The notes beneath the pieces were generated by a model. The model saw only the letters and a list, made by a program, of their open reading frames with translations. It made no database searches and was not told the DNA's origin. This document shows positions 1-64,000 of a stretch of 64,000 bases of DNA, one piece after another. The DNA is from Thermoplasmata archaeon (GTDB taxonomy: Archaea > Thermoplasmatota > Thermoplasmata > Lutacidiplasmatales > UBA184), in the NCBI GenBank assembly GCA_021823345.1, contig JAKAOF010000001.1, positions 26,062 to 90,061 on the forward strand, read 5' to 3'. The translations under genes were made by a program, and so were the position numbers. The number at the start of each line of letters is the position of its first letter. Within the stretch, counting starts at the first letter, position 1.

Positions 1-13
1 GCACCGGAAGGGG

Positions 14-817
14 TCAAACCTTCTCGGAAATCCGCTTTCGCAACTCGGCGAGCGCTTCCTCCTCCATGAAATGCCGGGAGGAAGCGGGTGCGGGAAGGAT
101 GAGCGAGTGTAGGGGAGGTCCAAACTCCCGATGTTCGAGCTGGGCCCTCGTACCCACCCACACTCCTACGTCCGGCCCCCCGGCGCGGGCGACCACGGCG
201 AACTCCCGATCCGCCGGTGCCACCCCCTCGTGGAGCTCTTCCTCGAGGCGGCCGAGATGCCGGAGTGCCACATCGGCCGTGAGGAAACGACCAGCCCGGG
301 GGTCGAGATCGAGCAAGATGAGCGAGTGCATGCCCGCGGCATCGTTCGCCTGGAGAGCACGATACGGAGAAAGGGGGCGGTACGGGGACCCTTCCTCCGG
401 ATAGGGGAGCGACACCACCCGACCGAACTTGTACTGAAAGAGGCCGACCAACCCCGGCGCGGCGGTGATGATGCTCGCTCCATGGACGACCCGGGTGGAG
501 TGTCCGGCCTTCTCTGCGGCCAGGCGCAGCGAGAGGTGGGTCGTGGCGGCGAACGCGTCGCCGGGGACCAAGAAGACGACCGTGCGCTCGGTCGCGAGCG
601 CCTGGAGGATGCGGGTCTCCCCCTCGACCTCTTCCCGAGAAAGTGTCTCGACCGGCGTTCCCGAAAGAGAAGACAACCGGGATTGCCAACCGGGAGCGAG
701 TCCCGCCGTGTACTCTTCGGCAAACGCCTTCGGAGCGGCACGGAGCGCCTCGAGCCCTCGAAGGGATATCCCCAGTTCATCATGGAGTCCCACCCCCACG
801 AAGACGAGCTCGCCCAT
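14..817 (-). CDS. dphB: diphthine synthase (tetrapyrrole-methylase family)
   Basis: 267 aa, N-terminal VFVGVGLHDE..ISLRGLEAL class III SAM-methyltransferase fold. Length and motif pattern match archaeal DphB. Confidence 0.7.
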   Translation of the reverse strand: MGELVFVGVGLHDELGISLRGLEALRAAPKAFAEEYTAGLAPGWQSRLSSLSGTPVETLSREEVEGETRILQALATERTVVFLVPGDAFAATTHLSLRLAAEKAGHSTRVVHGASIITAAPGLVGLFQYKFGRVVSLPYPEEGSPYRPLSPYRALQANDAAGMHSLILLDLDPRAGRFLTADVALRHLGRLEEELHEGVAPADREFAVVARAGGPDVGVWVGTRAQLEHREFGPPLHSLILPAPASSRHFMEEEALAELRKRISEKV

Positions 818-830
818 CGGAGTCCGCCGT

Positions 831-1649
831 TCACGAGCCCCGGATCACGAGGATCGGGCAGGGAGAGATGGCAAACAGCTCCTCCAGGAACGGGCGCGTG
901 ACGAACTCCCTTCCGAGCCCCCGTCCCTCGTCTCCGAGGATGCACAGGCCGTAGCCTTCCTTGCGTACCTCCTTGAGGATGGCGCTGGGCAGGAGGGCGT
1001 TCGACTGGAAGAATCGGGCCGGGAAGAGGACCGTCTTCAAGACCCGCGGCACGCTGCGCTGGCGTCCGTGGAACTCGTGACTGGTGCTGTCCTCTTCCGT
1101 CCGAGCGGAGCCGGACCGCATGTGCAAGGTCACGATGGGGAGATTGCCGAGCTCGGCGGACAAGGTCTCGGCGACCTGCATCGTCTTCGGCGGAGGCTGC
1201 ACCGTGAGAGTGGGGAGGATCACCTTGGAGGCCCGGGTGGCCGAGAGGGCCAAGGGATTCACGACCAGCACGTCGCAGGAGGCGTGGTTCAGGATCGCGG
1301 AGCTCGTGTGGCCGAAGATCTTGTGACGATGCCGGGGATCCGCCGTGAGGGTCATGAGGATGGCGTCCGCCGAGAGCGCCTCCGCCCGCTCCAGGATCTC
1401 GATGGCCACATCCGGCGCGACGACCACCTCGGGGGTCACCTTGATGTCCAGCGCGGCCGCCGCCTCGTGGGCGGGGATCACGATGTGGAGCGAGGAACGC
1501 CACCCCTTGGCGATCTCGGGCATCGAGACCTCGTGGATGACGTTGAGGATGTGCACTTCTCCTCCGCTCTCCAGGAGCCGCGAGGCCAATTTGACCAGGG
1601 GTTCCACGTAGGCCGGGGTGATGACCGGGACGAGGATCTTGCGATACAT
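831..1649 (-). CDS. tandem universal stress protein (UspA) domain protein, Kdp-associated (KdpQ-like)
   Basis: 272 aa with two Usp-like halves (ILVPV.., VLVV motifs). Lies immediately downstream of kdpC on the same strand, as in haloarchaeal kdpFABCQ. Confidence 0.6.
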   Translation of the reverse strand: MYRKILVPVITPAYVEPLVKLASRLLESGGEVHILNVIHEVSMPEIAKGWRSSLHIVIPAHEAAAALDIKVTPEVVVAPDVAIEILERAEALSADAILMTLTADPRHRHKIFGHTSSAILNHASCDVLVVNPLALSATRASKVILPTLTVQPPPKTMQVAETLSAELGNLPIVTLHMRSGSARTEEDSTSHEFHGRQRSVPRVLKTVLFPARFFQSNALLPSAILKEVRKEGYGLCILGDEGRGLGREFVTRPFLEELFAISPCPILVIRGS

Positions 1650-1658
1650 CGGTTCCCG

Positions 1659-2315
1659 CTAACCGGCCCCCTGCTGTGCCATGAGATCGATCAGGCCCCC
1701 ATCCAACTCTACCACGTTGACGTACATAGCTCCGACTCCCGGGACCCCGGATCCCCGGATGTAGGAGTTGACCAACGTCGTGAGCTCCGACTGGGATTCC
1801 CCGGTGAAGTACGCCACGCGGGGGATCTGGACCAACGCACCGCACGGTGAGATGTCGGGGTCGACGCCGCTCGCCGAGTCCGTCACGATGTCCGGTGGGA
1901 TGCCGCAGGCGCTCGTGATGTTGTGCACCCCGGTCTCGTTGATGTAATAGCGCGTCTCGTTGAGCAGGTTGGGGTCGGTCGGGCCGTACGGGGTCTCGTT
2001 CCCCGCCCCGGTGAGGTACTGGTAGTCGGTGTCCGAAGGGCGCGACCAGAAGAGCCCCCGGTAGGGGCAGCTCGAGAGGTTCCCGTTCCAGTAAGCGCAG
2101 GTGATGTTCTCCCCCAGCAGTGTCGAATAGGAGGTTCCGTTGGGGCCGCTCACGATGCTCCCTCCCGCCGAACCGGGGTCGGTTACGTCCGCCAAGTAGG
2201 GGGCGACCGCCGTCAGCGTGAGGGGATAGGCCAGGCTTGCGAAGAAGAGCAGGGCGAGGAGGAAGACGAGCGCCGGGCGGAGTGGCGATACGGGGTGCGT
2301 GCTCTCCTCGGTCAT
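1659..2315 (-). CDS. kdpC: K+-transporting ATPase subunit C
   Basis: 218 aa, N-terminal TM helix then a soluble domain. Position after kdpB with a 4-nt overlap. Confidence 0.75.
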   Translation of the reverse strand: MTEESTHPVSPLRPALVFLLALLFFASLAYPLTLTAVAPYLADVTDPGSAGGSIVSGPNGTSYSTLLGENITCAYWNGNLSSCPYRGLFWSRPSDTDYQYLTGAGNETPYGPTDPNLLNETRYYINETGVHNITSACGIPPDIVTDSASGVDPDISPCGALVQIPRVAYFTGESQSELTTLVNSYIRGSGVPGVGAMYVNVVELDGGLIDLMAQQGAG

Positions 2316-4435
2316 AGGTGGAGGAGGGCCTGTCGCACGGCCCCGGATGCGATCATGAAGGTCGGGTTGGAGAAGAGGGTCTGGACCCCGAGATAGACGA
2401 GCTTGATGCCGATGAAGGCGCTCACCAGTCCCCCCACCCCGTAGATGAGCAGGTTCCGCCGCAAGAGCTCGACCGCCGACTGGGGCCGGAACGAGGCGCC
2501 CCGCATGGCGATGGGGATGAGGAGCGGGATCATGAGCGCGTTGAACAAGAGCGCAGCGATGACGGCCGTCTTCGGGTCCGTGAGCTGCATGATGTTGAGC
2601 GTTTCCATTCCGGCGAACCCGACGAACACGGCCGGGATGATGGCGAAGTACTTGGCCACGTCGTTCGTGATGGAGAAGGTCGTGAGCGCCCCCCGGGTGA
2701 TGAGCAGCTGCTTGCCGATGGAGACCACTTCGATGAGCTTCGTCGGATCACTGTCCAGGTCGACCATGTTGGCGGCCTCCTTGGCGGCCGACGTTCCGGA
2801 ATTCATGGCGAGACCGACGTCGGCCCGCGCGAGCGCCGGCGCATCGTTGGTCCCATCCCCGCTCATGGCGACGAGACGGCCCCGCGACTTCTCGTCCTGA
2901 ATGATGGAGAGCTTCTGCTCGGGTTTGGCTTCCGGGACGAACGCATCCACGCCGCTCTCGATCGCGATCGCCTGGGCGGTGAGCCGGTTGTCCCCGGTAC
3001 ACATGACCGTGCGGATCCCCATCATCTTGAGCTCGCGCAGTCGGTCCTTGATCCCGGGCTTCACGACGTCCTTCAGGATCACGAGCCCCAGGACCTTCTT
3101 GTCCACGCAGACCGCGAGCGGGGTCATTCCTTCGGTCGCAGCCGCCTGGGAACGTTTGGTCAGAGATTCCGGGAAGACGGTGGCGTAGGTGGTGATCGCC
3201 GACACGGCCCCCTTCATGTACTCGACGCCTTCGGGAGTGACCAGGCCGGACATCTTCCGCTCGGGGGTGAAGGGCAGCGCCCGGCTCTTCTGGGCGTCGA
3301 CCCGATCGGGAAGCACGCCCTTGAGCCCCGCGAGGCGGATGATCGATTTGCCCTCCGGGGTGTCGTCCAGAGCGGAGGACGTGATGGCCGCCTTCATGAG
3401 CTGCACCGGCTCGACGCCCTCGCACGGGATGAACTGGACGGCGAGGCGGTTCCCGACGGTGATCGTTCCCGTCTTATCCAGGATGAGGACATCGAGGTCG
3501 CCCGCCGCCTCCACGGCCTTACCGGACTTCGAGACGACGTTCGCCCGGGTGACCCGGTTGATGCCCGAGATGCCGATCGCCGAGAGAAGCCCTCCGATCG
3601 TGGTGGGGATGAGGCAGACGATGAGCGCGATGAGGGTGCCGAGGTTGAAGAGTCTCGGGTAAAGGAATCCCAGGAGGTAGGCGAGCGACACCACGACGAC
3701 CAGCAGTGCCGAGGTGAGCGCCGAAAGGAGGACGGTGAGCGCGATCTCATTCGGACTCTTGTCGCGAGTCGTCCCCTCGACCAGACGGATCATCTTGTCC
3801 AGGAAGCCGAATCCGGGCTCCGCGGTGATCCGCACCACCACCGAGCCCTGAATGACCCGTGCGCCGCCGATGACGCTCGTCTTGTCGCCTCCGCTTTCGC
3901 GGACCACGGGTTCGGACTCTCCCGTCATCATGGACTCATCGATGAGCGCCCCCCCCCGGACCACGTCCCCGTCGAGCGGCACCATTTCGCCGGCCGCGAT
4001 CTCCACATGGTCCCCGGAGTGGAGCTGGCTCGAGGATACCCAGCGGCGAGAGCCGTCAGGAATGATCTGGCGTGCCCGAAGCCCGCTGCGGACCTCCTTC
4101 AAGCTGTCGGCCTGGGCCTTCGCTTGGGCCTCCGCGAGCGCTTCCGCGATGTTGGCGAACCACAACGTGACGAAGAGGATGATCGTGAGGGTCAGGTAGT
4201 ACGTGGGATCGTACGCCGGACCATCGAGGTCCGGGAAGAGCCAGGGAGCGAAGGTGGCGAGCAGCAGGAAGAAGAAGAAGATGTAGACCACCAGCATGAT
4301 CGGGTTGTGGATCTGGTGGCGAGGGTGGAACTTCCGGAGGGAAGCTCCGATGGCCTCTCCCCAGCTTAAGGTGGCCTTGCGACGGACGCTGACCCGGGCA
4401 CCATGGGGAAGCGTGAACGGGGCATCCTCGGGCAT
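2312..4435 (-). CDS. kdpB: K+-transporting P-type ATPase subunit B
   Basis: 707 aa, DKTGTIT phosphorylation motif, TGD, GDGTND, TM helices. Confidence 0.95.
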   Translation of the reverse strand: MPEDAPFTLPHGARVSVRRKATLSWGEAIGASLRKFHPRHQIHNPIMLVVYIFFFFLLLATFAPWLFPDLDGPAYDPTYYLTLTIILFVTLWFANIAEALAEAQAKAQADSLKEVRSGLRARQIIPDGSRRWVSSSQLHSGDHVEIAAGEMVPLDGDVVRGGALIDESMMTGESEPVVRESGGDKTSVIGGARVIQGSVVVRITAEPGFGFLDKMIRLVEGTTRDKSPNEIALTVLLSALTSALLVVVVSLAYLLGFLYPRLFNLGTLIALIVCLIPTTIGGLLSAIGISGINRVTRANVVSKSGKAVEAAGDLDVLILDKTGTITVGNRLAVQFIPCEGVEPVQLMKAAITSSALDDTPEGKSIIRLAGLKGVLPDRVDAQKSRALPFTPERKMSGLVTPEGVEYMKGAVSAITTYATVFPESLTKRSQAAATEGMTPLAVCVDKKVLGLVILKDVVKPGIKDRLRELKMMGIRTVMCTGDNRLTAQAIAIESGVDAFVPEAKPEQKLSIIQDEKSRGRLVAMSGDGTNDAPALARADVGLAMNSGTSAAKEAANMVDLDSDPTKLIEVVSIGKQLLITRGALTTFSITNDVAKYFAIIPAVFVGFAGMETLNIMQLTDPKTAVIAALLFNALMIPLLIPIAMRGASFRPQSAVELLRRNLLIYGVGGLVSAFIGIKLVYLGVQTLFSNPTFMIASGAVRQALLHL

Positions 4436-4439
4436 CGTC

Positions 4440-6131
4440 TCATCCCCCTCCCAATAGGCCCTGGGCGAAGGGCCCCATGACGAGCACTGGGAGGAACAGG
4501 AGCCCGGTCACGATGGTGATGAACAGGATGAGGAAGACCGTGAAGGTGCTCGAATCCGTCTTGATGGTCCCGGGCCCGGGGGGCAAGGGCGACTGGGAAG
4601 CGAGGGTGCCGCCGATCGCGAGCATGGCGATCATGGGGAGGTACCGACCCACGGTCATCACGACCGCCCCGGCGAGGTTGAAGTACAGCGTGTTGTCGAT
4701 GAGCGAACCCATGGAACTGCCATTATTGGCCGACTCACTGGTGAATTCGTAGAGCACCGCCGTGAACTGGTGGGAGGGAAGTCCTGCCGGGGAGAACTGG
4801 GCCAGCCCGAAGATGAAGGCCACGGCCGTGGGAATGAGGATCGCAAAGGGGTGGGAGAGGATGACCACGGTGCTCCAGCGCATCTCGTACTTCCCGATCT
4901 TCTTCCCCAGGTATTCCGGGGTCCGCCCCACCATCAGTCCGCCCACGAAGATCGCCAGAAGGGTATTGATGAGCAGGAGACCGAAACCGGTCCCGTCCCC
5001 CCCGGGCGCTCCCTGGATGAACATTCCCCAGAGAAGATCGGCCTGGGCCCCCGGAGTGAGTGCTCCGATGGACATGCTGGTGGACCCGACGTTCCCGTAG
5101 ACACTGGCGATCTGGAAGAGGGCACTTTCGGGCAGGGTGAAACGTTGCTCGGCCCCCACGAGAGGACCCCCCGCCTGGGAGATCCCCGTCGACATGAGGA
5201 ACGGATTGTACGATTCAAAGTAGAGGAAGAGAAGAATGGCGACCAGGAAGATGGTCAGGGCGGCGATGAGCAGCGGCCGCCCCTCCCCCTCCTTGCGCAC
5301 CATCCGAGAGAACATGAAGGGGGCGGAGAAGGGGATGATGAGCATCAGGAAGATCGCGATGAGGTTGGTGATGGCGGAAGGGTTCTGGAGGGGGCTCGCA
5401 CCGTTCGCGGCATAGAACCCCCCCCCATTGCTCCCGAGCCATTCGATGGAGTCCCAGGCCGCCACGGGTCCGAGCGGGATCCCCTGGGCCGGACCCGCGA
5501 GCGGCACGATGTTCACGCTCTGGGCCAACGTCTGCGGGACGCCGGCCAGGATGAGCATCAGCGCCCCCAGGATCGAGATCGGGAGAAGCACCCGCGTGAA
5601 CGCTTGGGTGACGTCAAGATAGAAGTTGCCGATCGTCCCGTCCTTGCGGAGGAAACCACGGATCAAGGCTACCCCCACGGATATCCCGGAAGCCGCTGAG
5701 AGGAACATCATCATCATGAGGCCGAAGAGCGAGCTGAACAGCGAGGTCTGGAGCTCGGGGGTGTAGTGCTGAAAGTCCGTGTTCGTATCGAAGGAGAGCG
5801 CGGTGTGGACCGCGAGGTCCCAGTTCATCCCCGGGGCGTTCCAGTAGTTGAGGGGGAGGTAGCCCTGCAAGAGAAGCAGCACGAACACGAACACGGTCGC
5901 GGTGGCGTTCAACACGAGGAGCGCGACCGCGTACTCCTTCCAGCGCATCTGGCGCGACGCATCGACCCCCATGAGCCGCAAGAGGGCGGATTCCACCGGA
6001 CGCATCACGGGGTCGAGGAACGTGGGTCGCCCCACGAAGACCTTCGCCATGTAGCGGCCGACGATCGCGGCCGAGACCAGGCCGAGAATGATGAGGACGA
6101 TGACGTCCGGTAGGGTCGAGATCGCGATCAT
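4440..6131 (-). CDS. kdpA: K+-transporting ATPase subunit A
   Basis: 563 aa polytopic membrane protein with KdpA-like selectivity loops. Located between kdpF and kdpB. Confidence 0.9.
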   Translation of the reverse strand: MIAISTLPDVIVLIILGLVSAAIVGRYMAKVFVGRPTFLDPVMRPVESALLRLMGVDASRQMRWKEYAVALLVLNATATVFVFVLLLLQGYLPLNYWNAPGMNWDLAVHTALSFDTNTDFQHYTPELQTSLFSSLFGLMMMMFLSAASGISVGVALIRGFLRKDGTIGNFYLDVTQAFTRVLLPISILGALMLILAGVPQTLAQSVNIVPLAGPAQGIPLGPVAAWDSIEWLGSNGGGFYAANGASPLQNPSAITNLIAIFLMLIIPFSAPFMFSRMVRKEGEGRPLLIAALTIFLVAILLFLYFESYNPFLMSTGISQAGGPLVGAEQRFTLPESALFQIASVYGNVGSTSMSIGALTPGAQADLLWGMFIQGAPGGDGTGFGLLLINTLLAIFVGGLMVGRTPEYLGKKIGKYEMRWSTVVILSHPFAILIPTAVAFIFGLAQFSPAGLPSHQFTAVLYEFTSESANNGSSMGSLIDNTLYFNLAGAVVMTVGRYLPMIAMLAIGGTLASQSPLPPGPGTIKTDSSTFTVFLILFITIVTGLLFLPVLVMGPFAQGLLGGG

Positions 6132-6136
6132 TCCCG

Positions 6137-6253
6137 TCAGAACTTCTCGGGACGAAGGATCGCGTAGAGCAGGTAGATCGTGATCGCCACGGAAATGCCT
6201 GTGAAGGTGAGGAGGCCGGCGTGATCAGCGATGGCCTGCAATAGGGCGTCCAT
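6137..6253 (-). CDS. kdpF: K+-transporting ATPase subunit F (38 aa, not in ORF track)
   Basis: Hand translation of the minus strand gives MDALLQAIADHAGLLTFTGISVAITIYLLYAILRPEKF. Single TM peptide ending 6 nt upstream of the kdpA ATG. Confidence 0.7.
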   Translation of the reverse strand: MDALLQAIADHAGLLTFTGISVAITIYLLYAILRPEKF

Positions 6254-6291
6254 GGAAAGACCCGGTTTTCGGGCTCACGTAGAGTGCCCCC

Positions 6292-6299
6292 GTTTAAAC
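6292..6299 (-). promoter_or_regulatory. TTTAAA-type TATA-like element upstream of kdpF
   Basis: gtttaaac lies about 40 nt upstream of the kdpF start codon, in the 320-nt divergent intergenic region. Confidence 0.3.
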
Positions 6300-6542
6300 C
6301 TTTCCGGAACAGCCACCAGTCCATCGGGACGCCCCGCGGAGCGTCGGGCCACCCATGGATGGGGGGTCCGGGACAGGGTTCCGGCACCTAATCACCCCTG
6401 AAATCGTGACTTCGACGGAGCTTCCGAGCCCCGCGACGCCGTTCGGACCTTGGGTCGGTGAGCGCACGATACTTCGGAGGGCGCATGACCGGCCACCTTC
6501 CCCCGAACTCGGAGGAAAAGTAGACCAAACGCTACGGAGCCG

Positions 6543-6550
6543 TAATATAC
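6543..6550 (+). promoter_or_regulatory. TATA box (taatatac) for leaderless marR transcript
   Basis: taatatac is centred about 27 nt upstream of the ATG at 6574. The same octamer recurs upstream of hsp20 at 18699. Confidence 0.45.
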
Positions 6551-6573
6551 GGAGCCTGAGTAAACGGCGCAAA

Positions 6574-7062
6574 ATGCCCGTTGCACGCGCCTCCAGTCAC
6601 AGCGCGACCTCCCTGGTCAGGTCGGAGTTCCCTGAGGGACCGCTGGAAGACTACCGGGTCACCTTTCGTCTTCTACGGCAGTTGCTGGGGGAGGTCCTCT
6701 CCCCGTTCGAACTGCTGGTCTCGGATTATCTAGCCCTCAAATTCTCCGCCGAAAGCCCTATTCGGCCCGGGGCCCTGTCGGGATGCCTTGGGATCTCTCC
6801 CGCGGCGACGACGGAGCTCATCGACCGGCTCGAATCTCGTGGGTTCCTTCAGCGGGAACGTGACCCGCAGGACCGTCGTGCCTCTCGTATCGCGCTCACG
6901 CTCTCGGGTCGGAAAATGCTGTCGGAGGCGAAGACCGCCTACAGCCAGTTCCTAGTCAGCGTGCAGCAGGAGATGGACCCGCGCGACCTCGCCGCGCTCG
7001 AACGGGGTGCGCGAGGGCTGCATGAGGTGCTGAGCCACCGAACCAAAGAGGGTTCCCTCTGA
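6574..7062 (+). CDS. MarR family transcriptional regulator
   Basis: Winged-helix MarR signature (ISPAATTELIDRLESRGFLQRERDPQDRRASRIALT). I start at the internal ATG at 6574; the track ORF from 6355 carries a non-MarR N-terminal extension. Confidence 0.8.
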   Translation: MPVARASSHSATSLVRSEFPEGPLEDYRVTFRLLRQLLGEVLSPFELLVSDYLALKFSAESPIRPGALSGCLGISPAATTELIDRLESRGFLQRERDPQDRRASRIALTLSGRKMLSEAKTAYSQFLVSVQQEMDPRDLAALERGARGLHEVLSHRTKEGSL

Positions 7063-7084
7063 TCGAGGGGAACGGACCGTAGAC

Positions 7085-8860
7085 ATGGCGGATTACAAGT
7101 GGACCGTACTGTCAAACACCACGCTCGGAGCGCTGCTCGCCTCGTTGGACGGGACGATCGTCCTCATCTCGCTCCCCGTCATTTTTCACGGGCTCGGGGT
7201 CAACCCCTTCGACCCCGGGAGCTTCCCGCTCCTCCTGTGGATGCTGCTCGGTTACGGGGTGGTCACCGGCACGCTGCTCGTCAGCTTCGGACGGCTTTCG
7301 GACATCTACGGTCGTGCCCGGATGTACAACATGGGGTTCGCCATCTTCTCGTTGGGGTCGATCCTGCTCTTCGCCGACCCGCTGAGCGGGTACTCCGGCG
7401 CCTTGGCGCTCGTGCTCTTCCGGCTGGTGCAGGCCGTGGGCGCGGCCTTCCTCTTCGCCAACTCGGCCGCCCTCCTTACGGATGCCTTCCCCTCGAACGA
7501 ACGCGGGATGGCGATGGGCGTGAACCAGGTCGCCTTCATCGGGGGATCGATGCTGGGCCTCATCCTGGGGGGCATCCTGGCGGGCATTCCCGACATTCAC
7601 CTGGGCCCCTTTGTCCTGCCCACGTGGCGGACCATCTTCTTGGTCAGTGTGCCGGTCGGGGTCGGAGGGACGATCTGGGCGTACGCCCGGCTCCGCGAGA
7701 TCTCGACACGACGGGCAGGCCAACGAATCGACTACGTCGGCAATGCCACCTTTGCCGCAGGCTTGATCCTCCTCCTCGTTTCGGTCACCTACGGGCTGCT
7801 CCCCTACGGGTCGTCCAGCACGGGCTGGGGGAATCCATGGGTCCTCGCCGGGCTCCTCTCCGGGGCGGGGCTCCTAGCCTTCTTCCTCTGGGTGGAGCGA
7901 AAGGTTCCGGACCCGATGTTCCGGCTCGAGCTCTTCCGGGTCCGTTCCTTTACTGCGGGAATTTCCGCCGCCTTCCTGGGGTCGATCGCTCGGGGAGGCA
8001 TGATGTTGCTCCTTGTACTGTGGCTCCAGGGCATTTGGCTCCCCCTGCACGGATATTCCTTCGCAGAGACACCGCTGTGGGCGGGGATCATGATGACCCC
8101 GATGATGATCGGCTTCATCGTCTCGGGACCGCTCTCGGGACGACTTTCGGACCGGAAGGGCGCGAAGACCCTCGCCACCCTGGGGATGGGTATCGGTTCG
8201 ATCACCTTCTTCCTACTGGCGCTCCTGCCGACGGACTTTGCCTACTGGGAGCTCGGTTCGATCCTCTTCGCCATGGGTGTGGGAATGGGGATGTTCGCCT
8301 CCCCCAACGCCGCGGCCATCATGAACTCCGTCCCGCCCGAGAACCGGGGGGCATCCTCCGGGATGATGGCCACGCTGCAGAACATCGGCCAACAGGCGTC
8401 CCTGGCGATCTTCTTCACGGTCGTCATCGTGGGGCTTTCCGTGCACCTCGGCCCATCGGTCAACGGGGCCCTCCTGGGGGCCCAGGTCGGGTCCCCCGAC
8501 CGCCAGATGCTGGTCGGTGCGATATCCGCCGACCCGACCGGGGCGTTGTTCGGGGCCTTCCTGGGAGAGAATCCCATGACGGGTCTGCTCGCCTCCCTAT
8601 CGCAATCTCCCGGATGGGTTCCGCTTTCGGCCTCCACCCAGAACACGTTGCTCGCTCCGCACTTCTTCGCCACGGCGATCGCCGCGGGGTTCTCCACGTC
8701 CCTCTCCGAAGCCTTCCTCTTCGCCGGCACGCTGACCGCGGTGAGCACCCTGATATCGGCCCTGCGGGGCGAACGGTACGTCTATGACGAGGCCGTGGGG
8801 GCCCCGAGCTCCCGACGGGAGTTCTCCCCGCCGATCGAAGCGGCGGGCGAGGGCAAGTAG
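7085..8860 (+). CDS. MFS transporter, DHA2/EmrB-like (14-TMS drug efflux)
   Basis: 591 aa, about 14 hydrophobic segments, MFS motif GRLSDIYGR. Adjacent to marR. Confidence 0.85.
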   Translation: MADYKWTVLSNTTLGALLASLDGTIVLISLPVIFHGLGVNPFDPGSFPLLLWMLLGYGVVTGTLLVSFGRLSDIYGRARMYNMGFAIFSLGSILLFADPLSGYSGALALVLFRLVQAVGAAFLFANSAALLTDAFPSNERGMAMGVNQVAFIGGSMLGLILGGILAGIPDIHLGPFVLPTWRTIFLVSVPVGVGGTIWAYARLREISTRRAGQRIDYVGNATFAAGLILLLVSVTYGLLPYGSSSTGWGNPWVLAGLLSGAGLLAFFLWVERKVPDPMFRLELFRVRSFTAGISAAFLGSIARGGMMLLLVLWLQGIWLPLHGYSFAETPLWAGIMMTPMMIGFIVSGPLSGRLSDRKGAKTLATLGMGIGSITFFLLALLPTDFAYWELGSILFAMGVGMGMFASPNAAAIMNSVPPENRGASSGMMATLQNIGQQASLAIFFTVVIVGLSVHLGPSVNGALLGAQVGSPDRQMLVGAISADPTGALFGAFLGENPMTGLLASLSQSPGWVPLSASTQNTLLAPHFFATAIAAGFSTSLSEAFLFAGTLTAVSTLISALRGERYVYDEAVGAPSSRREFSPPIEAAGEGK

Positions 8861-8873
8861 TTCCCCGAGGGGT

Positions 8874-9350
8874 CTACTTCCTTACCAGGAATTGGACTTC
8901 GCAGTGGGCCCAGGCCGTGGGGTCCGTCCAAGGATCTCCCGAGTAGACCTCCCGATGGCCGCGGACGGCCGTGATCTCACCATCCTTTCGGCGCCACCGT
9001 AGCCAATCGTTGAGACCGTGGTAGATGATCCGGTCGGCGATCTCATCGGGATCGAAGATCGCGTAGGCCGCGTGTCCGGCCTTCAAGGTCTTGACCTGGA
9101 TCCTCCCCTCGGATCTGGCGGCACCTCGGATCTCGAGACACGCCTCCCATCGGTCGTCCTTGGGCGATTGGAATATCCACTTCCCGGTCCGAAGATGGTG
9201 CTTCTTCGCCCACGCCATGAGCTCCCGGAACTCGGGCCGCAAGATCCCTTCTTTCCAGGGTCCCACTCGGACGATCGACGCCACCCGGTAACTCGGCACC
9301 TTCTTGATCGCAAAATCGACAGTCACGTTCCTAACGCCTCTGGGTGACAT
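8874..9350 (-). CDS. GyrI-like small-molecule-binding domain protein (putative)
   Basis: 158 aa. Size and W/aromatic pattern are consistent with the GyrI/AraC effector-binding fold. Weak call from composition only. Confidence 0.35.
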   Translation of the reverse strand: MSPRGVRNVTVDFAIKKVPSYRVASIVRVGPWKEGILRPEFRELMAWAKKHHLRTGKWIFQSPKDDRWEACLEIRGAARSEGRIQVKTLKAGHAAYAIFDPDEIADRIIYHGLNDWLRWRRKDGEITAVRGHREVYSGDPWTDPTAWAHCEVQFLVRK

Positions 9351-9540
9351 ATAGACCAGGTCGACACTTAGTCTTGCTCCCGCCCCAGGGCGGCTTCTGC
9401 CTCCCGGGGTCCCTTCGAACGGGGACCACGTAAGCGGGTACCGAGGGACCTTGGCAGCCCCCCTCTCCGCAGTCTACCGGTGCCGTTCCGAGTTCTGAAA
9501 GTGCGGTCATGGTCCGCACAAGGCGAGTTCGGCGGAGCCA

Positions 9541-9891
9541 GTGACCGAAACTCCACGTGGGCACAAACTCAAATACCCTCGGTACTCTTGTGGGTCTGAA
9601 TCAACGAAGAACGTGCAAGAGTACGATCCCCTGCAGGAGATTACCAAGGAACTCGACCGCGAAGAATCTGTCCTCACCGTGCGAGTGGAAAAGCGGCGGT
9701 ACAACAAGCCCGCGACGATCATCGCCGGGTTCCCGAAGGATACGGATCTCCACGACATCACTCGTCAGTTGAAGACCTATCTTGCCACCGGTGGCACCTC
9801 CAAGGATGGGGAGATCGTGCTGAATGGCGATCACTTCCGCCGGGCGAAGGAGAAGCTCGAAGCCCTCGGATATCACATCTCGGGAGGCTAG
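9541..9891 (+). CDS. sui1: translation initiation factor SUI1 (aIF1)
   Basis: C-terminal KRRYNKPATIIAGF...LKTYLATGGTSKDGEIVLNGDHFRRAKEKLEALGY is the SUI1 fold. The track ORF starts at GTG 9541. An in-frame GTG at 9613 gives the more typical ~93-aa protein. Confidence 0.85.
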   Translation: MTETPRGHKLKYPRYSCGSESTKNVQEYDPLQEITKELDREESVLTVRVEKRRYNKPATIIAGFPKDTDLHDITRQLKTYLATGGTSKDGEIVLNGDHFRRAKEKLEALGYHISGG

Positions 9892-9919
9892 ACCGCCGTT
9901 AGCGTTCTATTCCAGGTCC

Positions 9920-10207
9920 ATGCAGATAAAACTAGTGGAAAAAGGGCACGACTTCCTGCGCCTTTCGCTGCCGAAGGGCGCCGAGACCATCTTGGTACCG
10001 CTCGTCGAAGGGTTGCAGGCCGAGGACGCCGTCATCGAGGCCCGGTACTACATCGGGCACCCGTTCGCGGAAGAACCCGGGCTCTATCTCAAGACCAAAG
10101 GGGAGAAGCCCCAGGCCGTGCTGAAGCGCGTCCTCAAGTCGCTGTCGGAAAATTACTCGGACGCCCTGACCCGGTTCGACAAGGCCACCGAGAAGCAGCG
10201 GAACTGA
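9920..10207 (+). CDS. rpoL: DNA-directed RNA polymerase subunit L (Rpo11)
   Basis: 95 aa, MQIKLVEKGHDFLRLSLPKGAETILVPLVEGL matches the Rpo11/RpoL N-terminal fold. Internal ATG of track ORF 9824..10207. Confidence 0.8.
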   Translation: MQIKLVEKGHDFLRLSLPKGAETILVPLVEGLQAEDAVIEARYYIGHPFAEEPGLYLKTKGEKPQAVLKRVLKSLSENYSDALTRFDKATEKQRN

Positions 10208-10220
10208 TCCTCTTACATCC

Positions 10221-10895
10221 ATGCTGAAGGAGTGCGTCAAGCACGGATATTTCCGCGGAGAAGTCTGTCCCCTGTGCGGGGACCAGGCCCGGTTCTTCAT
10301 GGACGACCGGGAACTCGACCACATGGCCCGTATCGTGGCCGGTATCCTCCGTCATTTTCCCCCCCGTTACGGGCTGACCCCCGGGCCCAACGGCTGGGTG
10401 CAGATGCGGGACCTCGTGCAGGCCATCAAGGCGCAGCACCGGAACTATCCCTGGCTCAAGGGCCACCACCTGATCGCCCTCGCCATGACCGACCCGAAGG
10501 GACGCTACGAGCTCCGGGACGATGCCATCCGGGCGACCTATGGTCACACGGTGGAAGTGGACCTTGACCTTCCTACGGACAACATTCCCGAGAGCCTCTA
10601 CTATCCCGTGACCCCGGAAGAGAAGGACCTCGTGCTCGAGGTCGGATTGCGGCCGACCGACCGCAAGAAGGTGCATCTCTCGCTCACGGCCTTAGATGCT
10701 TTCAGCGCGGGCAAGGTCCGCTGCGAGGCACCGACGATCCTCTCGGTGGACACCCGGAAGACGGTCGAGGACGGGCACACGATCCAGCGGGCCGGGAAGA
10801 CGGTCTTCTTGGTCGACATGGTCCCTCCGGCCATGCTTTCTCTCTACGATGGAGAGCTTCCCTCGGTCGAGAACGGGGCCGCTCCCGACGAGTAA
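10221..10895 (+). CDS. kptA: RNA 2'-phosphotransferase (Tpt1/KptA)
   Basis: 224 aa with the Tpt1/KptA-like HGT..V and VHLS motifs. Typical archaeal size. Confidence 0.75.
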   Translation: MLKECVKHGYFRGEVCPLCGDQARFFMDDRELDHMARIVAGILRHFPPRYGLTPGPNGWVQMRDLVQAIKAQHRNYPWLKGHHLIALAMTDPKGRYELRDDAIRATYGHTVEVDLDLPTDNIPESLYYPVTPEEKDLVLEVGLRPTDRKKVHLSLTALDAFSAGKVRCEAPTILSVDTRKTVEDGHTIQRAGKTVFLVDMVPPAMLSLYDGELPSVENGAAPDE

Positions 10896-10957
10896 GCTCT
10901 CCTGTAGGGGACGGCCGCGAGCCACCTCGTGCGAGCCGCGTTGATCTGAACGAGGGC

Positions 10958-11584
10958 CTAGAAGGCCACGCCGTGCACCGGCGGGTTGGGATCGGTCTGG
11001 GACCGCAAGAAGACCGTCGAGTCGGGAGAGGCCGCCGAACGGTTCAACGATCCGATCGATTGTTGGAGGAGTTCATAGGCCGCCGAAGTCTCAGGGTTGG
11101 CCGAATCCGTCGGGCCCCGGTGGTAGATCTGGAGCCGGTTCCCTTCCATCACCAATGCGAGGCGTTCCGGGGTCGATTCCGAGGTCCACAGGAGCGTGGT
11201 CCGTTCTCCCTCTTCGAACGAGCCCACCCAGCGGAAGCGACCGAACCAGCGGCCCGCCATCGACCCCAGGACCCGGTTCGAATCCGTGACGTGCGTCAGC
11301 CGGAGTTCCGCCTGGGGCCGCTCGCCCCGGGCGGGGAAGTGTAAGGTCGAAGCTCCCTCCGCCGGGAGGAAGCTCCGCTCGGGGATCCGGTAGCCCATGT
11401 CGCTTCGCTCGACGTGCCCTTCCTTCTCCAGTCGGTGCAGGGTCCGGGAGAGGCTCTCCTGGTGAACTCCGAGAGTCCGCCGGAGCCCCGCGAAGGTGAT
11501 TGCACCCGGAAACTCCGACATGAGGTCGAGGACCCGCTGGTCCAGCGGGCCGGAGCCTCCCCACTTAGGACGGGACATGCCCAA
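10958..11584 (-). CDS. winged-helix (ArsR/MarR-like) DNA-binding protein, C-terminal domain unknown
   Basis: N-terminal LDQRVLDLMSEFPGAITFAGLRRTLGVHQESLSRTLHRLEKEGHVER is an HTH. The remaining 130 aa have no recognisable domain. Confidence 0.5.
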   Translation of the reverse strand: MGMSRPKWGGSGPLDQRVLDLMSEFPGAITFAGLRRTLGVHQESLSRTLHRLEKEGHVERSDMGYRIPERSFLPAEGASTLHFPARGERPQAELRLTHVTDSNRVLGSMAGRWFGRFRWVGSFEEGERTTLLWTSESTPERLALVMEGNRLQIYHRGPTDSANPETSAAYELLQQSIGSLNRSAASPDSTVFLRSQTDPNPPVHGVAF

Positions 11585-11749
11585 TCTACCTGGGTCGGGC
11601 GTATTAGTTTTTGCAGGTCCCGGGAGCTACACCCGCGGGAGGGGCCATTTCGGCCCCTGCCCGGGGCCTGGCATCGGGAGCGGCGGGTGGGGTCCCGTTC
11701 CCAGCGGGGCCCCCTTCAGTGCGGATACACCCATCGTTGGTCCTCGGGT

Positions 11750-12013
11750 TCACTCGGAGAAGAGCTTGTCGAGCTTCTGGCGGATCACCCGCTCCTTCTC
11801 CTCGTACTTCCGGCCGCCGTCCCAACGGGCGTTGACGAGTTCGACCAGAAGGGTCGCGACCTGGTCGAGCCAGGGCCCTTCCTCCTTCTCGAACTGGGCC
11901 TTCAGTTTCTCCCGCAGGAGCTCATTGTGCGCCCGGTAGGCGCTCCAGACCCACGGTCCGTAGTTGTTCGCGTTCTCGGTCTCGTATTCGGTCCCACAGC
12001 ATCCCTCGCTCAT
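11750..12013 (-). CDS. hypothetical small protein (87 aa)
   Basis: Internal ATG of ORF 11750..12091 (MSEGCCGTEYE...). Charged helical C-terminal part. Coding status is plausible but unverified. Confidence 0.35.
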   Translation of the reverse strand: MSEGCCGTEYETENANNYGPWVWSAYRAHNELLREKLKAQFEKEEGPWLDQVATLLVELVNARWDGGRKYEEKERVIRQKLDKLFSE

Positions 12014-12600
12014 GTTCGTTCCCTTCGAGTCGCCTCGATCAACCCAAGGCCTGCGGGGGGTTGTTGACGGGCATCGTGAACATCCGGTCACATCGCTTCG
12101 ACGGCCGTGACCTGGACTTCCGGTGTGCCCCGGCCCAAACGGAACGCTTCACGGTAGTGCACGGAACGTGCCTCTCCACTTCTTGACCTGGCCGGGGCTG
12201 TTGGACCCCGGGGTTGTCCTCGCTTCATCCCGCCGGGCGACCCGCCCGTGTTTCTGGTCAGGAGGGACCACTTCTCGGAGTTCAGGCTCCGCGTTGGCGA
12301 AGCCAACAGGGTTGACGCCGTGCATGCGTATAAGCGTCGTGGACACCTTAGGAGGGGTAGGGTCGGGTCAGGGCGATGATCCGCTCGGGGGATTCCCTGG
12401 TCCTAAACCGAGCTTCCCCGGTCCGGGGTTCGGTTCGATCTCCGCTCGTTCGCGCCCTCCGGTGGCCCGCTCCGGGGAGCTTGGAATTTTCCGTTCTTGT
12501 CAAATAACCACCGAAGACTTCGAATGACACGTCATAGCAAACAGAATACTCATATACTCGAGGCGGAATTTCGCCCTGTAATACATGGGGGCCTCCATAG

Positions 12601-14196
12601 ATGCCTGAAGTGGTACTCACCTGCGACTGGACGATGATGAGTAACCACAACGGCAAGGAGTTCTTGGGCTTCGGGACGACTACCCCGGCCCTGGTCCTTC
12701 CGGAAGCGGCCTATCGGCGTCTCTTTTATCCCGAAATGAAGACCGACGCGGACGGCCATCCTCAGATGGCGCCGTACGGCCTTCGGAAGGTCGAGGCGTC
12801 CCTCATCGACGGGGGGTTCGACGCCCGGATCATCCATCCCAGCTTCCTGAGCCGCTACATGCCGGGGGAGGCCAAGGTGCTCCTCATCTCCGGTCACGAT
12901 TACCTCGCGCTCAACCCGCCCTCGACGACCTTCGCGGGGATCATGAAGAAGGAGCCCCTGAATCGGGTCAACTTCATGCGGATGATGCGCCAGCCGCACG
13001 TGGTCGAGGCGCGCCGACGCGGGATGAAGATCATCGCCGGGGGACCCTGCGCCTGGCAGCTTTCGCCCGTGACCCGGCAGAAGCTCGGATGGATCGACGA
13101 GTTCGTCCGGGAGATCGGGGGCATCGACACGGTGGTGGAGGGCGAGGCGGACCTGTACGTCCGGGAGATCGTGGGGAAGGCACTTCGCGGAGAACCCCTT
13201 CCAGAGCACGTCATCATTCCCCCGAAAGAAGCGCCCAAGGTGGAGCAGATCTCCACGATGCGCTATGCCTCGGTCAACGGTCTTACGGAGATCGGGCGCG
13301 GCTGCTGCCGCGGTTGTTCCTTCTGCTCCGTCACCCAGCGGCCCACCCGGTGGTATCCGCTCGAGAAGATCGAAGCGGAGCTCGCGATCAACAGGTCGGT
13401 CGGGATCACCGACGGGTTGCTCCACTCCGACGATGTCCTGTTCTACGGCTCGCCGAACATCATGCCCCGGGAAGAGAAGATCCTGCCCCTGATGCAGATG
13501 GCGAAGAAGTACTACGAGCATGTGGGCTGGAGCCATGTCGCAGTGGCGACCCTCATGACGAAGCCCAACCTTTTGCCCAAGATCCACGACATCCTGTGCA
13601 CGGGGTCCCAGTCCTGGTGGGGCGTCGAGATCGGGATGGAAACGGGAAGCCCCCGGCTCATCACGAAGGCCATGCCGGGCAAGGTGGCCCCGTTCCGGGC
13701 GAGCCAGTGGCCCGAGCTCGTGGTGCAGGCCGCGGGACTCCTGAACGACAACTCGGTCTATCCGGCATGCACGTTCATCGTGGGGTTGCCGCAGGAGACC
13801 GAGGAAGATGTCATTAAGACCATCGACCTTTTCGACGATCTATGGGACTTCAAAGCGATCCTGGTCCCGATGTTCTTCGTGCCGCTCGGCCACCTGGAGA
13901 AGAAGGACTGGTTCAAGCGCGACATGGTCACCGAGCGACAAAAGGAGCTCATGACCCGGGCGCTCTCGCACGGGATCCGCCAGTCCCGAGACCTGCTCAA
14001 CGTGTTCTTCGAGAACAAGGAAGGATTCTCCGGACGTGCGTACCGCACGGCCTTTGCGAGCTTCATCGGCTTCATCGAATTCATCGCACGGGAGAAGGGC
14101 CTCATGAGTGAACCCAAGCGGGACTCCCGGACTCCCATCGAGAGCCCCCTGTTACACCCCGAACGGATCCCCTTGCCGACCATCCCGGTCCGATAG
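12601..14196 (+). CDS. radical SAM protein with N-terminal B12-binding-like domain (archaeal family; Tes/MJ0865-like candidates)
   Basis: 531 aa. GCCRGCSFCS gives the CxxxCxxC radical-SAM cluster motif at about aa 235. The N-terminal 230 aa resemble the cobalamin-binding-like domain of archaeal rSAM families. Confidence 0.7.
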   Translation: MPEVVLTCDWTMMSNHNGKEFLGFGTTTPALVLPEAAYRRLFYPEMKTDADGHPQMAPYGLRKVEASLIDGGFDARIIHPSFLSRYMPGEAKVLLISGHDYLALNPPSTTFAGIMKKEPLNRVNFMRMMRQPHVVEARRRGMKIIAGGPCAWQLSPVTRQKLGWIDEFVREIGGIDTVVEGEADLYVREIVGKALRGEPLPEHVIIPPKEAPKVEQISTMRYASVNGLTEIGRGCCRGCSFCSVTQRPTRWYPLEKIEAELAINRSVGITDGLLHSDDVLFYGSPNIMPREEKILPLMQMAKKYYEHVGWSHVAVATLMTKPNLLPKIHDILCTGSQSWWGVEIGMETGSPRLITKAMPGKVAPFRASQWPELVVQAAGLLNDNSVYPACTFIVGLPQETEEDVIKTIDLFDDLWDFKAILVPMFFVPLGHLEKKDWFKRDMVTERQKELMTRALSHGIRQSRDLLNVFFENKEGFSGRAYRTAFASFIGFIEFIAREKGLMSEPKRDSRTPIESPLLHPERIPLPTIPVR

Positions 14197-14199
14197 AGG

Positions 14200-15504
14200 T
14201 TGGACATGGGAACCCCACCAACTCAACAGATCCCGCTCGCCGACTTCCTGCCCACCCTCCCGCACATCCGGATGGTCGAGGAGAAGGTCGATCCGCACTT
14301 GGGCATCTCCCGGGAGCTGCTCCGGACCCCGAACGAGGCGGTCTGGTTCCGCGGGTTCCGGAACCCGAGCGTGGTCGGGAACCTGTGGCCCACCCGGGAA
14401 TCCGTGGCCCAGTGCTACGGCGCCACCCCGGCGGAGCTCACGGAGATCTTACTCTCGGCCATCGAACACCCGGTCGCTCCGGCCCTCGGAGTGACGAGGG
14501 TCAGCTGGAGAGAACAGGAGACGAAGTCCGGGCTGGGCTCCTGGCCCGTCCCCCATTTCTTTCCCCGGGACGCCGGCCCCTACCTCACGGCCGCCGTCTA
14601 CTCCGCCACCTGGAAGGGAAAGCGCAATCTGTCGTATCATCGGTTGTGGGTGCGCGGCGACAGTGGCGGGCCCATGCGGCTCGTTCCTCGTCATCTCGAC
14701 CGGATGGTCCGGGAGGCCCGAAACGCGCGGGTCGAACTTCCCGTGGCCCTCATCCTCGGAGCTCCGATCGACGTGCTGCTGGCCGCCGCCTGCTCGACCG
14801 ACTACGCTGTCGACGAGATGGAGATCGCATCGGCGCTGCACCAGCGGCGCACGGGATCCCCTCTTTCGGTCTTCGAACTTCCGAATGGGATCCGAGTGCC
14901 GGCACAGGCCGAGATCATCCTCGAGGGCCGGATCACGCTCCGGGATGAGGAGGAGGGACCTTTCCTCGACATCCTGGGCACCTACGATGCCCGGCGGGTC
15001 CAGCCGGTCGTGCAGATCGACACGGTGCACACGGTGAAGAGCCCGGTCCTCCACGCCATCCTCCCCGGCTCGAACGAGCACTTCCTCCTGATGGGACTTC
15101 CCCGGGAGCCGCTGATCCTTCGGGCCGTGCGTTCCGTGGTCCCCGGGGTCAAGTGCGTCCGCTTGACCGAAGGGGGTTGCGGATGGCTCAACGGGGTGGT
15201 CTCCATCGAGAAGCGCCGCGAGGGCGATGGGAAGAATGCCATCATGGCGGCCTTCTCCGGACATTTCTCGATGAAGCATGTCACCGTGGTGGATGCCGAC
15301 ATCGATGTCTTCAACGACCGCGAGGTAGAATGGGCGGTGGCGACCCGGCTCCAGGCGGACAAGGGGCTCATCGTAGTGCCCGGCGCGACCGGGAGCAGTC
15401 TCGACCCGAGCGCTACCAAGGAAGGGGTGACGACCAAGTGGGGGATCGACGCCACGCTTCCGGTGAACGCCCCCCGCGAGCCCTTCGAGAAGGGTCATCT
15501 CTAA
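14200..15504 (+). CDS. UbiD-family (prenylated-FMN dependent) decarboxylase
   Basis: 434 aa. Conserved UbiD blocks (YHRLWVRGDSGGPMRL, LILGAPIDVLLAAA, FLDILGTYD). Starts 3 nt after the rSAM stop. Confidence 0.8.
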   Translation: MDMGTPPTQQIPLADFLPTLPHIRMVEEKVDPHLGISRELLRTPNEAVWFRGFRNPSVVGNLWPTRESVAQCYGATPAELTEILLSAIEHPVAPALGVTRVSWREQETKSGLGSWPVPHFFPRDAGPYLTAAVYSATWKGKRNLSYHRLWVRGDSGGPMRLVPRHLDRMVREARNARVELPVALILGAPIDVLLAAACSTDYAVDEMEIASALHQRRTGSPLSVFELPNGIRVPAQAEIILEGRITLRDEEEGPFLDILGTYDARRVQPVVQIDTVHTVKSPVLHAILPGSNEHFLLMGLPREPLILRAVRSVVPGVKCVRLTEGGCGWLNGVVSIEKRREGDGKNAIMAAFSGHFSMKHVTVVDADIDVFNDREVEWAVATRLQADKGLIVVPGATGSSLDPSATKEGVTTKWGIDATLPVNAPREPFEKGHL

Positions 15505-15561
15505 CCTGCCGGCAGCAGCCGTCGGGCGTGCGGGCGACATGCGAAGATAGGTCCGAACGTC

Positions 15562-16485
15562 ATGCATCCCAGAACCCGGTCTCTCGCCATCGTGGCGCTG
15601 GCCGCCTCGCTCTGGGGAGTCTCGGGAACGGTGGCCCAGGCCCTCTTCGCCCAGTACGGGTTCCCGCCGCTCGGACTCGTCACGCTGCGCATGCTCTTCT
15701 CGGGAGTCCTGTTGCTCGTGATATTGCGCCCTCGATTTCCCCGACAGCATGTCGGACGTCTGATCGTCTTCTCCGTACTGGGTCTGCTCGCGGTGCAGGC
15801 GACGTACTTCCTGGCGATCGCCAACTCGAACTCTCCGACCGCGACGTTGCTCCAGAGCCTGTCGCTGCCGATGATGGCCGCGTTCGAGGGGATCCGGTCG
15901 ATGGAGGGTCGCAACTCCCGGCTGGGGATCTCGGTCTCCCTCGCGGTCGCCGGAACGCTGCTGCTGACCCTCGGGCAGGTGCGGGCCAGTCTGGCGCTGA
16001 CCCCGCTCGGGCTCCTGTTCGGACTCCTCTCAGCGGCCAGCGCAGCCTACTACACGCTGGACTCCCGGACGCTCACGCAGAACGAGGACGCCTGGTCCGT
16101 GACCGGTTGGGGGATGCTGATCGGGGGAATTGTCAGCCTTCCGCTCGGTACGCCCTCACTGATCGCCTACTTTGGCCACGGTCCGATCGCCGACCCGTGG
16201 ACCGTGATGGGGTGGGTGCTCTTCGTGCTCATCGCGGGAACCCTCCTTCCCTTCGGGCTCTACCTGCAGGGTCGCCGGGGGATCTCCGGGACCGAAGCTG
16301 GAGTGGGGGGCGTCATGGAACCGGTCTCGGCCAGCATCGTGGCGTTCGTCTTTCTCGGGGTCGTCCTGACCCCGCTTCAGTATCTCGGAGGGATCCTGGT
16401 GCTGCTGGCCGTCATCCTTCTCTCGCAGGCTAGCGTCTCCCGGAACGCAGCGAAGAACGGGGCTAGTCCACCACGGTCAACGTGA
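15562..16485 (+). CDS. EamA/DMT-family transporter (10 TMS)
   Basis: 307 aa, two EamA repeats, hydrophobic throughout. Confidence 0.8.
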   Translation: MHPRTRSLAIVALAASLWGVSGTVAQALFAQYGFPPLGLVTLRMLFSGVLLLVILRPRFPRQHVGRLIVFSVLGLLAVQATYFLAIANSNSPTATLLQSLSLPMMAAFEGIRSMEGRNSRLGISVSLAVAGTLLLTLGQVRASLALTPLGLLFGLLSAASAAYYTLDSRTLTQNEDAWSVTGWGMLIGGIVSLPLGTPSLIAYFGHGPIADPWTVMGWVLFVLIAGTLLPFGLYLQGRRGISGTEAGVGGVMEPVSASIVAFVFLGVVLTPLQYLGGILVLLAVILLSQASVSRNAAKNGASPPRST

Positions 16486-16900
16486 CCTCTACGCCGAGAT
16501 TGCTGTAGGCCCGCCAGTTGTACTCTCCAAAGGGGCGGCCCACGATGATGTGGATGCGTCCCCAGTGCCGGAAGAGCGTGAGGTCCGCATCTGAGGGATG
16601 GAGGGCCCCCGAGGGGTGCGAATGTACCGTGCCGACCACCGTGAGGTCGACCGGAAGCATGTAGAGCTGGAAGTTCGCGTGGCGTCGTCCCGCGGTCGTT
16701 CCGGGGATGAGCAAGAGGTCGGTGACCGTCTCGGCTTCTTCGGAGCGCAGGATCGCTCCGAGCTCGTTCGGAAACGTGGAGGCTCCTCCGGCAAGGATGC
16801 TCTCGAGCACGGAACGACGGATCTTGCGGATCGTGTGGGTCGAGAGGTGGGACGGAGCGTTGGGATCCTTCTTCCGCCGTTTCGGGCGGAACATCGGCAT
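16463..16900 (-). CDS. JAMM/MPN+ metalloprotease domain protein
   Basis: HSHPSGALHPSDAD is an HxHx7Sx2D JAMM motif. 145 aa with a basic N-terminal tail. Confidence 0.7.
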   Translation of the reverse strand: MPMFRPKRRKKDPNAPSHLSTHTIRKIRRSVLESILAGGASTFPNELGAILRSEEAETVTDLLLIPGTTAGRRHANFQLYMLPVDLTVVGTVHSHPSGALHPSDADLTLFRHWGRIHIIVGRPFGEYNWRAYSNLGVEVTLTVVD

Positions 16901-16908
16901 CGCGCTGC

Positions 16909-17817
16909 CTACGGCCCATCCCAGGAGAGGATGGACCGGACCCGGAGCCGTTGAAAGAACTCGGTCGAGAAACGGACCAGCGAGGTCCTCCGCGGAGACT
17001 TGAACACCTTGAGCTCGACCCCTTCGCCGAGCTCTACCTCATGGTAACCATCCACGACCGCGATGGTACTCCGGGGGCGCCCCACGAGGCGGATCGTAAC
17101 CTCTTTCAACGGGCCCACGACCAAGGGACGGCCCGCGGAGGCAAAGGGGGCGATGGCGGTCACCAGGATGGCATCGACCGTGGGGTCCACCACCGGTCCG
17201 CCGGCGCTGAGAGCGTAGGAGGTGGAACCGGTCGGGGTCGAAAGGATGATCCCGTCGGCGCGGAGCCGGCCCACCGGGCGACTGTCGATGAGGATCTCGA
17301 AGGCGCGCATCCGGGCCACGTCCTTCACATGCACGACCACGTCGTTCAGGGCATCGGGCAGGCGCTCCTCCCAGATGGAGGTGGAAAGCATCATGCGCTG
17401 CTCCAGGAAGTACTTTCCACTGAGCAGGCGCTCCACGGCACCCTCGAGCTCCGCACCGTTCGGATCGACCTCGGAAAGGAAACCGACCCCTCCGGTGTTG
17501 ATACCGAGGATGGGGGCTTCCACGGCCTGAGCCGAGTAGAACAAGCAGCCGTCTCCTCCCACGGCGATCAGGACGTCACCGTCAAACTCTCGGAGGGGGC
17601 GACCGGGAAGTCCCAACGCCCGCGCGGTATCGTCCGCCACAAAAAGCTCGCAGCGGCCCTCCAGCAGGCCATGTACGACTCGGGCGATCGAGAGTGCCTT
17701 GGGTCGGTCCGGACTCGCCGTGATCCCGATCCGCACCGGGGGTTCCGGGTGTTCGTCGCCCAGCTTCACCAGTTGCCCTCCCGTTTTCCTTCTTCGTAGA
17801 GCTCGCGGCTCCCCCAC
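16909..17817 (-). CDS. nadK: NAD+ kinase
   Basis: GGDG motif (IAVGGDGCLF), NTGGVGFL, and the C-terminal DGxx..ST.TGSTAYS. An alternative GTG start at 17736 would remove the overlap with the IMPase gene. Confidence 0.9.
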   Translation of the reverse strand: MGEPRALRRRKTGGQLVKLGDEHPEPPVRIGITASPDRPKALSIARVVHGLLEGRCELFVADDTARALGLPGRPLREFDGDVLIAVGGDGCLFYSAQAVEAPILGINTGGVGFLSEVDPNGAELEGAVERLLSGKYFLEQRMMLSTSIWEERLPDALNDVVVHVKDVARMRAFEILIDSRPVGRLRADGIILSTPTGSTSYALSAGGPVVDPTVDAILVTAIAPFASAGRPLVVGPLKEVTIRLVGRPRSTIAVVDGYHEVELGEGVELKVFKSPRRTSLVRFSTEFFQRLRVRSILSWDGP

Positions 17818-18533
17818 GCGAGCACGGAGGTGCGTTCCTTGAGCGAGAGGGGGAGATCGAGCGGGGAACCGTCCGTGGAAAGCGCGTCGCCGCCTGCCTC
17901 CCGGAGGATCAAGAGGGCCGCCGCAATGTCGGTCACGCGTAGGTTGGCCTGCTGCATCCGGCTCTCGGAAAAGTAGAGGTCGCCGCTGCCGCGGGCGACG
18001 AGCGACATCTCGAGCGATGCGCAGCCGAGCGACCGGGTCCGCCGTGCCCGGGATGTCAGGGCCCGAGCCTTGTCGGAGGAGTTGTGGTTCAGGTTGAGAA
18101 AGAACAGGTCGGCCCCTCGGCGCCAGCTACGCGTGGTGATCTTGCGCCCCTCGTAGTACGCCCCGTCGCCCTTCGAGGCCCAATAGGTCTTGCCCGACAT
18201 GATGTCGTGGACCACGGCGACGTTGACATCGGCGAGCGACTTCGTGCCCAGGGCGAGGGAAACGGTTCCTAGCGGGAGGCCACACAGGACGTTGTAGCTG
18301 CCGTCGATCGGGTCCAGGGCGAGCACTCGGTCGCCTCCGCGCTCGACGTAACCGAGCTCCTCGGAGAGCAAGTTCCAGTCGAGCTTCTCCTGCTCCAGAA
18401 ACGAAAGCACTTGGGCCTCCGCGACCCGGTCGACCTCCTCGGTCGGGCTGCCACTTGCCCCAATGGAGACCACCCGGTGGGGGTGGGGGGACATCCGTTC
18501 TTGGACGGTACCCCGTTCGACCATGTGGGCCAT
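17766..18533 (-). CDS. suhB: inositol-monophosphatase/FBPase family phosphatase (possible NADP phosphatase)
   Basis: LALDPIDGSYN and WGSRELYEEG-type motifs. I trim to the internal ATG 18533 (255 aa). The track ORF extends to 18752. Confidence 0.8.
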   Translation of the reverse strand: MAHMVERGTVQERMSPHPHRVVSIGASGSPTEEVDRVAEAQVLSFLEQEKLDWNLLSEELGYVERGGDRVLALDPIDGSYNVLCGLPLGTVSLALGTKSLADVNVAVVHDIMSGKTYWASKGDGAYYEGRKITTRSWRRGADLFFLNLNHNSSDKARALTSRARRTRSLGCASLEMSLVARGSGDLYFSESRMQQANLRVTDIAAALLILREAGGDALSTDGSPLDLPLSLKERTSVLAWGSRELYEEGKREGNW

Positions 18534-18680
18534 CCGGACGAGGAGGTCCAGTTCCTTGGGACGGGTGATCGCCACGAGTGCACGCTTCCGGAAGGTCCGG
18601 GCCGCTGAGAAACCCCAAGCAAAGATAAGCTCCGCCCTGCGGGGGCGGTGGGGCCTGAACCCCCGTCCGAGGGTATGGAA

Positions 18681-18706
18681 AACTATATATCTAACCGCTA
18701 ATATAC
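18681..18706 (+). promoter_or_regulatory. AT-rich TATA region (aactatatatct...taatatac) upstream of hsp20
   Basis: The only AT-rich patch in a GC-rich intergenic region, 18–40 nt upstream of ATG 18724. It contains a second copy of the taatatac octamer. Confidence 0.45.
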
Positions 18707-18723
18707 TTTTGTTGGTTTTTACC

Positions 18724-19269
18724 ATGCCCGCAAAGAAGAACCCTCGCACCAAGCGCTCGACTGGAACGACCCTAGCGCCGACCGGGACCCCGGCAGCGGT
18801 ACCCGCGCTCTACACCCCGCAAGCGGATCTGCAGCGGATGTTGCAGGCCATGAACCAGCGGTTCTCCGAGGTCTTTGGGATCGAGCCCTTCGTCGGGCTC
18901 CCCTCCCTGGACTTCCAGTTCCCCTCCCTCGCTGCGGGAGTGCGTCCCGTCTTCTCGGATGTCGTGGATCGGGGGGACCACTACGAGATCCGTTCGGACC
19001 TTCCCGGCGTGAGCAAGGAGAACATCAATGTCTCCCTTCATGGCACGAGGGTGGAGATCACCGCCGAGACCAAGAGCGAAACGTCGACCGGGACGGAAGG
19101 CGCGGCGTATCGGGAACGGTCCCAAGGCACCTACTACCGGGCGTTCGATCTTGACGAGGACCTCAACTCGGACAAGGTCGAGGCCACGTTCGTGGATGGC
19201 GTGCTAACTCTGACCCTCCCGAAGAAGCACCCGGTTTCCCCCGAGAGCCGCCGGATCCCGGTCCGATAG
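18724..19269 (+). CDS. hsp20: small heat shock protein Hsp20/alpha-crystallin
   Basis: ACD motifs (YEIRSDLPGVSKENINV, FVDGVLTLTLPK). Internal ATG of ORF 18463..19269. Confidence 0.9.
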   Translation: MPAKKNPRTKRSTGTTLAPTGTPAAVPALYTPQADLQRMLQAMNQRFSEVFGIEPFVGLPSLDFQFPSLAAGVRPVFSDVVDRGDHYEIRSDLPGVSKENINVSLHGTRVEITAETKSETSTGTEGAAYRERSQGTYYRAFDLDEDLNSDKVEATFVDGVLTLTLPKKHPVSPESRRIPVR

Positions 19270-19317
19270 GCACCGGGAGCCCACCGAGAGCCAACACGAG
19301 GTGGCCCGAACAGCCAC

Positions 19318-20550
19318 CTATCCCTCTCGGTGCCGCTCTTCTTCGGTGGACCCCGCGTACTGGATGGTCGTGCCCCGACATTCCAGAAAACGCGCCAGCG
19401 CATGGAACTCTGAGTTCATCGAGCGACGAACGGATGCGGACAAGGGGGCAAAGGGGCGGACCTCCACCTGCAGTCGATCCGCCTCGCTCCGATGGTTCCA
19501 AGTACCGATGATCTCCCCGTCGACCAGCAGCACGGGGGAGATCCACCCCTGCGGCCGATAGACCTTCCCATGATGGTGGGGTGGGACAAGATGTTGTCGT
19601 TCATGGTGCCCCAGGATGTAGGAGTCAAAGTAGGGGAGAATGCGGAGGGTCCGCCGTTCCGTGGGGACCCTTTGCAGGACCGGGAGGTCCTTCCGAAGGA
19701 TCCACGCCGTCCCGCCGTCCACTTCGACGGGCGCCAGTTCGTTCGTTAGGCGCGTCCATATGTCCTGGGCATCGGAGTGCCGCATCTGGGTCCACGCCAC
19801 GAAGTCCCGGGGTTGTGCGGGCCCGAAGCTCCGGAGGTAGATCCGGAGAAGCTCCTCCTCGGCGCGGGCTACGGGGATGTCTCGATAGTGCGGTATCCAT
19901 GCGTCGGCCCGTACGAACGTGCTGACATTCCCGCTACCCGGTCCCGCGCAGACGACTCCCCGAGCGCCCGTGAGGTGGAGGAGGAAGTTCACCGGGAGGA
20001 AGAGGTCTCGGGTGCGGACCCAGGGGATCCGCCGTTCGTTCCCCCATCCCGCGCCCGAGGCCCGATCGACGACCCGTCCGCCCAGCCGGCGCGCCAGTTG
20101 GTGCCCGAGCTCGGTCTGCGTGCGCGGCTCATCGAGGCATGCGAGAAGGCCTTCGAGGGTCTCCTCCAGCGCCGCAGGAGGCACATTCCTTCGCAGTGCC
20201 CATCGCACCTCCTTCTCGGCCCGGGCCGCAGAGCCCCGTACGAACACGGACAGTTCTCGAGCGGGAAGGAGGAAGACCGTCCTCCGCATCGCCCAGGCCC
20301 GGACCAACGTGCGATCCTTCCAGAGCGCCCGTTCGATGTCCTCTTGACGCAACTGGGCGATCCGCGCCCAGATCGAGATCGATGCCGCCGGGGCGAGTTG
20401 GGCTTGGGCTCCGCCCATGGCGGAGACCACCGACGTAAGCTCCCGACGGAGCCCGCGTCGGGCCAGGTGATGGCGCTGCAGCCGGAACGAGTGGACCGCT
20501 TCCCGGGTGACCCGCGTGCCTTGGACCCGCTGTCTCGGCTTGCCGCCCAT
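19318..20550 (-). CDS. winged-helix DNA-binding domain protein, DUF1006/HTH_42 (AlkZ/YcaQ-like DNA glycosylase family)
   Basis: 410 aa. Overall pattern (QxQ region, R..WA..R.....LP, YFDSYILGH) resembles the YcaQ/AlkZ family. Assignment from memory of family features. Confidence 0.5.
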   Translation of the reverse strand: MGGKPRQRVQGTRVTREAVHSFRLQRHHLARRGLRRELTSVVSAMGGAQAQLAPAASISIWARIAQLRQEDIERALWKDRTLVRAWAMRRTVFLLPARELSVFVRGSAARAEKEVRWALRRNVPPAALEETLEGLLACLDEPRTQTELGHQLARRLGGRVVDRASGAGWGNERRIPWVRTRDLFLPVNFLLHLTGARGVVCAGPGSGNVSTFVRADAWIPHYRDIPVARAEEELLRIYLRSFGPAQPRDFVAWTQMRHSDAQDIWTRLTNELAPVEVDGGTAWILRKDLPVLQRVPTERRTLRILPYFDSYILGHHERQHLVPPHHHGKVYRPQGWISPVLLVDGEIIGTWNHRSEADRLQVEVRPFAPLSASVRRSMNSEFHALARFLECRGTTIQYAGSTEEERHREG

Positions 20551-20630
20551 GACCGACCGACATGAGGGAGCAGAAAATAAGCACGGGGATGCTCCGAAGA
20601 CCCCCTTGCGGTCCCTTGATAGATCCGGTC

Positions 20631-22412
20631 TCAGGACGCGGGTTCGTAGTAGTACTCGCCCTTCGACTTCTGTTCGCGGTCCAACGCGGAGCCCGCCTTG
20701 TTCACCCGGGGACGCAACGTCTCCTCATCCCGTCGGAACGTGACCTCGACCGCCCGCAGGAGCTGGTTCATGCCTTCCCGCATGACGAACGGCCCCTCTC
20801 CCCGCCCCTCCCGTTTCCCGTCGGCGCCTTCGGCGTGGAAGACCATCAGGCTGTCCGCCAGCAGGTCGAGGAAGTAGACGTCGTGGTCGACCACCAGGGT
20901 GGAGGCGCCCCTTCGCTCTGCGGACCTTCGGATCACCTTGGCGGCGTTCATCCGTTCGTCGGTGTCGAGGTACGCGGAGGGTTCGTCAAGCAAGTAGAGG
21001 GTGGCTTCCATCGCCAGGGAAAGAGCAATGGCGACACGCTGAAGTTCCCCTCCGGAAAGCTTGTTGAGGGGGGTCTCCAGGAGCGGGCGGAGCGACAGGC
21101 TCCCGACGAGGTCGGTCTCGAAGAAGGAAAGATCGAAGTCCTTCCCGGCGGAGAGGGCCATCACACGGTCTTTGAGGCACCAGTCCCCCTGGGCCTTCAG
21201 GTACTGGGGCTTGTAGCTCACTTTGACGGCCGGAGGGGACTCCCCATTGGTCGGGGGTTCCACCCCGGCGAGCATTTTCACGAAGGTGGTCTTCCCGGTG
21301 CTGTTCGGCCCCACGACCCCCACGGTCTCCCCCTTGTGGAAGGCTCCACCCGACACCTGCACCCGGAAGGCCGGGTACTGCTTCACCATCGAACCGAAGG
21401 TGACCAGGGGGACCCGGGCGGACGACGGCTTGGGGGGGTGGGAGGTGAAAACGACCGGCTCGGTGCGGAACCGTACGTTCTCCTCCCGAAGGTATCCGGA
21501 AAGGTAGGTGTTGATCGCGGTGCGTGTGGCCAAGGGGTGGGAAACGACCCCGAACGCGGCCGCCTCCCCATAAAGGAGGTGCACCCGGTCGGCGAGGTAG
21601 TCGAGGATCGCGAGGTCGTGCTCGATGATCACGACCGAACGCTCCTCCCCGAGCTCGCGCAGGAGCCGGGCGACGGTGAGCCGGTTGATGACGTCGAGGT
21701 AGCTCGAGGGCTCATCGAAGAAGTACACGTCCACGTCGGATGCGAGCGTCCGCGCGATGGCGGCCAACTGTAGCTCTCCCCCGGAGATCTCGGAGAGCTT
21801 CTTCGAACGGGCGGCGGAGAGCCCGGTGCGCTCGAGGGCCCGCGCCGCACGGTCCCCTCCAGATTCCACGAAGTCCGCGATCGTTTCCTCCTGGGTCGCC
21901 AGGCTGTCCACGTACTGCGGTTTCACCGCCGTCCGGATCTCCTTGCGGGAAAGCCGACGGAAGTAGGAGTGCATCTCCGTGCCCCGGTAGTACTCGAGCA
22001 CTTTCGACATGTCCGAGGGCTGCTCGAAGTTCCCGAGGTTCGGGGTCTCCTCTCCGGAGAGGATCCGGAGTGCCGTTGTCTTCCCGATCCCGTTCGATCC
22101 AAGCAGACCGACCGTACCCTCACCGCCGACCGCGGGGAGTCGGAAGAGCCGGAACGCGTTCTGGCCGTAGCGGTGGACCATCTCGCCCTCCGCCGCCTCG
22201 GGGGTGTTGAGGATCTTGATGGCGGTGTACGGGCACTTGTGCACACAGATGCCGCAGCCGATGCACAGGTCCTCGGAGATGATGGGCTTCGTGTCCGAGC
22301 CCCAGACGATACACTCCTGGCCCATCCGGACCGGGGGGCAGTACGACCGGCACTCCCCCTGGCACTCCTTCGGGTGACATCGGTCGGTGAGCAGTACGGC
22401 GATGCGCGTCAC
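20631..22412 (-). CDS. abcE1: ribosome recycling ATPase ABCE1 (RNase L inhibitor homolog)
   Basis: N-terminal double 4Fe-4S domain (CxxCxxCxxxCP x2), then two ABC cassettes (Walker A GPNGIGKTT / GPNSTGKTT, LSGGELQ signature). Confidence 0.95.
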   Translation of the reverse strand: MTRIAVLLTDRCHPKECQGECRSYCPPVRMGQECIVWGSDTKPIISEDLCIGCGICVHKCPYTAIKILNTPEAAEGEMVHRYGQNAFRLFRLPAVGGEGTVGLLGSNGIGKTTALRILSGEETPNLGNFEQPSDMSKVLEYYRGTEMHSYFRRLSRKEIRTAVKPQYVDSLATQEETIADFVESGGDRAARALERTGLSAARSKKLSEISGGELQLAAIARTLASDVDVYFFDEPSSYLDVINRLTVARLLRELGEERSVVIIEHDLAILDYLADRVHLLYGEAAAFGVVSHPLATRTAINTYLSGYLREENVRFRTEPVVFTSHPPKPSSARVPLVTFGSMVKQYPAFRVQVSGGAFHKGETVGVVGPNSTGKTTFVKMLAGVEPPTNGESPPAVKVSYKPQYLKAQGDWCLKDRVMALSAGKDFDLSFFETDLVGSLSLRPLLETPLNKLSGGELQRVAIALSLAMEATLYLLDEPSAYLDTDERMNAAKVIRRSAERRGASTLVVDHDVYFLDLLADSLMVFHAEGADGKREGRGEGPFVMREGMNQLLRAVEVTFRRDEETLRPRVNKAGSALDREQKSKGEYYYEPAS

Positions 22413-22436
22413 TTCGTTCTTCCTCGGGAGCCCCGA

Positions 22437-23732
22437 TCAGGGGGCCAGGGTGGGCAGCGTGATGTCCCGGACCCCTCCCATGTAGGGCCGCAAGACCTCC
22501 GGCAACGCGATCCGGCCATCGGTCGTCGCGAAATTCTCGATGATGGCGACCAGTGCCCTCGGAGTGGCGACCATCGTGGAGTTCAGCGTGTGGGGGACGA
22601 CCTTGCCGGGCTTGCCGCGCTTCCCCAGGCGGATCCCGAGGCGTCGCGCCTGATAGTCCGTGCAGTTCGAGCAGCTCACGAGCTCCCGGTACTTTCCCTG
22701 TCGGGGGAACCAGCCCTCGAGATCGTACTTCTTGGCCGCCACGATCCCGAGGTCTCCCGTGCAGACGTTCACCACCCGGTAGGCGATGCCCAGCCGCTGC
22801 AGGAACTCCTCCGCGTTCGTCCGGAGCTCCTCGTGGATCTTCGGAGAATCCTCCGGGGCGCAGAAGACGAACTGTTCGATCTTTTGGAACTGGTGGACGC
22901 GGAACGCCCCCTTCTGGTCGACCCCATGGCCCCCGATCTCCTTGCGAAAGCACGGAGAGATCCCGGCCAGGCGGATCGGGAGACGGTCCTCGTCCAGGAT
23001 CTCGCCCATGTGCAGGGCCGCGATGGGGTGCTCGCTCGTGGCGATGAGGTAGAGGTCCTCCCCTTCGATCCGGTACATGACGTTCTCGAAGTCCGCGAGG
23101 TCGGTGACCCCCTCGTACGGGGCCCGGCGCAGCATGTAGGGCGGGATGACGGGGGTGAACCCCTTCTGGACGAGCATGTCCATGGCGAGTCGCTGGACGG
23201 CCATGTCCAGTTGGACGAGCGGTCCCATCAGGTAGTAGAATCCCGCTCCGCTGTTGCGGCGGGCGCGTTCAAAGTCCCCGAGGCCGTGCGACTCGAGGTA
23301 CTCCCCATGCGGGGGAAGGTCCGCCGGGGCGGTGCGTTTCTCTCCCCACTCCTGTATGACCTGGTTCTCTGTATCGTCCTTCCCATAGGGGACCGAGTCG
23401 TCGAGCAGGTTCGGGAGCCCCATGAGCAGCTCCCGGCGGCGCTGTTCGAAGAGCGCCTCCCGGGCCTCGAGCTCGGTGAGTTGGGCGGGAAGGCTATCGG
23501 CCTCCCGGCGCAGCGCGGTCGTGTCCGCCCCCGCCTTCTTCGCCTCGGAGAACTCCTTGGACACGGTGTTTCGCCGTCGGCGGATATCCCCCGCCTCTTG
23601 CTGGGCCTTCCGCCAATCCCGGTCCACCGCGAGGAGCTCGGCGAAGCGGGCAAGGTACGGGTCATTCCGCCGGCGGGCGATGTTGGCCCGCACTCGTTCG
23701 GGGTCGCTCCGGATGAGATCGATGTCCAGCAT
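22437..23732 (-). CDS. serS: seryl-tRNA synthetase
   Basis: 431 aa, N-terminal coiled-coil arm, class II motifs (FRxE, GxGxGxxR-like). Confidence 0.9.
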   Translation of the reverse strand: MLDIDLIRSDPERVRANIARRRNDPYLARFAELLAVDRDWRKAQQEAGDIRRRRNTVSKEFSEAKKAGADTTALRREADSLPAQLTELEAREALFEQRRRELLMGLPNLLDDSVPYGKDDTENQVIQEWGEKRTAPADLPPHGEYLESHGLGDFERARRNSGAGFYYLMGPLVQLDMAVQRLAMDMLVQKGFTPVIPPYMLRRAPYEGVTDLADFENVMYRIEGEDLYLIATSEHPIAALHMGEILDEDRLPIRLAGISPCFRKEIGGHGVDQKGAFRVHQFQKIEQFVFCAPEDSPKIHEELRTNAEEFLQRLGIAYRVVNVCTGDLGIVAAKKYDLEGWFPRQGKYRELVSCSNCTDYQARRLGIRLGKRGKPGKVVPHTLNSTMVATPRALVAIIENFATTDGRIALPEVLRPYMGGVRDITLPTLAP

Positions 23733-23743
23733 GCGTTCTCCCC

Positions 23744-24781
23744 CTACTGCCCCACGCGCACAAGAACCTTGCCGAAGACGTCCCCTTCCTGGAACCGTTG
23801 GAGCGCGGCCTTCCCTTCGTCCAGCGGGAAGACCCTATCGATGACGGGGCGGAACTTGCCCTCCGAGAGCAGTCGGTAGACCTCCCGGAACTCTGCTCGG
23901 GTCGCCATCGTGCTCCCCCGGAGCGACGCTCCGCGCCAGAAGAGCCCTCGCAGATCGATCTCGACCACCGGTCCGGTGGTGGCTCCGCAGAAGACCAGAC
24001 GGCCCCCCCGGGAAAGCGCACGGGTGGAAGCGCCGAACGTCGCTTTTCCCGTGGAGTCGAAGAGGACATCAAAGCCCCGCTTACCCGAAGCTTCCCAGAG
24101 CACTTTCGAGAGCTTCTGGGGATCATCGTAGACGATGACCTCGTCCGCCCCGAGGGAGCGGGCTTTCGCGGCCTTCTCGGTCGAACGGGTGACGACCACC
24201 GTGTGGGCCCCGAAGTGGCGCGCGACCTGTTGGGCGGCCGTGACGAGGCCGCCGCCCGCCCCCATGATCGCCACGCGGTCCCCTTCCCGCACCTCCCCCA
24301 CTGTTCGCAGGGCGTGCCAGGCCGTCATGAAGACGAGCGCAACCCCGGCAGCTTCTTCGAATCCGAGCCGCGGAGGGAGGGGGACCACATTGACCCGGGG
24401 GACGACCAGGTACTCGGCCGCCGTGCCGTTCGTGTGCTCGCCCACGATGCGATAGTTCGTGCAGAAGTTCTCGAGGCCCTTGCGGCAATACTCGCACGTT
24501 CCGTCAGCGAGGGAGGGGTCGACCATCACCTTCTGACCCACGAGCGAGGGCTCGACCCCCGCTCCCACGCGGTCCACGACCCCCGCGCCGTCCCCTCCGA
24601 GCACGTGCGGAAGTGGGATCGGGATCCCCGGGATCCCTTCGAGGGTGAACAGATCGAGGTGGTTGAAGCCGGCGGCCCGGATGGCGACCCGGACCTCTCC
24701 AGGGCCCGGTTCCGGATCGGGAAGGGTGAGCAAACGAATCTTCTCTAGTCCTCCGTGCTGCTCGAACCCGAGGGCCTTCAC
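23744..24781 (-). CDS. Zn-dependent alcohol dehydrogenase/quinone oxidoreductase (MDR family)
   Basis: C-terminal 345 aa of track ORF 23744..25945 form a complete MDR (GHxxxG, GAGGGLV Rossmann). Proposed GTG start at 24781 abuts the cysS stop. The upstream 388 aa of the track ORF are antisense to cysS. Confidence 0.7.
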   Translation of the reverse strand: MKALGFEQHGGLEKIRLLTLPDPEPGPGEVRVAIRAAGFNHLDLFTLEGIPGIPIPLPHVLGGDGAGVVDRVGAGVEPSLVGQKVMVDPSLADGTCEYCRKGLENFCTNYRIVGEHTNGTAAEYLVVPRVNVVPLPPRLGFEEAAGVALVFMTAWHALRTVGEVREGDRVAIMGAGGGLVTAAQQVARHFGAHTVVVTRSTEKAAKARSLGADEVIVYDDPQKLSKVLWEASGKRGFDVLFDSTGKATFGASTRALSRGGRLVFCGATTGPVVEIDLRGLFWRGASLRGSTMATRAEFREVYRLLSEGKFRPVIDRVFPLDEGKAALQRFQEGDVFGKVLVRVGQ

Positions 24782-26289
24782 GTCTTGAGCCTCCACTTGG
24801 GGCCGTGGGCAGAGTCCTCGACCTCGATGCCCGCCTCGGACAGCTGCTTCCGGATGCGGTCCGCCTCCGCATAGTCCTTGCGCTGCTTGGCCTGAGCCCG
24901 GCATTCGAGGGCGAGCTCCACCGCTGCGGAAAGGCTGGCGGCCGAATCGCGGGAACGGGCGGGGGAGAAGTAGCCGAGGACCGTGCTGGCGAGGTCGTAG
25001 GGGCGCAGGAGCGCCACCAGATCCTCCTCCTGGAGGGAGCGCCCCTGCGCCTCGAGCGTGGCGTGGAGCTCGGAGTTGAACGAGAAGAGTCGCGCTGTCG
25101 CTTCGCGTACGTTGAAATCGTCCAAGAGGGCGTTCATCATCTCGTCCTCGACCCGGTCTCCGGATCGGTGCTGGGGGTCGGCAGGATACAGTAGCGGGGC
25201 CCGATCGATCCACTCCCGGAAGTCCTGGAAGTACGCCCGGCCCCCTCCGGGGAGCGGCACCTCCCGCGGGAACGTCTTCGCGAGGTTTTCTTCGATCTGG
25301 GAGATCAACCGGTCGTAGCCGACCCGGAGGGTCTCGAGAGCTCGCCCCGCTTCCTCGAGCGATTCCGGCCCGAGGTAGTCGAGAGGGCTCCGGTAGTGTG
25401 CGCTGAGGAGGAAGTAGCGGACGACCTCGGGGCGGAACTGACGTAGGGTCTCGTCGAGGCCGACAACGTTCCCGAGGGACTTCGACATCTTCTCGCCCCG
25501 CATGTTCAGCATGTTGTGATGCATCCAGATCGAGGCCAGCGGCGACTTCCCGGTCGCCCCCTCGGCCTGCGCGATCTCGGCCTCGTGGTGAGGGAACTTG
25601 AGCTCCATGCCTCCGCCGTGGATGTCGTAGCGGCTCCCGAGGACGTTCACCGCGATGGCCGTGTCCTCGATGTGCCAGCCCGGACGGCCATCCCCCCACG
25701 GGCTCTTCCACCGGGGCCCCAGCTTCTCGCCCTTCCACAGGGCAAAGTCCTCGGGGGCTCGCTTGCGGGGGTTCACCTCGATGCGCACCCCGGGCTCCAG
25801 CATCTCCATCCGTTGCCCGGAGAGCGCGCCGAAGGCGGGAAAGCTCCCCACGTCGTAGTACACATCGCCGTCGGAGGCATAGGCGTGGCCCTTCGCGATG
25901 AGCGTCTCGATCTGCTCGAGGATCTCGTTCACGTAGTCGGTGCATCGGGCGTAGAAGTTGACCGAGTCCACGTGGAGCCGTCGCATCGACTGGAGGTAGG
26001 ATTGGAAGTTGCCCTCGGAGATCGCGTTCCAGTCGCGCCCTTCCTCCGTGGCGATCTTCAGCACCTTGTCGTCGATGTCGGTGACGTTCTGGAGGTAGAA
26101 CACGTGGTAGCCGACCCGGCGCAGGAGCTTCGCCACCACGTCGTAGACGACCGCGGCCCGGCCATGCCCGATGTGGGAGGGCTTGTACGGGGTGATCCCG
26201 CAGACGAACATCGAGACCCGGGGGGGGCTCAGGGGTGCTAGCTGCTCGATCTTCCCGCCCAGAGTGTTGTGGATGCGGACCGCTCTCAT
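24778..26289 (-). CDS. cysS: cysteinyl-tRNA synthetase
   Basis: HIGH (HIGHGR) and KMSKS motifs, 503 aa. Confidence 0.95.
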   Translation of the reverse strand: MRAVRIHNTLGGKIEQLAPLSPPRVSMFVCGITPYKPSHIGHGRAAVVYDVVAKLLRRVGYHVFYLQNVTDIDDKVLKIATEEGRDWNAISEGNFQSYLQSMRRLHVDSVNFYARCTDYVNEILEQIETLIAKGHAYASDGDVYYDVGSFPAFGALSGQRMEMLEPGVRIEVNPRKRAPEDFALWKGEKLGPRWKSPWGDGRPGWHIEDTAIAVNVLGSRYDIHGGGMELKFPHHEAEIAQAEGATGKSPLASIWMHHNMLNMRGEKMSKSLGNVVGLDETLRQFRPEVVRYFLLSAHYRSPLDYLGPESLEEAGRALETLRVGYDRLISQIEENLAKTFPREVPLPGGGRAYFQDFREWIDRAPLLYPADPQHRSGDRVEDEMMNALLDDFNVREATARLFSFNSELHATLEAQGRSLQEEDLVALLRPYDLASTVLGYFSPARSRDSAASLSAAVELALECRAQAKQRKDYAEADRIRKQLSEAGIEVEDSAHGPKWRLKT

Positions 26290-26295
26290 CCTCTT

Positions 26296-27441
26296 CTATC
26301 CTCGGAGCGCTCCGAGCACGTCGTCGACGAGGTCCTGGGGGTCCTCGATGCCGACGGAGAGGCGTAAGAGGGAATCCGTGATCCCGCGGCGTTCCCGGTC
26401 CTCCTTGGGGATCGACTGGTGGGTCATGAGCGCCGGCGCTTCGACGAGGGATTCGACCCCGCCGAGGCTCTCCCCGAGGTAGAAGTACTTGAGCCGGGAA
26501 AGGAACTTCTGCGCTTCCTCGGTCCCTCCGTTAAGTTCCATGCTGACCATCCCCCCGAAGCCGCTCATCTGGCGGCGCGCCACCTCGTGCTGGGGATGCG
26601 AAGCGAGACCCGGGTAGATGACCCGCTTCACCTGGGGCTGGTTCGTGAGCGCCTGGGCGATGGCCGTGGCCCCTGCTTGGTGGGCCCGCATGCGGGCCCC
26701 GAGGGTGTGGATCCCCCGGAGGACGAGGAAGCAATCGAGCGGGCTTGGGACCGCCCCGGCCGCGTTCTGTAGCCATTTGAGTTGCTCATAGGTTTCCTGG
26801 TCGCGGAAGACCAGCGCCCCTCCCACGATGTCGGAATGCCCCCCTAGGTATTTCGTGGTGGAGTGAAGGACGACGTCGGCACCGAGCTCGAGGGGGCGCT
26901 GAAGGTACGGGGTGGCGAAGGTGTTGTCGACCACCACGGTCGCGCCGGCGGCGTGGGCCCGGCGGGAGATCTCGGCGATATCGAGCACCGTGAGGAGCGG
27001 ATTCGTCGGGGTCTCGAAATAGACCACCCGGGCTGCGCTCTCCGATAGGGCCCGCTCCAGTTGCTCGGGCGACCGCAGGTCGACGTACTGCGGAGCCAAT
27101 CCCCAGGTGCGCCGGGCGTGTTCGAGCAGGCGGACCGTCCCGCCGTAAAGGTCGTCCCCGGCAAGGATCCGGGACCCCGATTTGAGCGACCACAGGAACG
27201 TACCGAATGCCCCGAGGCCGGAGGAGAAGGCAAGGCCGCCCACTCCTCCCTCGAGATCGGCGATCGTGCGTTCGAGGACCGCCCGCGTGGGATTCGCGGT
27301 GCGAGAGTAGTCGTAGCCCTTGGTCACCCCCGGGCTGCTCTGGGCGTAGGTGCTCGTCAGGTACACCGGCACGTTGACCGCGCCGGTCTGGGGATCTGGT
27401 TTCTGGTCCCCCCCATGGATGGCCTTGGTATCAAATCGCAT
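26296..27441 (-). CDS. cystathionine gamma-lyase/gamma-synthase family PLP enzyme
   Basis: MRFDTKAIHGG...TKYLGGHSD (PLP lysine) Cys/Met-metabolism fold. Internal ATG 27441 avoids the 83-nt overlap with the upstream gene. Confidence 0.85.
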   Translation of the reverse strand: MRFDTKAIHGGDQKPDPQTGAVNVPVYLTSTYAQSSPGVTKGYDYSRTANPTRAVLERTIADLEGGVGGLAFSSGLGAFGTFLWSLKSGSRILAGDDLYGGTVRLLEHARRTWGLAPQYVDLRSPEQLERALSESAARVVYFETPTNPLLTVLDIAEISRRAHAAGATVVVDNTFATPYLQRPLELGADVVLHSTTKYLGGHSDIVGGALVFRDQETYEQLKWLQNAAGAVPSPLDCFLVLRGIHTLGARMRAHQAGATAIAQALTNQPQVKRVIYPGLASHPQHEVARRQMSGFGGMVSMELNGGTEEAQKFLSRLKYFYLGESLGGVESLVEAPALMTHQSIPKEDRERRGITDSLLRLSVGIEDPQDLVDDVLGALRG

Positions 27442-28828
27442 TGCCGTTGCCCGAGGACAGGAAGGTGACGAGGTCGTAACGGGTAAGGAAGCCGACCACC
27501 CCTTCCCCCGCACTTCCCTGTACGATGACGGCCCGTTCCTCCTTGAGGCGGGCCATGAGGGCGGTCAGGGGGTCATTGCGCCCGATCACCGGGAAGGGGG
27601 GGCCCATCAACTGGGCGACGGTGCGTTCGATGACGGTCGCATCGCGCATGACCTCCTTGAGAAGGTCCTCCTCGAAGAGGCTCCCGACGACGGTCTCCCC
27701 GGAAAGGACCGGGAGCTGGGCGATGATGTGCTGGCGCATGGTGGCGAGGGCACCGCGGACGGAGAGGTCCGGGCCCACGGAGACGACCGGGGGCTGGAAG
27801 TCCTTGGCCTGGAGCACGTCCCCGACCTTCATCGTCTCATCCATGAACCCGTTCTCCCGCATCCAGTCATCCGAGAAGAACTTCGAAAGGTATCGGTCCC
27901 CGGAATCGGGGAAGATCACGACAACGTTCGCCTCGGGGCCCAGATGGTTGGCGTCCGCCCAGCGGATCGCCCCGGCAAGCGCCGAACCGGAGGACCCTCC
28001 GACAAAGAGCCCTTCCTCCCGCGTGAGACGTCGGGCAAGAGCGAACGACTCCCGGTCGTCCACCGTCACGAAGTCATCCAAGAACTTGAACTCCGCCGTC
28101 TTCGGGATCATGTCTTCCCCGATCCCCTCCACCTTGTAGGGGGCGGCGTGGCTCATCTCCCCCGTCCGACCAAAATGCGCCAGGATCGACCCCTTCGGGT
28201 CCACTCCGATGATCTTGGTCTGGGGTCGCTTCTCCTTGAAATAGCGTCCGACCCCGCTCGCCGTTCCGACCGTGCCGATCCCCATCACCACGGCGTGCAC
28301 GTTCCCGCCGAGCGCCTCGTAGATCTCCGGACCGGTCGTACGGTAGTGGGCCTCGGGATTCATGGGGTTCTCGTACTGGTTGGGGTAGTAGGAGTTCGGG
28401 ATCTCGATGGAGAGCTTCTTCGCCACCGAGATGTTGCTCATCGGGTGGTTGGCGGGGACCTGGGACGGGGTGATGACCACCCGGGCCCCATAGGCCTTGA
28501 GGAGGCGGATCTTCTCGGTGCTCATCTTGTCGGGAATGACGATGATGAGGCGATAGCCGCGCACCGCGGCGACCATGGCGAGGCCGACCCCCGTGTTCCC
28601 GCTCGTGGCCTCGATGATGGTGCCTCCGGGCCGAAGCCATCCCTCCTTTTCGGCCTGGTCGATCATGGAGGGGGCGATCCGGTCCTTGATGGAACCCCCC
28701 GGATTGAGGAACTCGAGCTTGGCCCAAAGCTTGTAGTCGAGTCCCTTCCCGACCCGGTTGAGCGGGACCAACGGCGTGCGACCGATGAGGTCGAGCACGC
28801 TGGCGACCGCCAAGGGACGGGGCTCCAT
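27431..28828 (-). CDS. cystathionine beta-synthase (CysK-like PLP domain + tandem CBS domains)
   Basis: GGSIKDR PLP-lysine motif, SGNTG, plus a C-terminal CBS pair. 465 aa. Confidence 0.85.
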   Translation of the reverse strand: MEPRPLAVASVLDLIGRTPLVPLNRVGKGLDYKLWAKLEFLNPGGSIKDRIAPSMIDQAEKEGWLRPGGTIIEATSGNTGVGLAMVAAVRGYRLIIVIPDKMSTEKIRLLKAYGARVVITPSQVPANHPMSNISVAKKLSIEIPNSYYPNQYENPMNPEAHYRTTGPEIYEALGGNVHAVVMGIGTVGTASGVGRYFKEKRPQTKIIGVDPKGSILAHFGRTGEMSHAAPYKVEGIGEDMIPKTAEFKFLDDFVTVDDRESFALARRLTREEGLFVGGSSGSALAGAIRWADANHLGPEANVVVIFPDSGDRYLSKFFSDDWMRENGFMDETMKVGDVLQAKDFQPPVVSVGPDLSVRGALATMRQHIIAQLPVLSGETVVGSLFEEDLLKEVMRDATVIERTVAQLMGPPFPVIGRNDPLTALMARLKEERAVIVQGSAGEGVVGFLTRYDLVTFLSSGNGNAI

Positions 28829-28920
28829 GGTGGGAGTCTATGCGCCTCCGTTCTTAAGGTGATTCGGACCCGTCACCCGACTCGGTCGCGACCGAGTCGG
28901 TGCGGGGGAGACCTCGGGGA

Positions 28921-38337: not shown

Positions 38338-39906
38338 ATGTCGCTCGATAAGGAGGAGTTCCGAGGGCGGACCGCGCTGGTCACGGGGGGATCTCGGGGA
38401 ATCGGCGCGGCGATCGTCCGCGAGCTGGTGGGACGAGGGATGAGCGTCGCATTCACCTACCGTGATTCCAAGGATCTCGCGAGGGGACTTGAGGAAGAAC
38501 TGGTGGGGTCGGGAGGCGAGGCGAAGGCCATTCCCCTCGCCCAGGAGCGCGAGTCCAGCGTCCGGGACGCCCTGACGGCCGCTCGCGATTGGAAGGGGCA
38601 TCTCGAGCATGTGGTGGCGAATGCCGGCATATACGCCTCGGCCGACGCCGGCTGGGACCCCCTCGACACCCTGGACCGCGTGATGGCGACCAACCTGCGG
38701 GGTACCTATGCGCTCCTTTCCGAGGCTATGCCTCACCTCAAGACCTCGCGCGGAGCATCCGTGGTCATCATCTCGTCGATCTTGGCCCGCCGGGGGCAGG
38801 TCGACGGACAGGCCTACCAATTGTCGAAGGCCGGCCTCAGCCGGCTCGGGGAGCTACTGGCATTGCACTTCGCCCCCGAGGTGCGCGTCAACACGGTGGC
38901 TCCGGGCTTCATCCGCACCGACATGAACCGGCCCGCCCACGAGGACCCAGATTTCTCCAAGAAGGTAGCCAAGTCCATCCCGCTGGGACGGTGGGGAGAG
39001 TCGGCCGACATCGCTCCCAGCGTCGCCTTCCTGCTGGGACCCCGGTCCGGATGGATCACGGGGACCACGCTCGGAGTCGATGGGGGATTGTCCATCGTCA
39101 ATCCCATCGGTCCCCGGGCGCCCGAGAAGCCCCCCGAGGCGCTCCCGTCCTCGAGCAGTGTGGCCCGGGTGGCCTTGGTCACGGGCAGTTCACGCGGGAT
39201 CGGGAAGGAGATCGCCTTGGAACTGGCGAAGGACGGGTGTGACGTGGTGGTCCATGCGCTCGACGACGTCGAGGGCGCGCGCCAAACGGCCCACGAGGTT
39301 GAGCGATGCGGCCGTCAGTCCCTTGTCGTATTGGGAGACTCGACCTTGGAAGCCGACAATCGCCGCATCGCTCGCACGGCCGTCGAGTGGAAGGGGAGGA
39401 TCGACGTGGTCGTGTCCAATGCCGGAGCGGGGTTGGCCACCCCCGTGATGGACCTCACCCGGGAGGAGGTCCACGGGATGTTGGATCTCCACACGTTGAG
39501 CGCGATGACGCTGGCGCAGGAACTCGGAGGCCCGCTCGGGCGGACACGCGGGGTGATGGTGATCAATTCCTCGATCGCCGGGATGTCCCCTTCGACCGCG
39601 ATGGTCTCCTACAGCCTCGCAAAGTCCGCATCGATCTTCTTGACCCAGGTGCTCGCCCAAGAGATGGCTCCTTGGGTGAGGGTCAACTCCGTGGCCCCCG
39701 GTTGGACCGATACCGCGCTGCTCTCTTGGATGTCGGACCGCCAACGTGCACGATGGGCGACCGAGATTCCCCTCCGCCGGCTGGGGACACCCGCCGACGT
39801 GGCGCTCGCGGTCAAGTTCCTGGTGGGAGAGGACGCCCGGTTCATCACGGGCCAGACCCTCGTGATCGACGGGGGTTTGACCCTCAAATGGGCCCTATCG
39901 GGCTGA
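38338..39906 (+). CDS. tandem short-chain dehydrogenase/reductase fusion (two SDR domains)
   Basis: Two complete SDR units, each with a TGGSRGIG / TGSSRGIG Rossmann motif and a YxxxK active site. Internal ATG 38338 of ORF 38182..39906. Confidence 0.8.
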   Translation: MSLDKEEFRGRTALVTGGSRGIGAAIVRELVGRGMSVAFTYRDSKDLARGLEEELVGSGGEAKAIPLAQERESSVRDALTAARDWKGHLEHVVANAGIYASADAGWDPLDTLDRVMATNLRGTYALLSEAMPHLKTSRGASVVIISSILARRGQVDGQAYQLSKAGLSRLGELLALHFAPEVRVNTVAPGFIRTDMNRPAHEDPDFSKKVAKSIPLGRWGESADIAPSVAFLLGPRSGWITGTTLGVDGGLSIVNPIGPRAPEKPPEALPSSSSVARVALVTGSSRGIGKEIALELAKDGCDVVVHALDDVEGARQTAHEVERCGRQSLVVLGDSTLEADNRRIARTAVEWKGRIDVVVSNAGAGLATPVMDLTREEVHGMLDLHTLSAMTLAQELGGPLGRTRGVMVINSSIAGMSPSTAMVSYSLAKSASIFLTQVLAQEMAPWVRVNSVAPGWTDTALLSWMSDRQRARWATEIPLRRLGTPADVALAVKFLVGEDARFITGQTLVIDGGLTLKWALSG

Positions 39907-40032
39907 CGACGGTCCTTCGGTCCATCCGCTGTCCTGGATCCCCCCTTCGATCGGGGGGGGAAATCCTCCGCCGACCCCGGGCGGCCGAGCGGGCACCGCA
40001 ACCCCTTAATCCACCGGTGCCTGGTCACCTGC

Positions 40033-41922
40033 GTGAATCCCAAGGAGGATTTCTCCTCGGTGGACGTCCATGCGGTCGCGGCGGAGCTCCGTTCGCTGGG
40101 AAAGGCGTGGATGGAGAAGGCCTACGACCTGGAAGGAAAGGGCCTTCTCATCACCCTGCGTACCACTGAACGGGACAAGCTCAAGCTCGTCATCGTTCCC
40201 GGACAGTACGTGGCCCTCGTATCGGGGGATGTGGGCCATCTCCCGGAACCGAGCTCGTTTGCCCAGTCCATCCGCAAGTACTTGGCCGGCCTGCCCTTGG
40301 AAGCGGTCGAGCAACCGGGCGGAGAGCGCTACCTCGAGCTATCCTTTTCGCGTTCGATGGAGGAAACGCCCCGGGTGCTCGTGATCGAGCTCTTCGGCGA
40401 GGGTAACGCGCTCGTGGTCCGCGAGGGCAAGATCGTGGCCGTGGCCACCTCCAAGGCGTGGGCGCACCGGGTGCTTCGGCCCGGCGAGGAGTATGTACGC
40501 CCTCCCTCCCGGCGCAACCCCCTCTCGCTGACCCTCAACGACATCTCGTCCGTCCTCGGCCACTCGAAGACCAATCTCGTGACCACGCTCGCTTCCCGGC
40601 TGTCGCTGGGGGGCCCGCTGGCGGAGGAGGTCGTGGCTCGGGCGGGGCTCGACCCCCAGGCGATGGCCCAGCTCGAACCGGACCGGACCGCCGGACCCGT
40701 TCTCACCGCGCTCACCTCGGTGCTGGCGGAGGTGGGGGAGACGCCCCACGGGTACCTCTACTTCACGGGAGGGTCCACCACCGACGTGCAACCCTATCCC
40801 TCCTTCCGATGGAAGGACCAACCCGACGTCCGGGTGGAGACCCTTCCCACGTTCTCCGAGGCGGCCCTGCGGTACTTCGCGGAACATCCGAAGGTCGCCA
40901 AGGAAAAGTCCGCGGAGGAGGTGGAGCGCCTGCGGCTCGAGCGCTTGCGCGCCCAACAGATGGCGGGCATTTCCGCCCTGGAAGGGATGGCGAAGGAGCT
41001 CCGAGAGGCCGCCGATGCCATCCTTTCCAATTATTCGGAGGTGGAGGAGCGGGTGAAGAAGCTCCTCGAACAGATCCCGGACGAGGATGAGGCCGAGATC
41101 GAGGTCCAGGGGAAGAAGGTGGTCATCGATCCCCGGAAGTCCCCTCGGCAGGAGGCCACCAAGCTCTACGACAAGGCGAAGAAACAGCTCCCGAAGCTCG
41201 AGGGAGCCAAGCGGGCCCTCGGCGAGACCGAAGCGGCGCTCTCCGGCATGGGCAAGAAGTCGACGAAGCGGGCGACGGCCGCGGCCACGCGGCTGCGGCC
41301 CGAACGGAAGAAGCATTTCTGGTTCGAGAAAGCCCCCCGCTGGTTCGTGGCGTCCGACGGCGTCCCCATCGTGGGAGGTCGGGATGCGAAGTCCAACGAC
41401 GGGGTCGTGAAGCGCTATCTCAAGGAGAGCGACTACTACATCCACGCGGATGTCCACGGGGCACCCAGCGTGGTCGTGAAGGTCCCGCCGGGGCAGGAGG
41501 TTTCCCCGAAGGCGCTCGAGGAGGCCGGCGCGTGGTCGGTCTCCTTCTCGAAGGCGTGGCGAGCGGCCCACGCTTCCGCGGACGCCTTCTGGGTCCGCGG
41601 GGACCAAGTGTCCAAGGCCGGGGGGTCCGGCGAGTACGTCCCGGTCGGTTCCTGGGTGATCCACGGTACGAAGCAGACGATGCGGGACCTTCCCGTGGCG
41701 CTGGCGATCGGCGAGATCACGTTCGAGGGAGAGACCCTGCTCGTGAGCGCCCCTCCCGGCGCGTTTGGCCGAGCGGGCTCTCGGGTCTTATGGAACCTCA
41801 CCCCCGGGGACGAGAAGGAGCGTTCTCGAGTGGAGAAGGAACTTTCGCGCGAGCTCGGGGTTTCGCTCGCGACGGTTCAGTCCCTTCTGCCAGGGGGCGG
41901 GGTCCGGGCCGAACGGGCGTAG
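40033..41922 (+). CDS. NFACT-family protein (Rqc2/NEMF/FbpA homolog)
   Basis: 629 aa. N-terminal NFACT-N, coiled-coil middle, C-terminal DUF814/NFACT-R (HFWFEKAPRWFVASDGVPIVGGRDAKSNDGVVKRYLKESDYYIHADVHGAPSVVVK). Confidence 0.8.
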   Translation: MNPKEDFSSVDVHAVAAELRSLGKAWMEKAYDLEGKGLLITLRTTERDKLKLVIVPGQYVALVSGDVGHLPEPSSFAQSIRKYLAGLPLEAVEQPGGERYLELSFSRSMEETPRVLVIELFGEGNALVVREGKIVAVATSKAWAHRVLRPGEEYVRPPSRRNPLSLTLNDISSVLGHSKTNLVTTLASRLSLGGPLAEEVVARAGLDPQAMAQLEPDRTAGPVLTALTSVLAEVGETPHGYLYFTGGSTTDVQPYPSFRWKDQPDVRVETLPTFSEAALRYFAEHPKVAKEKSAEEVERLRLERLRAQQMAGISALEGMAKELREAADAILSNYSEVEERVKKLLEQIPDEDEAEIEVQGKKVVIDPRKSPRQEATKLYDKAKKQLPKLEGAKRALGETEAALSGMGKKSTKRATAAATRLRPERKKHFWFEKAPRWFVASDGVPIVGGRDAKSNDGVVKRYLKESDYYIHADVHGAPSVVVKVPPGQEVSPKALEEAGAWSVSFSKAWRAAHASADAFWVRGDQVSKAGGSGEYVPVGSWVIHGTKQTMRDLPVALAIGEITFEGETLLVSAPPGAFGRAGSRVLWNLTPGDEKERSRVEKELSRELGVSLATVQSLLPGGGVRAERA

Positions 41923-42503
41923 ACCCGCACGACCTTCCCGGCCGGCGCTTCATAGCCCTCGAGGTCGTAGGTCCGCAGTCCCACGCGGATCGCGTAGATC
42001 CGGAGCGGTCGCCCCCCCACGGAGAGGATCTCCCCCACGCGCAGCACCTGTTCTCGGGGCACTTCCGTGGTAAGCGGGATGGTCTTGGGGCCCGCGCTCA
42101 AGCTGACCTTCACCCGGGCCGGGCCCTCGATGGTCGCCCAGACGGTGGAGGGAATTGCGCGAAGGGCCGGGGGTCGCGGGCCCTCCGAAGGATACTCCAC
42201 CCGGGTCACCCGGGCCCGCTTTCCCTCGACATCCAGAATGTCTCCCGGGGAGTACCGGCGGGCGGGCGCCTCGATGCGGGTCTCCCGAGAGCGTGCGCCG
42301 TCGGAGACCACCACGTGCACCGTGTTGTGGGGCGTCCGGACCTCGAACGGATGGGAATGCCGGCACTGGCCGCAGCGGGCGATGCCGGCGAGGTACCCCG
42401 CCGCCCGGTAGGCGCTCACGTGGAGCACCCGGTGGGGGGATTCCTCCCCGCAGGCGGGGCATCGCAGGGAGAGCGAGTGGATCGGCGCAGGGGGTTTCTT
42501 CAC
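41877..42503 (-). CDS. zinc-ribbon protein (possible HVO_0476-like zinc finger family)
   Basis: N-terminal CPACGE...CGQC. 208 aa. Convergent with the NFACT gene, overlapping its 3' end by 46 nt. Confidence 0.4.
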   Translation of the reverse strand: MKKPPAPIHSLSLRCPACGEESPHRVLHVSAYRAAGYLAGIARCGQCRHSHPFEVRTPHNTVHVVVSDGARSRETRIEAPARRYSPGDILDVEGKRARVTRVEYPSEGPRPPALRAIPSTVWATIEGPARVKVSLSAGPKTIPLTTEVPREQVLRVGEILSVGGRPLRIYAIRVGLRTYDLEGYEAPAGKVVRVYARSARTPPPGRRD

Positions 42504-43639
42504 AGCACGCCCATTTCGGTGAGTTTCTCGGGAAGGTAGCGGTCCGTCACGTAGTTGAGCCCGTACTTCGCGAGCGACTGCTGTTCGGCCTTGCGACCCT
42601 TCTCCAGCATGAGGGAGATCTCGGTCCTCCAGAACTGGTCGTTGAAGCGCGGGTCCGTGAGTTCGGCGTTGAGGGCGCGGATGTCCTTGTCATTCAGGTT
42701 GTCGCTCGGGAGCTTGTAGTTCTCGATGTCGGAGGCCGTGACCCCGAGGAACTGCGCCGCCGGCGTGGCGAGGTAGCCCGACAGGTGGGCGGTCTTGATG
42801 GCCCCGAAGGCGACCGAGGCGTAGATCCGGAACGACCAGGGGTCCCCGTCGGTGAAGACCACGACGGGGAGCTTGAGCTCGCCGTTGATCCGCTTGAGGA
42901 ACCGACGGGTCGAGCGCGCCGGCTGTCCCTTGAGGTGGACGAGCAGCGCATCGTGGCGCTCATCGAACCCGTTCTCCGCCAGCCGGTCCATCATGCCCCC
43001 GCACTCGATGGCCACCACGAACTTCGCGCCGGTGGAGTGGAAGGTGATCTTCTCCTTCTCAACGTTGTTCGGGAGCTGGTACCCTCCGTCCCCCACGTCG
43101 TCGCGGCAGTTGATCTTCTTCCGGACTCCCTTGCGGTTGACCTCCTCCAAGGTGAGGTCCCCGATGACGGAGGCCCCGTTCTCCTCCGGATGGAGACGGA
43201 AATCCTCTCGCAGCTTCTCGGTGAGGACCTCGAGGTCTTCGACCAGGAGGTTGGACTCGTCCTCGCTGTGGAACTTGGCCTCCTCCCACTGCTCGGAGAT
43301 GTAGTAGAGCTCCCGCAGGGTCGAGGTCTTCTGGTCCCGGGCCATCTCCCGGATGAAATCGACGATCCAGAAGGTCCGCAGGAGCATCATGGCCCCATCC
43401 ATCTTCCGGGCCGAGCGGGTACCGGTGAGGGTACCGAGCTTCCAGACCCCCTCGCGGAGGTTGAAGGCGATGTTCTGCTTGGTCCGTAGCGGGAGGCGCA
43501 TCCAGGGGATGTCCCCTCGGTCGAGCTCTTGGTAGACCTTTCCGGCGAGGGCGATCGCTTGGCGGAGGGCTTCCTCCTCCTTCCCCAGGGTCGGGGAGCT
43601 ATTCTTCGTCGTTGATTCCGGCGCTCTTTTCCGCGGCAT
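42500..43639 (-). CDS. top6A: DNA topoisomerase VI subunit A (Spo11 family)
   Basis: Catalytic-Tyr region RELYYIS, Toprim [13 protein letters not shown]. 379 aa. Confidence 0.95.
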
Positions 43640-45605
43640 CGTAATCCACCTCCGCTTCGGCAGCAGTCTCCTTCGACAAGGTCCGGGCCTCTTCCACGAG
43701 TTCCTTCGGCACGCTCACGTCCCAGTCCCCGGGCAAGGGATCGGCTCCCAGGAGATGGGCCTCATCGATCCCGGCCACGAAGACGTCCACATCTCCGGCC
43801 TCCGGTTGGGACCCCTTGGGCCAGGAGATCGCGACCTCCTTCCGACCGTTGGTGCCGAGCCGGAAGGTGTCCCAGGTCGCGCGGCCCAGGTCCGGCTGGA
43901 CGGACTCCGGTGGCGGATCGGCCGAGAACCCGTCGGCAAGGGTCTCGCTCGGGAGCTCTAGGAACAGCTTGACCTTCTTCTCCGAGGAAGTGTAGTTCGT
44001 GAGCAGGAGCCCGCGGAACCCTTCCTTTTCGGTCCCCATCGGTTCGACCGCGACCACGTTCATGATCTTGGTGATGACCGGGGTGAGGTCGGGGACCGGC
44101 TTCCCCACCAGGGAGGAGGTCTTCTCGGCGAGGCGGGGTAGGATCTTGCGGATGATGGTGAACTTCTCGAGCGCCTGCGATCGCCGGGTCCGACGGGAGA
44201 TGTGCAGCGAGAGCGACCGGGCCGCGGCCTGGATCGCGAGCGTGAGCTCCCGGTCGATGTCCTCGGTGGCGGCGACGGCCTCCTTGGCCTCGGAGGTGAA
44301 GGGCACCTTGGTCGACACCACGTGGACGAGGAGGAGCACGGGTCCGATCGGCAGCGTCCCGCTCTTCTGCTCGAGTCCGTAGCGGCGCCATTCGACGTTC
44401 GCCACGGCCTGGGAGATGGCACACCCTCCCTGTTGGAAGAGCAAGGGCACGCGATTGGCGAACCGGAGGACCTGGATCGGTTCATCCGACGGAAGGCCTC
44501 CCCCGTAGACCAGCCCGACCTCCACCAGGAACGGACAACCGGCGTGGACCTTGGCGGGACGGCTGATGGGGTTGGCGTAGAACTCGGGGCGCGCGGTGCC
44601 GAGAACGTTCTTGAGCCCGCGCTTGATCAAGAGCGGTCCGATGGGCGAGAGGCAATCGGTCGGGGGAGGGGCCACCTTGGCGGTGAGGAGCGCCTCCAGC
44701 AATCGCTCCACCTCGGCCGAGGACAGCGCCGAAGGCTTCTCGCTCCCTTTCAGCCCCGCAGCGTGGAGCACCTCGGAAGCGGTCCGTGGCAGGATGCCGG
44801 ACAAGTTGCGAAGAAGGAAGTCCTGGACGGTCTTTGCCTCGGCGGCCTTCAGGCGTTGGAAGAGCTCCCCGAGCTCCATCCCGTGGGGATGGGGGGGGAT
44901 CTCCCGGGGGAGCGGAGGTGCCTCCTCGCTCGCCCGCTCCCAGGTCGTCCGGGTCCCATCGGGCTCGACGAGGATGAGCCGCGCGTGCGGATTGACGATG
45001 GCCGTTCCCCGCAGGTACTCGTAGGGGGAGGCGCGGCCGCGCTGGTACTTTCCCTTGAGCACGAGCTCGATCCGCGTGCCCTGGACCTTGTCGTTCCACA
45101 GCGCGGGCTCCTCCTTGAGGACCTTGGGGAGATTTCGGGAGGAGTCGATCAGCAGGTCGACCGAGACGGCGGTCGGGGCTTCCCGGACCTTGGAGATGAT
45201 ATGCGCGGGAGTGGCGGTGGTCAACCCGGCGTAGAGCACCGCCGCCGAGATACCGATCCCTTGTTGACCGCGCGCCTGGCGATTGGAATGGAACCGGCTC
45301 CCGTAGAGCAGCCGGCCGAAGACGTTGGGGATCTCCCGGCGGACGATGCCCGGACCATTGTCCTCGACGGCGATCTTCAGCCGGTCGTCGCTGACCCGCG
45401 AGATCTCCACGATGACCTCCGGGAGGATCTGGGCCTCCTCGCACGCATCGAGCGAGTTGTCGAGCGCTTCCTTTACCGTGGTCAGGGTCGCCCGCTGGGG
45501 ATTGTCGAACCCGAGGACCTGCCGGTTCCGTTCGAAGAACTCCGCGACCGAGATCTCTCGCTGCTTGGCGGCCAGCTCTTCGGCGATCGAGCGAACCTCC
45601 GGCAT
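43599..45605 (-). CDS. top6B: DNA topoisomerase VI subunit B (GHKL ATPase)
   Basis: Bergerat fold ([15 protein letters not shown]), transducer domain, acidic C-terminal tail. 668 aa. Confidence 0.95.
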
Positions 45606-45654
45606 GTTTCCCTGGACCGTCCTCGGTCTGGGTAAATCTCCCCTCTAATAACTC

Positions 45655-48600
45655 CTATGCGCCGGAAGTGTCCCCCGGGGGGTCCTTCGGTCCGTTGCCG
45701 GACTTGCCTTTCTTCTTGAGCCAATTCTCGAGCTCTCGCGTGATGTCCTCCACGGAGTCCGGGGACCGGGCGGCGCCCCCGGGCTGCGGGGGGCGGCTGT
45801 CCTCCGGTCCACTCCCTCCCGCACCGGGTGCCGGGGGTTTCGGGGCTTCGGACCTCGGACCCTGGTTCGTCCGAGCAACGTTCGCCGAAGCCGCCCCGTC
45901 GCTGGGGCGGGTGGAGGTCGGACCCGGATGCCGGGGTCCCTCGGTAGGAACGGTCGAGGACTCGGGGGCAGGCTCGACCTTTCGCGGTTCCCGGCTTCCG
46001 GGAACGATCTCGTAACCGCAGCGTTCGCACACGAGGTCGCTCGTCACCCTTCCTCCACAAAGCACGCACGAGAGCGGGGCGTAGCTGGTGGGGGTGGTCG
46101 GTGGTGGGGAAGGAGGAAGGGTCGCCGCGGGCGGCGGGGGAATACCTTGCGCAGAGGCACCCTCTCCGTGCATGGACGTGAGCGGCATACCGGCGGACAA
46201 GCCCTCGCTGGGAGCTGCGACGGCGGTCGGCGCATCCGTCGCTCCGGGTGGCTCTCTCACTCCCGTGTTCTCGGCGCGGTTCGACGCACCGGACCGGGCG
46301 CGACGACGCCGCAGGATCAAGATTCCGACGGCAACGATCGCACCGAGGATCGCGATCACTAGAAGATAGGGGAGATACTCCGAAATCACGGAGGGGGCTT
46401 TGTTGGGTGGAGATGATGGGGACTGGACCAGCACATGCACCGTCGCGGTGGTAGCGATCGTTCCCCGAGCATCCCGCACGTCCGCCTGGAAGGAGTAATT
46501 CCCCGGGTAATCGAGCGAGAGCGCCCACTGACTCGCATCGGGGGCCTTGGTATCGTTCGTCCCGTTGAGCAACCAGACGTACTGATAGGGGGCTTGGCCA
46601 CCCTGGAGGAGGATCGTCAGTTCAAAGCCTTCACCCGTGGTCACGGAGGTCCGGTTGGCGGAGAGCGCGACGGCGAGCGGGGGGATCGCGGGATGGACAT
46701 CGAGGGTCGTGGCGGCCGTGGTCGACTGGCCGAAGGGGTCGGTGGCCAGGATCGAGACGTTGTACATCCCCGCGCTCGAGGGGACGCACGTCAGGTGGCT
46801 CGCATTGGTGGAGGTGCATCCCGACGGGAGGCCCGAGTAGTGGTACGTATAGGGAAGGTCTCCGCCGGTCACCTGGACCGAGAGATTCGTGCCCTGGCCC
46901 AGGGTAAGATTGCTCGGAAGCGCCTGGAATGACAGGACCTTGAGCGCGGGAGGGGCCACGCCCACCAGGTCGCTGGGGGACATGGTGTGGACCGCTGGAA
47001 TCCCGACCGAAGAATCCGAGACGGAGTAGCAATAGTAGGTCGCGGAGGTCGGGGTGACATTGAGGTCCATCCCGTGGGCGCTCGCCACCAGGCTGTCCAA
47101 CCCACAGTTCGACTGGGCACCGGAGTACCACGCGAGGAGGTACGGGGGTGACCCGCCCAGGGGGCTGGCCTTCAGGAGGAGCGACTGGCCGATCGAGATC
47201 GTGGGGTTCCCGGGAGTGATGCTCCCTGCGCCGAGCGCCGGGCGGACCGTCACGATCGACCAGTTGGAGGCGACCACGGCCGGAGTGCTCGCATGGTCCG
47301 TTACGAGGTAGCAGAATTTCGCGGTGGTCGTGGGGGCGACGGTGAGGTGGGTCGAATTGCTGTTCGCCACCATGGTCCCATTGCTGCACGAGGACGGTGA
47401 CCCGCTGCTCTCGTACCATTGGAGCGACCATGGGAGGGTGCCTCCGGAGGGGGTCGCGGTCAGGTTCAAGGACTGACCCACATCGATCGACGAGTTCCCC
47501 GGAGACGGCCCGGCGGCACGTAGCGCGGGGTTGACCGTGACCAGGGACCAGGATGAATCTACGACCGACGGGGTCGTGGCACTGTCGCTGACGATGTAGC
47601 AAAAGTACGCGGTGCCCGACAGCGCCCCGGTCCACGACGCCCCGGTCGCGCCCGAAACGGGGGCCCCGGAACTACAAGGTATGGTGTTCTGCGAGCTCGA
47701 GTACCACTGGAACGAGTAGGGCAAGGTCCCTCCGGTGGGCGCCGACGAGAGGCGGACGGACTGCCCGATATCGATGGCGACGGAGGTGGGAGAAGGCGGA
47801 CCCGCAAGCAGGCTCGAGTTCACCACGGCCCACGCGGTCGGAGACTGCGACCCGGCCGAGGGACTTCCCAAGGAACTGTCCCCGACAAAGTAGCAGTAGT
47901 ATCGCGTGGCATTGAGGAGGACGGTGTAGTTCCACGCGGTTGCGCCCGTAATGACGGAATCACTTGCACAGGAGGATGAGTTGCCCGAGAACCATTGGTA
48001 GGAGTAGGGGGGGGCTCCACCGGATACGTTGGAGGAAAGGTGGAGCAGTTGTCCCGCGTCCACCTTGCCGGTCGGGGGGATCGGCGTGTTCGCCGACAGC
48101 ACCGGGTACACTTTCACCGTATCCAACGTGGAACTGCTACTCGCCCCGGCCAAGTCGGTCACGGTGTAACAGTAGGAGGTGTTCGTCGTCGGTGCGACGG
48201 ACAGGCTCGTGCCGGTCGCACCCGAGACCACGGAGTTACTGGAACAGGACGAGAGGTTCCCGGTGTACCACTGGTACGTATAGGGGGAGGTCCCTCCCGA
48301 GATGCTGACCGAGAGGGCGATGGACTGGCCGGAGTCGATCGCCGGCGTACCCGGGGTCGCGGGTCCGGCCGCCACGGGCGCGATGGTCGATCCATAGGAT
48401 GCGGTCGGCATCACGCCATTGGGGGGGTAGGCATGGACGCGCGCCCACTGCAAGGAAATGCTCGCGGTGGACAAGCTGGCGGCGACCAGGGCATAGCTCA
48501 CGTACTCGGCACTGGGAAGCGCATAGGTGGTGCTTGTCCCCGCGTACGCCACGTAATTCTCGTACCACGTCTGACTCCCCGTGGCGGTCCACGCTCCCCC

Positions 48601-49527
48601 CATGATCCCGGGGGCCAGTTGGATCGCCGGGGCCACCGGAGAAACCCCGATGGTAATGGATCCGACCCCCACGCTGCACGTGCAGCCGCCGGCATCATCG
48701 TCCAAGGTGTACCCCCCCGAGGTGCTGGAGCTCCCGTTCTGGAGGAAGAGGCCCGGATAGGGCCCCGTGACCGCCGTGACGTCGGCGTCGAAGATGATGG
48801 GGGGGGCAAAGCCCGTGGCCCAGGTGAGTCCGCCCACCGCCGCGCAACAGATCGTGAGCCCGTTGTTTTGGGTGATCGTGGGCCCCGAGACCACCACGTA
48901 ACCGGAGGAGACCGTGGTCCCGGCGAAATCATCGTAGAAATCAAAGACGGTCGCGCCGTCATCGAATGCGGCATAGGTAGCGGACAGTTGCGGCGCTTCT
49001 CCGATCGGGCCCGCGCTCGATAGCAGAAAACAAGTTGTCGGGGCGAAGTCCATCCCGACCTGGACGGTGCCGAGGGCAGGGATCGACGCCAGCCGTAGCC
49101 AGACCACGGTGCTGGTGCTCGTGTTGGTGGCTCCCGACTCGATCCAGGCCGGGATCAAGCCGCCGGAGGACAACCGGAATTCGACATTGGACCAGTTGGA
49201 GTTGATGTAGCGGGCGAAGGTCGCGGAATCGATCGTCAGTTGCTCTTGGAATGGGGAGGGGGTCGGGGCGGACTGGGAGTTCGTGATCGTGATCGGCGTC
49301 TCCTCCACCACCGGGCATGTCGACAACGGCCGAGCGTCTCGTACTTCGAACGTTCGTGTCGGTGCTCCACCGAGCGAAGGCCCTGGGCCGGCAATATCCG
49401 CGGTCGCGGCGTGCGGCGATGGCGCCGGAATATCCCACCAGGCCATGGGCGCCACGATGAGAAGGGGGGCAAGGACGATCGCCGCGCAAAGGAGAGGGAC
49501 AAGATAGGGGGTACGAACGGCGGTCAT
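45655..49527 (-). CDS. large N-glycosylated cell-surface protein: signal/TM, DUF2341-like domain, about 8 SprB/Ig-like repeats, C-terminal TM, cytoplasmic Pro-rich tail with zinc ribbon
   Basis: 1290 aa. Repeats of about 90 aa carry GGxxPYxYxW...C...GATG...YCY. More than 25 NxS/T sequons. TM YLPYLLVIAILGAIVAVGILIL, then RRRRAR. Tail ends in CVLCGG...CERCG. Confidence 0.8.
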   Translation of the reverse strand: MTAVRTPYLVPLLCAAIVLAPLLIVAPMAWWDIPAPSPHAATADIAGPGPSLGGAPTRTFEVRDARPLSTCPVVEETPITITNSQSAPTPSPFQEQLTIDSATFARYINSNWSNVEFRLSSGGLIPAWIESGATNTSTSTVVWLRLASIPALGTVQVGMDFAPTTCFLLSSAGPIGEAPQLSATYAAFDDGATVFDFYDDFAGTTVSSGYVVVSGPTITQNNGLTICCAAVGGLTWATGFAPPIIFDADVTAVTGPYPGLFLQNGSSSTSGGYTLDDDAGGCTCSVGVGSITIGVSPVAPAIQLAPGIMGGAWTATGSQTWYENYVAYAGTSTTYALPSAEYVSYALVAASLSTASISLQWARVHAYPPNGVMPTASYGSTIAPVAAGPATPGTPAIDSGQSIALSVSISGGTSPYTYQWYTGNLSSCSSNSVVSGATGTSLSVAPTTNTSYCYTVTDLAGASSSSTLDTVKVYPVLSANTPIPPTGKVDAGQLLHLSSNVSGGAPPYSYQWFSGNSSSCASDSVITGATAWNYTVLLNATRYYCYFVGDSSLGSPSAGSQSPTAWAVVNSSLLAGPPSPTSVAIDIGQSVRLSSAPTGGTLPYSFQWYSSSQNTIPCSSGAPVSGATGASWTGALSGTAYFCYIVSDSATTPSVVDSSWSLVTVNPALRAAGPSPGNSSIDVGQSLNLTATPSGGTLPWSLQWYESSGSPSSCSNGTMVANSNSTHLTVAPTTTAKFCYLVTDHASTPAVVASNWSIVTVRPALGAGSITPGNPTISIGQSLLLKASPLGGSPPYLLAWYSGAQSNCGLDSLVASAHGMDLNVTPTSATYYCYSVSDSSVGIPAVHTMSPSDLVGVAPPALKVLSFQALPSNLTLGQGTNLSVQVTGGDLPYTYHYSGLPSGCTSTNASHLTCVPSSAGMYNVSILATDPFGQSTTAATTLDVHPAIPPLAVALSANRTSVTTGEGFELTILLQGGQAPYQYVWLLNGTNDTKAPDASQWALSLDYPGNYSFQADVRDARGTIATTATVHVLVQSPSSPPNKAPSVISEYLPYLLVIAILGAIVAVGILILRRRRARSGASNRAENTGVREPPGATDAPTAVAAPSEGLSAGMPLTSMHGEGASAQGIPPPPAATLPPSPPPTTPTSYAPLSCVLCGGRVTSDLVCERCGYEIVPGSREPRKVEPAPESSTVPTEGPRHPGPTSTRPSDGAASANVARTNQGPRSEAPKPPAPGAGGSGPEDSRPPQPGGAARSPDSVEDITRELENWLKKKGKSGNGPKDPPGDTSGA
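46420..48360 (-). repeat. tandem protein-coding repeats (~270 nt units) encoding SprB/Ig-like modules
   Basis: About 7–8 repeat units, visible in translation at aa ~390–1035 of the surface protein. Confidence 0.6.
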
Positions 49528-49600
49528 CCTGTGTATATTACACGGCCAATCGGTATGAAAAAGGTTATGGAGGGCCCTCCCGCCGCAACCGGGACCTCGG

Positions 49601-50743
49601 TCAGCGCGGACCGAAGAGTTCGCGGGCCGATAGCATCTTCAACGTCTCGTTCGAGCCATGGGCGAGACCCCCGGAACGGACATCCCGCCACCGCTGTTCA
49701 TGGGGGAGCTTGGAGGAGTACCCTGCACCGCCGTGGAACTGGATCGCGTGGTCGAGCACCCGCAACGCGACCGAGTTCGCCATCCACTTCGCCATCCCCG
49801 CGCGACCGGGGGTGGCCTTCGAGGTCTCGATCTCCGTGAGGACCTGCTCGAGGTAGAGTCGGGTCGCATCGAGGAGCGCTCGGTCCTCGGCCAGGGCAAA
49901 GCCGACCGCCTCGAGATCCCCGAGGCGGGTGCCGAACACCTTGCGAGAACGAGCATGGCCGATCACCTCGGTGAGCGACGACTCGGCGAGGGCGAGATAG
50001 ATCACGGCCAACATCACTCGTTCCTCGGTGAGCTCCTCGACGAGGTAGTGGAGCGCCTGTCCTTCCTCCCCGATCTGATGGGTCAACGGCACCCGGACCG
50101 CGTCATAGTGGACGGTTCCCCGCCGCATCCATCGTTCTCCCATATCGCCATGGGGCTCGACCGTGATCCCCCGGGTATCGCTCGGAACGAGGAAGGCCGT
50201 CAGTCCGCCGCCGGCTTCCTTGGGGCCCGTGCGGGCATAGACGATCGCTGCCTCCGCATCGACCGCGAACGCCGCCTCGCTCTTGGTTCCCTGGAGCACG
50301 TACTGTTCCGTGGATCCATCGGCGACCCTGTCCGCGGTCATCGAGAGCGAGCGAACGTCCGAACCCGCACCGGGTTCGGTGATCTGATTTCCCACGAGGC
50401 GCTCCCCGCGCAGCAGCGGCAAGTACCACCGCTCCCGGAGCTCCGGAGCTGCGCGCCGGAGCACCGCGCAGAACTCGGGTTGGAGGACGAGCTTGGCGAA
50501 CACGCTTCCCCCCTGAGCCGCCAGCTCTTCGAGGAGGACGGCTTCGGTGCGGAAGCTCCACCCCCGGCCGCCGAACGACGGAGGCACCCGGGGTCCCAGC
50601 CATCCCCGGGTCCCCAGGGCCCGATATTCCTCCCAGGGAAAGGCGGGCGACGCATCGAGCGCCTTGGAGCGCGGTGCCAGGTGATACTGGTTCGCGAACT
50701 CCCGCACTTCCTCGCGCAGCGTGGTGAGGTCGACCGTGGTCAT
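49601..50743 (-). CDS. acyl-CoA dehydrogenase
   Basis: 380 aa ACAD fold (NQITEPGAGSD, C-terminal GGxGY). Confidence 0.85.
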   Translation of the reverse strand: MTTVDLTTLREEVREFANQYHLAPRSKALDASPAFPWEEYRALGTRGWLGPRVPPSFGGRGWSFRTEAVLLEELAAQGGSVFAKLVLQPEFCAVLRRAAPELRERWYLPLLRGERLVGNQITEPGAGSDVRSLSMTADRVADGSTEQYVLQGTKSEAAFAVDAEAAIVYARTGPKEAGGGLTAFLVPSDTRGITVEPHGDMGERWMRRGTVHYDAVRVPLTHQIGEEGQALHYLVEELTEERVMLAVIYLALAESSLTEVIGHARSRKVFGTRLGDLEAVGFALAEDRALLDATRLYLEQVLTEIETSKATPGRAGMAKWMANSVALRVLDHAIQFHGGAGYSSKLPHEQRWRDVRSGGLAHGSNETLKMLSARELFGPR

Positions 50744-52026
50744 GGTTTTCGCGCAGGGCGCCTTCCGCCGGGGCGATAGGCGCCGATCACGTTAAGCTTC
50801 CGCAACTGGCGGGTCCGATCCGGACCGTACCCGAGGATCGAGCCCAGCACCCGCTGATTGTCCTGGCCCAGCCAGGGGGCCCCCCGCCATACCCGTCCCG
50901 GGGTGCGGGAGAGCTTCGGGACGATCCCGGCGCCACGCACCTTGCCGAGCACGGGATCCATCCAGGAAAGGAGCATCTCCCGGGACCGGTACTGGGGGTT
51001 GTCGGCGATGTCCTGCATCGTGAATATCGGGGAGAAGGCGATGTCGTGGCGCAATCCTTCCTGCTCCAACTCCGCCTGGGTCGCTCGACGGGTGAGGGCG
51101 GAGATACGACGATTGACGAGCTCCCGATGGGCGACCCGCCAGGCCATCGAGTTCCAATCCGGGGTATCCGGGAGGGACGCCCACTCGCGGAGGCGCTTCC
51201 AGCTCCGCGGGGTCGGTGCGGCGAGCACGATCCATCCATCCTTGGCCGGGAAGATCTCGTAAGGGTGGAGGCGAGGATGGGCATTGCCGTACCGGCCCCG
51301 TACCTTGCCCTGAAGGAAGTAATCGAGCGCCATGTTCTCCATCATGAGGAAGAAGACCTCGTACTGGGCGACGTCCACCACCTGGCCCTGACCGGAAGCC
51401 TGGGCGTGGACGTACGCCATGAGGGCGCCCAGCGCGGTGGCCATCCCGGTCACCAGGTCGTTGATGGCGGTACCGGACTGGGTGGGCGGTTCGGGGGGCG
51501 GCTTTCCCTGGGCGGACAGGAAACCGCTGAACGCTTGGGCGATGATGTCGTAGGACGGCCGCATCACGTAGCCCGGGTCACCCGACTGCCCAAAGCCGGA
51601 GACGTGGGCGATGACGATCTTGCGGTTCGCCTTCAGCACGGTGGCGTCGCTCAACCGGAACTTGTCGAAGGTCCCCGGGCGGGACGCGTCGATCCAGATG
51701 TCCGAACGGGCGACCAGGTCAAGGAAGACCTCGCGGCCCTCCGGTCGTGTCACGTCGAGCCCGAGCGAGAGCTTGTTCCGCGAGTACTGGACCCAGGATT
51801 CCGAGACCGTGTCCTCCGGGGGAGATCCTTGGGGGAGCATGGGGGGAAGGATCCGGGTCGGGTCGGCGTAGGGTGGGGCGAAGGGCGTGCCTTCCACGTG
51901 GATGATCTCGGCACCGAAATCACCGAGGATCGTCGCAGCCCAAGGACCCGCCACGACCCGGCCGGTGTCCAGGACCCGGATCCCGCGCAACGGTCCGAAG
52001 CGGGGTACGATCCTTCGGGACGGCAT
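50740..52026 (-). CDS. CoA-transferase family III (CaiB/BaiF/Frc-like)
   Basis: N-terminal GIRVLDTGRVVAGPWAATILGDFGAEIIHVE is the family-III signature. 4-nt overlap with the ACAD gene. Confidence 0.85.
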   Translation of the reverse strand: MPSRRIVPRFGPLRGIRVLDTGRVVAGPWAATILGDFGAEIIHVEGTPFAPPYADPTRILPPMLPQGSPPEDTVSESWVQYSRNKLSLGLDVTRPEGREVFLDLVARSDIWIDASRPGTFDKFRLSDATVLKANRKIVIAHVSGFGQSGDPGYVMRPSYDIIAQAFSGFLSAQGKPPPEPPTQSGTAINDLVTGMATALGALMAYVHAQASGQGQVVDVAQYEVFFLMMENMALDYFLQGKVRGRYGNAHPRLHPYEIFPAKDGWIVLAAPTPRSWKRLREWASLPDTPDWNSMAWRVAHRELVNRRISALTRRATQAELEQEGLRHDIAFSPIFTMQDIADNPQYRSREMLLSWMDPVLGKVRGAGIVPKLSRTPGRVWRGAPWLGQDNQRVLGSILGYGPDRTRQLRKLNVIGAYRPGGRRPARKP

Positions 52027-52101
52027 GGTGGTGCTCGAAGAGACCGTATTCCCCGTGCTATTTGACCGAGAGCCCGTTCCCGGGGCCCGGGAGGTCGGGA
52101 C

Positions 52102-54339
52102 CTACCGGTAGATCCCTTCGACGGGGGGGAGCTGCTTGCGGATCACACCCGAGGCGGCCGAGAAGGACTTCCCGAACTCCTCATAGAACTTGATGAGGTC
52201 CGGGGTCACGGAGGGGTGCATCGCCGCCTTCGCCGCCTCGAAGTGCACTTGGGTCACCTTTCCTGGGGTGCTCGCTTCGCGGAGCGCCTGCATCCCGGCC
52301 TCCCGGCAGAGGGCCGCAAGGTCGCTGCCGACGTATCCTTCGGTGTCGGCGGCGATGTTCTCCAGCTCGACGTTGAAGAGCGGCATGCGGGCCGTGTGCA
52401 CCTTGAGGATCTCCAGGCGGGCGGCCGCGTCCGGCGGGGCCACGTAGATGAGCCGATCGAACCGGCCGGCCCGCAGCAGGGCGTCGTCGAGCATGTCGGG
52501 CCGGTTGGTGGCGCCGATGACGACGACGTTCTGGAGCGGTTCGAGGCCGTCGATCGACGTCAGCAGTTGGTTCACCGCCGACTCCGTCACGATGCTCACG
52601 GGCCCGCCGGTGCCGCGGCGCGCGGCCATCGCATCCACCTCGTCGATGAAGACGATGGCCGGGGCGGCGGAGCGGGCCTTCTTGAAGATCATCCGGATCG
52701 CTTTCTCGGTCTCGCCGACCCACTTGCTCAAGAGCTCGGGGCCCTTGATGGAGATGAAATTGGCCTGGCTCTCGGTGGCGACGGCCTTGGCGAGCATGGT
52801 CTTCCCCGTGCCCGGGGGACCGTAGAGCAAGATCCCGTGGGGCGGGTCGACCCCCACCATCCGGAACATCTCCGGCTTCGTGAACGGAAGCTCGACAGCC
52901 TCCCGGAGGGCCTGCTTCACCGGGGAAAGTCCCCCGACGTCCGCCCACCGGACCCTCGGGATCTCCACGGTGACATCGCGCAGGCTCGAGGGCTCGACGT
53001 TGCGCATGGCATCCCGGAAGTCGTCCCGCGTGACCTTCATCTTCTCCAGGAAGGGGACCGAGATGGGCTTGTCGAAGTCGATCTCCGGGAGGTACCGGCG
53101 CAAGGCATTCATCGCCGCCTCCCGGCTGACGGCGGCGAGGTCCGCCCCCACATATCCGTGGGTCAGCTGGGACATCTCGACGAGGATCTCCTCTTTCGCC
53201 CGGTCGGTGCCCTCGATGGGCATGCCTCGCGTGTGGATCTGCAAGATCTCCTTTCGCCCTTCGAGCGTGGGGACGCCGATCTCGATCTCCCGGTCGAACC
53301 GTCCTGGCCGCCGCAGCGCAGGATCGATGGCATCTTCGCGGTTCGTGGCCCCGATGACGATCACATTTCCCCGTCCCGAGAGACCGTCCATGAGGGTGAG
53401 CAGCTGGGCCACCACCCGGCGCTCGACCTCTCCGGTGACCTCGTCCCGGCGCGGGGCGATGGAGTCGAGCTCGTCGAGGAAGATGACGGAGGGGGCGTTC
53501 TTCTCGGCCTCCTCGAACTTCTCGCGGAGCACCTTCTCGCTCTCCCCGTAGTACTTGGACATGATCTCGGGTCCGGCGATGGAGATGAAGTAGGCTCCCG
53601 CCTCGTTCGCGACCGCCTTTGCAATGAGGGTCTTCCCCGTGCCGGGGGGTCCGTAGAGCAAGACCCCCTTGGGGGGGGTGATCGCCAGCCGATCGAAAAG
53701 CTCGGGGTGTTTGAGGGGGAGCTCGATGACCTCCCGGATACGGGAGAGCTTCTCCTTGAGGCCCCCGATGTCCTCGTAGGAGACCTTGGGGGCTGAGATG
53801 TCCCGTTCGGTGACGGTCTTCTCCGACACCGAAAGCTGGGTCGACGCCGTGACGTGGACGAATCCCTTGGGAACGGTGGACAGGACCACGAAGGGGAGCG
53901 ACCCGCCGCGATAGGACACGCCGGGGATCACGAACACGTCGCCCCGAGTGAGGGGCTTTCGCGTGACGGTCAGGGCGCGGATGAGGAACTCGTCGAGGCC
54001 GGGTCCGAGGTTGATCTCGGCCGCTTCCGAGGAGATCGGCGATATCGCCAACCGTTCCGCCGCACTGCAACCGGCCTTGCGCACGACCACGCGGTCCCCG
54101 ATGGACACCCCGGCATTGCTGCGAAGGAGCGCTTCCATCCGGACGATGTTCTTCGGAGAAGCGTCCTCGTGGAGCTTGCCGATGAGCGCCGCCGTCGATC
54201 GCTTGGGACCCTGGATCTCGATGACGTCCCCGGGCTCAGCCTCCAAGCGGTCCCAGACGGAAGAATCGACGCGGGCGATGCTGAACCCAATGTCCTTCTG
54301 GAGCGCTTCCGCCACTCGCAGGGTCAGGGAGACGGACAT
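52102..54339 (-). CDS. cdc48: Cdc48/VCP-like AAA+ ATPase
   Basis: N domain plus two AAA modules (Walker A GPPGTGKT x2, SRH). I start at the internal ATG 54339 (745 aa). The track ORF extends 140 aa upstream into an apparently non-coding leader. Confidence 0.9.
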   Translation of the reverse strand: MSVSLTLRVAEALQKDIGFSIARVDSSVWDRLEAEPGDVIEIQGPKRSTAALIGKLHEDASPKNIVRMEALLRSNAGVSIGDRVVVRKAGCSAAERLAISPISSEAAEINLGPGLDEFLIRALTVTRKPLTRGDVFVIPGVSYRGGSLPFVVLSTVPKGFVHVTASTQLSVSEKTVTERDISAPKVSYEDIGGLKEKLSRIREVIELPLKHPELFDRLAITPPKGVLLYGPPGTGKTLIAKAVANEAGAYFISIAGPEIMSKYYGESEKVLREKFEEAEKNAPSVIFLDELDSIAPRRDEVTGEVERRVVAQLLTLMDGLSGRGNVIVIGATNREDAIDPALRRPGRFDREIEIGVPTLEGRKEILQIHTRGMPIEGTDRAKEEILVEMSQLTHGYVGADLAAVSREAAMNALRRYLPEIDFDKPISVPFLEKMKVTRDDFRDAMRNVEPSSLRDVTVEIPRVRWADVGGLSPVKQALREAVELPFTKPEMFRMVGVDPPHGILLYGPPGTGKTMLAKAVATESQANFISIKGPELLSKWVGETEKAIRMIFKKARSAAPAIVFIDEVDAMAARRGTGGPVSIVTESAVNQLLTSIDGLEPLQNVVVIGATNRPDMLDDALLRAGRFDRLIYVAPPDAAARLEILKVHTARMPLFNVELENIAADTEGYVGSDLAALCREAGMQALREASTPGKVTQVHFEAAKAAMHPSVTPDLIKFYEEFGKSFSAASGVIRKQLPPVEGIYR

Positions 54340-54682
54340 GCACCCAACAATTAGACCGGGCGGGGATAAGGCTTTCTTCGTTTTTTGGAAAAGTGACTTC
54401 TCCCTTGCGTGAACCGTCGAATTCTTGGGGAAAACCGGCGGGGGCTCGGGCACCGGACGTTCCGAGCGCCGGGCGTAGTGGGAGCCCATCCTTCCGCGTA
54501 GGGCGTGGGTCCCGCCACTGCCCTTCAGTTCCGGTCGTCCCCCCTGGCCGGGGGTTCCCGGCAAGTGCGAAATACTAGTGATTCCGTACGTCAGAGGATG
54601 CGCATCACCCACCCGGCAGTTCTCCCCTCCACCGGTATGTCCGTTACGGACGGTAGGCTCGAGCTTCTCGTCGTGTGACCTC

Positions 54683-56617
54683 ATGGTGTCGAAACGATTT
54701 AGTCGGCCGGGTACCCTCCTTCCGAAAGCGCGGTCCCGCTTCGTGAGCTCCACGGTCACCTCGCTCTTCGACTACGGCGTGATCGGGAACATGCACACGG
54801 CGAGCTTGATCTCGAACCAGGGAAGCATCGACTGGGCCTGCATGCCCCGCTTCGCCTCCCCGAGCGTGTTCGGCCGTCTCCTGGATCCGAAGAAGGGGGG
54901 GTTCCAACAGGTCTCTCCGGTCGAAAGGTTCGTCTCGACCCAGTCGTACCGCGCCAGCACGAACATCCTGGAGACCTTCTTCCATCTCTCCAACGACCGC
55001 TCGCTGCAGGTGACGGACTTCATGCCGATCTTCGACACCGCCGCATCGGAAGAGGCCACGATGATCGTCCGCCGGATCGAGGCCCGGCGGGGACCGGTCC
55101 CCATCCGCACCGCCTTCGCTCCCGCCTTTGACTACGCCCAGGCCCGCACTCAGGTCGGCCGGGCGGACGGGCGCATCCTCGCCACCGCGGGTTCCTACCA
55201 GATGGCCTACGTGCCTCCTCCCGGGGAAACGCGGTTGGGCTCGGACCGAGTGGAGACGTCCTCCGAGGTGCGCCCCGGGGTCCCCGTCACGGTGGAGCTC
55301 TTCTGGGGGGGCCGCCGACCCACCGCCGACTCCGCGGAGAAGCTCCTCGACCGCACGGAGCGGTATTGGCGGCGATGGATAGCGGACGCCGTTCCTCGGA
55401 GGCAGCGCGTCTCCGCGAACGCATCCCAACGGGTGGAGCGTTCGACGTTGCTCCTCAAGCTGCTCTCGCATCGGGATACCGGTGCCTTCGTCGCCGCTCC
55501 GACCACCTCGTTGCCGGAGTGGCCGGGAGGTACCCGGAACTGGGACTATCGATATTCTTGGGTGAGGGACACGGCGATGATCGCCACGGCCCTGACTCGC
55601 CTCGGTCATGTGGGGGAGGCCCGGTCCTTCCTCCGCTGGTCCCTGGGCAGGTCCCACTTGAGAAAGGATGGCAAGATCTGCGTGCTCTACGGCGTGCACG
55701 GGGAGACCGACCTGACGGAACGCGAGCTTCCCCATCTGTCGGGCTACCTCAATTCCCGTCCGGTCCGGATCGGGAACGGCGCCGAGTACCAGTTCCAGCT
55801 CGACATCTACGGGAGCCTTCTCAGTCTGGCCTACCAGATGACCGAGGTGGACGCCCCCTTCGTCGCCCTCGAGTGGCCACAGGTCGCTCAGCTCGCCACG
55901 GACGTGATGGAGTTGTGGGGCACGCCGGACTGCGGGATATGGGAGGTCCGCGGACCTCCGGTGAATTACGTACATTCCAAGTTGATGGCCTGGGTCGCCC
56001 TGGACCGAGCGTCCCGGCTCGCCGTCCGGTTCGGGCACCGAGCGGAAGCGATGCGGTGGGGTGAGGAGGCCACGAAGGTCCGCACCGCCGTGCTCGAGCA
56101 TGGCTTCGATCGCCGCGTCAATGCGTTCGTCCAGTCCTTCGAGCATCATGTGGCGGATGCCTCCGTTCTCCGGATACCCATTGAGGGCATGCTCCCGTAC
56201 ACGGACCCGCGCGTGCTCGGGACGATCGAATACGTGCGTCGGCATCTTGCGCGGGGTCCCTTTGTCTACCGGTACCGGAGACCGGATGGCATCGCGGGTC
56301 CGGAGGGGGCCTTCCTGTTGTGCTCGTTCTGGTTGATCGAATGTCTGGCCCGGTCGGGTCAGCGGGAGCTGGCGGAAGAGTATTGGAGCGCCCTCATGGC
56401 CTCTTCCGGTCCCCTCGGGCTCTTCTCCGAGGAGTTCGATCCCAAGTCCGGCACTCCCCTCGGGAATTTCCCTCAGGCGTTCACCCATATCGGGGTCATC
56501 CAGGCGGCGCTCGCCCTGGAGCACTCCGATGCCGTCCCCGCGGGGGTCAACCCGCCCGTTCCGAAACCCTCAGCGGGCACCGGGAAGGTCCCGGCGTCAC
56601 CGCGCAGAAGTTCGTGA
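54683..56617 (+). CDS. glycoside hydrolase family 15 (glucoamylase/glucodextranase-like)
   Basis: N-terminal beta-sandwich (YGVIGNMHTASLISNQGSIDWACMPRF), then an (alpha/alpha)6 catalytic domain. Internal ATG 54683. Confidence 0.8.
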   Translation: MVSKRFSRPGTLLPKARSRFVSSTVTSLFDYGVIGNMHTASLISNQGSIDWACMPRFASPSVFGRLLDPKKGGFQQVSPVERFVSTQSYRASTNILETFFHLSNDRSLQVTDFMPIFDTAASEEATMIVRRIEARRGPVPIRTAFAPAFDYAQARTQVGRADGRILATAGSYQMAYVPPPGETRLGSDRVETSSEVRPGVPVTVELFWGGRRPTADSAEKLLDRTERYWRRWIADAVPRRQRVSANASQRVERSTLLLKLLSHRDTGAFVAAPTTSLPEWPGGTRNWDYRYSWVRDTAMIATALTRLGHVGEARSFLRWSLGRSHLRKDGKICVLYGVHGETDLTERELPHLSGYLNSRPVRIGNGAEYQFQLDIYGSLLSLAYQMTEVDAPFVALEWPQVAQLATDVMELWGTPDCGIWEVRGPPVNYVHSKLMAWVALDRASRLAVRFGHRAEAMRWGEEATKVRTAVLEHGFDRRVNAFVQSFEHHVADASVLRIPIEGMLPYTDPRVLGTIEYVRRHLARGPFVYRYRRPDGIAGPEGAFLLCSFWLIECLARSGQRELAEEYWSALMASSGPLGLFSEEFDPKSGTPLGNFPQAFTHIGVIQAALALEHSDAVPAGVNPPVPKPSAGTGKVPASPRRSS

Positions 56618-56791
56618 GCGGAACCGACCTGCCAAGCTCCTTTTCGCGTTCCGCGCCGAACGAACCTCTAATAGACTTCCGCGTTCACCCACACTCGATG
56701 CCGTGGGCTGCGGAAGGCCGAGAGCTGGGAAGTTCGGTGAGCCGCCACGGGGTACCGTGGGACTTCGAGCCTCCCGCCCGGGCGTGAGACC

Positions 56792-58807
56792 ATGACCGAG
56801 CTCGACGAACTCTGCGTCAACACGCTCCGATTCCTCTCCGTGGACATGGTCGAGAAGGCGAAGTCCGGACATCCGGGGCTTCCGCTCGGAGCCGCTCCGA
56901 TGGCCTATGCCCTTTGGGACGGATTCCTTCGGCACAATCCCGGCAATCCCCAGTGGGCGAACCGGGATCGGTTCGTGCTTTCGGCGGGCCACGGCTCGGC
57001 GCTGCTCTACTCCCTGCTCTTCGCCACCGGATACGACCTCTCGATCGAGGACCTTCGTCAGTTCCGCCAGGTCGGTAGCAAGACGCCCGGACACCCGGAG
57101 TACCGGCACACGCCGGGGGTCGAGGCGACCACGGGTCCCTTGGGGCAAGGGTTCGCCATGGGGGTCGGGATGGCCATCGCCGAGGCCAGCCTTGCCTCCC
57201 GGTTCAACCGGGACGGGTTCCCGGTCGTCAACCATCACACGTACGGGATCGTGTCCGACGGGGATCTCATGGAAGGGATCGCCTCGGAAGCCGCATCCCT
57301 GGCCGGGCGGTTGCGGCTCGGGAAGCTGATTTACCTCTACGACGACAACCACGTTTCGCTCGAAGGGCAGACTCAGCTCTCCTTCACGGAGAACGTGGTC
57401 GAGCGCTTCCGCGCGTACGGTTGGAGCTGCATCGAGGTTCCGGACGGGAACGATCTGGGTGCGATCGCCGCTGCGATCTCCCGGGCGATCCAGGAAGGTA
57501 ACGCCCCGACCCTCATCGCCGTGCGCACCCATATCGGCTACGGGAGCCCGAGGCAGGACACCAAGGACGCCCACGGCGAACCGCTGGGGGCGGAGAACAC
57601 GCGACTGACCAAGCAGAAGTTGGGGTGGCCGACCGAGCCCCCGTTCCTCGTACCCGCGGAGGCCCTCCAACACCTGCGCCAAGCGCGCGAGCGGGGTGCT
57701 CGTCAGGAGAGCGAGTGGAACGAACTCTTCCAGGCCTATCACGTCGCCCACCCGGACCTGGCGAAGGAGCTCGACCGGATGCTCCGGGGGGAGCGTCCCG
57801 CGGGCTGGGAGAACTCGCTCCCGGATTTCTCGAAGGAAACCTCTCCCCTGGCGACCCGCGAGGCATCCGAACGGGTCTTGAACGCGCTCACCCCGGTGCT
57901 TGCGGAGATCGTGGGCGGTTCCGCGGATCTCGCCCCCTCGACCAAGACGCTCATGCGGGACGCCGGGTCCTTCCTCGCCGCCTCCTCGACCGGGCGTAAC
58001 CTACACTTCGGGGTACGGGAGAACGCGATGGCCGCGATGGTGAACGGCATGGCGCTGCATGGGGGTCTGTACCCCTATGGGGCCACCTTCCTCGTGTTCT
58101 CCGACTATGCGCGGCCCGCGCTTCGACTCGCTGCCCTGATGCGGACCCGGTCCCTGTTCATCTTCACGCACGACAGCATCTGGGTGGGCGAGGACGGACC
58201 CACGCACCAGCCGATCGAGCACGTCGCCAGCCTGCGGACCATCCCGGGCCTCACGGTCATTCGTCCCGGCGATGCCAATGAAGTGTCGGCCGCCTGGAAG
58301 GTGGCGGTCGAGCAGTCCGGCCCGGTCGTTTTCGCCCTCACCCGGCAGAAGCTTCCCATCCTGAAGGAGGTGGCCGGGCGTGCCATGGAGGGGGTCGGAC
58401 GCGGAGCCTACATCGTCTCGGACTCGGATCGAGAGGTCCCTCGGGTCGTCCTCATCGCGACCGGTTCTGAACTTCCCCTGGCGCTCGAGGCGAAGCAAAA
58501 GCTCGCCGAAGCGGGACACGGGGTTCGGGTGGTCTCCATGCCTTCCTGGGAGCTCTTCGAGCGGCAGGATTCGGTTTACCGCAAGTCGATCCTTCCGGAC
58601 TCTGTGCCGCGGGTCTCGGTGGAGGCCGGGACCACGTTCGGTTGGTCGCGCTACGTCGGGGACACGGGGCTCTCGATCGGGATCGACCGGTTCGGGATCT
58701 CAGGGCCGGGCCCGGGAGTTGCCTTAGCCCTTGGCCTCACCGCGGACCGGGTGGTGGAGACGGTGCGCTCGATCTTGCAGGGGTCGCGGGGCGCCGGCTC
58801 CTCGTAA
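56792..58807 (+). CDS. tkt: transketolase (full-length, bacterial type)
   Basis: 671 aa with TPP-binding N-terminal domain ([15 protein letters not shown]), Pyr and C-terminal domains in one polypeptide. Confidence 0.95.
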
Positions 58808-59198
58808 GAGGGTCGCGTCCCGATACCTTCCCCCATCAATTTTCCTGATCGATCTTCCAGGTTCCGTACGGAAAAATCGTACTAAGGTATACGCGGGTTC
58901 GGAAACGCTTCGGCCCACTCTTGAGGTCGACGCACCATGTCCTTTGGTGAACGTGCGACGGGTGAGGTCCAGTCTCCCTATCCCCCACCACGAGCCGATC
59001 GAACGGCATAGGGAGGGCTCTCTACCGCCTACTTATGTTGGACGTTGCCTTACCGAAGTCGATGCAAGCCCCACTTGCAGCTTCAGCCGTTGAAACCTGC
59101 CGGCAATCGGTCCGCGCAGTCCCGCTCGTTTCGGCACGACCCCGGTCCTTCTCGAGGATGGTCCAGGAGCCCGAGGGGTTCCGGGAGTAGGGTTCTTC

Positions 59199-60890
59199 AT
59201 GTCCATGGATGCCCAGGAACCCACAACCATCCTCGAGTTCGGGTCGATCCGCGCAGCGCTCGATGGCGCGACCCGGGTCGCCCTCGAAGATCGTCTCCGG
59301 GACTGGGAACAAGCGTCGGTGGGGCGTCGAGTGTGGGAAAAGGACCCCGGCCTGTGGCCCGCCGCCCCGGAGAACGACGTACGTGAGCGACTGGGGTGGC
59401 TGGAACTTCCGGCGCGCATGCCCGCGGAGGTCGCTCCCCTGCGAGATTTCAGCGAATCCGTTCGGGGGCGGGGGATCACGCGTGTCGTTCTTCTCGGGAT
59501 GGGAGGATCGAGCCTCGCTCCAGGGTTGTTACAGGACGTCTATGGCCCTGCGAAGGGATACCCTGTTCTCTCGGTGCTGGACAGCACGCATCCTCGGGCG
59601 GTCGAGACGGAGTGGCGATCGCTGGATCCACCGAATACGCTCTTTCTCGTCTCCAGCAAGTCGGGGACCACGCTCGAACCGCGCTCCTTCTTGCGCTATT
59701 TCGAGGCCGCTCTTCGCGGGGCGGGTGTGGATCCCGGCCCCCATCTTGTGGCGGTGTCCGACCCGGGAACCCCCCTCGCCACCTTGGCCCGCGAGCAGGG
59801 CTTTCTCCGAGTGTTCGAGGCATTGCCGACGGTTGGTGGCCGGTATTCCGCCCTCACTCATTTCGGACTGTTACCCGCCGCCCTCATCGGAGTGGATATC
59901 GCGGAATTGCTGAGGTCGGCGAGCGTAATGGCCGCGGCATGCGGCCCCGACGTCGGCGCGGGGGAGAATCCCGGACTCCGGCTCGGGGCGATTCTCGGTG
60001 AGTCCTATCGACTCGGTCGCGACAAGCTGACCTTCTACGGCTCCGGACGCATGCGCCGTTTTCCGGTGTGGTTGGAACAACTGGTGGCCGAAAGCACGGG
60101 CAAGCAGGGCCGGGGATTCATCCCGGTGGTCGGGGAACCGCTCTTGCCGATCGCCTCGTACCACTCGGACCGCCTGTTCGTGTACCTCGGGGACGGGTCG
60201 GCCCCGGACACCTTGTTGGCCGAGCACCTCGACCATCTCGTGGAAGCCGGGCATCCGGTACTCTGGTTGAATACCTCCGGCGATCCGGGGCTGGGGGCCG
60301 AGTTCTTCCGATGGGAAATGGCCGTGGCCGCGAGCGGGATGATCCTGGGGATCAATCCGTTCGACCAGCCGGACGTGGAGCTCGCCAAGGAGCTCGCGCG
60401 GCACGCCATGGTGGCGGCCGGGAGCGGGAGTCCGGGAGGGCTGGTCGAAGCGGTTCCCCTTTCGGCGGGAGGAGAACTCAACGAGACCCTTCGGACGTGG
60501 CAAGCTCATGCTGAGCGGGGAGACTACCTTTCGCTCCAGGTCTACTTGCCGCCCGATCCCGCCACGGATGCGGAGATAGCCGCCCTGGGAAAGATCCTCG
60601 CAGAACGTCTGCAATTGCCGCTCACGTGGGGCTACGGGCCGCGCTTCCTTCACTCCACCGGGCAATTGCACAAGGGGGGTCCGAACTCCGGTCTCTTCCT
60701 CCAGCTGGTCGACGATCCGCACGACCCCGTGCCGGTCCCGGGAGAGACCTATGGGTTCGGGGACATCATTCGGGCCCAGTCCCTGGGCGATTTCCGAGCG
60801 CTCAAGAGCAAAGGACGAAGGGTGATCCGTATCGCGCTCGGATCCGATGCCTCGGGCCTTCCGCGCCTCCGCGAGGTGCTGCTTGGCTAA
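59199..60890 (+). CDS. pgi: glucose-6-phosphate isomerase (SIS-type PGI)
   Basis: VLLGMGGSSLAP and overall PGI-superfamily pattern. 563 aa. Confidence 0.8.
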   Translation: MSMDAQEPTTILEFGSIRAALDGATRVALEDRLRDWEQASVGRRVWEKDPGLWPAAPENDVRERLGWLELPARMPAEVAPLRDFSESVRGRGITRVVLLGMGGSSLAPGLLQDVYGPAKGYPVLSVLDSTHPRAVETEWRSLDPPNTLFLVSSKSGTTLEPRSFLRYFEAALRGAGVDPGPHLVAVSDPGTPLATLAREQGFLRVFEALPTVGGRYSALTHFGLLPAALIGVDIAELLRSASVMAAACGPDVGAGENPGLRLGAILGESYRLGRDKLTFYGSGRMRRFPVWLEQLVAESTGKQGRGFIPVVGEPLLPIASYHSDRLFVYLGDGSAPDTLLAEHLDHLVEAGHPVLWLNTSGDPGLGAEFFRWEMAVAASGMILGINPFDQPDVELAKELARHAMVAAGSGSPGGLVEAVPLSAGGELNETLRTWQAHAERGDYLSLQVYLPPDPATDAEIAALGKILAERLQLPLTWGYGPRFLHSTGQLHKGGPNSGLFLQLVDDPHDPVPVPGETYGFGDIIRAQSLGDFRALKSKGRRVIRIALGSDASGLPRLREVLLG

Positions 60891-61497
60891 GATCTCCCTA
60901 CTGCTGTTGGACATCGGTGGGGTGCTGCTCTCGAACGCCTGGGACAAGGTGTCCCGTGCCGCAGGTTGCCAACGGTTCGGTCTCGACCAGGACCGTTACG
61001 AGCAGCACCACGCCCAGTTGGTGGACCGGTTCGAACGGGGACACCTGACGCTGTCTCAATATCTCGATGGGACGCTCAACGGCATCGGGCCCGGGCTCTC
61101 TCGCGCGGAGTTCACCGAGTTCATGTTCTCCGAGTCCCATCCGCTGGAAGCGGCCCTCGCGACGGCCCGGGCGCTGGCCCGTGACCGGGTGATCCCGATG
61201 GCGGCGCTGAGCAACGAGTCTCGGGAGCTCAACGAGATGCGCATCCACCGATTCCAGCTGGCGGAGATCTTCCCTCTCTTTTTCAGCTCGTGCTACACGG
61301 GCCTACGAAAACCCGAGCCGAAAGCGTTCCAACAGGTGTTGGAGATGACCCGGCGCCCGCCCGAAGAGTGTCTCTTCGTCGATGACCGGGCGGATAACGT
61401 GGCGACCGCCACGGGGCTAGGGATCCGCGCCGTCCAGCTCACCGACCCTTCGCGTCTGGGGAGGGTCCTTCAGGAATTCGGGATCGAAGGTGGATAG
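60847..61497 (+). CDS. HAD-superfamily hydrolase
   Basis: Motif I LLLDIGGVLLSN, motif IV FVDDRADN. 216 aa. 44-nt overlap with pgi suggests the real start is downstream. Confidence 0.7.
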   Translation: MPRAFRASARCCLAKISLLLLDIGGVLLSNAWDKVSRAAGCQRFGLDQDRYEQHHAQLVDRFERGHLTLSQYLDGTLNGIGPGLSRAEFTEFMFSESHPLEAALATARALARDRVIPMAALSNESRELNEMRIHRFQLAEIFPLFFSSCYTGLRKPEPKAFQQVLEMTRRPPEECLFVDDRADNVATATGLGIRAVQLTDPSRLGRVLQEFGIEGG

Positions 61498-61508
61498 GAG
61501 GCAGTACT

Positions 61509-62423
61509 ATGGAGATCGGGATGGTCGGACTGGGAAAGATGGGCGGCTACATGGTCGAGCGGCTGTTGAAGGGGGGGCACCGGGTCGTGGGCTTTGCCCG
61601 CACGGCGGCGACCGTCGACGAATGGGCGACGAAGGGCATGGTCCCTTCCCACTCGCTCGAGGAGTTGTGCCAGAAACTCGGCGCTCCGCGCATCGTGTGG
61701 CTCATGGTCCCGGCGGGGGCGGCCGTGGATGGGGTGATCGGGGAGCTCCTGCCCCAGCTGCATCCCGGCGACCTCATCGTGGACGGCGGGAACTCCTACT
61801 ATCGGGACACCTTGCGCCGTGCGGCCACGGTCGCTCGTTCCGGGATCGACTACGTGGACGTGGGGACCAGCGGCGGGATTTGGGGACTTACGGAGGGCTA
61901 CAGCATGATGGTCGGGGGCAGCGCCCCCGCGGTGGAGCGGATCCGGCCCGTCCTGGAGACCCTCGCACCGGGGAAGGACAAGGGGTGGGGTCGAGTGGGC
62001 GCGGTCGGTTCCGGCCACTTCGTCAAGATGGTCCACAACGGGATCGAGTACGGCCTCATGGAGGCCTATGCGGAGGGTTTCCAGGTCCTCGAGGCGAAGA
62101 AGGAGTTTGCGCTCGACCTCGCCCAGGTGGCCCGGATATGGCAATCCGGCAGCGTGGTGCGCTCATGGCTCTTGGATCTCACGGAGGAGATCCTGCGGGA
62201 GAACCCCGAGCTCAAGGGCGTGGCCCCCTTTGTCGTCGACTCGGGGGAAGGACGCTGGACGGTGACCGAAGGGCTCGACCTGAACGTCCCCACTCCGGTG
62301 ATCGCGCTGGCGCTGGAGGCTCGGATCCGGTCGCGGGAGGCCGACCCGTTCTCCGACAAGCTGCTCGCCATGATGCGCAACAAGTTCGGTGGGCACGACG
62401 TCCGTAAGGAGTCCTCGCCGTGA
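61509..62423 (+). CDS. gnd: 6-phosphogluconate dehydrogenase, decarboxylating (short ~300 aa form)
   Basis: GLGKMG Rossmann, GHFVKMVHNGIEYG 6PGDH signature. Confidence 0.85.
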   Translation: MEIGMVGLGKMGGYMVERLLKGGHRVVGFARTAATVDEWATKGMVPSHSLEELCQKLGAPRIVWLMVPAGAAVDGVIGELLPQLHPGDLIVDGGNSYYRDTLRRAATVARSGIDYVDVGTSGGIWGLTEGYSMMVGGSAPAVERIRPVLETLAPGKDKGWGRVGAVGSGHFVKMVHNGIEYGLMEAYAEGFQVLEAKKEFALDLAQVARIWQSGSVVRSWLLDLTEEILRENPELKGVAPFVVDSGEGRWTVTEGLDLNVPTPVIALALEARIRSREADPFSDKLLAMMRNKFGGHDVRKESSP

Positions 62424-63877
62424 GTGGGACCGTGGACACCAACCCCCTCTTCGTGATCTTCGGGGCGACCGGGGATCTCATGGGGCGCAAGCTGCTCCCG
62501 GTGCTCCATACCTTCGACACCCACGGGAAGTTGCCGGGCGGTCTCCATGTGCTCGGCGTGGCCCGCAAGCCCTGGGACGACACGGCCTTCCGGGCCTTCG
62601 CCGTGGAGCACCTTCAGCGTGAGGCGCCGGGCGAGGCGGCGAACCGGGCGAACTGGTGCCAACAGCACCTGAATTACCACTCATTGGACACCACCTCGGC
62701 CGCCGGTTGGTCGGCGCTCCGGGCCCGGATCGAGGCGATCGAAAAGGAGCAGGGATTGAGCGGCAACCGGATACTTTACCTTGCCCTTCCCTCGGTCGCG
62801 TTTCCGGAGGTGGTCGAAGGGATCGGGTCCGTGGGTCTCTCCAAGAGCCCCGGGTGGACGCGGGTCGTCATCGAAAAACCCTTCGGTACCGACCTTGCCT
62901 CCGCCCAGGCGCTCAATGCCACCCTGCACCGCGTCTTCGATGAGCGGCAGGTGTACCGGATCGACCACTACCTTGGAAAGGAGACGGTCCAGAACCTGTT
63001 GGTCTTCCGTTTCGCGAACATGTTCATCGAGTCGCTCTGGAACCAGCGTTTCGTGGAGCACGTGCAGATCACGGTGGCGGAGTCCCTCGGGGTGGAAGCC
63101 CGGGCCGCGTACTACGACGGGACGGGTGCGTTGCGCGACATGGTGCAGAACCACCTGACCCAGCTGTTGACCCTGGTCGCCATGGAGGTCCCGCCGAGCT
63201 TCAGTGACAATGCGGTCCGGGACGAGAAGGTGAAGGTACTGCGCTGCATCGAGTCGATCCAACCCTCTGATGTCGTCTTCGGCCAGTACGGGGAGGGCGA
63301 GATCGACGGTAAGAAGGTGCCGGCCTATCGTTCGGAGCCCGAAGTCTCCGCCGCGTCCAACACCGAGACCTTCGTCGCCGTTTGGCTAAGGGTGGCGAAC
63401 TGGCGCTGGCACGGCGTCCCCTTCTTCCTGCGGACCGGGAAGCGGATGCCCGAGAAGTCGACCCGCATTGTCGTGACCTTCCGGTCGCCCCCGATCGCCT
63501 TCTTCCGGAGCGAACAACCTTCCGAGCGCAATCCCGACCGGGTGACGATCATCTTGCAACCCGAGGAGGGATTCGATCTCGCCTTCGAGATCAAGGTCCC
63601 TGGGGACACCCAGCGGACGCAGACGCACAAGATGCACTTCCGTTATGCCGAGGTGTTCGGACCCGTGGCGGACGCGTACGAGACCCTCCTGCTCGACGTG
63701 GTCCGCGGCGACCAGACCCTCTTCGTCCGGGCGGACGAGGTGGAGGAATCCTGGCGCCTCTTCGATCCCGTGCTTCGGGCGAAGCACCCCGTCGTTGTTT
63801 ATCCTGCGGGGACCCGCGGTCCCGAGGAGGCCGCACAACTGGTGGAGAGGGCGGGCCACGAATGGAGCGAGGAGTAG
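62420..63877 (+). CDS. zwf: glucose-6-phosphate 1-dehydrogenase
   Basis: FGATGDL, RIDHYLGKE, and the C-terminal G6PD domain. 4-nt overlap with gnd. Confidence 0.95.
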   Translation: MSGTVDTNPLFVIFGATGDLMGRKLLPVLHTFDTHGKLPGGLHVLGVARKPWDDTAFRAFAVEHLQREAPGEAANRANWCQQHLNYHSLDTTSAAGWSALRARIEAIEKEQGLSGNRILYLALPSVAFPEVVEGIGSVGLSKSPGWTRVVIEKPFGTDLASAQALNATLHRVFDERQVYRIDHYLGKETVQNLLVFRFANMFIESLWNQRFVEHVQITVAESLGVEARAAYYDGTGALRDMVQNHLTQLLTLVAMEVPPSFSDNAVRDEKVKVLRCIESIQPSDVVFGQYGEGEIDGKKVPAYRSEPEVSAASNTETFVAVWLRVANWRWHGVPFFLRTGKRMPEKSTRIVVTFRSPPIAFFRSEQPSERNPDRVTIILQPEEGFDLAFEIKVPGDTQRTQTHKMHFRYAEVFGPVADAYETLLLDVVRGDQTLFVRADEVEESWRLFDPVLRAKHPVVVYPAGTRGPEEAAQLVERAGHEWSEE

Positions 63878-64000
63878 TCCCCGAGGTCGAGGTATTCGCC
63901 GACCCTGCCCAGTTGGCCGAGGCGCTCGCCCGGGATGTGGTAGCGGCCTCGCGACAGGCGGTCGAAGAGCGGGGGCGATTTCTCCTGGTCCTGTCCGGAG
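63862..64000 (+). CDS. pgl: 6-phosphogluconolactonase (5' partial, runs off window)
   Basis: MERGVV...FLLVLSG(G) matches the Pgl/NagB N-terminus. Overlaps the zwf stop. Not in the ORF track because it is truncated. Confidence 0.55.
   Translation, partial: MERGVVPEVEVFADPAQLAEALARDVVAASRQAVEERGRFLLVLSG

What the first reader, a model, noticed from the sequence alone, without database searches (positions are those of the whole stretch)
12601..16485. Radical SAM (B12-binding-like N-domain) gene tightly coupled to a UbiD-family decarboxylase and an EamA transporter
The rSAM stop and UbiD start are 3 nt apart, so they are likely co-transcribed and co-translated, and a 10-TMS exporter follows. This pairing of a cobalamin-type radical SAM enzyme with a prFMN-dependent (de)carboxylase is not a textbook pathway. 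Candidates include an archaeal lipid-modifying rSAM (Tes/GDGT-type families are annotated this way) or an unknown aromatic/isoprenoid modification route. The UbiD partner UbiX is not in the window.
Basis: partly seen in the sequence, partly recalled or inferred. Interest (0 to 1): 0.6.

Follow-up and report, generated by a model that had tools for sequence, protein, structure and literature searches.

The report
Lipid ring-synthase-like gene beside UbiD decarboxylase
In one group of soil Thermoplasmata archaea, a radical SAM gene related to the enzymes that put rings into archaeal membrane lipids was joined into an operon with a UbiD decarboxylase that looks like the archaeal mevalonate-pathway enzyme; this is a lineage-specific gene arrangement, not evidence for a new pathway.

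Summary
Three co-directional genes are real: a radical SAM gene (12601-14196), a UbiD gene (ATG at 14206, 9 nt after the stop rather than 3, to 15504) and an EamA gene (15562-16485). The only AT-rich promoter-like dip lies upstream of the first gene.

The rSAM is neither Tes nor a methylthiotransferase. It belongs to the GDGT ring synthase (grs) family: it is 35% identical (E 3e-91) to the Methanopyrus kandleri reference Grs homologue, and it has the same layout (Rossmann-like N-domain, one CX3CX2C cluster, C-terminal helices, no auxiliary cluster). The two characterised enzymes, GrsA and GrsB, could not be compared directly.

The closest relatives of the UbiD outside its own clade (~50% identity) are the Methanomassiliicoccales UbiDs, one of which NCBI names trans-anhydromevalonate-5-phosphate decarboxylase.

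The rSAM-UbiD adjacency occurs in 12 of 14 loci of one clade. It is absent from 35 loci of the sister clade and from 35 loci of other archaeal lineages. EamA is a later addition. No UbiX is in the window.

The likeliest reading is a single insertion that co-expresses isoprenoid supply with lipid-tail modification. Interest is low to moderate.

The parts
12500..12600 (+). Putative promoter and 5' leader of the operon. It contains a TATA-like CATATACT at 12551-12558 and a G-run at 12587-12591 before the ATG.
   Evidence: This is the only AT-rich dip in 11500-17000 (GC 0.45 against ~0.65). The sequence was read. The promoter assignment is an inference.
12601..14196 (+). Radical SAM protein of 531 aa, a member of the GDGT ring synthase (grs) family. 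It has a Rossmann-like N-domain (~1-205), a partial TIM barrel with C235-x3-C239-x2-C242, and two long C-terminal helices (445-469 and 475-498). The second helix is amphipathic and rich in aromatic residues.
   Evidence: PF04055. Only three invariant Cys in 47 homologues. AF2 model with pLDDT 91.3. Fold matches to MgmA, MiaB, AprD4, TsrM and TokK at TM ~0.5. 35% identity and E 3e-91 to the M. kandleri reference Grs homologue WP_148679813.1. C-terminal helix aromatic fraction 19% against 9.6% for the whole protein.
14194..14205 (+). Junction between the rSAM and the UbiD. The rSAM stop TAG (14194-14196) overlaps GAGG (14195-14198), which sits 7 nt before the UbiD ATG at 14206. An alternative TTG lies at 14200.
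   Evidence: Sequence read. P0241, identical to the window UbiD, starts at the ATG.
14206..15504 (+). UbiD-family (prFMN-dependent) decarboxylase of 432 aa. [quoted passage not shown]
   Evidence: PF01977, PF20696 and PF20695; TIGR00148 at 304 bits. Best PDB sequence hit is HmfF 6h6v, E 5e-74. Own clade is 59-76% identical, and the next hits are ~50% identical Methanomassiliicoccales proteins, including the NCBI-named AMPD P0261. 99 of 116 outgroup-conserved columns are kept, including the EGPFxD catalytic loop.
15562..16485 (+). EamA/DMT-family transporter of 307 aa. It is a late addition to the operon, found only in the closest relatives.
   Evidence: PF00892 twice, and TIGR00950 at 118 bits, below its cutoff of 230. 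9-10 hydrophobic segments. Present in L001 and L081-L084. Absent in L085, L086 and L089. MscL occupies that position in L087 and L088.

Best explanation
The three genes form a lineage-specific operon made of parts with separate histories.

(1) The radical SAM enzyme belongs to the GDGT ring synthase (grs) family. It is expected to use one [4Fe-4S]/SAM site to abstract hydrogen from the saturated biphytanyl tails of tetraether membrane lipids. The most likely product is a cyclopentane ring, as for GrsA and GrsB. Its amphipathic, aromatic-rich C-terminal helix could hold it at the membrane surface.

[quoted passage not shown] AMPD uses prFMN made by an unlinked UbiX to produce isopentenyl phosphate.

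(3) EamA is a transporter inserted later, with no demonstrable link to the other two.

The UbiD gene was inserted once, between the grs-like gene and the convergent JAB-NAD kinase-IMPase block, in the ancestor of one Thermoplasmata clade. It has since been inherited as a translationally tight pair. The pairing would co-express isoprenoid precursor supply with lipid-tail modification. The two enzymes are not proposed to share a substrate.

Shown: the gene structure, the family memberships and the phylogenetic distribution of the adjacency. Inferred: ring-synthase chemistry, AMPD activity, co-transcription and membrane association.
For: Gene reality and operon layout.

Grs-family membership:
- A profile of the window family retrieves a continuum of ~500-aa full-length homologues from 1.84 billion representatives. 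255 score E<=1e-30, and nearly all of the full-length ones listed carry a CxxxCxxC, mostly near residue 225.
- The representative P0372 (E 1.8e-132) belongs to the M. kandleri cluster that holds WP_148679813.1.
- That protein is one of the 35 reference Grs homologues in Table S1 of Blum et al., bioRxiv 10.1101/2022.08.15.504015. It is 34.5% identical to GrsA and 33.8% to GrsB.
- The window protein is 35% identical to it over 466 aa, E 3e-91.
- The architecture matches the published description of the GrsA/GrsB models: Rossmann-like N-domain, partial TIM barrel with CX3CX2C, C-terminal helix, no auxiliary cluster (PMC13459092).
- The taxonomic spread of the close family matches the reported GrsA/GrsB-clade spread (PMC8473941). 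It covers hyperthermophilic Thermoproteota, Bathyarchaeia and mesophilic Thermoplasmata.

UbiD:
- The nearest relatives outside its own clade are the Methanomassiliicoccales UbiDs at 48-53% identity, one of which NCBI names AMPD.
- The core motifs are conserved.

Single insertion:
- The neighbour-joining tree of the rSAM places all 12 UbiD-linked loci in one clade, with two secondary losses (L002, L003).
- The 35-locus sister clade has JAB 77-227 nt after the rSAM.
- 35 distant loci have no UbiD within 6 kb.
- 7 of 7 sampled UbiD-clade members sit directly after the rSAM, while both outer flanks vary.
Against: - Placement in the grs family is therefore transitive, through one reference homologue.
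- The close relatives of the Metallosphaera javensis family member (54-84% identity) include no S. acidocaldarius, S. solfataricus or M. sedula protein. The window clade is therefore not a strict orthologue of the two characterised enzymes.
- Related B12-type rSAMs that act on archaeal lipids (Gmm, Cgm, Ted) carry out other chemistries, namely methylation and desaturation. Many grs homologues also have no assigned role.
- No AMPD reference sequence or model was available. NCBIfam has none, and the best solved relative is HmfF.
- The UbiD clade has fixed substitutions relative to the outgroup, one of them inside the catalytic loop: R314G, N337R, T257L, V412W. Its substrate may differ.
- It is not known whether genomes of this clade carry the rest of the archaeal mevalonate pathway, a UbiX, or a second UbiD.
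- The pair stays intact while both outer flanks change. This could reflect selection for a functional link that I do not propose.
Confidence: 0.5

Rival explanations
1. The grs-like rSAM and the UbiD act in one previously undescribed pathway. An example would be a (de)carboxylation coupled to radical modification of an isoprenoid, lipid or quinone intermediate, with EamA exporting a product.
For: - The rSAM-UbiD junction is tight, from a 4-nt overlap to +19 nt in most loci.
- It is kept in 12 of 14 loci of the clade, while the gene upstream of the rSAM and the gene downstream of UbiD change repeatedly.
- Every sampled member of this UbiD clade sits next to the rSAM (7 of 7).
- The UbiD clade carries fixed substitutions in and near the catalytic loop relative to AMPD-like relatives.
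Against: - The rSAM family occurs without any nearby UbiD in the sister clade (35 loci) and in 35 loci of other phyla.
- Two loci inside the clade have lost UbiD but kept the rSAM (L002, L003).
- The convergent JAB-NADK-IMPase block is equally well conserved, so local synteny is generally stable here.
- EamA is restricted to one subclade.
- No UbiX or other pathway gene is present in the window.
Confidence: 0.1
2. The UbiD is not AMPD but an aromatic or heteroaromatic acid (de)carboxylase of the HmfF type. It arrived, later joined by the EamA transporter, as a small detoxification or catabolic cassette that landed downstream of an unrelated lipid gene.
For: - The best solved relative is the furandicarboxylate decarboxylase HmfF (E 5e-74), followed by the indole-3-carboxylate decarboxylase AnInD.
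- In the closest subclade a DMT-family carboxylate/amino acid/amine-type transporter follows it.
- The sister clade appears to lack this UbiD. Only ~18 clusters share >=59% identity, against ~70 clusters for the rSAM.
- The clade has specific active-site substitutions.
Against: - No AMPD structure was among the PDB hits, so HmfF as best hit carries little information.
- The nearest sequence relatives are the Methanomassiliicoccales UbiDs (48-53%), not bacterial HmfF. 99 of 116 of their conserved columns are retained.
- EamA is absent from most of the clade.
Confidence: 0.2
3. The rSAM is a grs-family paralogue with a different chemistry on archaeal lipids, such as methylation, desaturation, cyclohexane ring formation or cross-linking. 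The link to UbiD is still only co-expression.
For: - Related B12-type rSAMs on archaeal lipids do methylation (Gmm, Cgm) and desaturation (Ted).
- Many genomes carry extra grs homologues with unexplained function.
- The window clade is not a strict orthologue of the characterised GrsA or GrsB.
Against: - The only characterised members of the grs family itself are ring synthases.
- The characterised methylases and the desaturase belong to the Gmm-like B12-rSAM family, not to grs.
- The window protein gives no PF02310 hit.
Confidence: 0.15
4. The rSAM is a housekeeping methylthiotransferase (MiaB/RimO/MtaB type) or another RNA- or protein-modifying enzyme.
For: - Weak NCBIfam hits to MiaB/RimO models (E 2.6e-7 to 1e-4).
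- MiaB and RimO appear among the fold matches.
- The gene lies among information-processing genes in several lineages.
Against: - Scores are far below cutoff (30 bits against 251).
- There is no conserved N-terminal Cys triad for an auxiliary cluster.
- There is no TRAM domain. The C-terminus is helical.
Confidence: 0.03

Closest known systems
[quoted passage not shown]
   Same: The length is about 500 aa. The layout is a Rossmann-like N-domain, a partial TIM barrel with one CX3CX2C cluster and C-terminal helices, with no auxiliary Fe-S cluster. The window protein is 35% identical to a reference family member (M. kandleri WP_148679813.1). That is the same level at which that member matches GrsA. 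The distribution covers Thermoproteota, Bathyarchaeia and Thermoplasmata.
   Different: It is not a demonstrable orthologue of either characterised enzyme, and direct identity to GrsA or GrsB could not be measured. Activity is untested. In this clade it is fused into an operon with a UbiD gene, which I did not see mentioned for grs genes in the papers consulted.
[quoted passage not shown]
   Same: It is a UbiD-family protein of ~420-430 aa. The window UbiD is 48-53% identical to the Methanomassiliicoccales proteins, one of which NCBI names AMPD. The core motifs are shared, including EGPFxD...GTYD.
   Different: No experimentally characterised AMPD sequence could be compared. The clade has specific substitutions (R314G, N337R, T257L, V412W). 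The gene sits next to a grs-like gene, unlike in Methanomassiliicoccales.
HmfF (2,5-furandicarboxylate decarboxylase, PDB 6h6v)
   Same: It is the best solved-structure relative of the UbiD (E 5e-74, near full length).
   Different: It is a bacterial catabolic enzyme. The archaeal AMPD-like proteins are closer in sequence. No furan-catabolic genes are nearby.
Tetraether synthase Tes / GDGT-MAS (PDB 7TOL)
   Same: It is a radical SAM enzyme that acts on archaeal isoprenoid lipid tails.
   Different: Tes has three [4Fe-4S] clusters and a rubredoxin-like domain. The window protein has only three invariant Cys and gives no sequence or fold match to 7TOL.
TIGR04013 (MJ_1487 family) and MgmA (TIGR04014, PDB 9ccb), B12-binding-domain radical SAM proteins of methanogens
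   Same: These are the best NCBIfam and PDB matches, with the same two-domain layout.
   Different: Scores are far below the family cutoffs (57-90 bits against 251; 39 against 360). Similarity is mainly in the rSAM core.

Membership tests
grs (GDGT ring synthase) family | Radical SAM core with a single CX3CX2C cluster motif | tested here: met
   C235, C239 and C242 are invariant in 47 homologues. PF04055 hit.
grs (GDGT ring synthase) family | N-terminal Rossmann-like (B12-binding-like) domain, C-terminal helix and no auxiliary Fe-S cluster, as described for the GrsA/GrsB models in PMC13459092 | tested here: met
   The AF2 model (pLDDT 91) shows these elements. Fold matches are to Rossmann-plus-TIM rSAMs. 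The three motif Cys are the only invariant Cys.
grs (GDGT ring synthase) family | Sequence homology to GrsA and GrsB under the Blum et al. criteria: >=70% coverage, >=20% identity and E<=1e-40 to both | tested here: inconclusive
   The GrsA and GrsB sequences were not obtainable. An indirect test was met: 35% identity, 466 aligned residues and E 3e-91 to the reference homologue WP_148679813.1, which itself meets the criteria.
grs (GDGT ring synthase) family | Orthology to GrsA or GrsB (clade membership) | tested here: inconclusive
   The listed relatives of the M. javensis member (54-84% identity) include no S. acidocaldarius, S. solfataricus or M. sedula protein. A GrsA-like position is inferred only indirectly. 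Pyrodictium has a family member at 58% identity to M. javensis, and the single Pyrolobus Grs homologue in Table S1 is 48% identical to GrsA.
grs (GDGT ring synthase) family | Cyclopentane ring formation on GDGT | not testable with these tools
   This needs lipid analysis after heterologous expression or deletion.
Cobalamin-dependent (class B) radical SAM enzymes | Cobalamin-binding domain (PF02310) and bound cobalamin | tested here: inconclusive
   No PF02310 hit at E<=0.01. The N-domain fold resembles those of MgmA, TsrM, TokK and OxsB, but equally those of MiaB, RimO and the B12-independent AprD4. Cofactor binding is not testable here.
Tes / GDGT-MAS tetraether synthase | Additional [4Fe-4S] clusters and a rubredoxin-like domain; homology to 7TOL | tested here: not met
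   Only three invariant Cys. 7TOL is absent from the sequence searches at E<=1 and E<=0.01, and from the listed fold matches.
MiaB/RimO/MtaB methylthiotransferases | N-terminal three-Cys auxiliary cluster, C-terminal TRAM domain and a family HMM score above cutoff | tested here: not met
   TIGR00089 scores 29.8 bits against a cutoff of 251. There are no conserved N-terminal Cys. The C-terminus is helical.
TIGR04013 (MJ_1487 family) | HMM score at or above the 251-bit cutoff | tested here: not met
   57.5 bits for the window protein, and 69-90 bits for relatives.
UbiD family (prFMN-dependent decarboxylases) | UbiD N, Rift-related and C domains; family HMM above cutoff; conserved E...D catalytic loop | tested here: met
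   PF01977 E 6.9e-42 and PF20696 E 3.6e-36. TIGR00148 scores 303.7 bits against 244.85. The EGPFLDILGTYD loop is conserved.
AMPD (trans-anhydromevalonate-5-phosphate decarboxylase) | Orthology to a characterised AMPD (A. pernix or M. mazei), and co-occurrence with phosphomevalonate dehydratase, IPK and UbiX | not testable with these tools
   No reference sequence or HMM is available. Only a 64-kb window of the genome is available. The support is indirect: 48-53% identity to Methanomassiliicoccales UbiDs, one of them named AMPD by NCBI.
EamA / DMT transporters | Two EamA repeats and about 10 TM segments | tested here: met
   PF00892 in two stretches, E 4.5e-28. 9-10 hydrophobic segments. The substrate-specific models are below cutoff (TIGR00950 118 bits against 230).

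The most novel reading that the evidence does not exclude
In this Thermoplasmata clade the UbiD has diverged from AMPD (R314G, N337R and T257L in the catalytic loop). It would work together with the grs-like radical SAM enzyme on a shared isoprenoid-derived substrate. An example is a decarboxylation or carboxylation step coupled to radical C-C bond formation. This would give a lipid or quinone modification not yet described in archaea.
Probability: 0.08. Interest if true: 0.7.

Novelty: new member of a known kind. Interest (0 to 1): 0.3.

Why it matters
GDGT ring numbers underlie palaeotemperature and pH proxies such as TEX86. The sources of cyclised GDGTs in soils and peat are poorly constrained. 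This locus shows that abundant soil and peat Thermoplasmata carry a well-conserved grs-family gene. It also shows that this family forms a large continuum: 255 representatives of 50%-identity clusters score E<=1e-30, and only two members have been characterised. The clade-specific operon with an AMPD-like UbiD offers a testable hint that precursor supply and tail modification are co-regulated. It does not open a new kind of pathway. It also corrects a tempting over-reading of a tight gene junction.

Tried and rejected
- Tes/GDGT-MAS identity was rejected. There is no 7TOL match by sequence or fold, and only one cluster motif.
- Methylthiotransferase and MJ_1487/MgmA membership were rejected on scores and missing features.
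- I first concluded that the rSAM was an orphan unrelated to Grs, because no S. acidocaldarius protein appeared among close hits. I revised this after the profile search and the M. kandleri anchor.
- I looked for a conserved functional partner in 35 distant loci. Only a small MarR/TrmB-like wHTH gene recurs (>=9 loci). It is not significantly related to the window's divergent MarR, beyond a generic wHTH resemblance.
- I looked for a glyoxalase remnant in the 509-nt upstream spacer and found none. Rfam found nothing in the window.
- I tried to obtain the GrsA and GrsB sequences or more cultured anchors:
  - Zeng et al. 2019 (PMC6842593) is not held.
  - The supplements give accession numbers only.
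  - 30 cluster look-ups gave M. kandleri as the only cultured anchor.
- The afdb50 fold library was unavailable.
- I tried to learn whether the sister clade has the UbiD elsewhere. The Thermoplasmata-labelled hit P0300 turned out to share Methanomassiliicoccales synteny.
- The UbiD literature held here gave no AMPD structural or motif information.

Full report
**Observation.** The window is a 65% GC archaeal chromosome fragment. It carries RpoL, ABCE1, Tpt1 and topoisomerase VI, and its close relatives are all Thermoplasmata MAGs.
- Their third-position GC is 0.83-0.86.
- The first is a radical SAM protein (PF04055) with C235-x3-C239-x2-C242.
- The second is a complete UbiD-family protein (PF20695, PF01977, PF20696; TIGR00148 at 304 bits against a cutoff of 245).
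- The third has two EamA repeats and 9-10 hydrophobic segments.

The stated 3-nt gap depends on a TTG start at 14200. An identical database protein and the other gene calls start at the ATG at 14206. That ATG lies 7 nt after a GAGG that overlaps the rSAM stop codon, so the gap is 9 nt.

The only AT-rich dip in 11500-17000 lies at 12500-12600, just upstream of the rSAM (GC 0.45). The two internal junctions stay at 65-68% GC. This fits one transcript. None of the ~48 window ORFs scanned has a UbiX (flavoprotein) domain.

**What the rSAM is.** It has no NCBIfam model. The best hits are TIGR04013 (57 bits against 251), MgmA and MiaB/RimO, all far below cutoff. The best PDB sequence match is MgmA 9ccb, limited to the rSAM core. 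Tes (7TOL) is not matched.

An alignment of 47 homologues has three invariant cysteines, all in the SAM-cluster motif. There is therefore no auxiliary cluster. An AlphaFold2 model (pLDDT 91.3) shows a Rossmann-like N-domain, a partial TIM barrel and two long C-terminal helices. The fold matches (TM ~0.5) are the two-domain rSAMs MgmA, MiaB, AprD4, TsrM, RimO, CysS, TokK and OxsB. The last helix is amphipathic, and its aromatic content is double the protein average. This is compatible with an interfacial membrane anchor, but it is not proof.

The close family (44-60% identity across phyla) occurs in the following groups:
- Thermoplasmata, including DHVE2;
- Bathyarchaeia and Nezhaarchaeota;
- Desulfurococcales, Pyrodictium and Thermofilaceae;
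- Thermoproteaceae and Caldarchaeales;
- some Sulfolobales.

A profile search of 1.84 billion cluster representatives found 255 with E<=1e-30. They form a continuum of ~500-aa full-length homologues. Nearly all of the full-length ones listed carry a CxxxCxxC, mostly near residue 225, and the ~40 N-termini inspected share a '(V)(V)LTADRTLMSNY'-like motif.

One representative (E 1.8e-132) belongs to the Methanopyrus kandleri cluster that contains WP_148679813.1. That accession is one of the 35 reference Grs homologues in Table S1 of Blum et al. (bioRxiv 10.1101/2022.08.15.504015). There it is 34.5% identical (E 5e-92) to S. acidocaldarius GrsA and 33.8% identical to GrsB. The window protein is 35% identical to it over 466 residues, E 3e-91.

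The architecture also matches the published description of the GrsA and GrsB models (PMC13459092). I therefore place the protein in the grs (GDGT ring synthase) family.

It is not a strict orthologue of the two characterised enzymes. No S. acidocaldarius, S. solfataricus or M. sedula protein appears among the listed relatives (54-84% identity) of the Metallosphaera javensis member. An indirect argument suggests proximity to the GrsA-type clade. Pyrodictium carries a family member, and the only Pyrolobus homologue in Table S1 is 48% identical to GrsA.

**What the UbiD is.** The best solved relative is HmfF (E 5e-74). No AMPD structure was among the PDB hits for comparison. In the protein database the gene has a small clade of its own (~18 clusters, 59-76% identity). 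The next hits are ~50% identical Methanomassiliicoccales proteins of ~420 aa, one of which NCBI names trans-anhydromevalonate 5-phosphate decarboxylase. That protein has the same NCBIfam profile as the window UbiD, so no dedicated AMPD model exists.

The window clade keeps 99 of the 116 columns that are >=95% conserved in the outgroup, including the EGPFxD...GTYD catalytic loop. It also has fixed differences: R314G, N337R, T257L, V412W and I155G/A156P. AMPD is the UbiD-type enzyme of the archaeal mevalonate pathway, which dominates in archaea. Thermoplasmatota also contain lineages that use the haloarchaeal-type or Thermoplasma-type routes (PMC11052028). The AMPD assignment is an inference.

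**Is the pairing conserved?** Among 80 genomic loci that hold the rSAM family, tblastn found the UbiD next to it in only three. Approached from the UbiD side, 7 of 7 sampled members of its clade lie directly downstream of the rSAM. The junction runs from a 4-nt overlap to +19 nt, and once to +96 nt. In each case the pair sits upstream of a convergent JAB-NAD kinase-IMPase block.

A neighbour-joining tree of the rSAM resolves two sister clades.
- The window clade has 12 loci with the UbiD and two without (L002, with JAB 25 nt after the rSAM; and L003, which is rearranged).
- The sister clade has 35 loci with no UbiD and with JAB 77-227 nt after the rSAM.

The 35 more distant loci have no UbiD within 6 kb, and no other widely conserved neighbour except a small wHTH gene. 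The Methanomassiliicoccales UbiD genes have no rSAM nearby. EamA is present only in the closest subclade. MscL or nothing occupies that position elsewhere.

The most parsimonious history is a single insertion of the UbiD between the grs-like gene and the JAB block, followed by vertical inheritance. Two losses and later insertions downstream of the UbiD followed.

**Interpretation.** However, the adjacency is restricted to one clade, and the rSAM clearly works without the UbiD in most archaea.

The most economical reading is a lineage-specific operon that co-expresses a probable isoprenoid-precursor enzyme with a probable lipid-tail-modifying enzyme. The two share a theme (membrane isoprenoid lipids), not a substrate.

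The pair has stayed intact while both outer flanks changed, and the UbiD carries clade-specific substitutions. These two facts keep a genuine functional coupling alive as a minority possibility (about 0.1).

**Verdict.** The rSAM is a new, uncharacterised member of a known family sitting in a clade-specific gene arrangement. Interest is low to moderate.

Noticed in passing
window 56792-63877 (+): A cluster of transketolase, a PGI-like protein, a HAD hydrolase, a short 6-phosphogluconate dehydrogenase and glucose-6-phosphate dehydrogenase (PF02781, E 2.7e-113). Together these are an oxidative pentose-phosphate set. To my knowledge that pathway is generally regarded as rare in archaea.
   Followed up: no
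window 28921-30893 (-): A thiolase-like gene followed by a DUF35/ChsH2 OB-fold gene. This is the pair typical of the archaeal acetoacetyl-CoA thiolase/HMG-CoA synthase complex, but no HMG-CoA synthase gene is adjacent.
   Followed up: no
window 12092-12500: About 400 nt of 65% GC apparently non-coding DNA lies between the divergent 113-aa gene and the rSAM promoter. It has no Rfam hit and no credible ORF. The relative L081 carries glyoxalase genes at this position, but no remnant is detectable here.
   Followed up: partly
window 14206-15504 (UbiD residues 155, 156, 257, 314, 337, 412): There are clade-fixed substitutions relative to the Methanomassiliicoccales-type (AMPD-like) UbiDs: R314G, N337R, T257L (inside the EGPFxDI[T/L]GTYD loop), V412W and I155G/A156P. 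They may indicate an altered substrate pocket.
   Followed up: partly
L052, L054, L065, L067 (Thermoplasmatales MAGs), around the grs-like gene: The gene order is a small MarR/TrmB-like wHTH gene, then an AhbD/NirJ2-like radical SAM/SPASM gene (TIGR04545, 337 bits, below cutoff), then the grs-like gene. In L052 and L054 a SAM hydroxide adenosyltransferase (PF01887) follows. The wHTH gene alone precedes the grs-like gene in at least 9 distant loci.
   Followed up: partly
L060 (Bathyarchaeia) and L072 (Nezhaarchaeota): Two grs-family copies lie in tandem or nearly so. This is consistent with the multiple grs copies per genome reported for Thermoproteota.
   Followed up: no
window 16463-18752 (-), and the same block in ~50 related loci: A JAB-domain protein, NAD kinase and inositol-monophosphatase-family gene block lies convergent to the grs-like gene. 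It is conserved across both Thermoplasmata clades. This shows that local synteny is generally stable here.
   Followed up: partly
window 32400-36839 (-) and 45655-49527 (-): A 1479-aa protein made almost entirely of TPR repeats, and a 1290-aa putative surface protein with SprB and PKD repeats.
   Followed up: no
L083 2912-4003: In one relative a DDE transposase (PF01609) sits just upstream of the grs-like gene. This shows that the upstream flank of the pair is a site of rearrangement.
   Followed up: no

Follow-up and report, generated by a model that had tools for sequence, protein, structure and literature searches.

A predicted surface glycoprotein with a conserved zinc-ribbon tail in an uncultured Thermoplasmata archaeon

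Locus and overall architecture

The stretch of DNA analyzed here (the window; 64,000 nucleotides) comes from an uncultured Thermoplasmata archaeon with a genomic GC content of 65% and carries a complete open reading frame (ORF) of 1290 amino acids on its reverse strand (Table 1). The neighboring genes have housekeeping functions (CDC48, CoA-transferase, acyl-CoA dehydrogenase, Topo VI A and B, and NFACT). A near-identical protein (P0001) and a syntenic ortholog with 50% identity (P0003) were found in independent assemblies. The ortholog is present in L001 and L003, flanked by the same acyl-CoA dehydrogenase and Topo VI B genes, and the gene is missing from the corresponding locus in the next relative (L004). 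The gene call for P0001 is shorter: it begins at V73 and thus lacks the hydrophobic N terminus. No paralogous protein combining a transmembrane (TM) helix with a ribbon was seen elsewhere in the window, and a scan of genome contigs with the whole protein returned no relative. Taxonomic placement of the host relied on the adjacent Topo VI B gene, as Rfam yielded no RNA genes suited to that purpose.

The overall architecture is that of a surface glycoprotein: a DUF2341 head is followed by SprB/Ig-type repeats and a C-terminal TM helix, after which come an arginine stop-transfer sequence and a proline-rich tail bearing a zinc-ribbon motif. The first-pass annotation had proposed this same arrangement for the 1290 residues, and the ORF, Pfam matches, hydropathy, sequons, and cysteine positions all agree with it.

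Table 1. Features of the ORF and its product, with coordinates in the window
Feature	Residues	Coordinates	Strand	Basis or remark
Complete ORF	1290 aa + stop codon	45655..49527	(-)	ATG start; predicted surface glycoprotein, membrane anchored with type I topology
Signal peptide or signal anchor (hydrophobic core, 7-30)	1-35	49423..49527	(-)	Hydropathy
Head module: DUF2341 beta-sandwich, then concanavalin A-like lectin/glucanase jelly roll	73-382	48382..49311	(-)	
Five SprB-type Ig-like repeats (92-96 aa each, Cys pair in each)	383-858	46954..48381	(-)	Alignment, Pfam SprB, phmmer
Two membrane-proximal PKD-like domains	859-1045	46393..46953	(-)	Weak Pfam PKD match, alignment with other repeats
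Single TM helix (1052-1073) and RRRRAR stop-transfer	1046-1079	46291..46392	(-)	Hydropathy, AF2
Pro-rich disordered linker 1	1080-1150	46078..46290	(-)	pLDDT <50; 26% identity and 13 gap columns versus ortholog
Zinc ribbon (C1154-x2-C1157-x9-C1167-x2-C1170)	1151-1176	46000..46077	(-)	Cys positions, conservation, AF2
Disordered linker 2	1177-1259	45751..45999	(-)	pLDDT <50; 32% identity and 31 gap columns versus ortholog
Conserved C-terminal amphipathic helix DSVEDITRELENWLKKKG	1260-1277	45697..45750	(-)	Conservation, AF2, hydrophobic moment

Head, repeats, and sequons

The protein begins with a hydrophobic segment (mean Kyte-Doolittle value up to 2.6), and an equivalent N terminus is found in P0003 and P0005. 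A class III (prepilin) signal motif is missing here, in contrast to the homolog P0010. A type IV pilin-like adhesin was therefore dropped from consideration, given the missing prepilin motif and the lack of pilus genes nearby. In the head module, the DUF2341-like domain noticed in the first-pass annotation scored above the Pfam threshold (PF10102; 27.2 bits with the whole protein against a cutoff of 23.4, and 31.2 bits with the N-terminal fragment alone). The concanavalin A-like part of the head adopts a jelly-roll beta-sandwich fold that resembles solved lectins and glucanases. The catalytic motif of GH16 enzymes, ExDx(x)E, was not found in the head, whose jelly roll has no conserved acidic residues, and the possibility of a GH16-like enzyme was discarded for want of that motif. 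The head is thus probably noncatalytic and lectin-like and may bind a ligand.

Among archaea, an adhesin role has been suggested for DUF2341 proteins (PMC4858521), including large surface proteins such as those of arCOG03508 in type IV pilus loci, which are predicted adhesins (Makarova et al. 2016, PMC4858521). The protein studied here has in common with them the head module of ∼325 amino acids, the large size, the Ig/PKD repeats alongside, and the motifs GEAPQLS, YDDGA.VF.FYDNFAGT, and RAYPPNGVMP. Unlike the pilus-locus proteins, it is encoded outside a pilus locus and lacks a class III signal peptide, and it differs from archaeal DUF2341 proteins in being anchored by a C-terminal TM helix and in carrying a long cytoplasmic tail with a ribbon.

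About eight tandem repeats had initially been described; the units do align with one another and share a motif, but we count seven, of which five are SprB type and two are PKD-like. The five SprB-type units have pairwise identities of 32 to 49% and have in common the GGxxPYxYxW motif, a pair of cysteines 25 residues apart, and Y/FCY. The Pfam SprB repeat (PF13573) matched in four stretches (40 bits; cutoff, 28). The two PKD-like units are more divergent (20 to 29% identity to the remaining repeats), and the Pfam PKD match at residues 874 to 940 is weak (PF00801; 20.3 bits against a cutoff of 23.5). Relatives with the same module bear PKD annotations, and the pair is also present in P0003 and P0015. 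Tandem Repeats Finder detected no DNA-level tandem repeats, which suggests that the duplication of the repeats is old. The closest solved sequences to a single repeat unit are Ig-like phage capsid decoration proteins (PDB 8zvi and 5lxk; phmmer E values of 6e-6 and 3.5e-5 over ∼85 to 100 residues), a kinship limited to one Ig-like domain.

PF13573 takes its name from SprB, the gliding adhesin of Flavobacterium johnsoniae, which likewise has the GGxxPYxYxW repeat in Ig-like domains; both proteins are repetitive, adhesin-type cell-surface proteins. Unlike SprB, the protein in the window is archaeal, has its own TM anchor, and belongs to a cell without an outer membrane, and the similarity is one of repeat type rather than orthology. 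Neither Pfam nor NCBIfam detected in it the C-terminal sorting domain of type IX secretion substrates.

The ectodomain is dense in NxS/T sequons, as the first-pass annotation had stated: 24 were counted, compared with 8.8 ± 2.5 in shuffled ectodomain sequences (z = 6.1). All 24 lie on the N-terminal side of the TM helix, and the tail has none. Six relatives display the same bias (z, 3.7 to 6.1), which is consistent with N-glycosylation of the ectodomain. Some archaeal S-layer proteins are large, N-glycosylated, and membrane anchored and contain Ig-like repeats, features that this protein would match if its sequons are glycosylated, and it had been called S-layer-like. We found no support for that label: no S-layer family was matched in Pfam or NCBIfam. 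Moreover, the homologs form a variable, multicopy, adhesin-like family, the gene is absent from the L004 locus, and cultured Thermoplasmatales lack S-layers. A true lattice-forming S-layer protein is thus highly improbable.

Membrane topology and the conserved tail modules

Hydropathy analysis identified just two hydrophobic segments in the protein (residues 7 to 30 and 1052 to 1073). The second has a hydropathy peak of 3.0 and is modeled by AF2 as part of a helix spanning residues 1048 to 1083 (pLDDT, 83 to 92). It is followed directly by the arginine cluster, in line with the TM helix and stop-transfer sequence first described, and it does stand between the repeats and the ribbon. Several features point to a type I topology: the N terminus is hydrophobic, the lone TM helix near the C terminus is succeeded by RRRR, in keeping with the positive-inside rule, and the sequons and paired cysteines occur solely on the N-terminal side of that helix, with the four-cysteine ribbon solely on the C-terminal side. 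No archaeosortase/exosortase sorting signal (PGF-CTERM or relatives) was matched by the CTERM models in NCBIfam. With 217 residues beyond the TM helix and no such match, a PGF-CTERM/archaeosortase substrate was rejected.

Those 217 residues form a proline-rich, disordered tail with a CxxC-x9-CxxC motif and a C-terminal amphipathic helix. Cysteines 1154, 1157, 1167, and 1170 make up the CVLCGG...CERCG sequence on which the initial description of a proline-rich, zinc-ribbon-bearing cytoplasmic tail was based, and this description stands: the four cysteines lie behind the TM helix and are invariant across variants in the cluster. In an AF2 model of the tail, built on three sequences and with a pTM of 0.20, three parts alone were predicted with confidence (TM helix, ribbon, and terminal helix), and the remainder came out as disordered. 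The ribbon was modeled as short beta-strands (pLDDT, ∼82 to 85) and may bind zinc. Its matches to Pfam zinc-ribbon families (PF13240, PF13248, PF12773, and PF18912) were below threshold (best, DZR_2 at 16.9 bits; cutoffs, 25 to 27), as was that of the ortholog's ribbon (19.5 bits). A profile of the tail had no significant match in the PDB, the best being the LysW zinc ribbon (E value, 0.16). The zf-HC2 anti-sigma signature was represented by neither its HxxxCxxC motif nor a Pfam match, and the ribbon here is C-terminal. The terminal helix, modeled at residues 1259 to 1274 (pLDDT, ∼85), has a hydrophobic moment of 0.57, within the top 0.4% of shuffled sequences, and its C-terminal end is basic. 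This helix does not appear in the first-pass description.

Conservation along the protein is uneven. Identity to the ortholog is 62% in the head, 42 to 60% in the repeats, and 26 to 32%, with many indels, in the linkers, compared with 73% in the ribbon and 15 of 16 residues in the terminal helix. Among 13 natural variants, 18 of the 126 linker positions varied, versus one position in the ribbon, one in the helix, and none of the cysteines. By these comparisons the ribbon and the terminal helix appear as conserved islands between fast-diverging linkers. The low complexity of the tail, together with the frequency of long spurious ORFs at 65% GC, could raise the suspicion of an assembly or annotation artifact, for instance, a frameshift, or a small zinc-ribbon gene downstream that had become fused to the ORF. 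However, a continuous ORF joining TM helix, ribbon, and terminal helix is found in independent assemblies (the window, P0001, L001, L003, and 13 cluster members), and the indels are all in frame, so that we give this explanation almost no credence.

Distribution and possible roles of the tail

A ribbon behind a membrane anchor is found in 5 of the 120 homologs listed. The exact tail was confined to a single lineage when its profile was searched against 1.84 billion representative proteins; the one match outside that lineage (P0122) was rejected as a compositional false positive. A metagenome scan with the membrane-proximal module recovered mostly generic PKD proteins, with ribbon-bearing tails in none of 40 complete ORFs. 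The combination of TM helix, proline-rich linker, and ribbon does recur on unrelated ectodomains in related archaea, yet it is rare. It is found in a Flg_new_2 protein of 1988 amino acids; in P0005, the ribbon sits at the extreme C terminus; and double ribbons are carried by giant PKD proteins that reach 4401 amino acids in length (P0063/P0137 and P0070/P0138). Some other relatives terminate in SHOCT-like or other shared motifs. Most of the C-terminally anchored relatives have short basic tails, and the long tail is therefore likely dispensable for the basic role of the ectodomain.

Literature searches turned up no account of zinc-ribbon tails on surface proteins of archaea. The mirror image of this architecture has been described in bacteria, where zinc ribbons at the N terminus are followed by a TM helix and then an extracellular domain, for example, in YARHG proteins carrying PF12773, PF13240, or PF13248 (Coggill and Bateman 2012, PMC3355149). 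The initial judgment that the combination is unusual is fair, given its frequency among homologs and the restriction of the exact tail to one lineage, but it is qualified by the recurrence of the tail design in related archaea and by this bacterial counterpart. In common with the YARHG proteins, a generic CxxC...CxxC cytoplasmic ribbon is joined via one TM helix to an ectodomain. The polarity is opposite, since here the protein is type I and the ribbon is C-terminal, separated from the membrane by a proline-rich linker of 80 to 130 amino acids. The archaeal host, the adhesin-like ectodomain of 1000 amino acids (probably glycosylated), and the additional conserved terminal helix are further differences.

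For the bacterial zinc-ribbon-TM-YARHG proteins, a signaling role has been hypothesized (PMC3355149). Applied to the window protein, ligand binding by the head would lead to intramembrane or juxtamembrane cleavage, and the freed ribbon tail would act on transcription or another cytoplasmic target. Glycine residues within the TM helix would be compatible with such cleavage, and a Peptidase_M50 gene lies ∼5 kb from P0005, probably by coincidence. However, neither the ribbon nor the sequence flanking it is basic, so that there is no hint of nucleic acid binding, and a repeat ectodomain of 1000 residues with probable glycosylation is typical of adhesins rather than sensors. With no conserved protease or regulator nearby and no match to the zf-HC2 anti-sigma signature, we regard this role as quite unlikely.

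The interpretation that we favor, with a probability of roughly 0.55, is that the protein is a type I, heavily N-glycosylated adhesin or coat protein whose tail modules dock a cytoplasmic or inner-leaflet partner. Outside the cell, a lectin-like head would sit atop a stalk of seven disulfide-stabilized Ig/PKD-like domains, a layout suited to an adhesin or a cell-coat component. The single TM helix and the arginine cluster would hold the C terminus in the cytoplasm, where a flexible proline-rich tether of ∼200 amino acids would display the four-cysteine ribbon and the terminal amphipathic helix. Through these two modules, the surface protein would dock onto its partner for anchoring, clustering, or positioning. 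In view of the selective conservation of ribbon and terminal helix, the coupling across the membrane to an intracellular partner that was suggested from the first is plausible. Weighing against this reading are the housekeeping nature of the neighboring genes, the subthreshold Pfam scores of the ribbon, the low pTM of the three-sequence tail model, and the short basic tails of most C-terminally anchored relatives.

The tail may instead work without a partner. The ribbon would then act as a small folded knob or as a self-association module, gathering the protein into lateral clusters, and the helix, with its W/L face and lysine cluster, would lie on the inner leaflet, so that the coat is stabilized or organized. 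Consistent with this, the helix is strongly amphipathic with a basic C-terminal end, the end modules swap among relatives (ribbon, double ribbon, and SHOCT-like), and no conserved neighbor gene pointing to a partner was seen around the window gene or at the loci of its relatives. Against it, the identity of 15 of 16 helix residues includes the acidic face and exceeds the needs of generic membrane binding, and the protein has a membrane anchor already. We consider a partner-free tail possible, if on the improbable side.

Integrins and cadherins combine a large, glycosylated, multidomain ectodomain with a single TM helix and a disordered tail whose short motifs recruit adaptors. Their resemblance to the window protein is proposed here as a functional analogy, with no homology. 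If the tail modules are adaptor-binding sites, the protein would be a prokaryotic counterpart of such adhesion receptors with respect to their tails; if they are not, it would be one more lineage-specific archaeal adhesin. The conserved tail modules offer a handle on whether archaea physically couple the surface coat to the cell interior. A bolder and rather doubtful generalization is that a class of integrin-like type I surface receptors exists in Thermoplasmatota, a phylum with many members that have neither a cell wall nor an S-layer. In these, giant ectodomains (DUF2341/Ig, PKD, or Flg_new_2) would be joined via a TM helix and a proline-rich tether to swappable docking modules (zinc ribbon, double ribbon, SHOCT-like hairpin, or terminal helix), and the receptors would attach a disordered coat to an intracellular scaffold or pass signals from the surface to the interior.

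Instead of an S-layer, cultured Thermoplasmatales are surrounded by a disordered exterior glycoprotein layer ∼20 nm thick, whose components and mode of anchoring have yet to be identified (PMC12448462). With its TM anchor, many sequons, Ig stalk, and lectin-like head, the window protein makes a concrete candidate for a component of a layer of this kind. The host of the window belongs to the class Thermoplasmata, and it is for cultured Thermoplasmatales that the S-layer-free state is documented.

Gene structure and genomic setting

All of the elements that the first-pass annotation had listed for the surface protein were recovered by Pfam, hydropathy and motif scans in a 1290-aa ORF with an ATG start. 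The hydropathy scan identified exactly two hydrophobic segments, at residues 7-30 and 1052-1073. The database twin P0001, which is this protein in another assembly, has its start placed at an internal GTG (V73), which leaves it without the signal peptide. Because the hydrophobic N terminus is kept in the syntenic ortholog P0003 and in P0005, which belongs to a Thermoplasmatota cluster of 39 members, we favor the longer ATG start at 49527.

The neighbors of the gene are housekeeping genes, in the same-strand order CDC48/VAT, family III CoA-transferase, acyl-CoA dehydrogenase, surface protein, Topo VI B, and Topo VI A, followed on the opposite strand by an NFACT gene and a double short-chain dehydrogenase. 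P0003 (1263 aa) lies between acyl-CoA dehydrogenase and Topo VI B in L003, which belongs to the MAG "Thermoplasmata archaeon FK3.bin56"; the same slot holds it in an independent contig from Logan (L001). An annotation artefact is thus largely excluded by independent assemblies, and we give it hardly any weight. Topo VI B was 85% identical to that of FK3.bin56 and 64% to that of another Thermoplasmata MAG, with Methanomassiliicoccales as the next relatives (∼50%), which places the source organism among the uncultured Thermoplasmata, with a high GC content (65%). The surface protein was only 50% identical to its FK3.bin56 ortholog, compared with 85% for Topo VI B, indicating that it is fast-evolving, as surface proteins usually are. 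In L004, the MAG with 64% identity in Topo VI B, the position upstream of that gene is taken by two other ORFs, one small and multi-TM, the other nitrilase-like, so the surface-protein gene is lineage-specific at this locus. Most of its homologs belonged to uncultured archaea (Marsarchaeota, Micrarchaeota, Parvarchaeota, Bathyarchaeia, and Thermoplasmatota).

Several further observations concern the window. Topo VI B relatives at 41 to 48% identity included many Planctomycetota, Phycisphaerae, and Bdellovibrionota MAGs (L016, L022-L052, and others); L016, labeled "Proteobacteria bacterium," matched over the full length at 48%. A putative 440-aa ORF had no Pfam match at E <= 1e-5 and overlaps an opposite-strand 429-aa ORF in this sequence of 65% GC, so that it may or may not be a real gene. 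TPR repeats make up nearly all of a 1479-aa protein (TPR_19, E 1.6e-64, 16 stretches); the Cys-rich cluster CSGCGGPANYMHTCGAYICRHCIVQFASCPRC at the end of this protein, near 32711, is a possible zinc finger or RING-like module at the C terminus.

Positions of the features, with identities of the window protein to the syntenic ortholog P0003 and an AF2 model (input, 3 sequences) that covers the tail
Feature	Position	Identity to P0003	AF2 model
Surface-protein ORF	window 45655..49527 (-)		
Region affected by GTG call of P0001	window 49312-49527 (-)		
Head	residues 73-382	62%	
Repeats	residues 383-1045	42-60%	
Repeat units 1-5	residues 383-858		
Two PKD-like units	residues 859-1045		
PKD match	residues 874-940		
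TM region	residues 1046-1079	32%	helix 1048-1083, pLDDT 83-92
Linker 1	residues 1080-1150	26%, 13 gap columns	pLDDT mostly <50
Zinc ribbon	residues 1151-1176	73%	short beta-strands, pLDDT ~82-85
Linker 2	residues 1177-1259	32%, 31 gap columns	pLDDT mostly <50
C-terminal helix	residues 1260-1277	15/16 (DSVEDITRELE-N/S-WLKK)	helix 1259-1274, pLDDT ~85
440-aa ORF	window 36962-38284 (-)		
1479-aa TPR protein	window 32400-36839 (-)		
Multi-TM and nitrilase-like ORFs	L004, about 8400-10000		
Flg_new_2 protein	L156, 1761-7727 (-)		
Frame matching P0137	L155, about 1100-14428 (+)		

Ectodomain and membrane topology

The DUF2341-like domain proposed for the protein was confirmed by PF10102, which scored 27.2 bits (cut-off, 23.4) against the whole protein and 31.2 bits when the N-terminal third was scanned by itself. 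A GH16-like enzyme was ruled out for the head, in which a motif check found no GH16 ExDxxE motif and where the charged residues that are conserved fall outside the jelly roll; on this basis, we read the head as a putative binding module, not an enzyme. The SprB repeat (PF13573) was also above the Pfam cut-off (40 versus 28 bits, four stretches). Anchoring on the GGxxPYxYxW motif delimited seven units, so the repeat array stood, though not the count of about eight. The first five (92 to 96 aa each) align at 32 to 49% mutual identity, and each contains a Y/FCY motif and paired cysteines at a spacing of 25 residues; the last two are PKD-like and more divergent, with a PKD match below the Pfam threshold. 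Phage Ig-like decoration proteins matched one repeat unit (8zvi, E 6e-6; 5lxk, E 3.5e-5). There was no tandem repeat at the DNA level at the array, which is therefore old.

The reported density of NxS/T sequons held up: there were 24, compared with 8.8 +/- 2.5 in composition-preserving ectodomain shuffles (z = 6.1), and all 24 precede the TM helix. The same asymmetry was found in six relatives (ectodomain z, 3.7 to 6.1; tail, 0 to 2 sequons). The protein is predicted to be N-glycosylated and to bind a ligand. The second hydrophobic segment, directly followed by RRRRAR, forms the expected TM helix and stop-transfer and separates the repeats from the ribbon. By the positive-inside rule, this Arg cluster marks the cytoplasmic side; the extracellular-type domains, sequons, and paired cysteines are all N-terminal to the helix, and the sole four-Cys metal site is C-terminal to it. 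The hydrophobic N terminus, kept in P0003 and P0005, fits this arrangement. These mutually consistent sequence features suggest that the repeats are outside and the tail is inside.

Makarova et al. proposed an adhesin role for DUF2341 proteins encoded in type IV pilus loci of archaea (PMC4858521); in contrast, the gene described here is outside pilus loci and encodes no prepilin-type signal. Cultured Thermoplasmatales have no S-layer and instead bear a disordered exterior protein layer ∼20 nm thick, with components unidentified (PMC12448462). With its TM anchor, Ig stalk, and lectin head, the surface protein could plausibly belong to a layer of the kind described for cultured Thermoplasmatales, the window lineage being uncultured; a true S-layer protein seems very improbable. 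The well-supported anatomy gives a testable handle on the anchoring of archaeal surface coats.

Selective conservation within the tail

The tail (217 aa) was Pro-rich as described (18% proline), with the ribbon motif C1154-x2-C1157-x9-C1167-x2-C1170. It is important to note that ribbon segments scored 12 to 20 bits against Pfam DZR_2, Zn_ribbon_3, Zn_Ribbon_1, and DZR, below the cut-offs of 25 to 27, so "zinc ribbon" is a motif-level and model-level assignment, not formal family membership. The ribbon is predicted to bind zinc. Ribbon and terminal helix are selectively conserved: across 13 naturally occurring variants of P0003, changes fell at 18/126 linker positions, at one ribbon position, and at one helix position, and never at a cysteine. 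The P0005 cluster had the same pattern. Moreover, the helix is strongly amphipathic (hydrophobic moment, 0.57; top 0.4% of shuffles).

Our preferred reading, at a probability of roughly 55%, is a protein that would act outside the cell as an adhesin or coat glycoprotein while a flexible tether presents the ribbon and terminal helix as docking sites to a cytoplasmic or inner-leaflet component; we infer that such an intracellular partner exists. The two conserved modules could also serve without one, the ribbon mediating clustering and the amphipathic helix resting on the membrane, an account we regard as possible but distinctly weaker. In bacteria, proteins have been described in which N-terminal cytoplasmic zinc ribbons connect through a single TM helix to an extracellular domain; these were hypothesized to be membrane-tethered transcription factors (PMC3355149). 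The surface protein is the mirror image, with a C-terminal ribbon, and unlike these counterparts it combines a very large, glycosylated adhesin-type ectodomain with a long tether, and it has one more conserved helix. Proteolytic release of the tail as a signal appears unlikely. Literature searches turned up no account of zinc-ribbon tails on archaeal surface proteins.

Recurrence of the tail design

A C-terminal TM anchor was present in 46 of the 120 homologs listed, mostly followed by 5 to 40 basic residues; 13 had tails of >60 aa, and the search recovered a ribbon behind the anchor in five: P0001, P0003, P0005 (at the extreme C terminus), and P0063 and P0070, with two ribbons each, whose full-length cluster mates are giant PKD proteins (4401 aa, P0137, and 3094 aa, respectively). 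Among the other long tails, those of P0077 and P0093 terminate in SHOCT-like hairpins and those of P0015 and P0016 in a common LQPMEMRV..DRGTD motif. Further, adjoining P0015 in L156, a 1988-aa protein with a signal peptide and Flg_new_2 repeats, its ectodomain unrelated to that of the surface protein, has a back end in which a TM helix and RR lead through ∼130 aa of Pro-rich linker to the ribbon CAHCGTKLQSGAPFCPGCG at the extreme C terminus. The same back end on different ectodomains makes the TM helix, Pro-rich tether, and small terminal module a modular, reused design in these archaea, but a rare one. A tail profile run against 1.84 billion representative proteins hit its own lineage only, and scanning metagenomes with the membrane-proximal module gave no additional ribbon-bearing tail. 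Across the 1.68 Mb of sequence examined, the architecture was confined to P0001, P0003, P0005, the P0063/P0070 proteins, and the Flg_new_2 protein; the window encodes no second protein with a TM helix and ribbon. Thus, the tail is unusual, as had been claimed, in its frequency among homologs and in the restriction of its exact form to one lineage, but less so as a design, which is reused and has a described bacterial counterpart.

In L155, the frame is open for ∼4442 codons and matches P0137. The 1475 aa that JGI called for P0063 seem to be a truncated version, and the small minus-strand "genes" called upstream of it are probably spurious.

Follow-up and report, generated by a model that had tools for sequence, protein, structure and literature searches.

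A bacterial-type oxidative pentose-phosphate operon in Thermoplasmata, very probably acquired anciently from bacteria

Organization of the locus

The window, i.e. the whole stretch of 64,000 nucleotides that was analysed, ends in a cluster of six co-directional genes, which is preceded by a GH15 gene. The following features were assigned:

54683..56617, + strand: GH15 trehalase/glucoamylase-like gene (Pfam PF19291, TREH_N; PF00723, Glyco_hydro_15)
56792..58807, + strand: tkt, bacterial-type transketolase, 671 aa (TIGR00232; three Pfam domains)
58808..59198, no strand: non-coding tkt/pgi spacer, 391 bp (read from the sequence)
59199..60890, + strand: pgi, Tal-Pgi-type glucose-6-phosphate isomerase without the Tal half, 563 aa (Pfam PGI)
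60883..61497, + strand: HAD-IA family phosphatase, 204 aa (Pfam Hydrolase and HAD_2)
61509..62423, + strand: gnd, short-chain (tetrameric-type) 6-phosphogluconate dehydrogenase, 304 aa (NF007161, TIGR00872)
62420..63877, + strand: zwf, canonical glucose-6-phosphate dehydrogenase, 485 aa (TIGR00871; G6PD_N and G6PD_C)
63862..64000, + strand, cut at the window end: pgl, 6-phosphogluconolactonase, N-terminal 46 codons (TIGR01198, full protein)

All six genes from tkt to pgl had been listed in a preliminary description and were recovered with the same positions and orientation. Past the window, the source contig holds the rest of pgl, followed by the genes of a short ROK-family sugar kinase (247 aa) and of a SAM methyltransferase. 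From pgi through the ROK gene the arrangement is tightly packed, with overlaps of 8 nt (pgi/HAD), 4 nt (gnd/zwf, shared letters GTGA), 16 nt (zwf/pgl) and 4 nt (pgl/ROK, on the source contig), and with a gap of 11 nt between the HAD gene and gnd that contains a GGAGG motif. The 4-nt overlap described for gnd/zwf is therefore real, but the one described for zwf/pgl is not: pgl starts at ATG 63862, and the codon at 63874 is GTA, which is no start codon. For the HAD gene, the start chosen by the gene caller is TTG 60883, and the longest open reading frame opens at ATG 60847. The notion of one coupled block applies from pgi onward but not to tkt, which is set apart by the 391-bp spacer, a segment free of Rfam and tRNA matches. 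Co-transcription of the operon genes appears likely. The pathway had been called complete, which is appropriate for the oxidative branch (zwf, pgl and gnd); tal, rpi and rpe are missing from the cluster, and no Tal, Rpi or Rpe gene was found within the 76 kb examined.

Identity of the encoded enzymes

Tkt combines Transketolase_N, Transket_pyr and Transketolase_C in one chain and reaches 875.9 bits against TIGR00232 (cutoff 682.25), in agreement with its earlier designation as a single-polypeptide, bacterial-type enzyme. Among its best matches, Thermoplasmata are intermingled with Bipolaricaulia and Acidobacteriota (61-64% identity). Zwf scores 574 bits against TIGR00871 (cutoff 400.6), with both G6PD_N and G6PD_C matched over their full length. 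In the alignment with the solved G6PDH 9EMM (443 bits), VIEKPFG and YRIDHYLGKE are conserved; we take the EKPxG and RIDHYLGKE peptides to represent the G6PDH active site. The full Pgl (259 aa, source contig L081) yields 221 bits against TIGR01198 (cutoff 124.45).

The length of Gnd, 304 aa against about 300 expected, and its single C-terminal hemi-domain place it in the short-chain class of 6-phosphogluconate dehydrogenases (6PGDHs). It scores 437 bits against NF007161 (cutoff 271) and 368 bits against TIGR00872 (cutoff 297), and among solved structures it is best matched by the short-chain 6PGDHs 6VPB, 4E21, 8IHE and 10GW. The protein contains the motif GHFVKMVHNGIEYG and, at residues of about 290-296, the sequence RNKFGGH, which conforms to RX2FGXH, the C-terminal substrate-binding motif of short-chain 6-phosphogluconate dehydrogenase (PMC12871650). 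Zwf, Pgl and Gnd are predicted to have the enzyme activities after which they are named. The HAD protein finds its best solved relative in the uncharacterised hydrolase 3CNH (127 bits), followed by the glucose-1-phosphatase YihX (37 bits). Loci of Terriglobia/Acidobacteria, Thermoanaerobaculia and Acidimicrobiia likewise have a gene at this position, between pgi and gnd.

The best NCBIfam match of Pgi is the C-terminal half of the bifunctional Tal/Pgi PRK09533, in which a Tal domain is fused N-terminally to Pgi. The match extends over residues 16-560 and, in the profile, over positions 382-943 (of 949); its 577 bits are below the cutoff of 712, and the Pgi of the window is itself no member of this family. 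At two related loci, L087 and L089, a 915-aa Tal-Pgi directly follows tkt; the fusion of L087 belongs to PRK09533 (1064 bits), and its Pgi half is 54% identical to the Pgi of the window. In a Pgi-only tree, the latter groups with L087 and with L086, a locus from a different sample whose Zwf is 80% identical; here as well as in the concatenated trees described below, L087 branches as the sister of the pair formed by the window and L086. A Tal that is either fused to Pgi or encoded immediately before it was found in 12 bacterial loci as well as in L002 and L087, and in related operons the Tal half of the fusion sits where the window has the tkt/pgi spacer. When the 391-bp spacer was compared with Tal-Pgi proteins by blastx, nothing left over from Tal could be recognised (best E = 0.13). 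Nor could it be aligned with the spacer of L086, which measures 338 bp. Judged by these sequence relationships, the pgi of the window is the Pgi half of a former Tal-Pgi fusion, and a sister lineage, for which archaeal identity is deduced from gene trees and the shared pgl-ROK link and not from marker genes, retains the 915-aa fusion. Since certain bacterial operons (L003, L009, L024, L040) likewise contain a pgi without Tal, the ancestral archaeal state, fused or unfused, rests on parsimony and on the single lineage L087/L089.

The ROK kinase matches Pfam ROK with 31 bits. Its closest solved match is 3LM2, an uncharacterised 'putative kinase' (270 bits), and it scores only 38 bits against the polyP/ATP-glucomannokinase 1WOQ and 62 bits against the NCBIfam polyphosphate-glucose phosphotransferase NF045942, below the cutoff of 250. 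Homologues are annotated as polyphosphate glucokinase by JGI, and the kinase is possibly polyphosphate-dependent. In the bacterial loci examined, no ROK kinase gene follows pgl within 10 kb. The GH15 gene, located immediately upstream of tkt and co-directional with it, occupies a position that is also filled in L086. It scores 393 bits against the archaeal trehalase TreH1 (NF041084, cutoff 820) and is a trehalase-like candidate for a glucose-releasing step.

Origin of the operon

The preliminary description had regarded the surroundings as clearly archaeal, and domain matches bear this out: the contig carries Topo VI B and A, RNA_pol_L_2 (Rpo11), SUI1 (aSUI1), NFACT, CDC48 and ABCE1, the last with Fer4_RLI and two ABC domains. 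Archaeal genes flank the cluster on both sides: the same contig encodes CDC48 and the GH15 TreH-like protein before it and a NOG1-type GTPase after it. The gene order, flanks and junctions recur in L086. Moreover, the exact Topo VI B, Tkt and Zwf sequences occur together on two separate assemblies of 192,552 and 316,760 bp. An artefact of assembly or binning, by which a piece of bacterial DNA was attached to an archaeal contig, would account for the bacterial affinity of the block genes and for nothing else; given the flanks, the recurring junctions, the two assemblies and a homogeneous codon usage, the probability of such an artefact is next to nil. The contig is neither bacterial nor chimeric, two possibilities that the preliminary description had itself considered.

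Every protein of the block is of bacterial type. In the protein comparisons that had been proposed, the nearest bacterial homologues belong to Acidobacteriota, Zixibacteria, TA06, Anaerolineales and Bipolaricaulia, and the relatives in Thermoplasmata are only marginally closer (Zwf, 60-63% versus 55-58% identity; Tkt, 62-69% versus 61-64%). The order tkt-pgi-gnd-zwf-pgl is shared by Thermoplasmata (L001, L011, L018), Hydrothermarchaeales (L002) and Zixibacteria (L003), and the order pgi-HAD-gnd-zwf is found in Terriglobia/Acidobacteria (L007, L008, L009, L015), Thermoanaerobaculia (L016) and Acidimicrobiia (L045). Bacterial Tal/Pgi (PRK09533) operons (L003, L007, L015, L020, L045; hosts from Acidobacteriota, Acidimicrobiia, Methylomirabilis and Zixibacteria) consist of the same families in the same order and orientation as in the window, including a short-chain Gnd, at 50-66% protein identity. 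The window differs from them in its archaeal host, the missing Tal half, the ROK kinase after pgl and the GH15 gene upstream. Such bacterial operons occur commonly in Acidobacteriota and in further phyla from soil and sediment.

Neighbour-joining trees, which are distance-based and for which the root was assumed by midpoint, were calculated from concatenated Pgi, Gnd and Zwf (with or without Pgl). Zwf phylogeny had been suggested as a check on acquisition, and in these trees the Thermoplasmata fall into a single clade with bootstraps of 99-100%, which is placed amid bacterial branches. The Hydrothermarchaeales copy branches apart from it, and monophyly of all archaea was recovered in 0 of 200 replicates. 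We infer a direction from bacteria to archaea and a bacterial donor; the bacterial backbone, with bootstraps below 50%, does not point to a particular donor phylum.

The host falls either into the sister clade of the Lutacidiplasmatales/TMEG radiation or onto one of the deep branches of this radiation, whose genomes are, like that of the organism studied here, high-GC Thermoplasmata. The host is described as an uncultured archaeon of soil or groundwater. Lutacidiplasmatales loci (L012, L018, L022) carry pgi-gnd-zwf-pgl, in L018 also tkt, and are monophyletic with the genes of the window. The subclade of the window (L001, L086, L087, L088) is separate from these loci (55% Zwf identity), keeps the HAD gene and includes one lineage with the Tal-Pgi fusion. 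According to a published reconciliation (Sheridan 2022 supplement, PMC9287336), zwf, gnd, glk, pfk and fbaB were gained at the ancestor of Lutacidiplasmatales.

A recent, genome-specific acquisition in the form of a genomic island would agree with the bacterial-type proteins and with bacterial homologues that are nearly as close as archaeal ones. The proposed comparison of composition, however, gave no mark of recent transfer: GC stays near 0.65 throughout the window, the cluster has a GC3 of 0.832 compared with 0.836 +/- 0.039 for the other window genes, and relative synonymous codon usage (RSCU) of the cluster correlates with that of the rest at r = 0.98. Neither mobile-element genes nor a tRNA were found at the block borders. 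Furthermore, the operon occurs in several divergent Thermoplasmata (49-69% protein identity to the window) that form the single clade described above, and L086 keeps order and flanks, the opposite of syntenic absence in relatives. A recent island is consequently extremely improbable. The reverse scenario, in which the genes were already present in an early ancestor of archaea or of Thermoplasmatota, were passed on by vertical descent and reached bacteria from archaea, draws on the observation that the top 120 named Zwf matches are all from Thermoplasmata, indicating a large archaeal clade. In the trees, however, this clade occupies just one tip position surrounded by numerous bacterial phyla, the Hydrothermarchaeales copy never groups with it, and canonical Zwf is absent from cultivated archaea and from other Thermoplasmatota orders. 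Together with the reconciled gain at the Lutacidiplasmatales ancestor, this renders an anciently archaeal origin very unlikely.

Bacterial-type proteins, shared gene order, trees and an intact contig thus all speak for the horizontal acquisition proposed in the preliminary description. The locus very probably represents a functional bacterial-type oxidative pentose-phosphate operon that was anciently acquired from bacteria and then inherited within the Thermoplasmata clade. The GC3 and RSCU match and the published gain support a transfer that is old and clade-wide, not specific to one genome. In the scenario proposed here, an ancestor of the clade would have taken up the whole operon, comprising tkt, a tal-pgi fusion, the HAD gene, gnd, zwf and pgl, followed by vertical inheritance and full adaptation to the composition of the host. 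In the lineage of the window, deletion of the Tal half would have left the 391-bp spacer and a stand-alone Pgi, and a short ROK-family glucose kinase gene would have joined the operon downstream of pgl; the GH15 trehalase-like gene lies upstream.

Comparison with other archaeal pathways

The statement that most archaea are devoid of Zwf is in line with a 2015 survey, which covered 83 archaeal genera represented by finished genomes and detected canonical G6PDH in 0% of them. Similarly, a 2024 survey confirms that archaeal Tkt is usually split (441 assemblies), the fused form being restricted to a few DPANN and Thorarchaeota. In typical archaea, the RuMP pathway (Hps-Phi) and a split Tkt serve the same purpose as the present locus, namely pentose phosphate supply, but here Tkt is a single bacterial-type chain; no Hps or Phi gene was seen within the regions examined. 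Haloarchaea, like the window, have an oxidative pathway leading from glucose-6-phosphate to ribulose-5-phosphate via 6-phosphogluconate dehydrogenase. According to PMC9700705, which refers to Pickl and Schonheit 2015, their first enzyme is a non-homologous G6PDH of the short-chain-dehydrogenase type. In contrast, the window encodes a canonical Zwf and a canonical Pgl, and no SDR-type gene is present in the operon; the pathway encoded here is not of the haloarchaeal type.

Proposed physiological role

Glucose could be derived from trehalose or alpha-glucan and would be converted to glucose-6-phosphate by the ROK kinase. Zwf, Pgl and the short-chain Gnd would then yield ribulose-5-phosphate and CO2 together with two NAD(P)H. 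Tkt, in concert with Tal, Rpi and Rpe, which are assumed to be encoded elsewhere, would return carbon to fructose-6-phosphate, and Pgi would recycle the latter to glucose-6-phosphate.

From its sequence features, the pathway probably generates NADPH, as had been suggested before, although Gnd could use NAD+ rather than NADP+. Alternatively, the operon might serve mainly as a catabolic cyclic pentose-phosphate route that feeds NADH into aerobic respiration, as in acetic acid bacteria. Consistent with such a route, Gnd is of the short-chain tetrameric type, TIGR00872 is named NAD+-dependent, and the best solved relatives stem from Gluconacetobacter and Gluconobacter, the G. oxydans enzyme having been assayed with NAD+. 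In addition, a Tal-Pgi-derived Pgi, tkt and a glucose kinase in one locus suit carbon recycling, and relatives are described as aerobic heterotrophs. However, the dinucleotide fold of Gnd displays F-A-R-T, in which Arg and Thr are retained from the NADP-type motif N-R-T, whereas the Asp residues found at the aligned positions of 6VPB (F-D-R-D) are missing; this presumably reflects a preference for NADP+. Moreover, NF007161, which is named NADP-dependent, outscores TIGR00872. A mainly catabolic role is therefore possible but rather unlikely, and the two roles are not mutually exclusive. It is more doubtful whether the imported operon displaced a native RuMP pathway and split Tkt and, with the ROK kinase and the GH15 enzyme, became the main route of cyclic glucose oxidation. 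If so, these would be the first archaea with a central sugar catabolism and NADPH supply wholly bacterial in design.

[quoted passage not shown] The present locus places a complete canonical oxidative branch, in one operon, in a group of uncultured Thermoplasmata that is widespread in soil and groundwater. It would provide a clean example of operon-level inter-domain transfer accompanying a shift to aerobic sugar heterotrophy, with an operon that was imported as a unit and later edited by loss of the Tal half and gain of a kinase. Such an operon is unusual for archaea, yet a neighbouring order was previously reported to have gained zwf and gnd, and the value of the locus is illustrative rather than surprising. 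The searchable text of PMC9287336 contains no account of the operon, of its synteny with bacteria or of a fused Tkt. The proteins of the block are already annotated in public MAGs.

Organization of the gene cluster

Genes were called from the ORF listing in combination with profile searches, which recovered all six genes of the proposed oxidative pentose-phosphate cluster on one strand and where the preliminary description had placed them. They are listed here together with a kinase gene located just past the window end.

56792–58807, +, tkt, transketolase (671 aa; three transketolase domains; TIGR00232 875.9 bits, cutoff 682)
59199–60890, +, pgi (563 aa)
60883–61497, +, HAD-IA hydrolase (gene caller's TTG start; the longest ORF starts from ATG 60847)
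61509–62423, +, gnd, short-chain type (304 aa; TIGR00872 368 bits, cutoff 297; NF007161 437 bits, cutoff 271)
62420–63877, +, zwf (485 aa; TIGR00871 574 bits, cutoff 401)
from ATG 63862, +, pgl, start only, cut by the window end
window-equivalent 64638–65381 (12219–12962 of the source contig L081), short ROK-family kinase

As described earlier, the transketolase is a single chain. Translational coupling had been claimed for the complete block, with 4-nt overlaps at gnd/zwf and zwf/pgl. The junction sequences show a tight block from pgi onward, with an overlap of 8 nt between pgi and the HAD gene, a gap of 11 nt containing GGAGG between the HAD gene and gnd, and the 4-nt overlap (GTGA) between gnd and zwf. 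The zwf/pgl overlap, however, amounts to 16 nt, the pgl start implied by the earlier value being GTA, which is no start codon. Likewise, tkt is not part of the tightly coupled unit, because a non-coding spacer of 391 bp separates it from pgi. Neither a structured RNA (Rfam gathering thresholds) nor a tRNA (ARAGORN) was detected in the block or its vicinity.

The window corresponds to positions 2178–66177 of a 169,717-bp ENA contig, on which the complete pgl encodes 259 aa (TIGR01198 221 bits, cutoff 124) and overlaps by 4 nt with the gene for a 247-aa ROK-family protein. Next come a SAM methyltransferase and an MBL-fold hydrolase and then, encoded on the other strand, a NOG1-type GTPase. At the other end, a GH15 gene (TREH_N and Glyco_hydro_15), itself preceded by CDC48, is situated directly upstream of tkt.

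Archaeal surroundings and sequence composition

The archaeal nature of the surroundings was confirmed on both sides of the block, with Topo VI B and A, NFACT and CDC48 upstream, RNA_pol_L_2 (Rpo11), SUI1 and ABCE1 with Fer4_RLI farther upstream, and NOG1 downstream. Identical copies of Zwf, Tkt and Topo VI B are found together on two long contigs from independent assemblies (192,552 and 316,760 bp), and L086, a relative with an 80% identical Zwf, displays the same gene order all the way from GH15 to NOG1. A comparison of GC content and codon usage, suggested in the preliminary description, gave a flat GC of about 0.65 over the window, a GC3 of 0.832 for the cluster versus 0.836 ± 0.039 for 19 other genes, and an RSCU correlation between both sets of r = 0.98, which rules out a compositional island. 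Exact proteins on two long contigs, synteny with L086 and homogeneous composition thus argue against a chimeric contig as well as against recent import.

Relatives and shared gene order

Apart from the window's own sequence and the 80% relative, the best 120 Zwf matches are 58–63% identical, and all named members among them are Thermoplasmata or Euryarchaeota archaea. In GTDB species representatives, the top Zwf loci belong to Thermoplasmata (L001 at 60%; L011, L012, L022 and the Lutacidiplasmatales locus L018 at 55%) and to Hydrothermarchaeales (L002, 57%), with bacterial proteins from Zixibacteria, TA06, Anaerolineales and Terriglobia nearly as close (55–58%). Tkt follows the same pattern, Bipolaricaulia and Acidobacteriota being interspersed among Thermoplasmata at 61–64%. 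For many of the homologues, annotations already exist in NCBI MAGs.

Mapping of all window proteins onto 80 loci revealed that the order tkt-pgi-gnd-zwf-pgl is common to Thermoplasmata, Hydrothermarchaeales and Zixibacteria, while pgi-HAD-gnd-zwf(-pgl) is found in Terriglobia/Acidobacteria, Thermoanaerobaculia and Acidimicrobiia. It follows that the HAD gene belongs to the operon layout of bacteria; in the archaeal clade, only the window's subclade (window, L086, L087, L088) was found to have it.

A marker-gene check of the flanks gave no diagnostic Pfam matches for L001, and nothing beyond a T2SSE ATPase and some small proteins lacking matches for L087 and L089, two relatives discussed below. 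In their upstream region these two carry the T2SSE ATPase, a 702-aa protein and four proteins of 166–184 aa without Pfam matches, a locus that looks like a type IV pilus-like system.

Phylogeny and proposed transfer

Neighbour-joining trees (Kimura-corrected distances, 200 bootstraps, midpoint roots) were calculated from concatenations of Pgi+Gnd+Zwf (1297 columns) and Pgi+Gnd+Zwf+Pgl (1528 columns). Concatenation was needed because the Zwf-only tree gave a bootstrap of just 45% for Thermoplasmata monophyly and an unresolved backbone. Both concatenations yield one Thermoplasmata clade with 99–100% support, which comprises a Lutacidiplasmatales-type subclade (L018, L011, L012, L022) and the window's group (L001, L088, L087, L086, window). 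The clade is placed among bacteria, nearest to Acidobacteriota, within a bacterial backbone that neighbour-joining does not resolve.

Bacterial gene order, near-equal bacterial matches and the nested position of the clade support the proposed horizontal acquisition from bacteria. The transfer was most likely ancient and comprised the whole operon, which has been remodelled since. We infer donor phylum and direction of transfer from the distribution, the trees being distance trees with midpoint roots.

Hydrothermarchaeales harbor a comparable cluster next to a DHH-CID (GAN/Cdc45-like) gene:

L002, JBHICB010000028.1, 748–11198, ROK (325 aa, full length), tkt, fused tal-pgi (915 aa), gnd, zwf, pgl

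This copy joins the Thermoplasmata clade in 0 of 200 replicates. Since it never groups with Thermoplasmata, and since its contig carries the DHH-CID gene and a full-length ROK kinase, the cluster suggests a second, independent archaeal acquisition, with mis-binning being possible for a contig of only 12 kb.

Pgi as half of a Tal-Pgi fusion

The window Pgi aligns to positions 382–943 of the 949-position bifunctional Tal/Pgi profile. In L087 (Zwf 62% identical) and L089, which are of the same organism type, the complete fusion is retained directly after tkt, which overlaps it by 4 nt:

L087 5711–8458 and L089 12010–14757, Tal-Pgi fusion, 915 aa (L087: PRK09533, 1064 bits)

Numerous contigs (124 index blocks altogether) encode this protein type, and a Tal domain fused to, or directly upstream of, pgi is present in 12 bacterial loci and the Hydrothermarchaeales locus. 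L087 is the sister of window plus L086 in a 100%-supported subclade of both the concatenated and Pgi-only trees; no bacterial sequence pairs closely with its Tal domain.

In the simplest reading, the imported operon would have carried tal-pgi and the Tal half would have been lost later, more than once, including a deletion in the window's lineage at the present site of the 391-bp spacer. This fused-first polarity rests on parsimony, because Tal-less pgi occurs in some bacterial operons too. Published data infer a stand-alone archaeal transaldolase for nearly all Thermoplasmatota ancestors, so that a fused Tal would be redundant. The spacer itself contains no detectable Tal pseudogene (best blastx E = 0.13 against six Tal-Pgi proteins, word size 2, no filtering) and shows no alignment to the corresponding spacer in L086, which measures 338 bp.

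Enzyme features and predicted pathway

Zwf keeps the EKPFG and RIDHYLGKE peptides. Gnd retains GHFVKMVHNGIEYG and the RX2FGXH motif (RNKFGGH), which binds 6-phosphogluconate in short-chain tetrameric enzymes. Its dinucleotide-fold region reads F-A-R-T, whereas 6VPB has F-D-R-D. Given that an N-R-T motif characterizes NADP-specific enzymes, Gnd may use NADP+ or both cofactors, though the TIGR00872 model is named NAD+-dependent. The HAD protein falls into an uncharacterised group, with 3CNH (127 bits) as its best solved relative and the glucose-1-phosphatase YihX (37 bits) as its nearest characterised enzyme.

The ROK protein is a short family member (Pfam ROK 31 bits) that reaches 62 bits with the polyphosphate-glucose phosphotransferase model (cutoff 250). 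Its nearest solved structure is the uncharacterised 3LM2 (270 bits), the representative of an uncharacterised family to which the protein belongs, and the polyP/ATP-glucomannokinase 1WOQ scores 38 bits. Homologues, which carry the JGI name polyphosphate glucokinase, occur in Thermoplasmata and, at 66–67% identity, in Terriglobia and Acidoferrales, which exceeds the Zwf identity to any bacterium. The kinase may use polyphosphate and may be another gene exchanged with Acidobacteriota.

Taken together, the locus reads as a glucose-to-pentose module, in which glucose freed by the GH15 glucoside hydrolase would be phosphorylated by the ROK kinase and oxidized by Zwf, Pgl and Gnd, with carbon being returned via Tkt and Pgi. 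Rpi, Rpe and Tal must be encoded outside the locus (about 76 kb of the contig were covered).

Relation to published work

A 2015 survey that covered 83 archaeal genera with finished genomes detected canonical G6PDH in 0% of them (PMC4518329). According to a 2022 paper, both branches are missing in many archaea; haloarchaea are the exception as regards the oxidative one, and for Thermoplasmatota just the non-oxidative one is predicted (PMC9700705). A 2024 survey describes the oxidative phase as not widespread among archaea and found Tkt to be split in 441 archaeal assemblies, with fused forms only in a few DPANN and Thorarchaeota (PMC11237513). Sheridan et al. 2022 (PMC9287336) report a gain of zwf, gnd, pfk and fbaB by the Lutacidiplasmatales ancestor (supplementary note) and glk as present only in that ancestor (Supplementary Data 8). 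L012 and L022 bear the naming scheme of that study; L018 is titled Lutacidiplasmatales. In a full-text literature search, no paper turned up that describes a canonical Zwf-Pgl-Gnd operon for Thermoplasmata in its main text, and the gain was mentioned only in that supplementary note. Added here are the operon-level match to bacterial clusters, HAD and Tal-Pgi included, the Tal-Pgi truncation, the appended kinase and the separate Hydrothermarchaeales case.

Other genes in the window

An NAD kinase gene (NAD_kinase and NAD_kinase_C) adjoins and overlaps an inositol-monophosphatase-family gene (16909–18752, −), resembling the archaeal NAD kinase/NADP phosphatase pairing. The pair, though 40 kb away from the cluster, bears on NADP supply. 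An AlkZ-like DNA glycosylase gene (19318–20550, −) adjoins ABCE1 (20631–22412), with seryl-tRNA synthetase (22437–23732) and cysteinyl-tRNA synthetase (24778–26289) in the same neighbourhood.

Fatty-acid/CoA-related genes encode a thiolase-like protein with an OB-fold partner (28921–30893, −) and an acyl-CoA dehydrogenase with a CoA transferase (49601–52026, −), in agreement with the beta-oxidation capacity described for Lutacidiplasmatales. Two genes are very large: 32400–36839 (−) encodes 1479 aa consisting almost entirely of TPR repeats, and 45655–49311 (−) encodes about 1218–1290 aa with faint DUF2341 and SprB-repeat matches, probably a surface protein.

A KdpFABC potassium-transporting ATPase operon is located at about 1772–6250 (−). 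With coordinates carried over from the ENA contig, the frames of kdpB, kdpC and a GH43 gene were broken, and the kdpB ORF of the window is 48 nt longer (end 2312 versus 2360); window and ENA contig therefore probably represent slightly different assemblies in the Kdp stretch.
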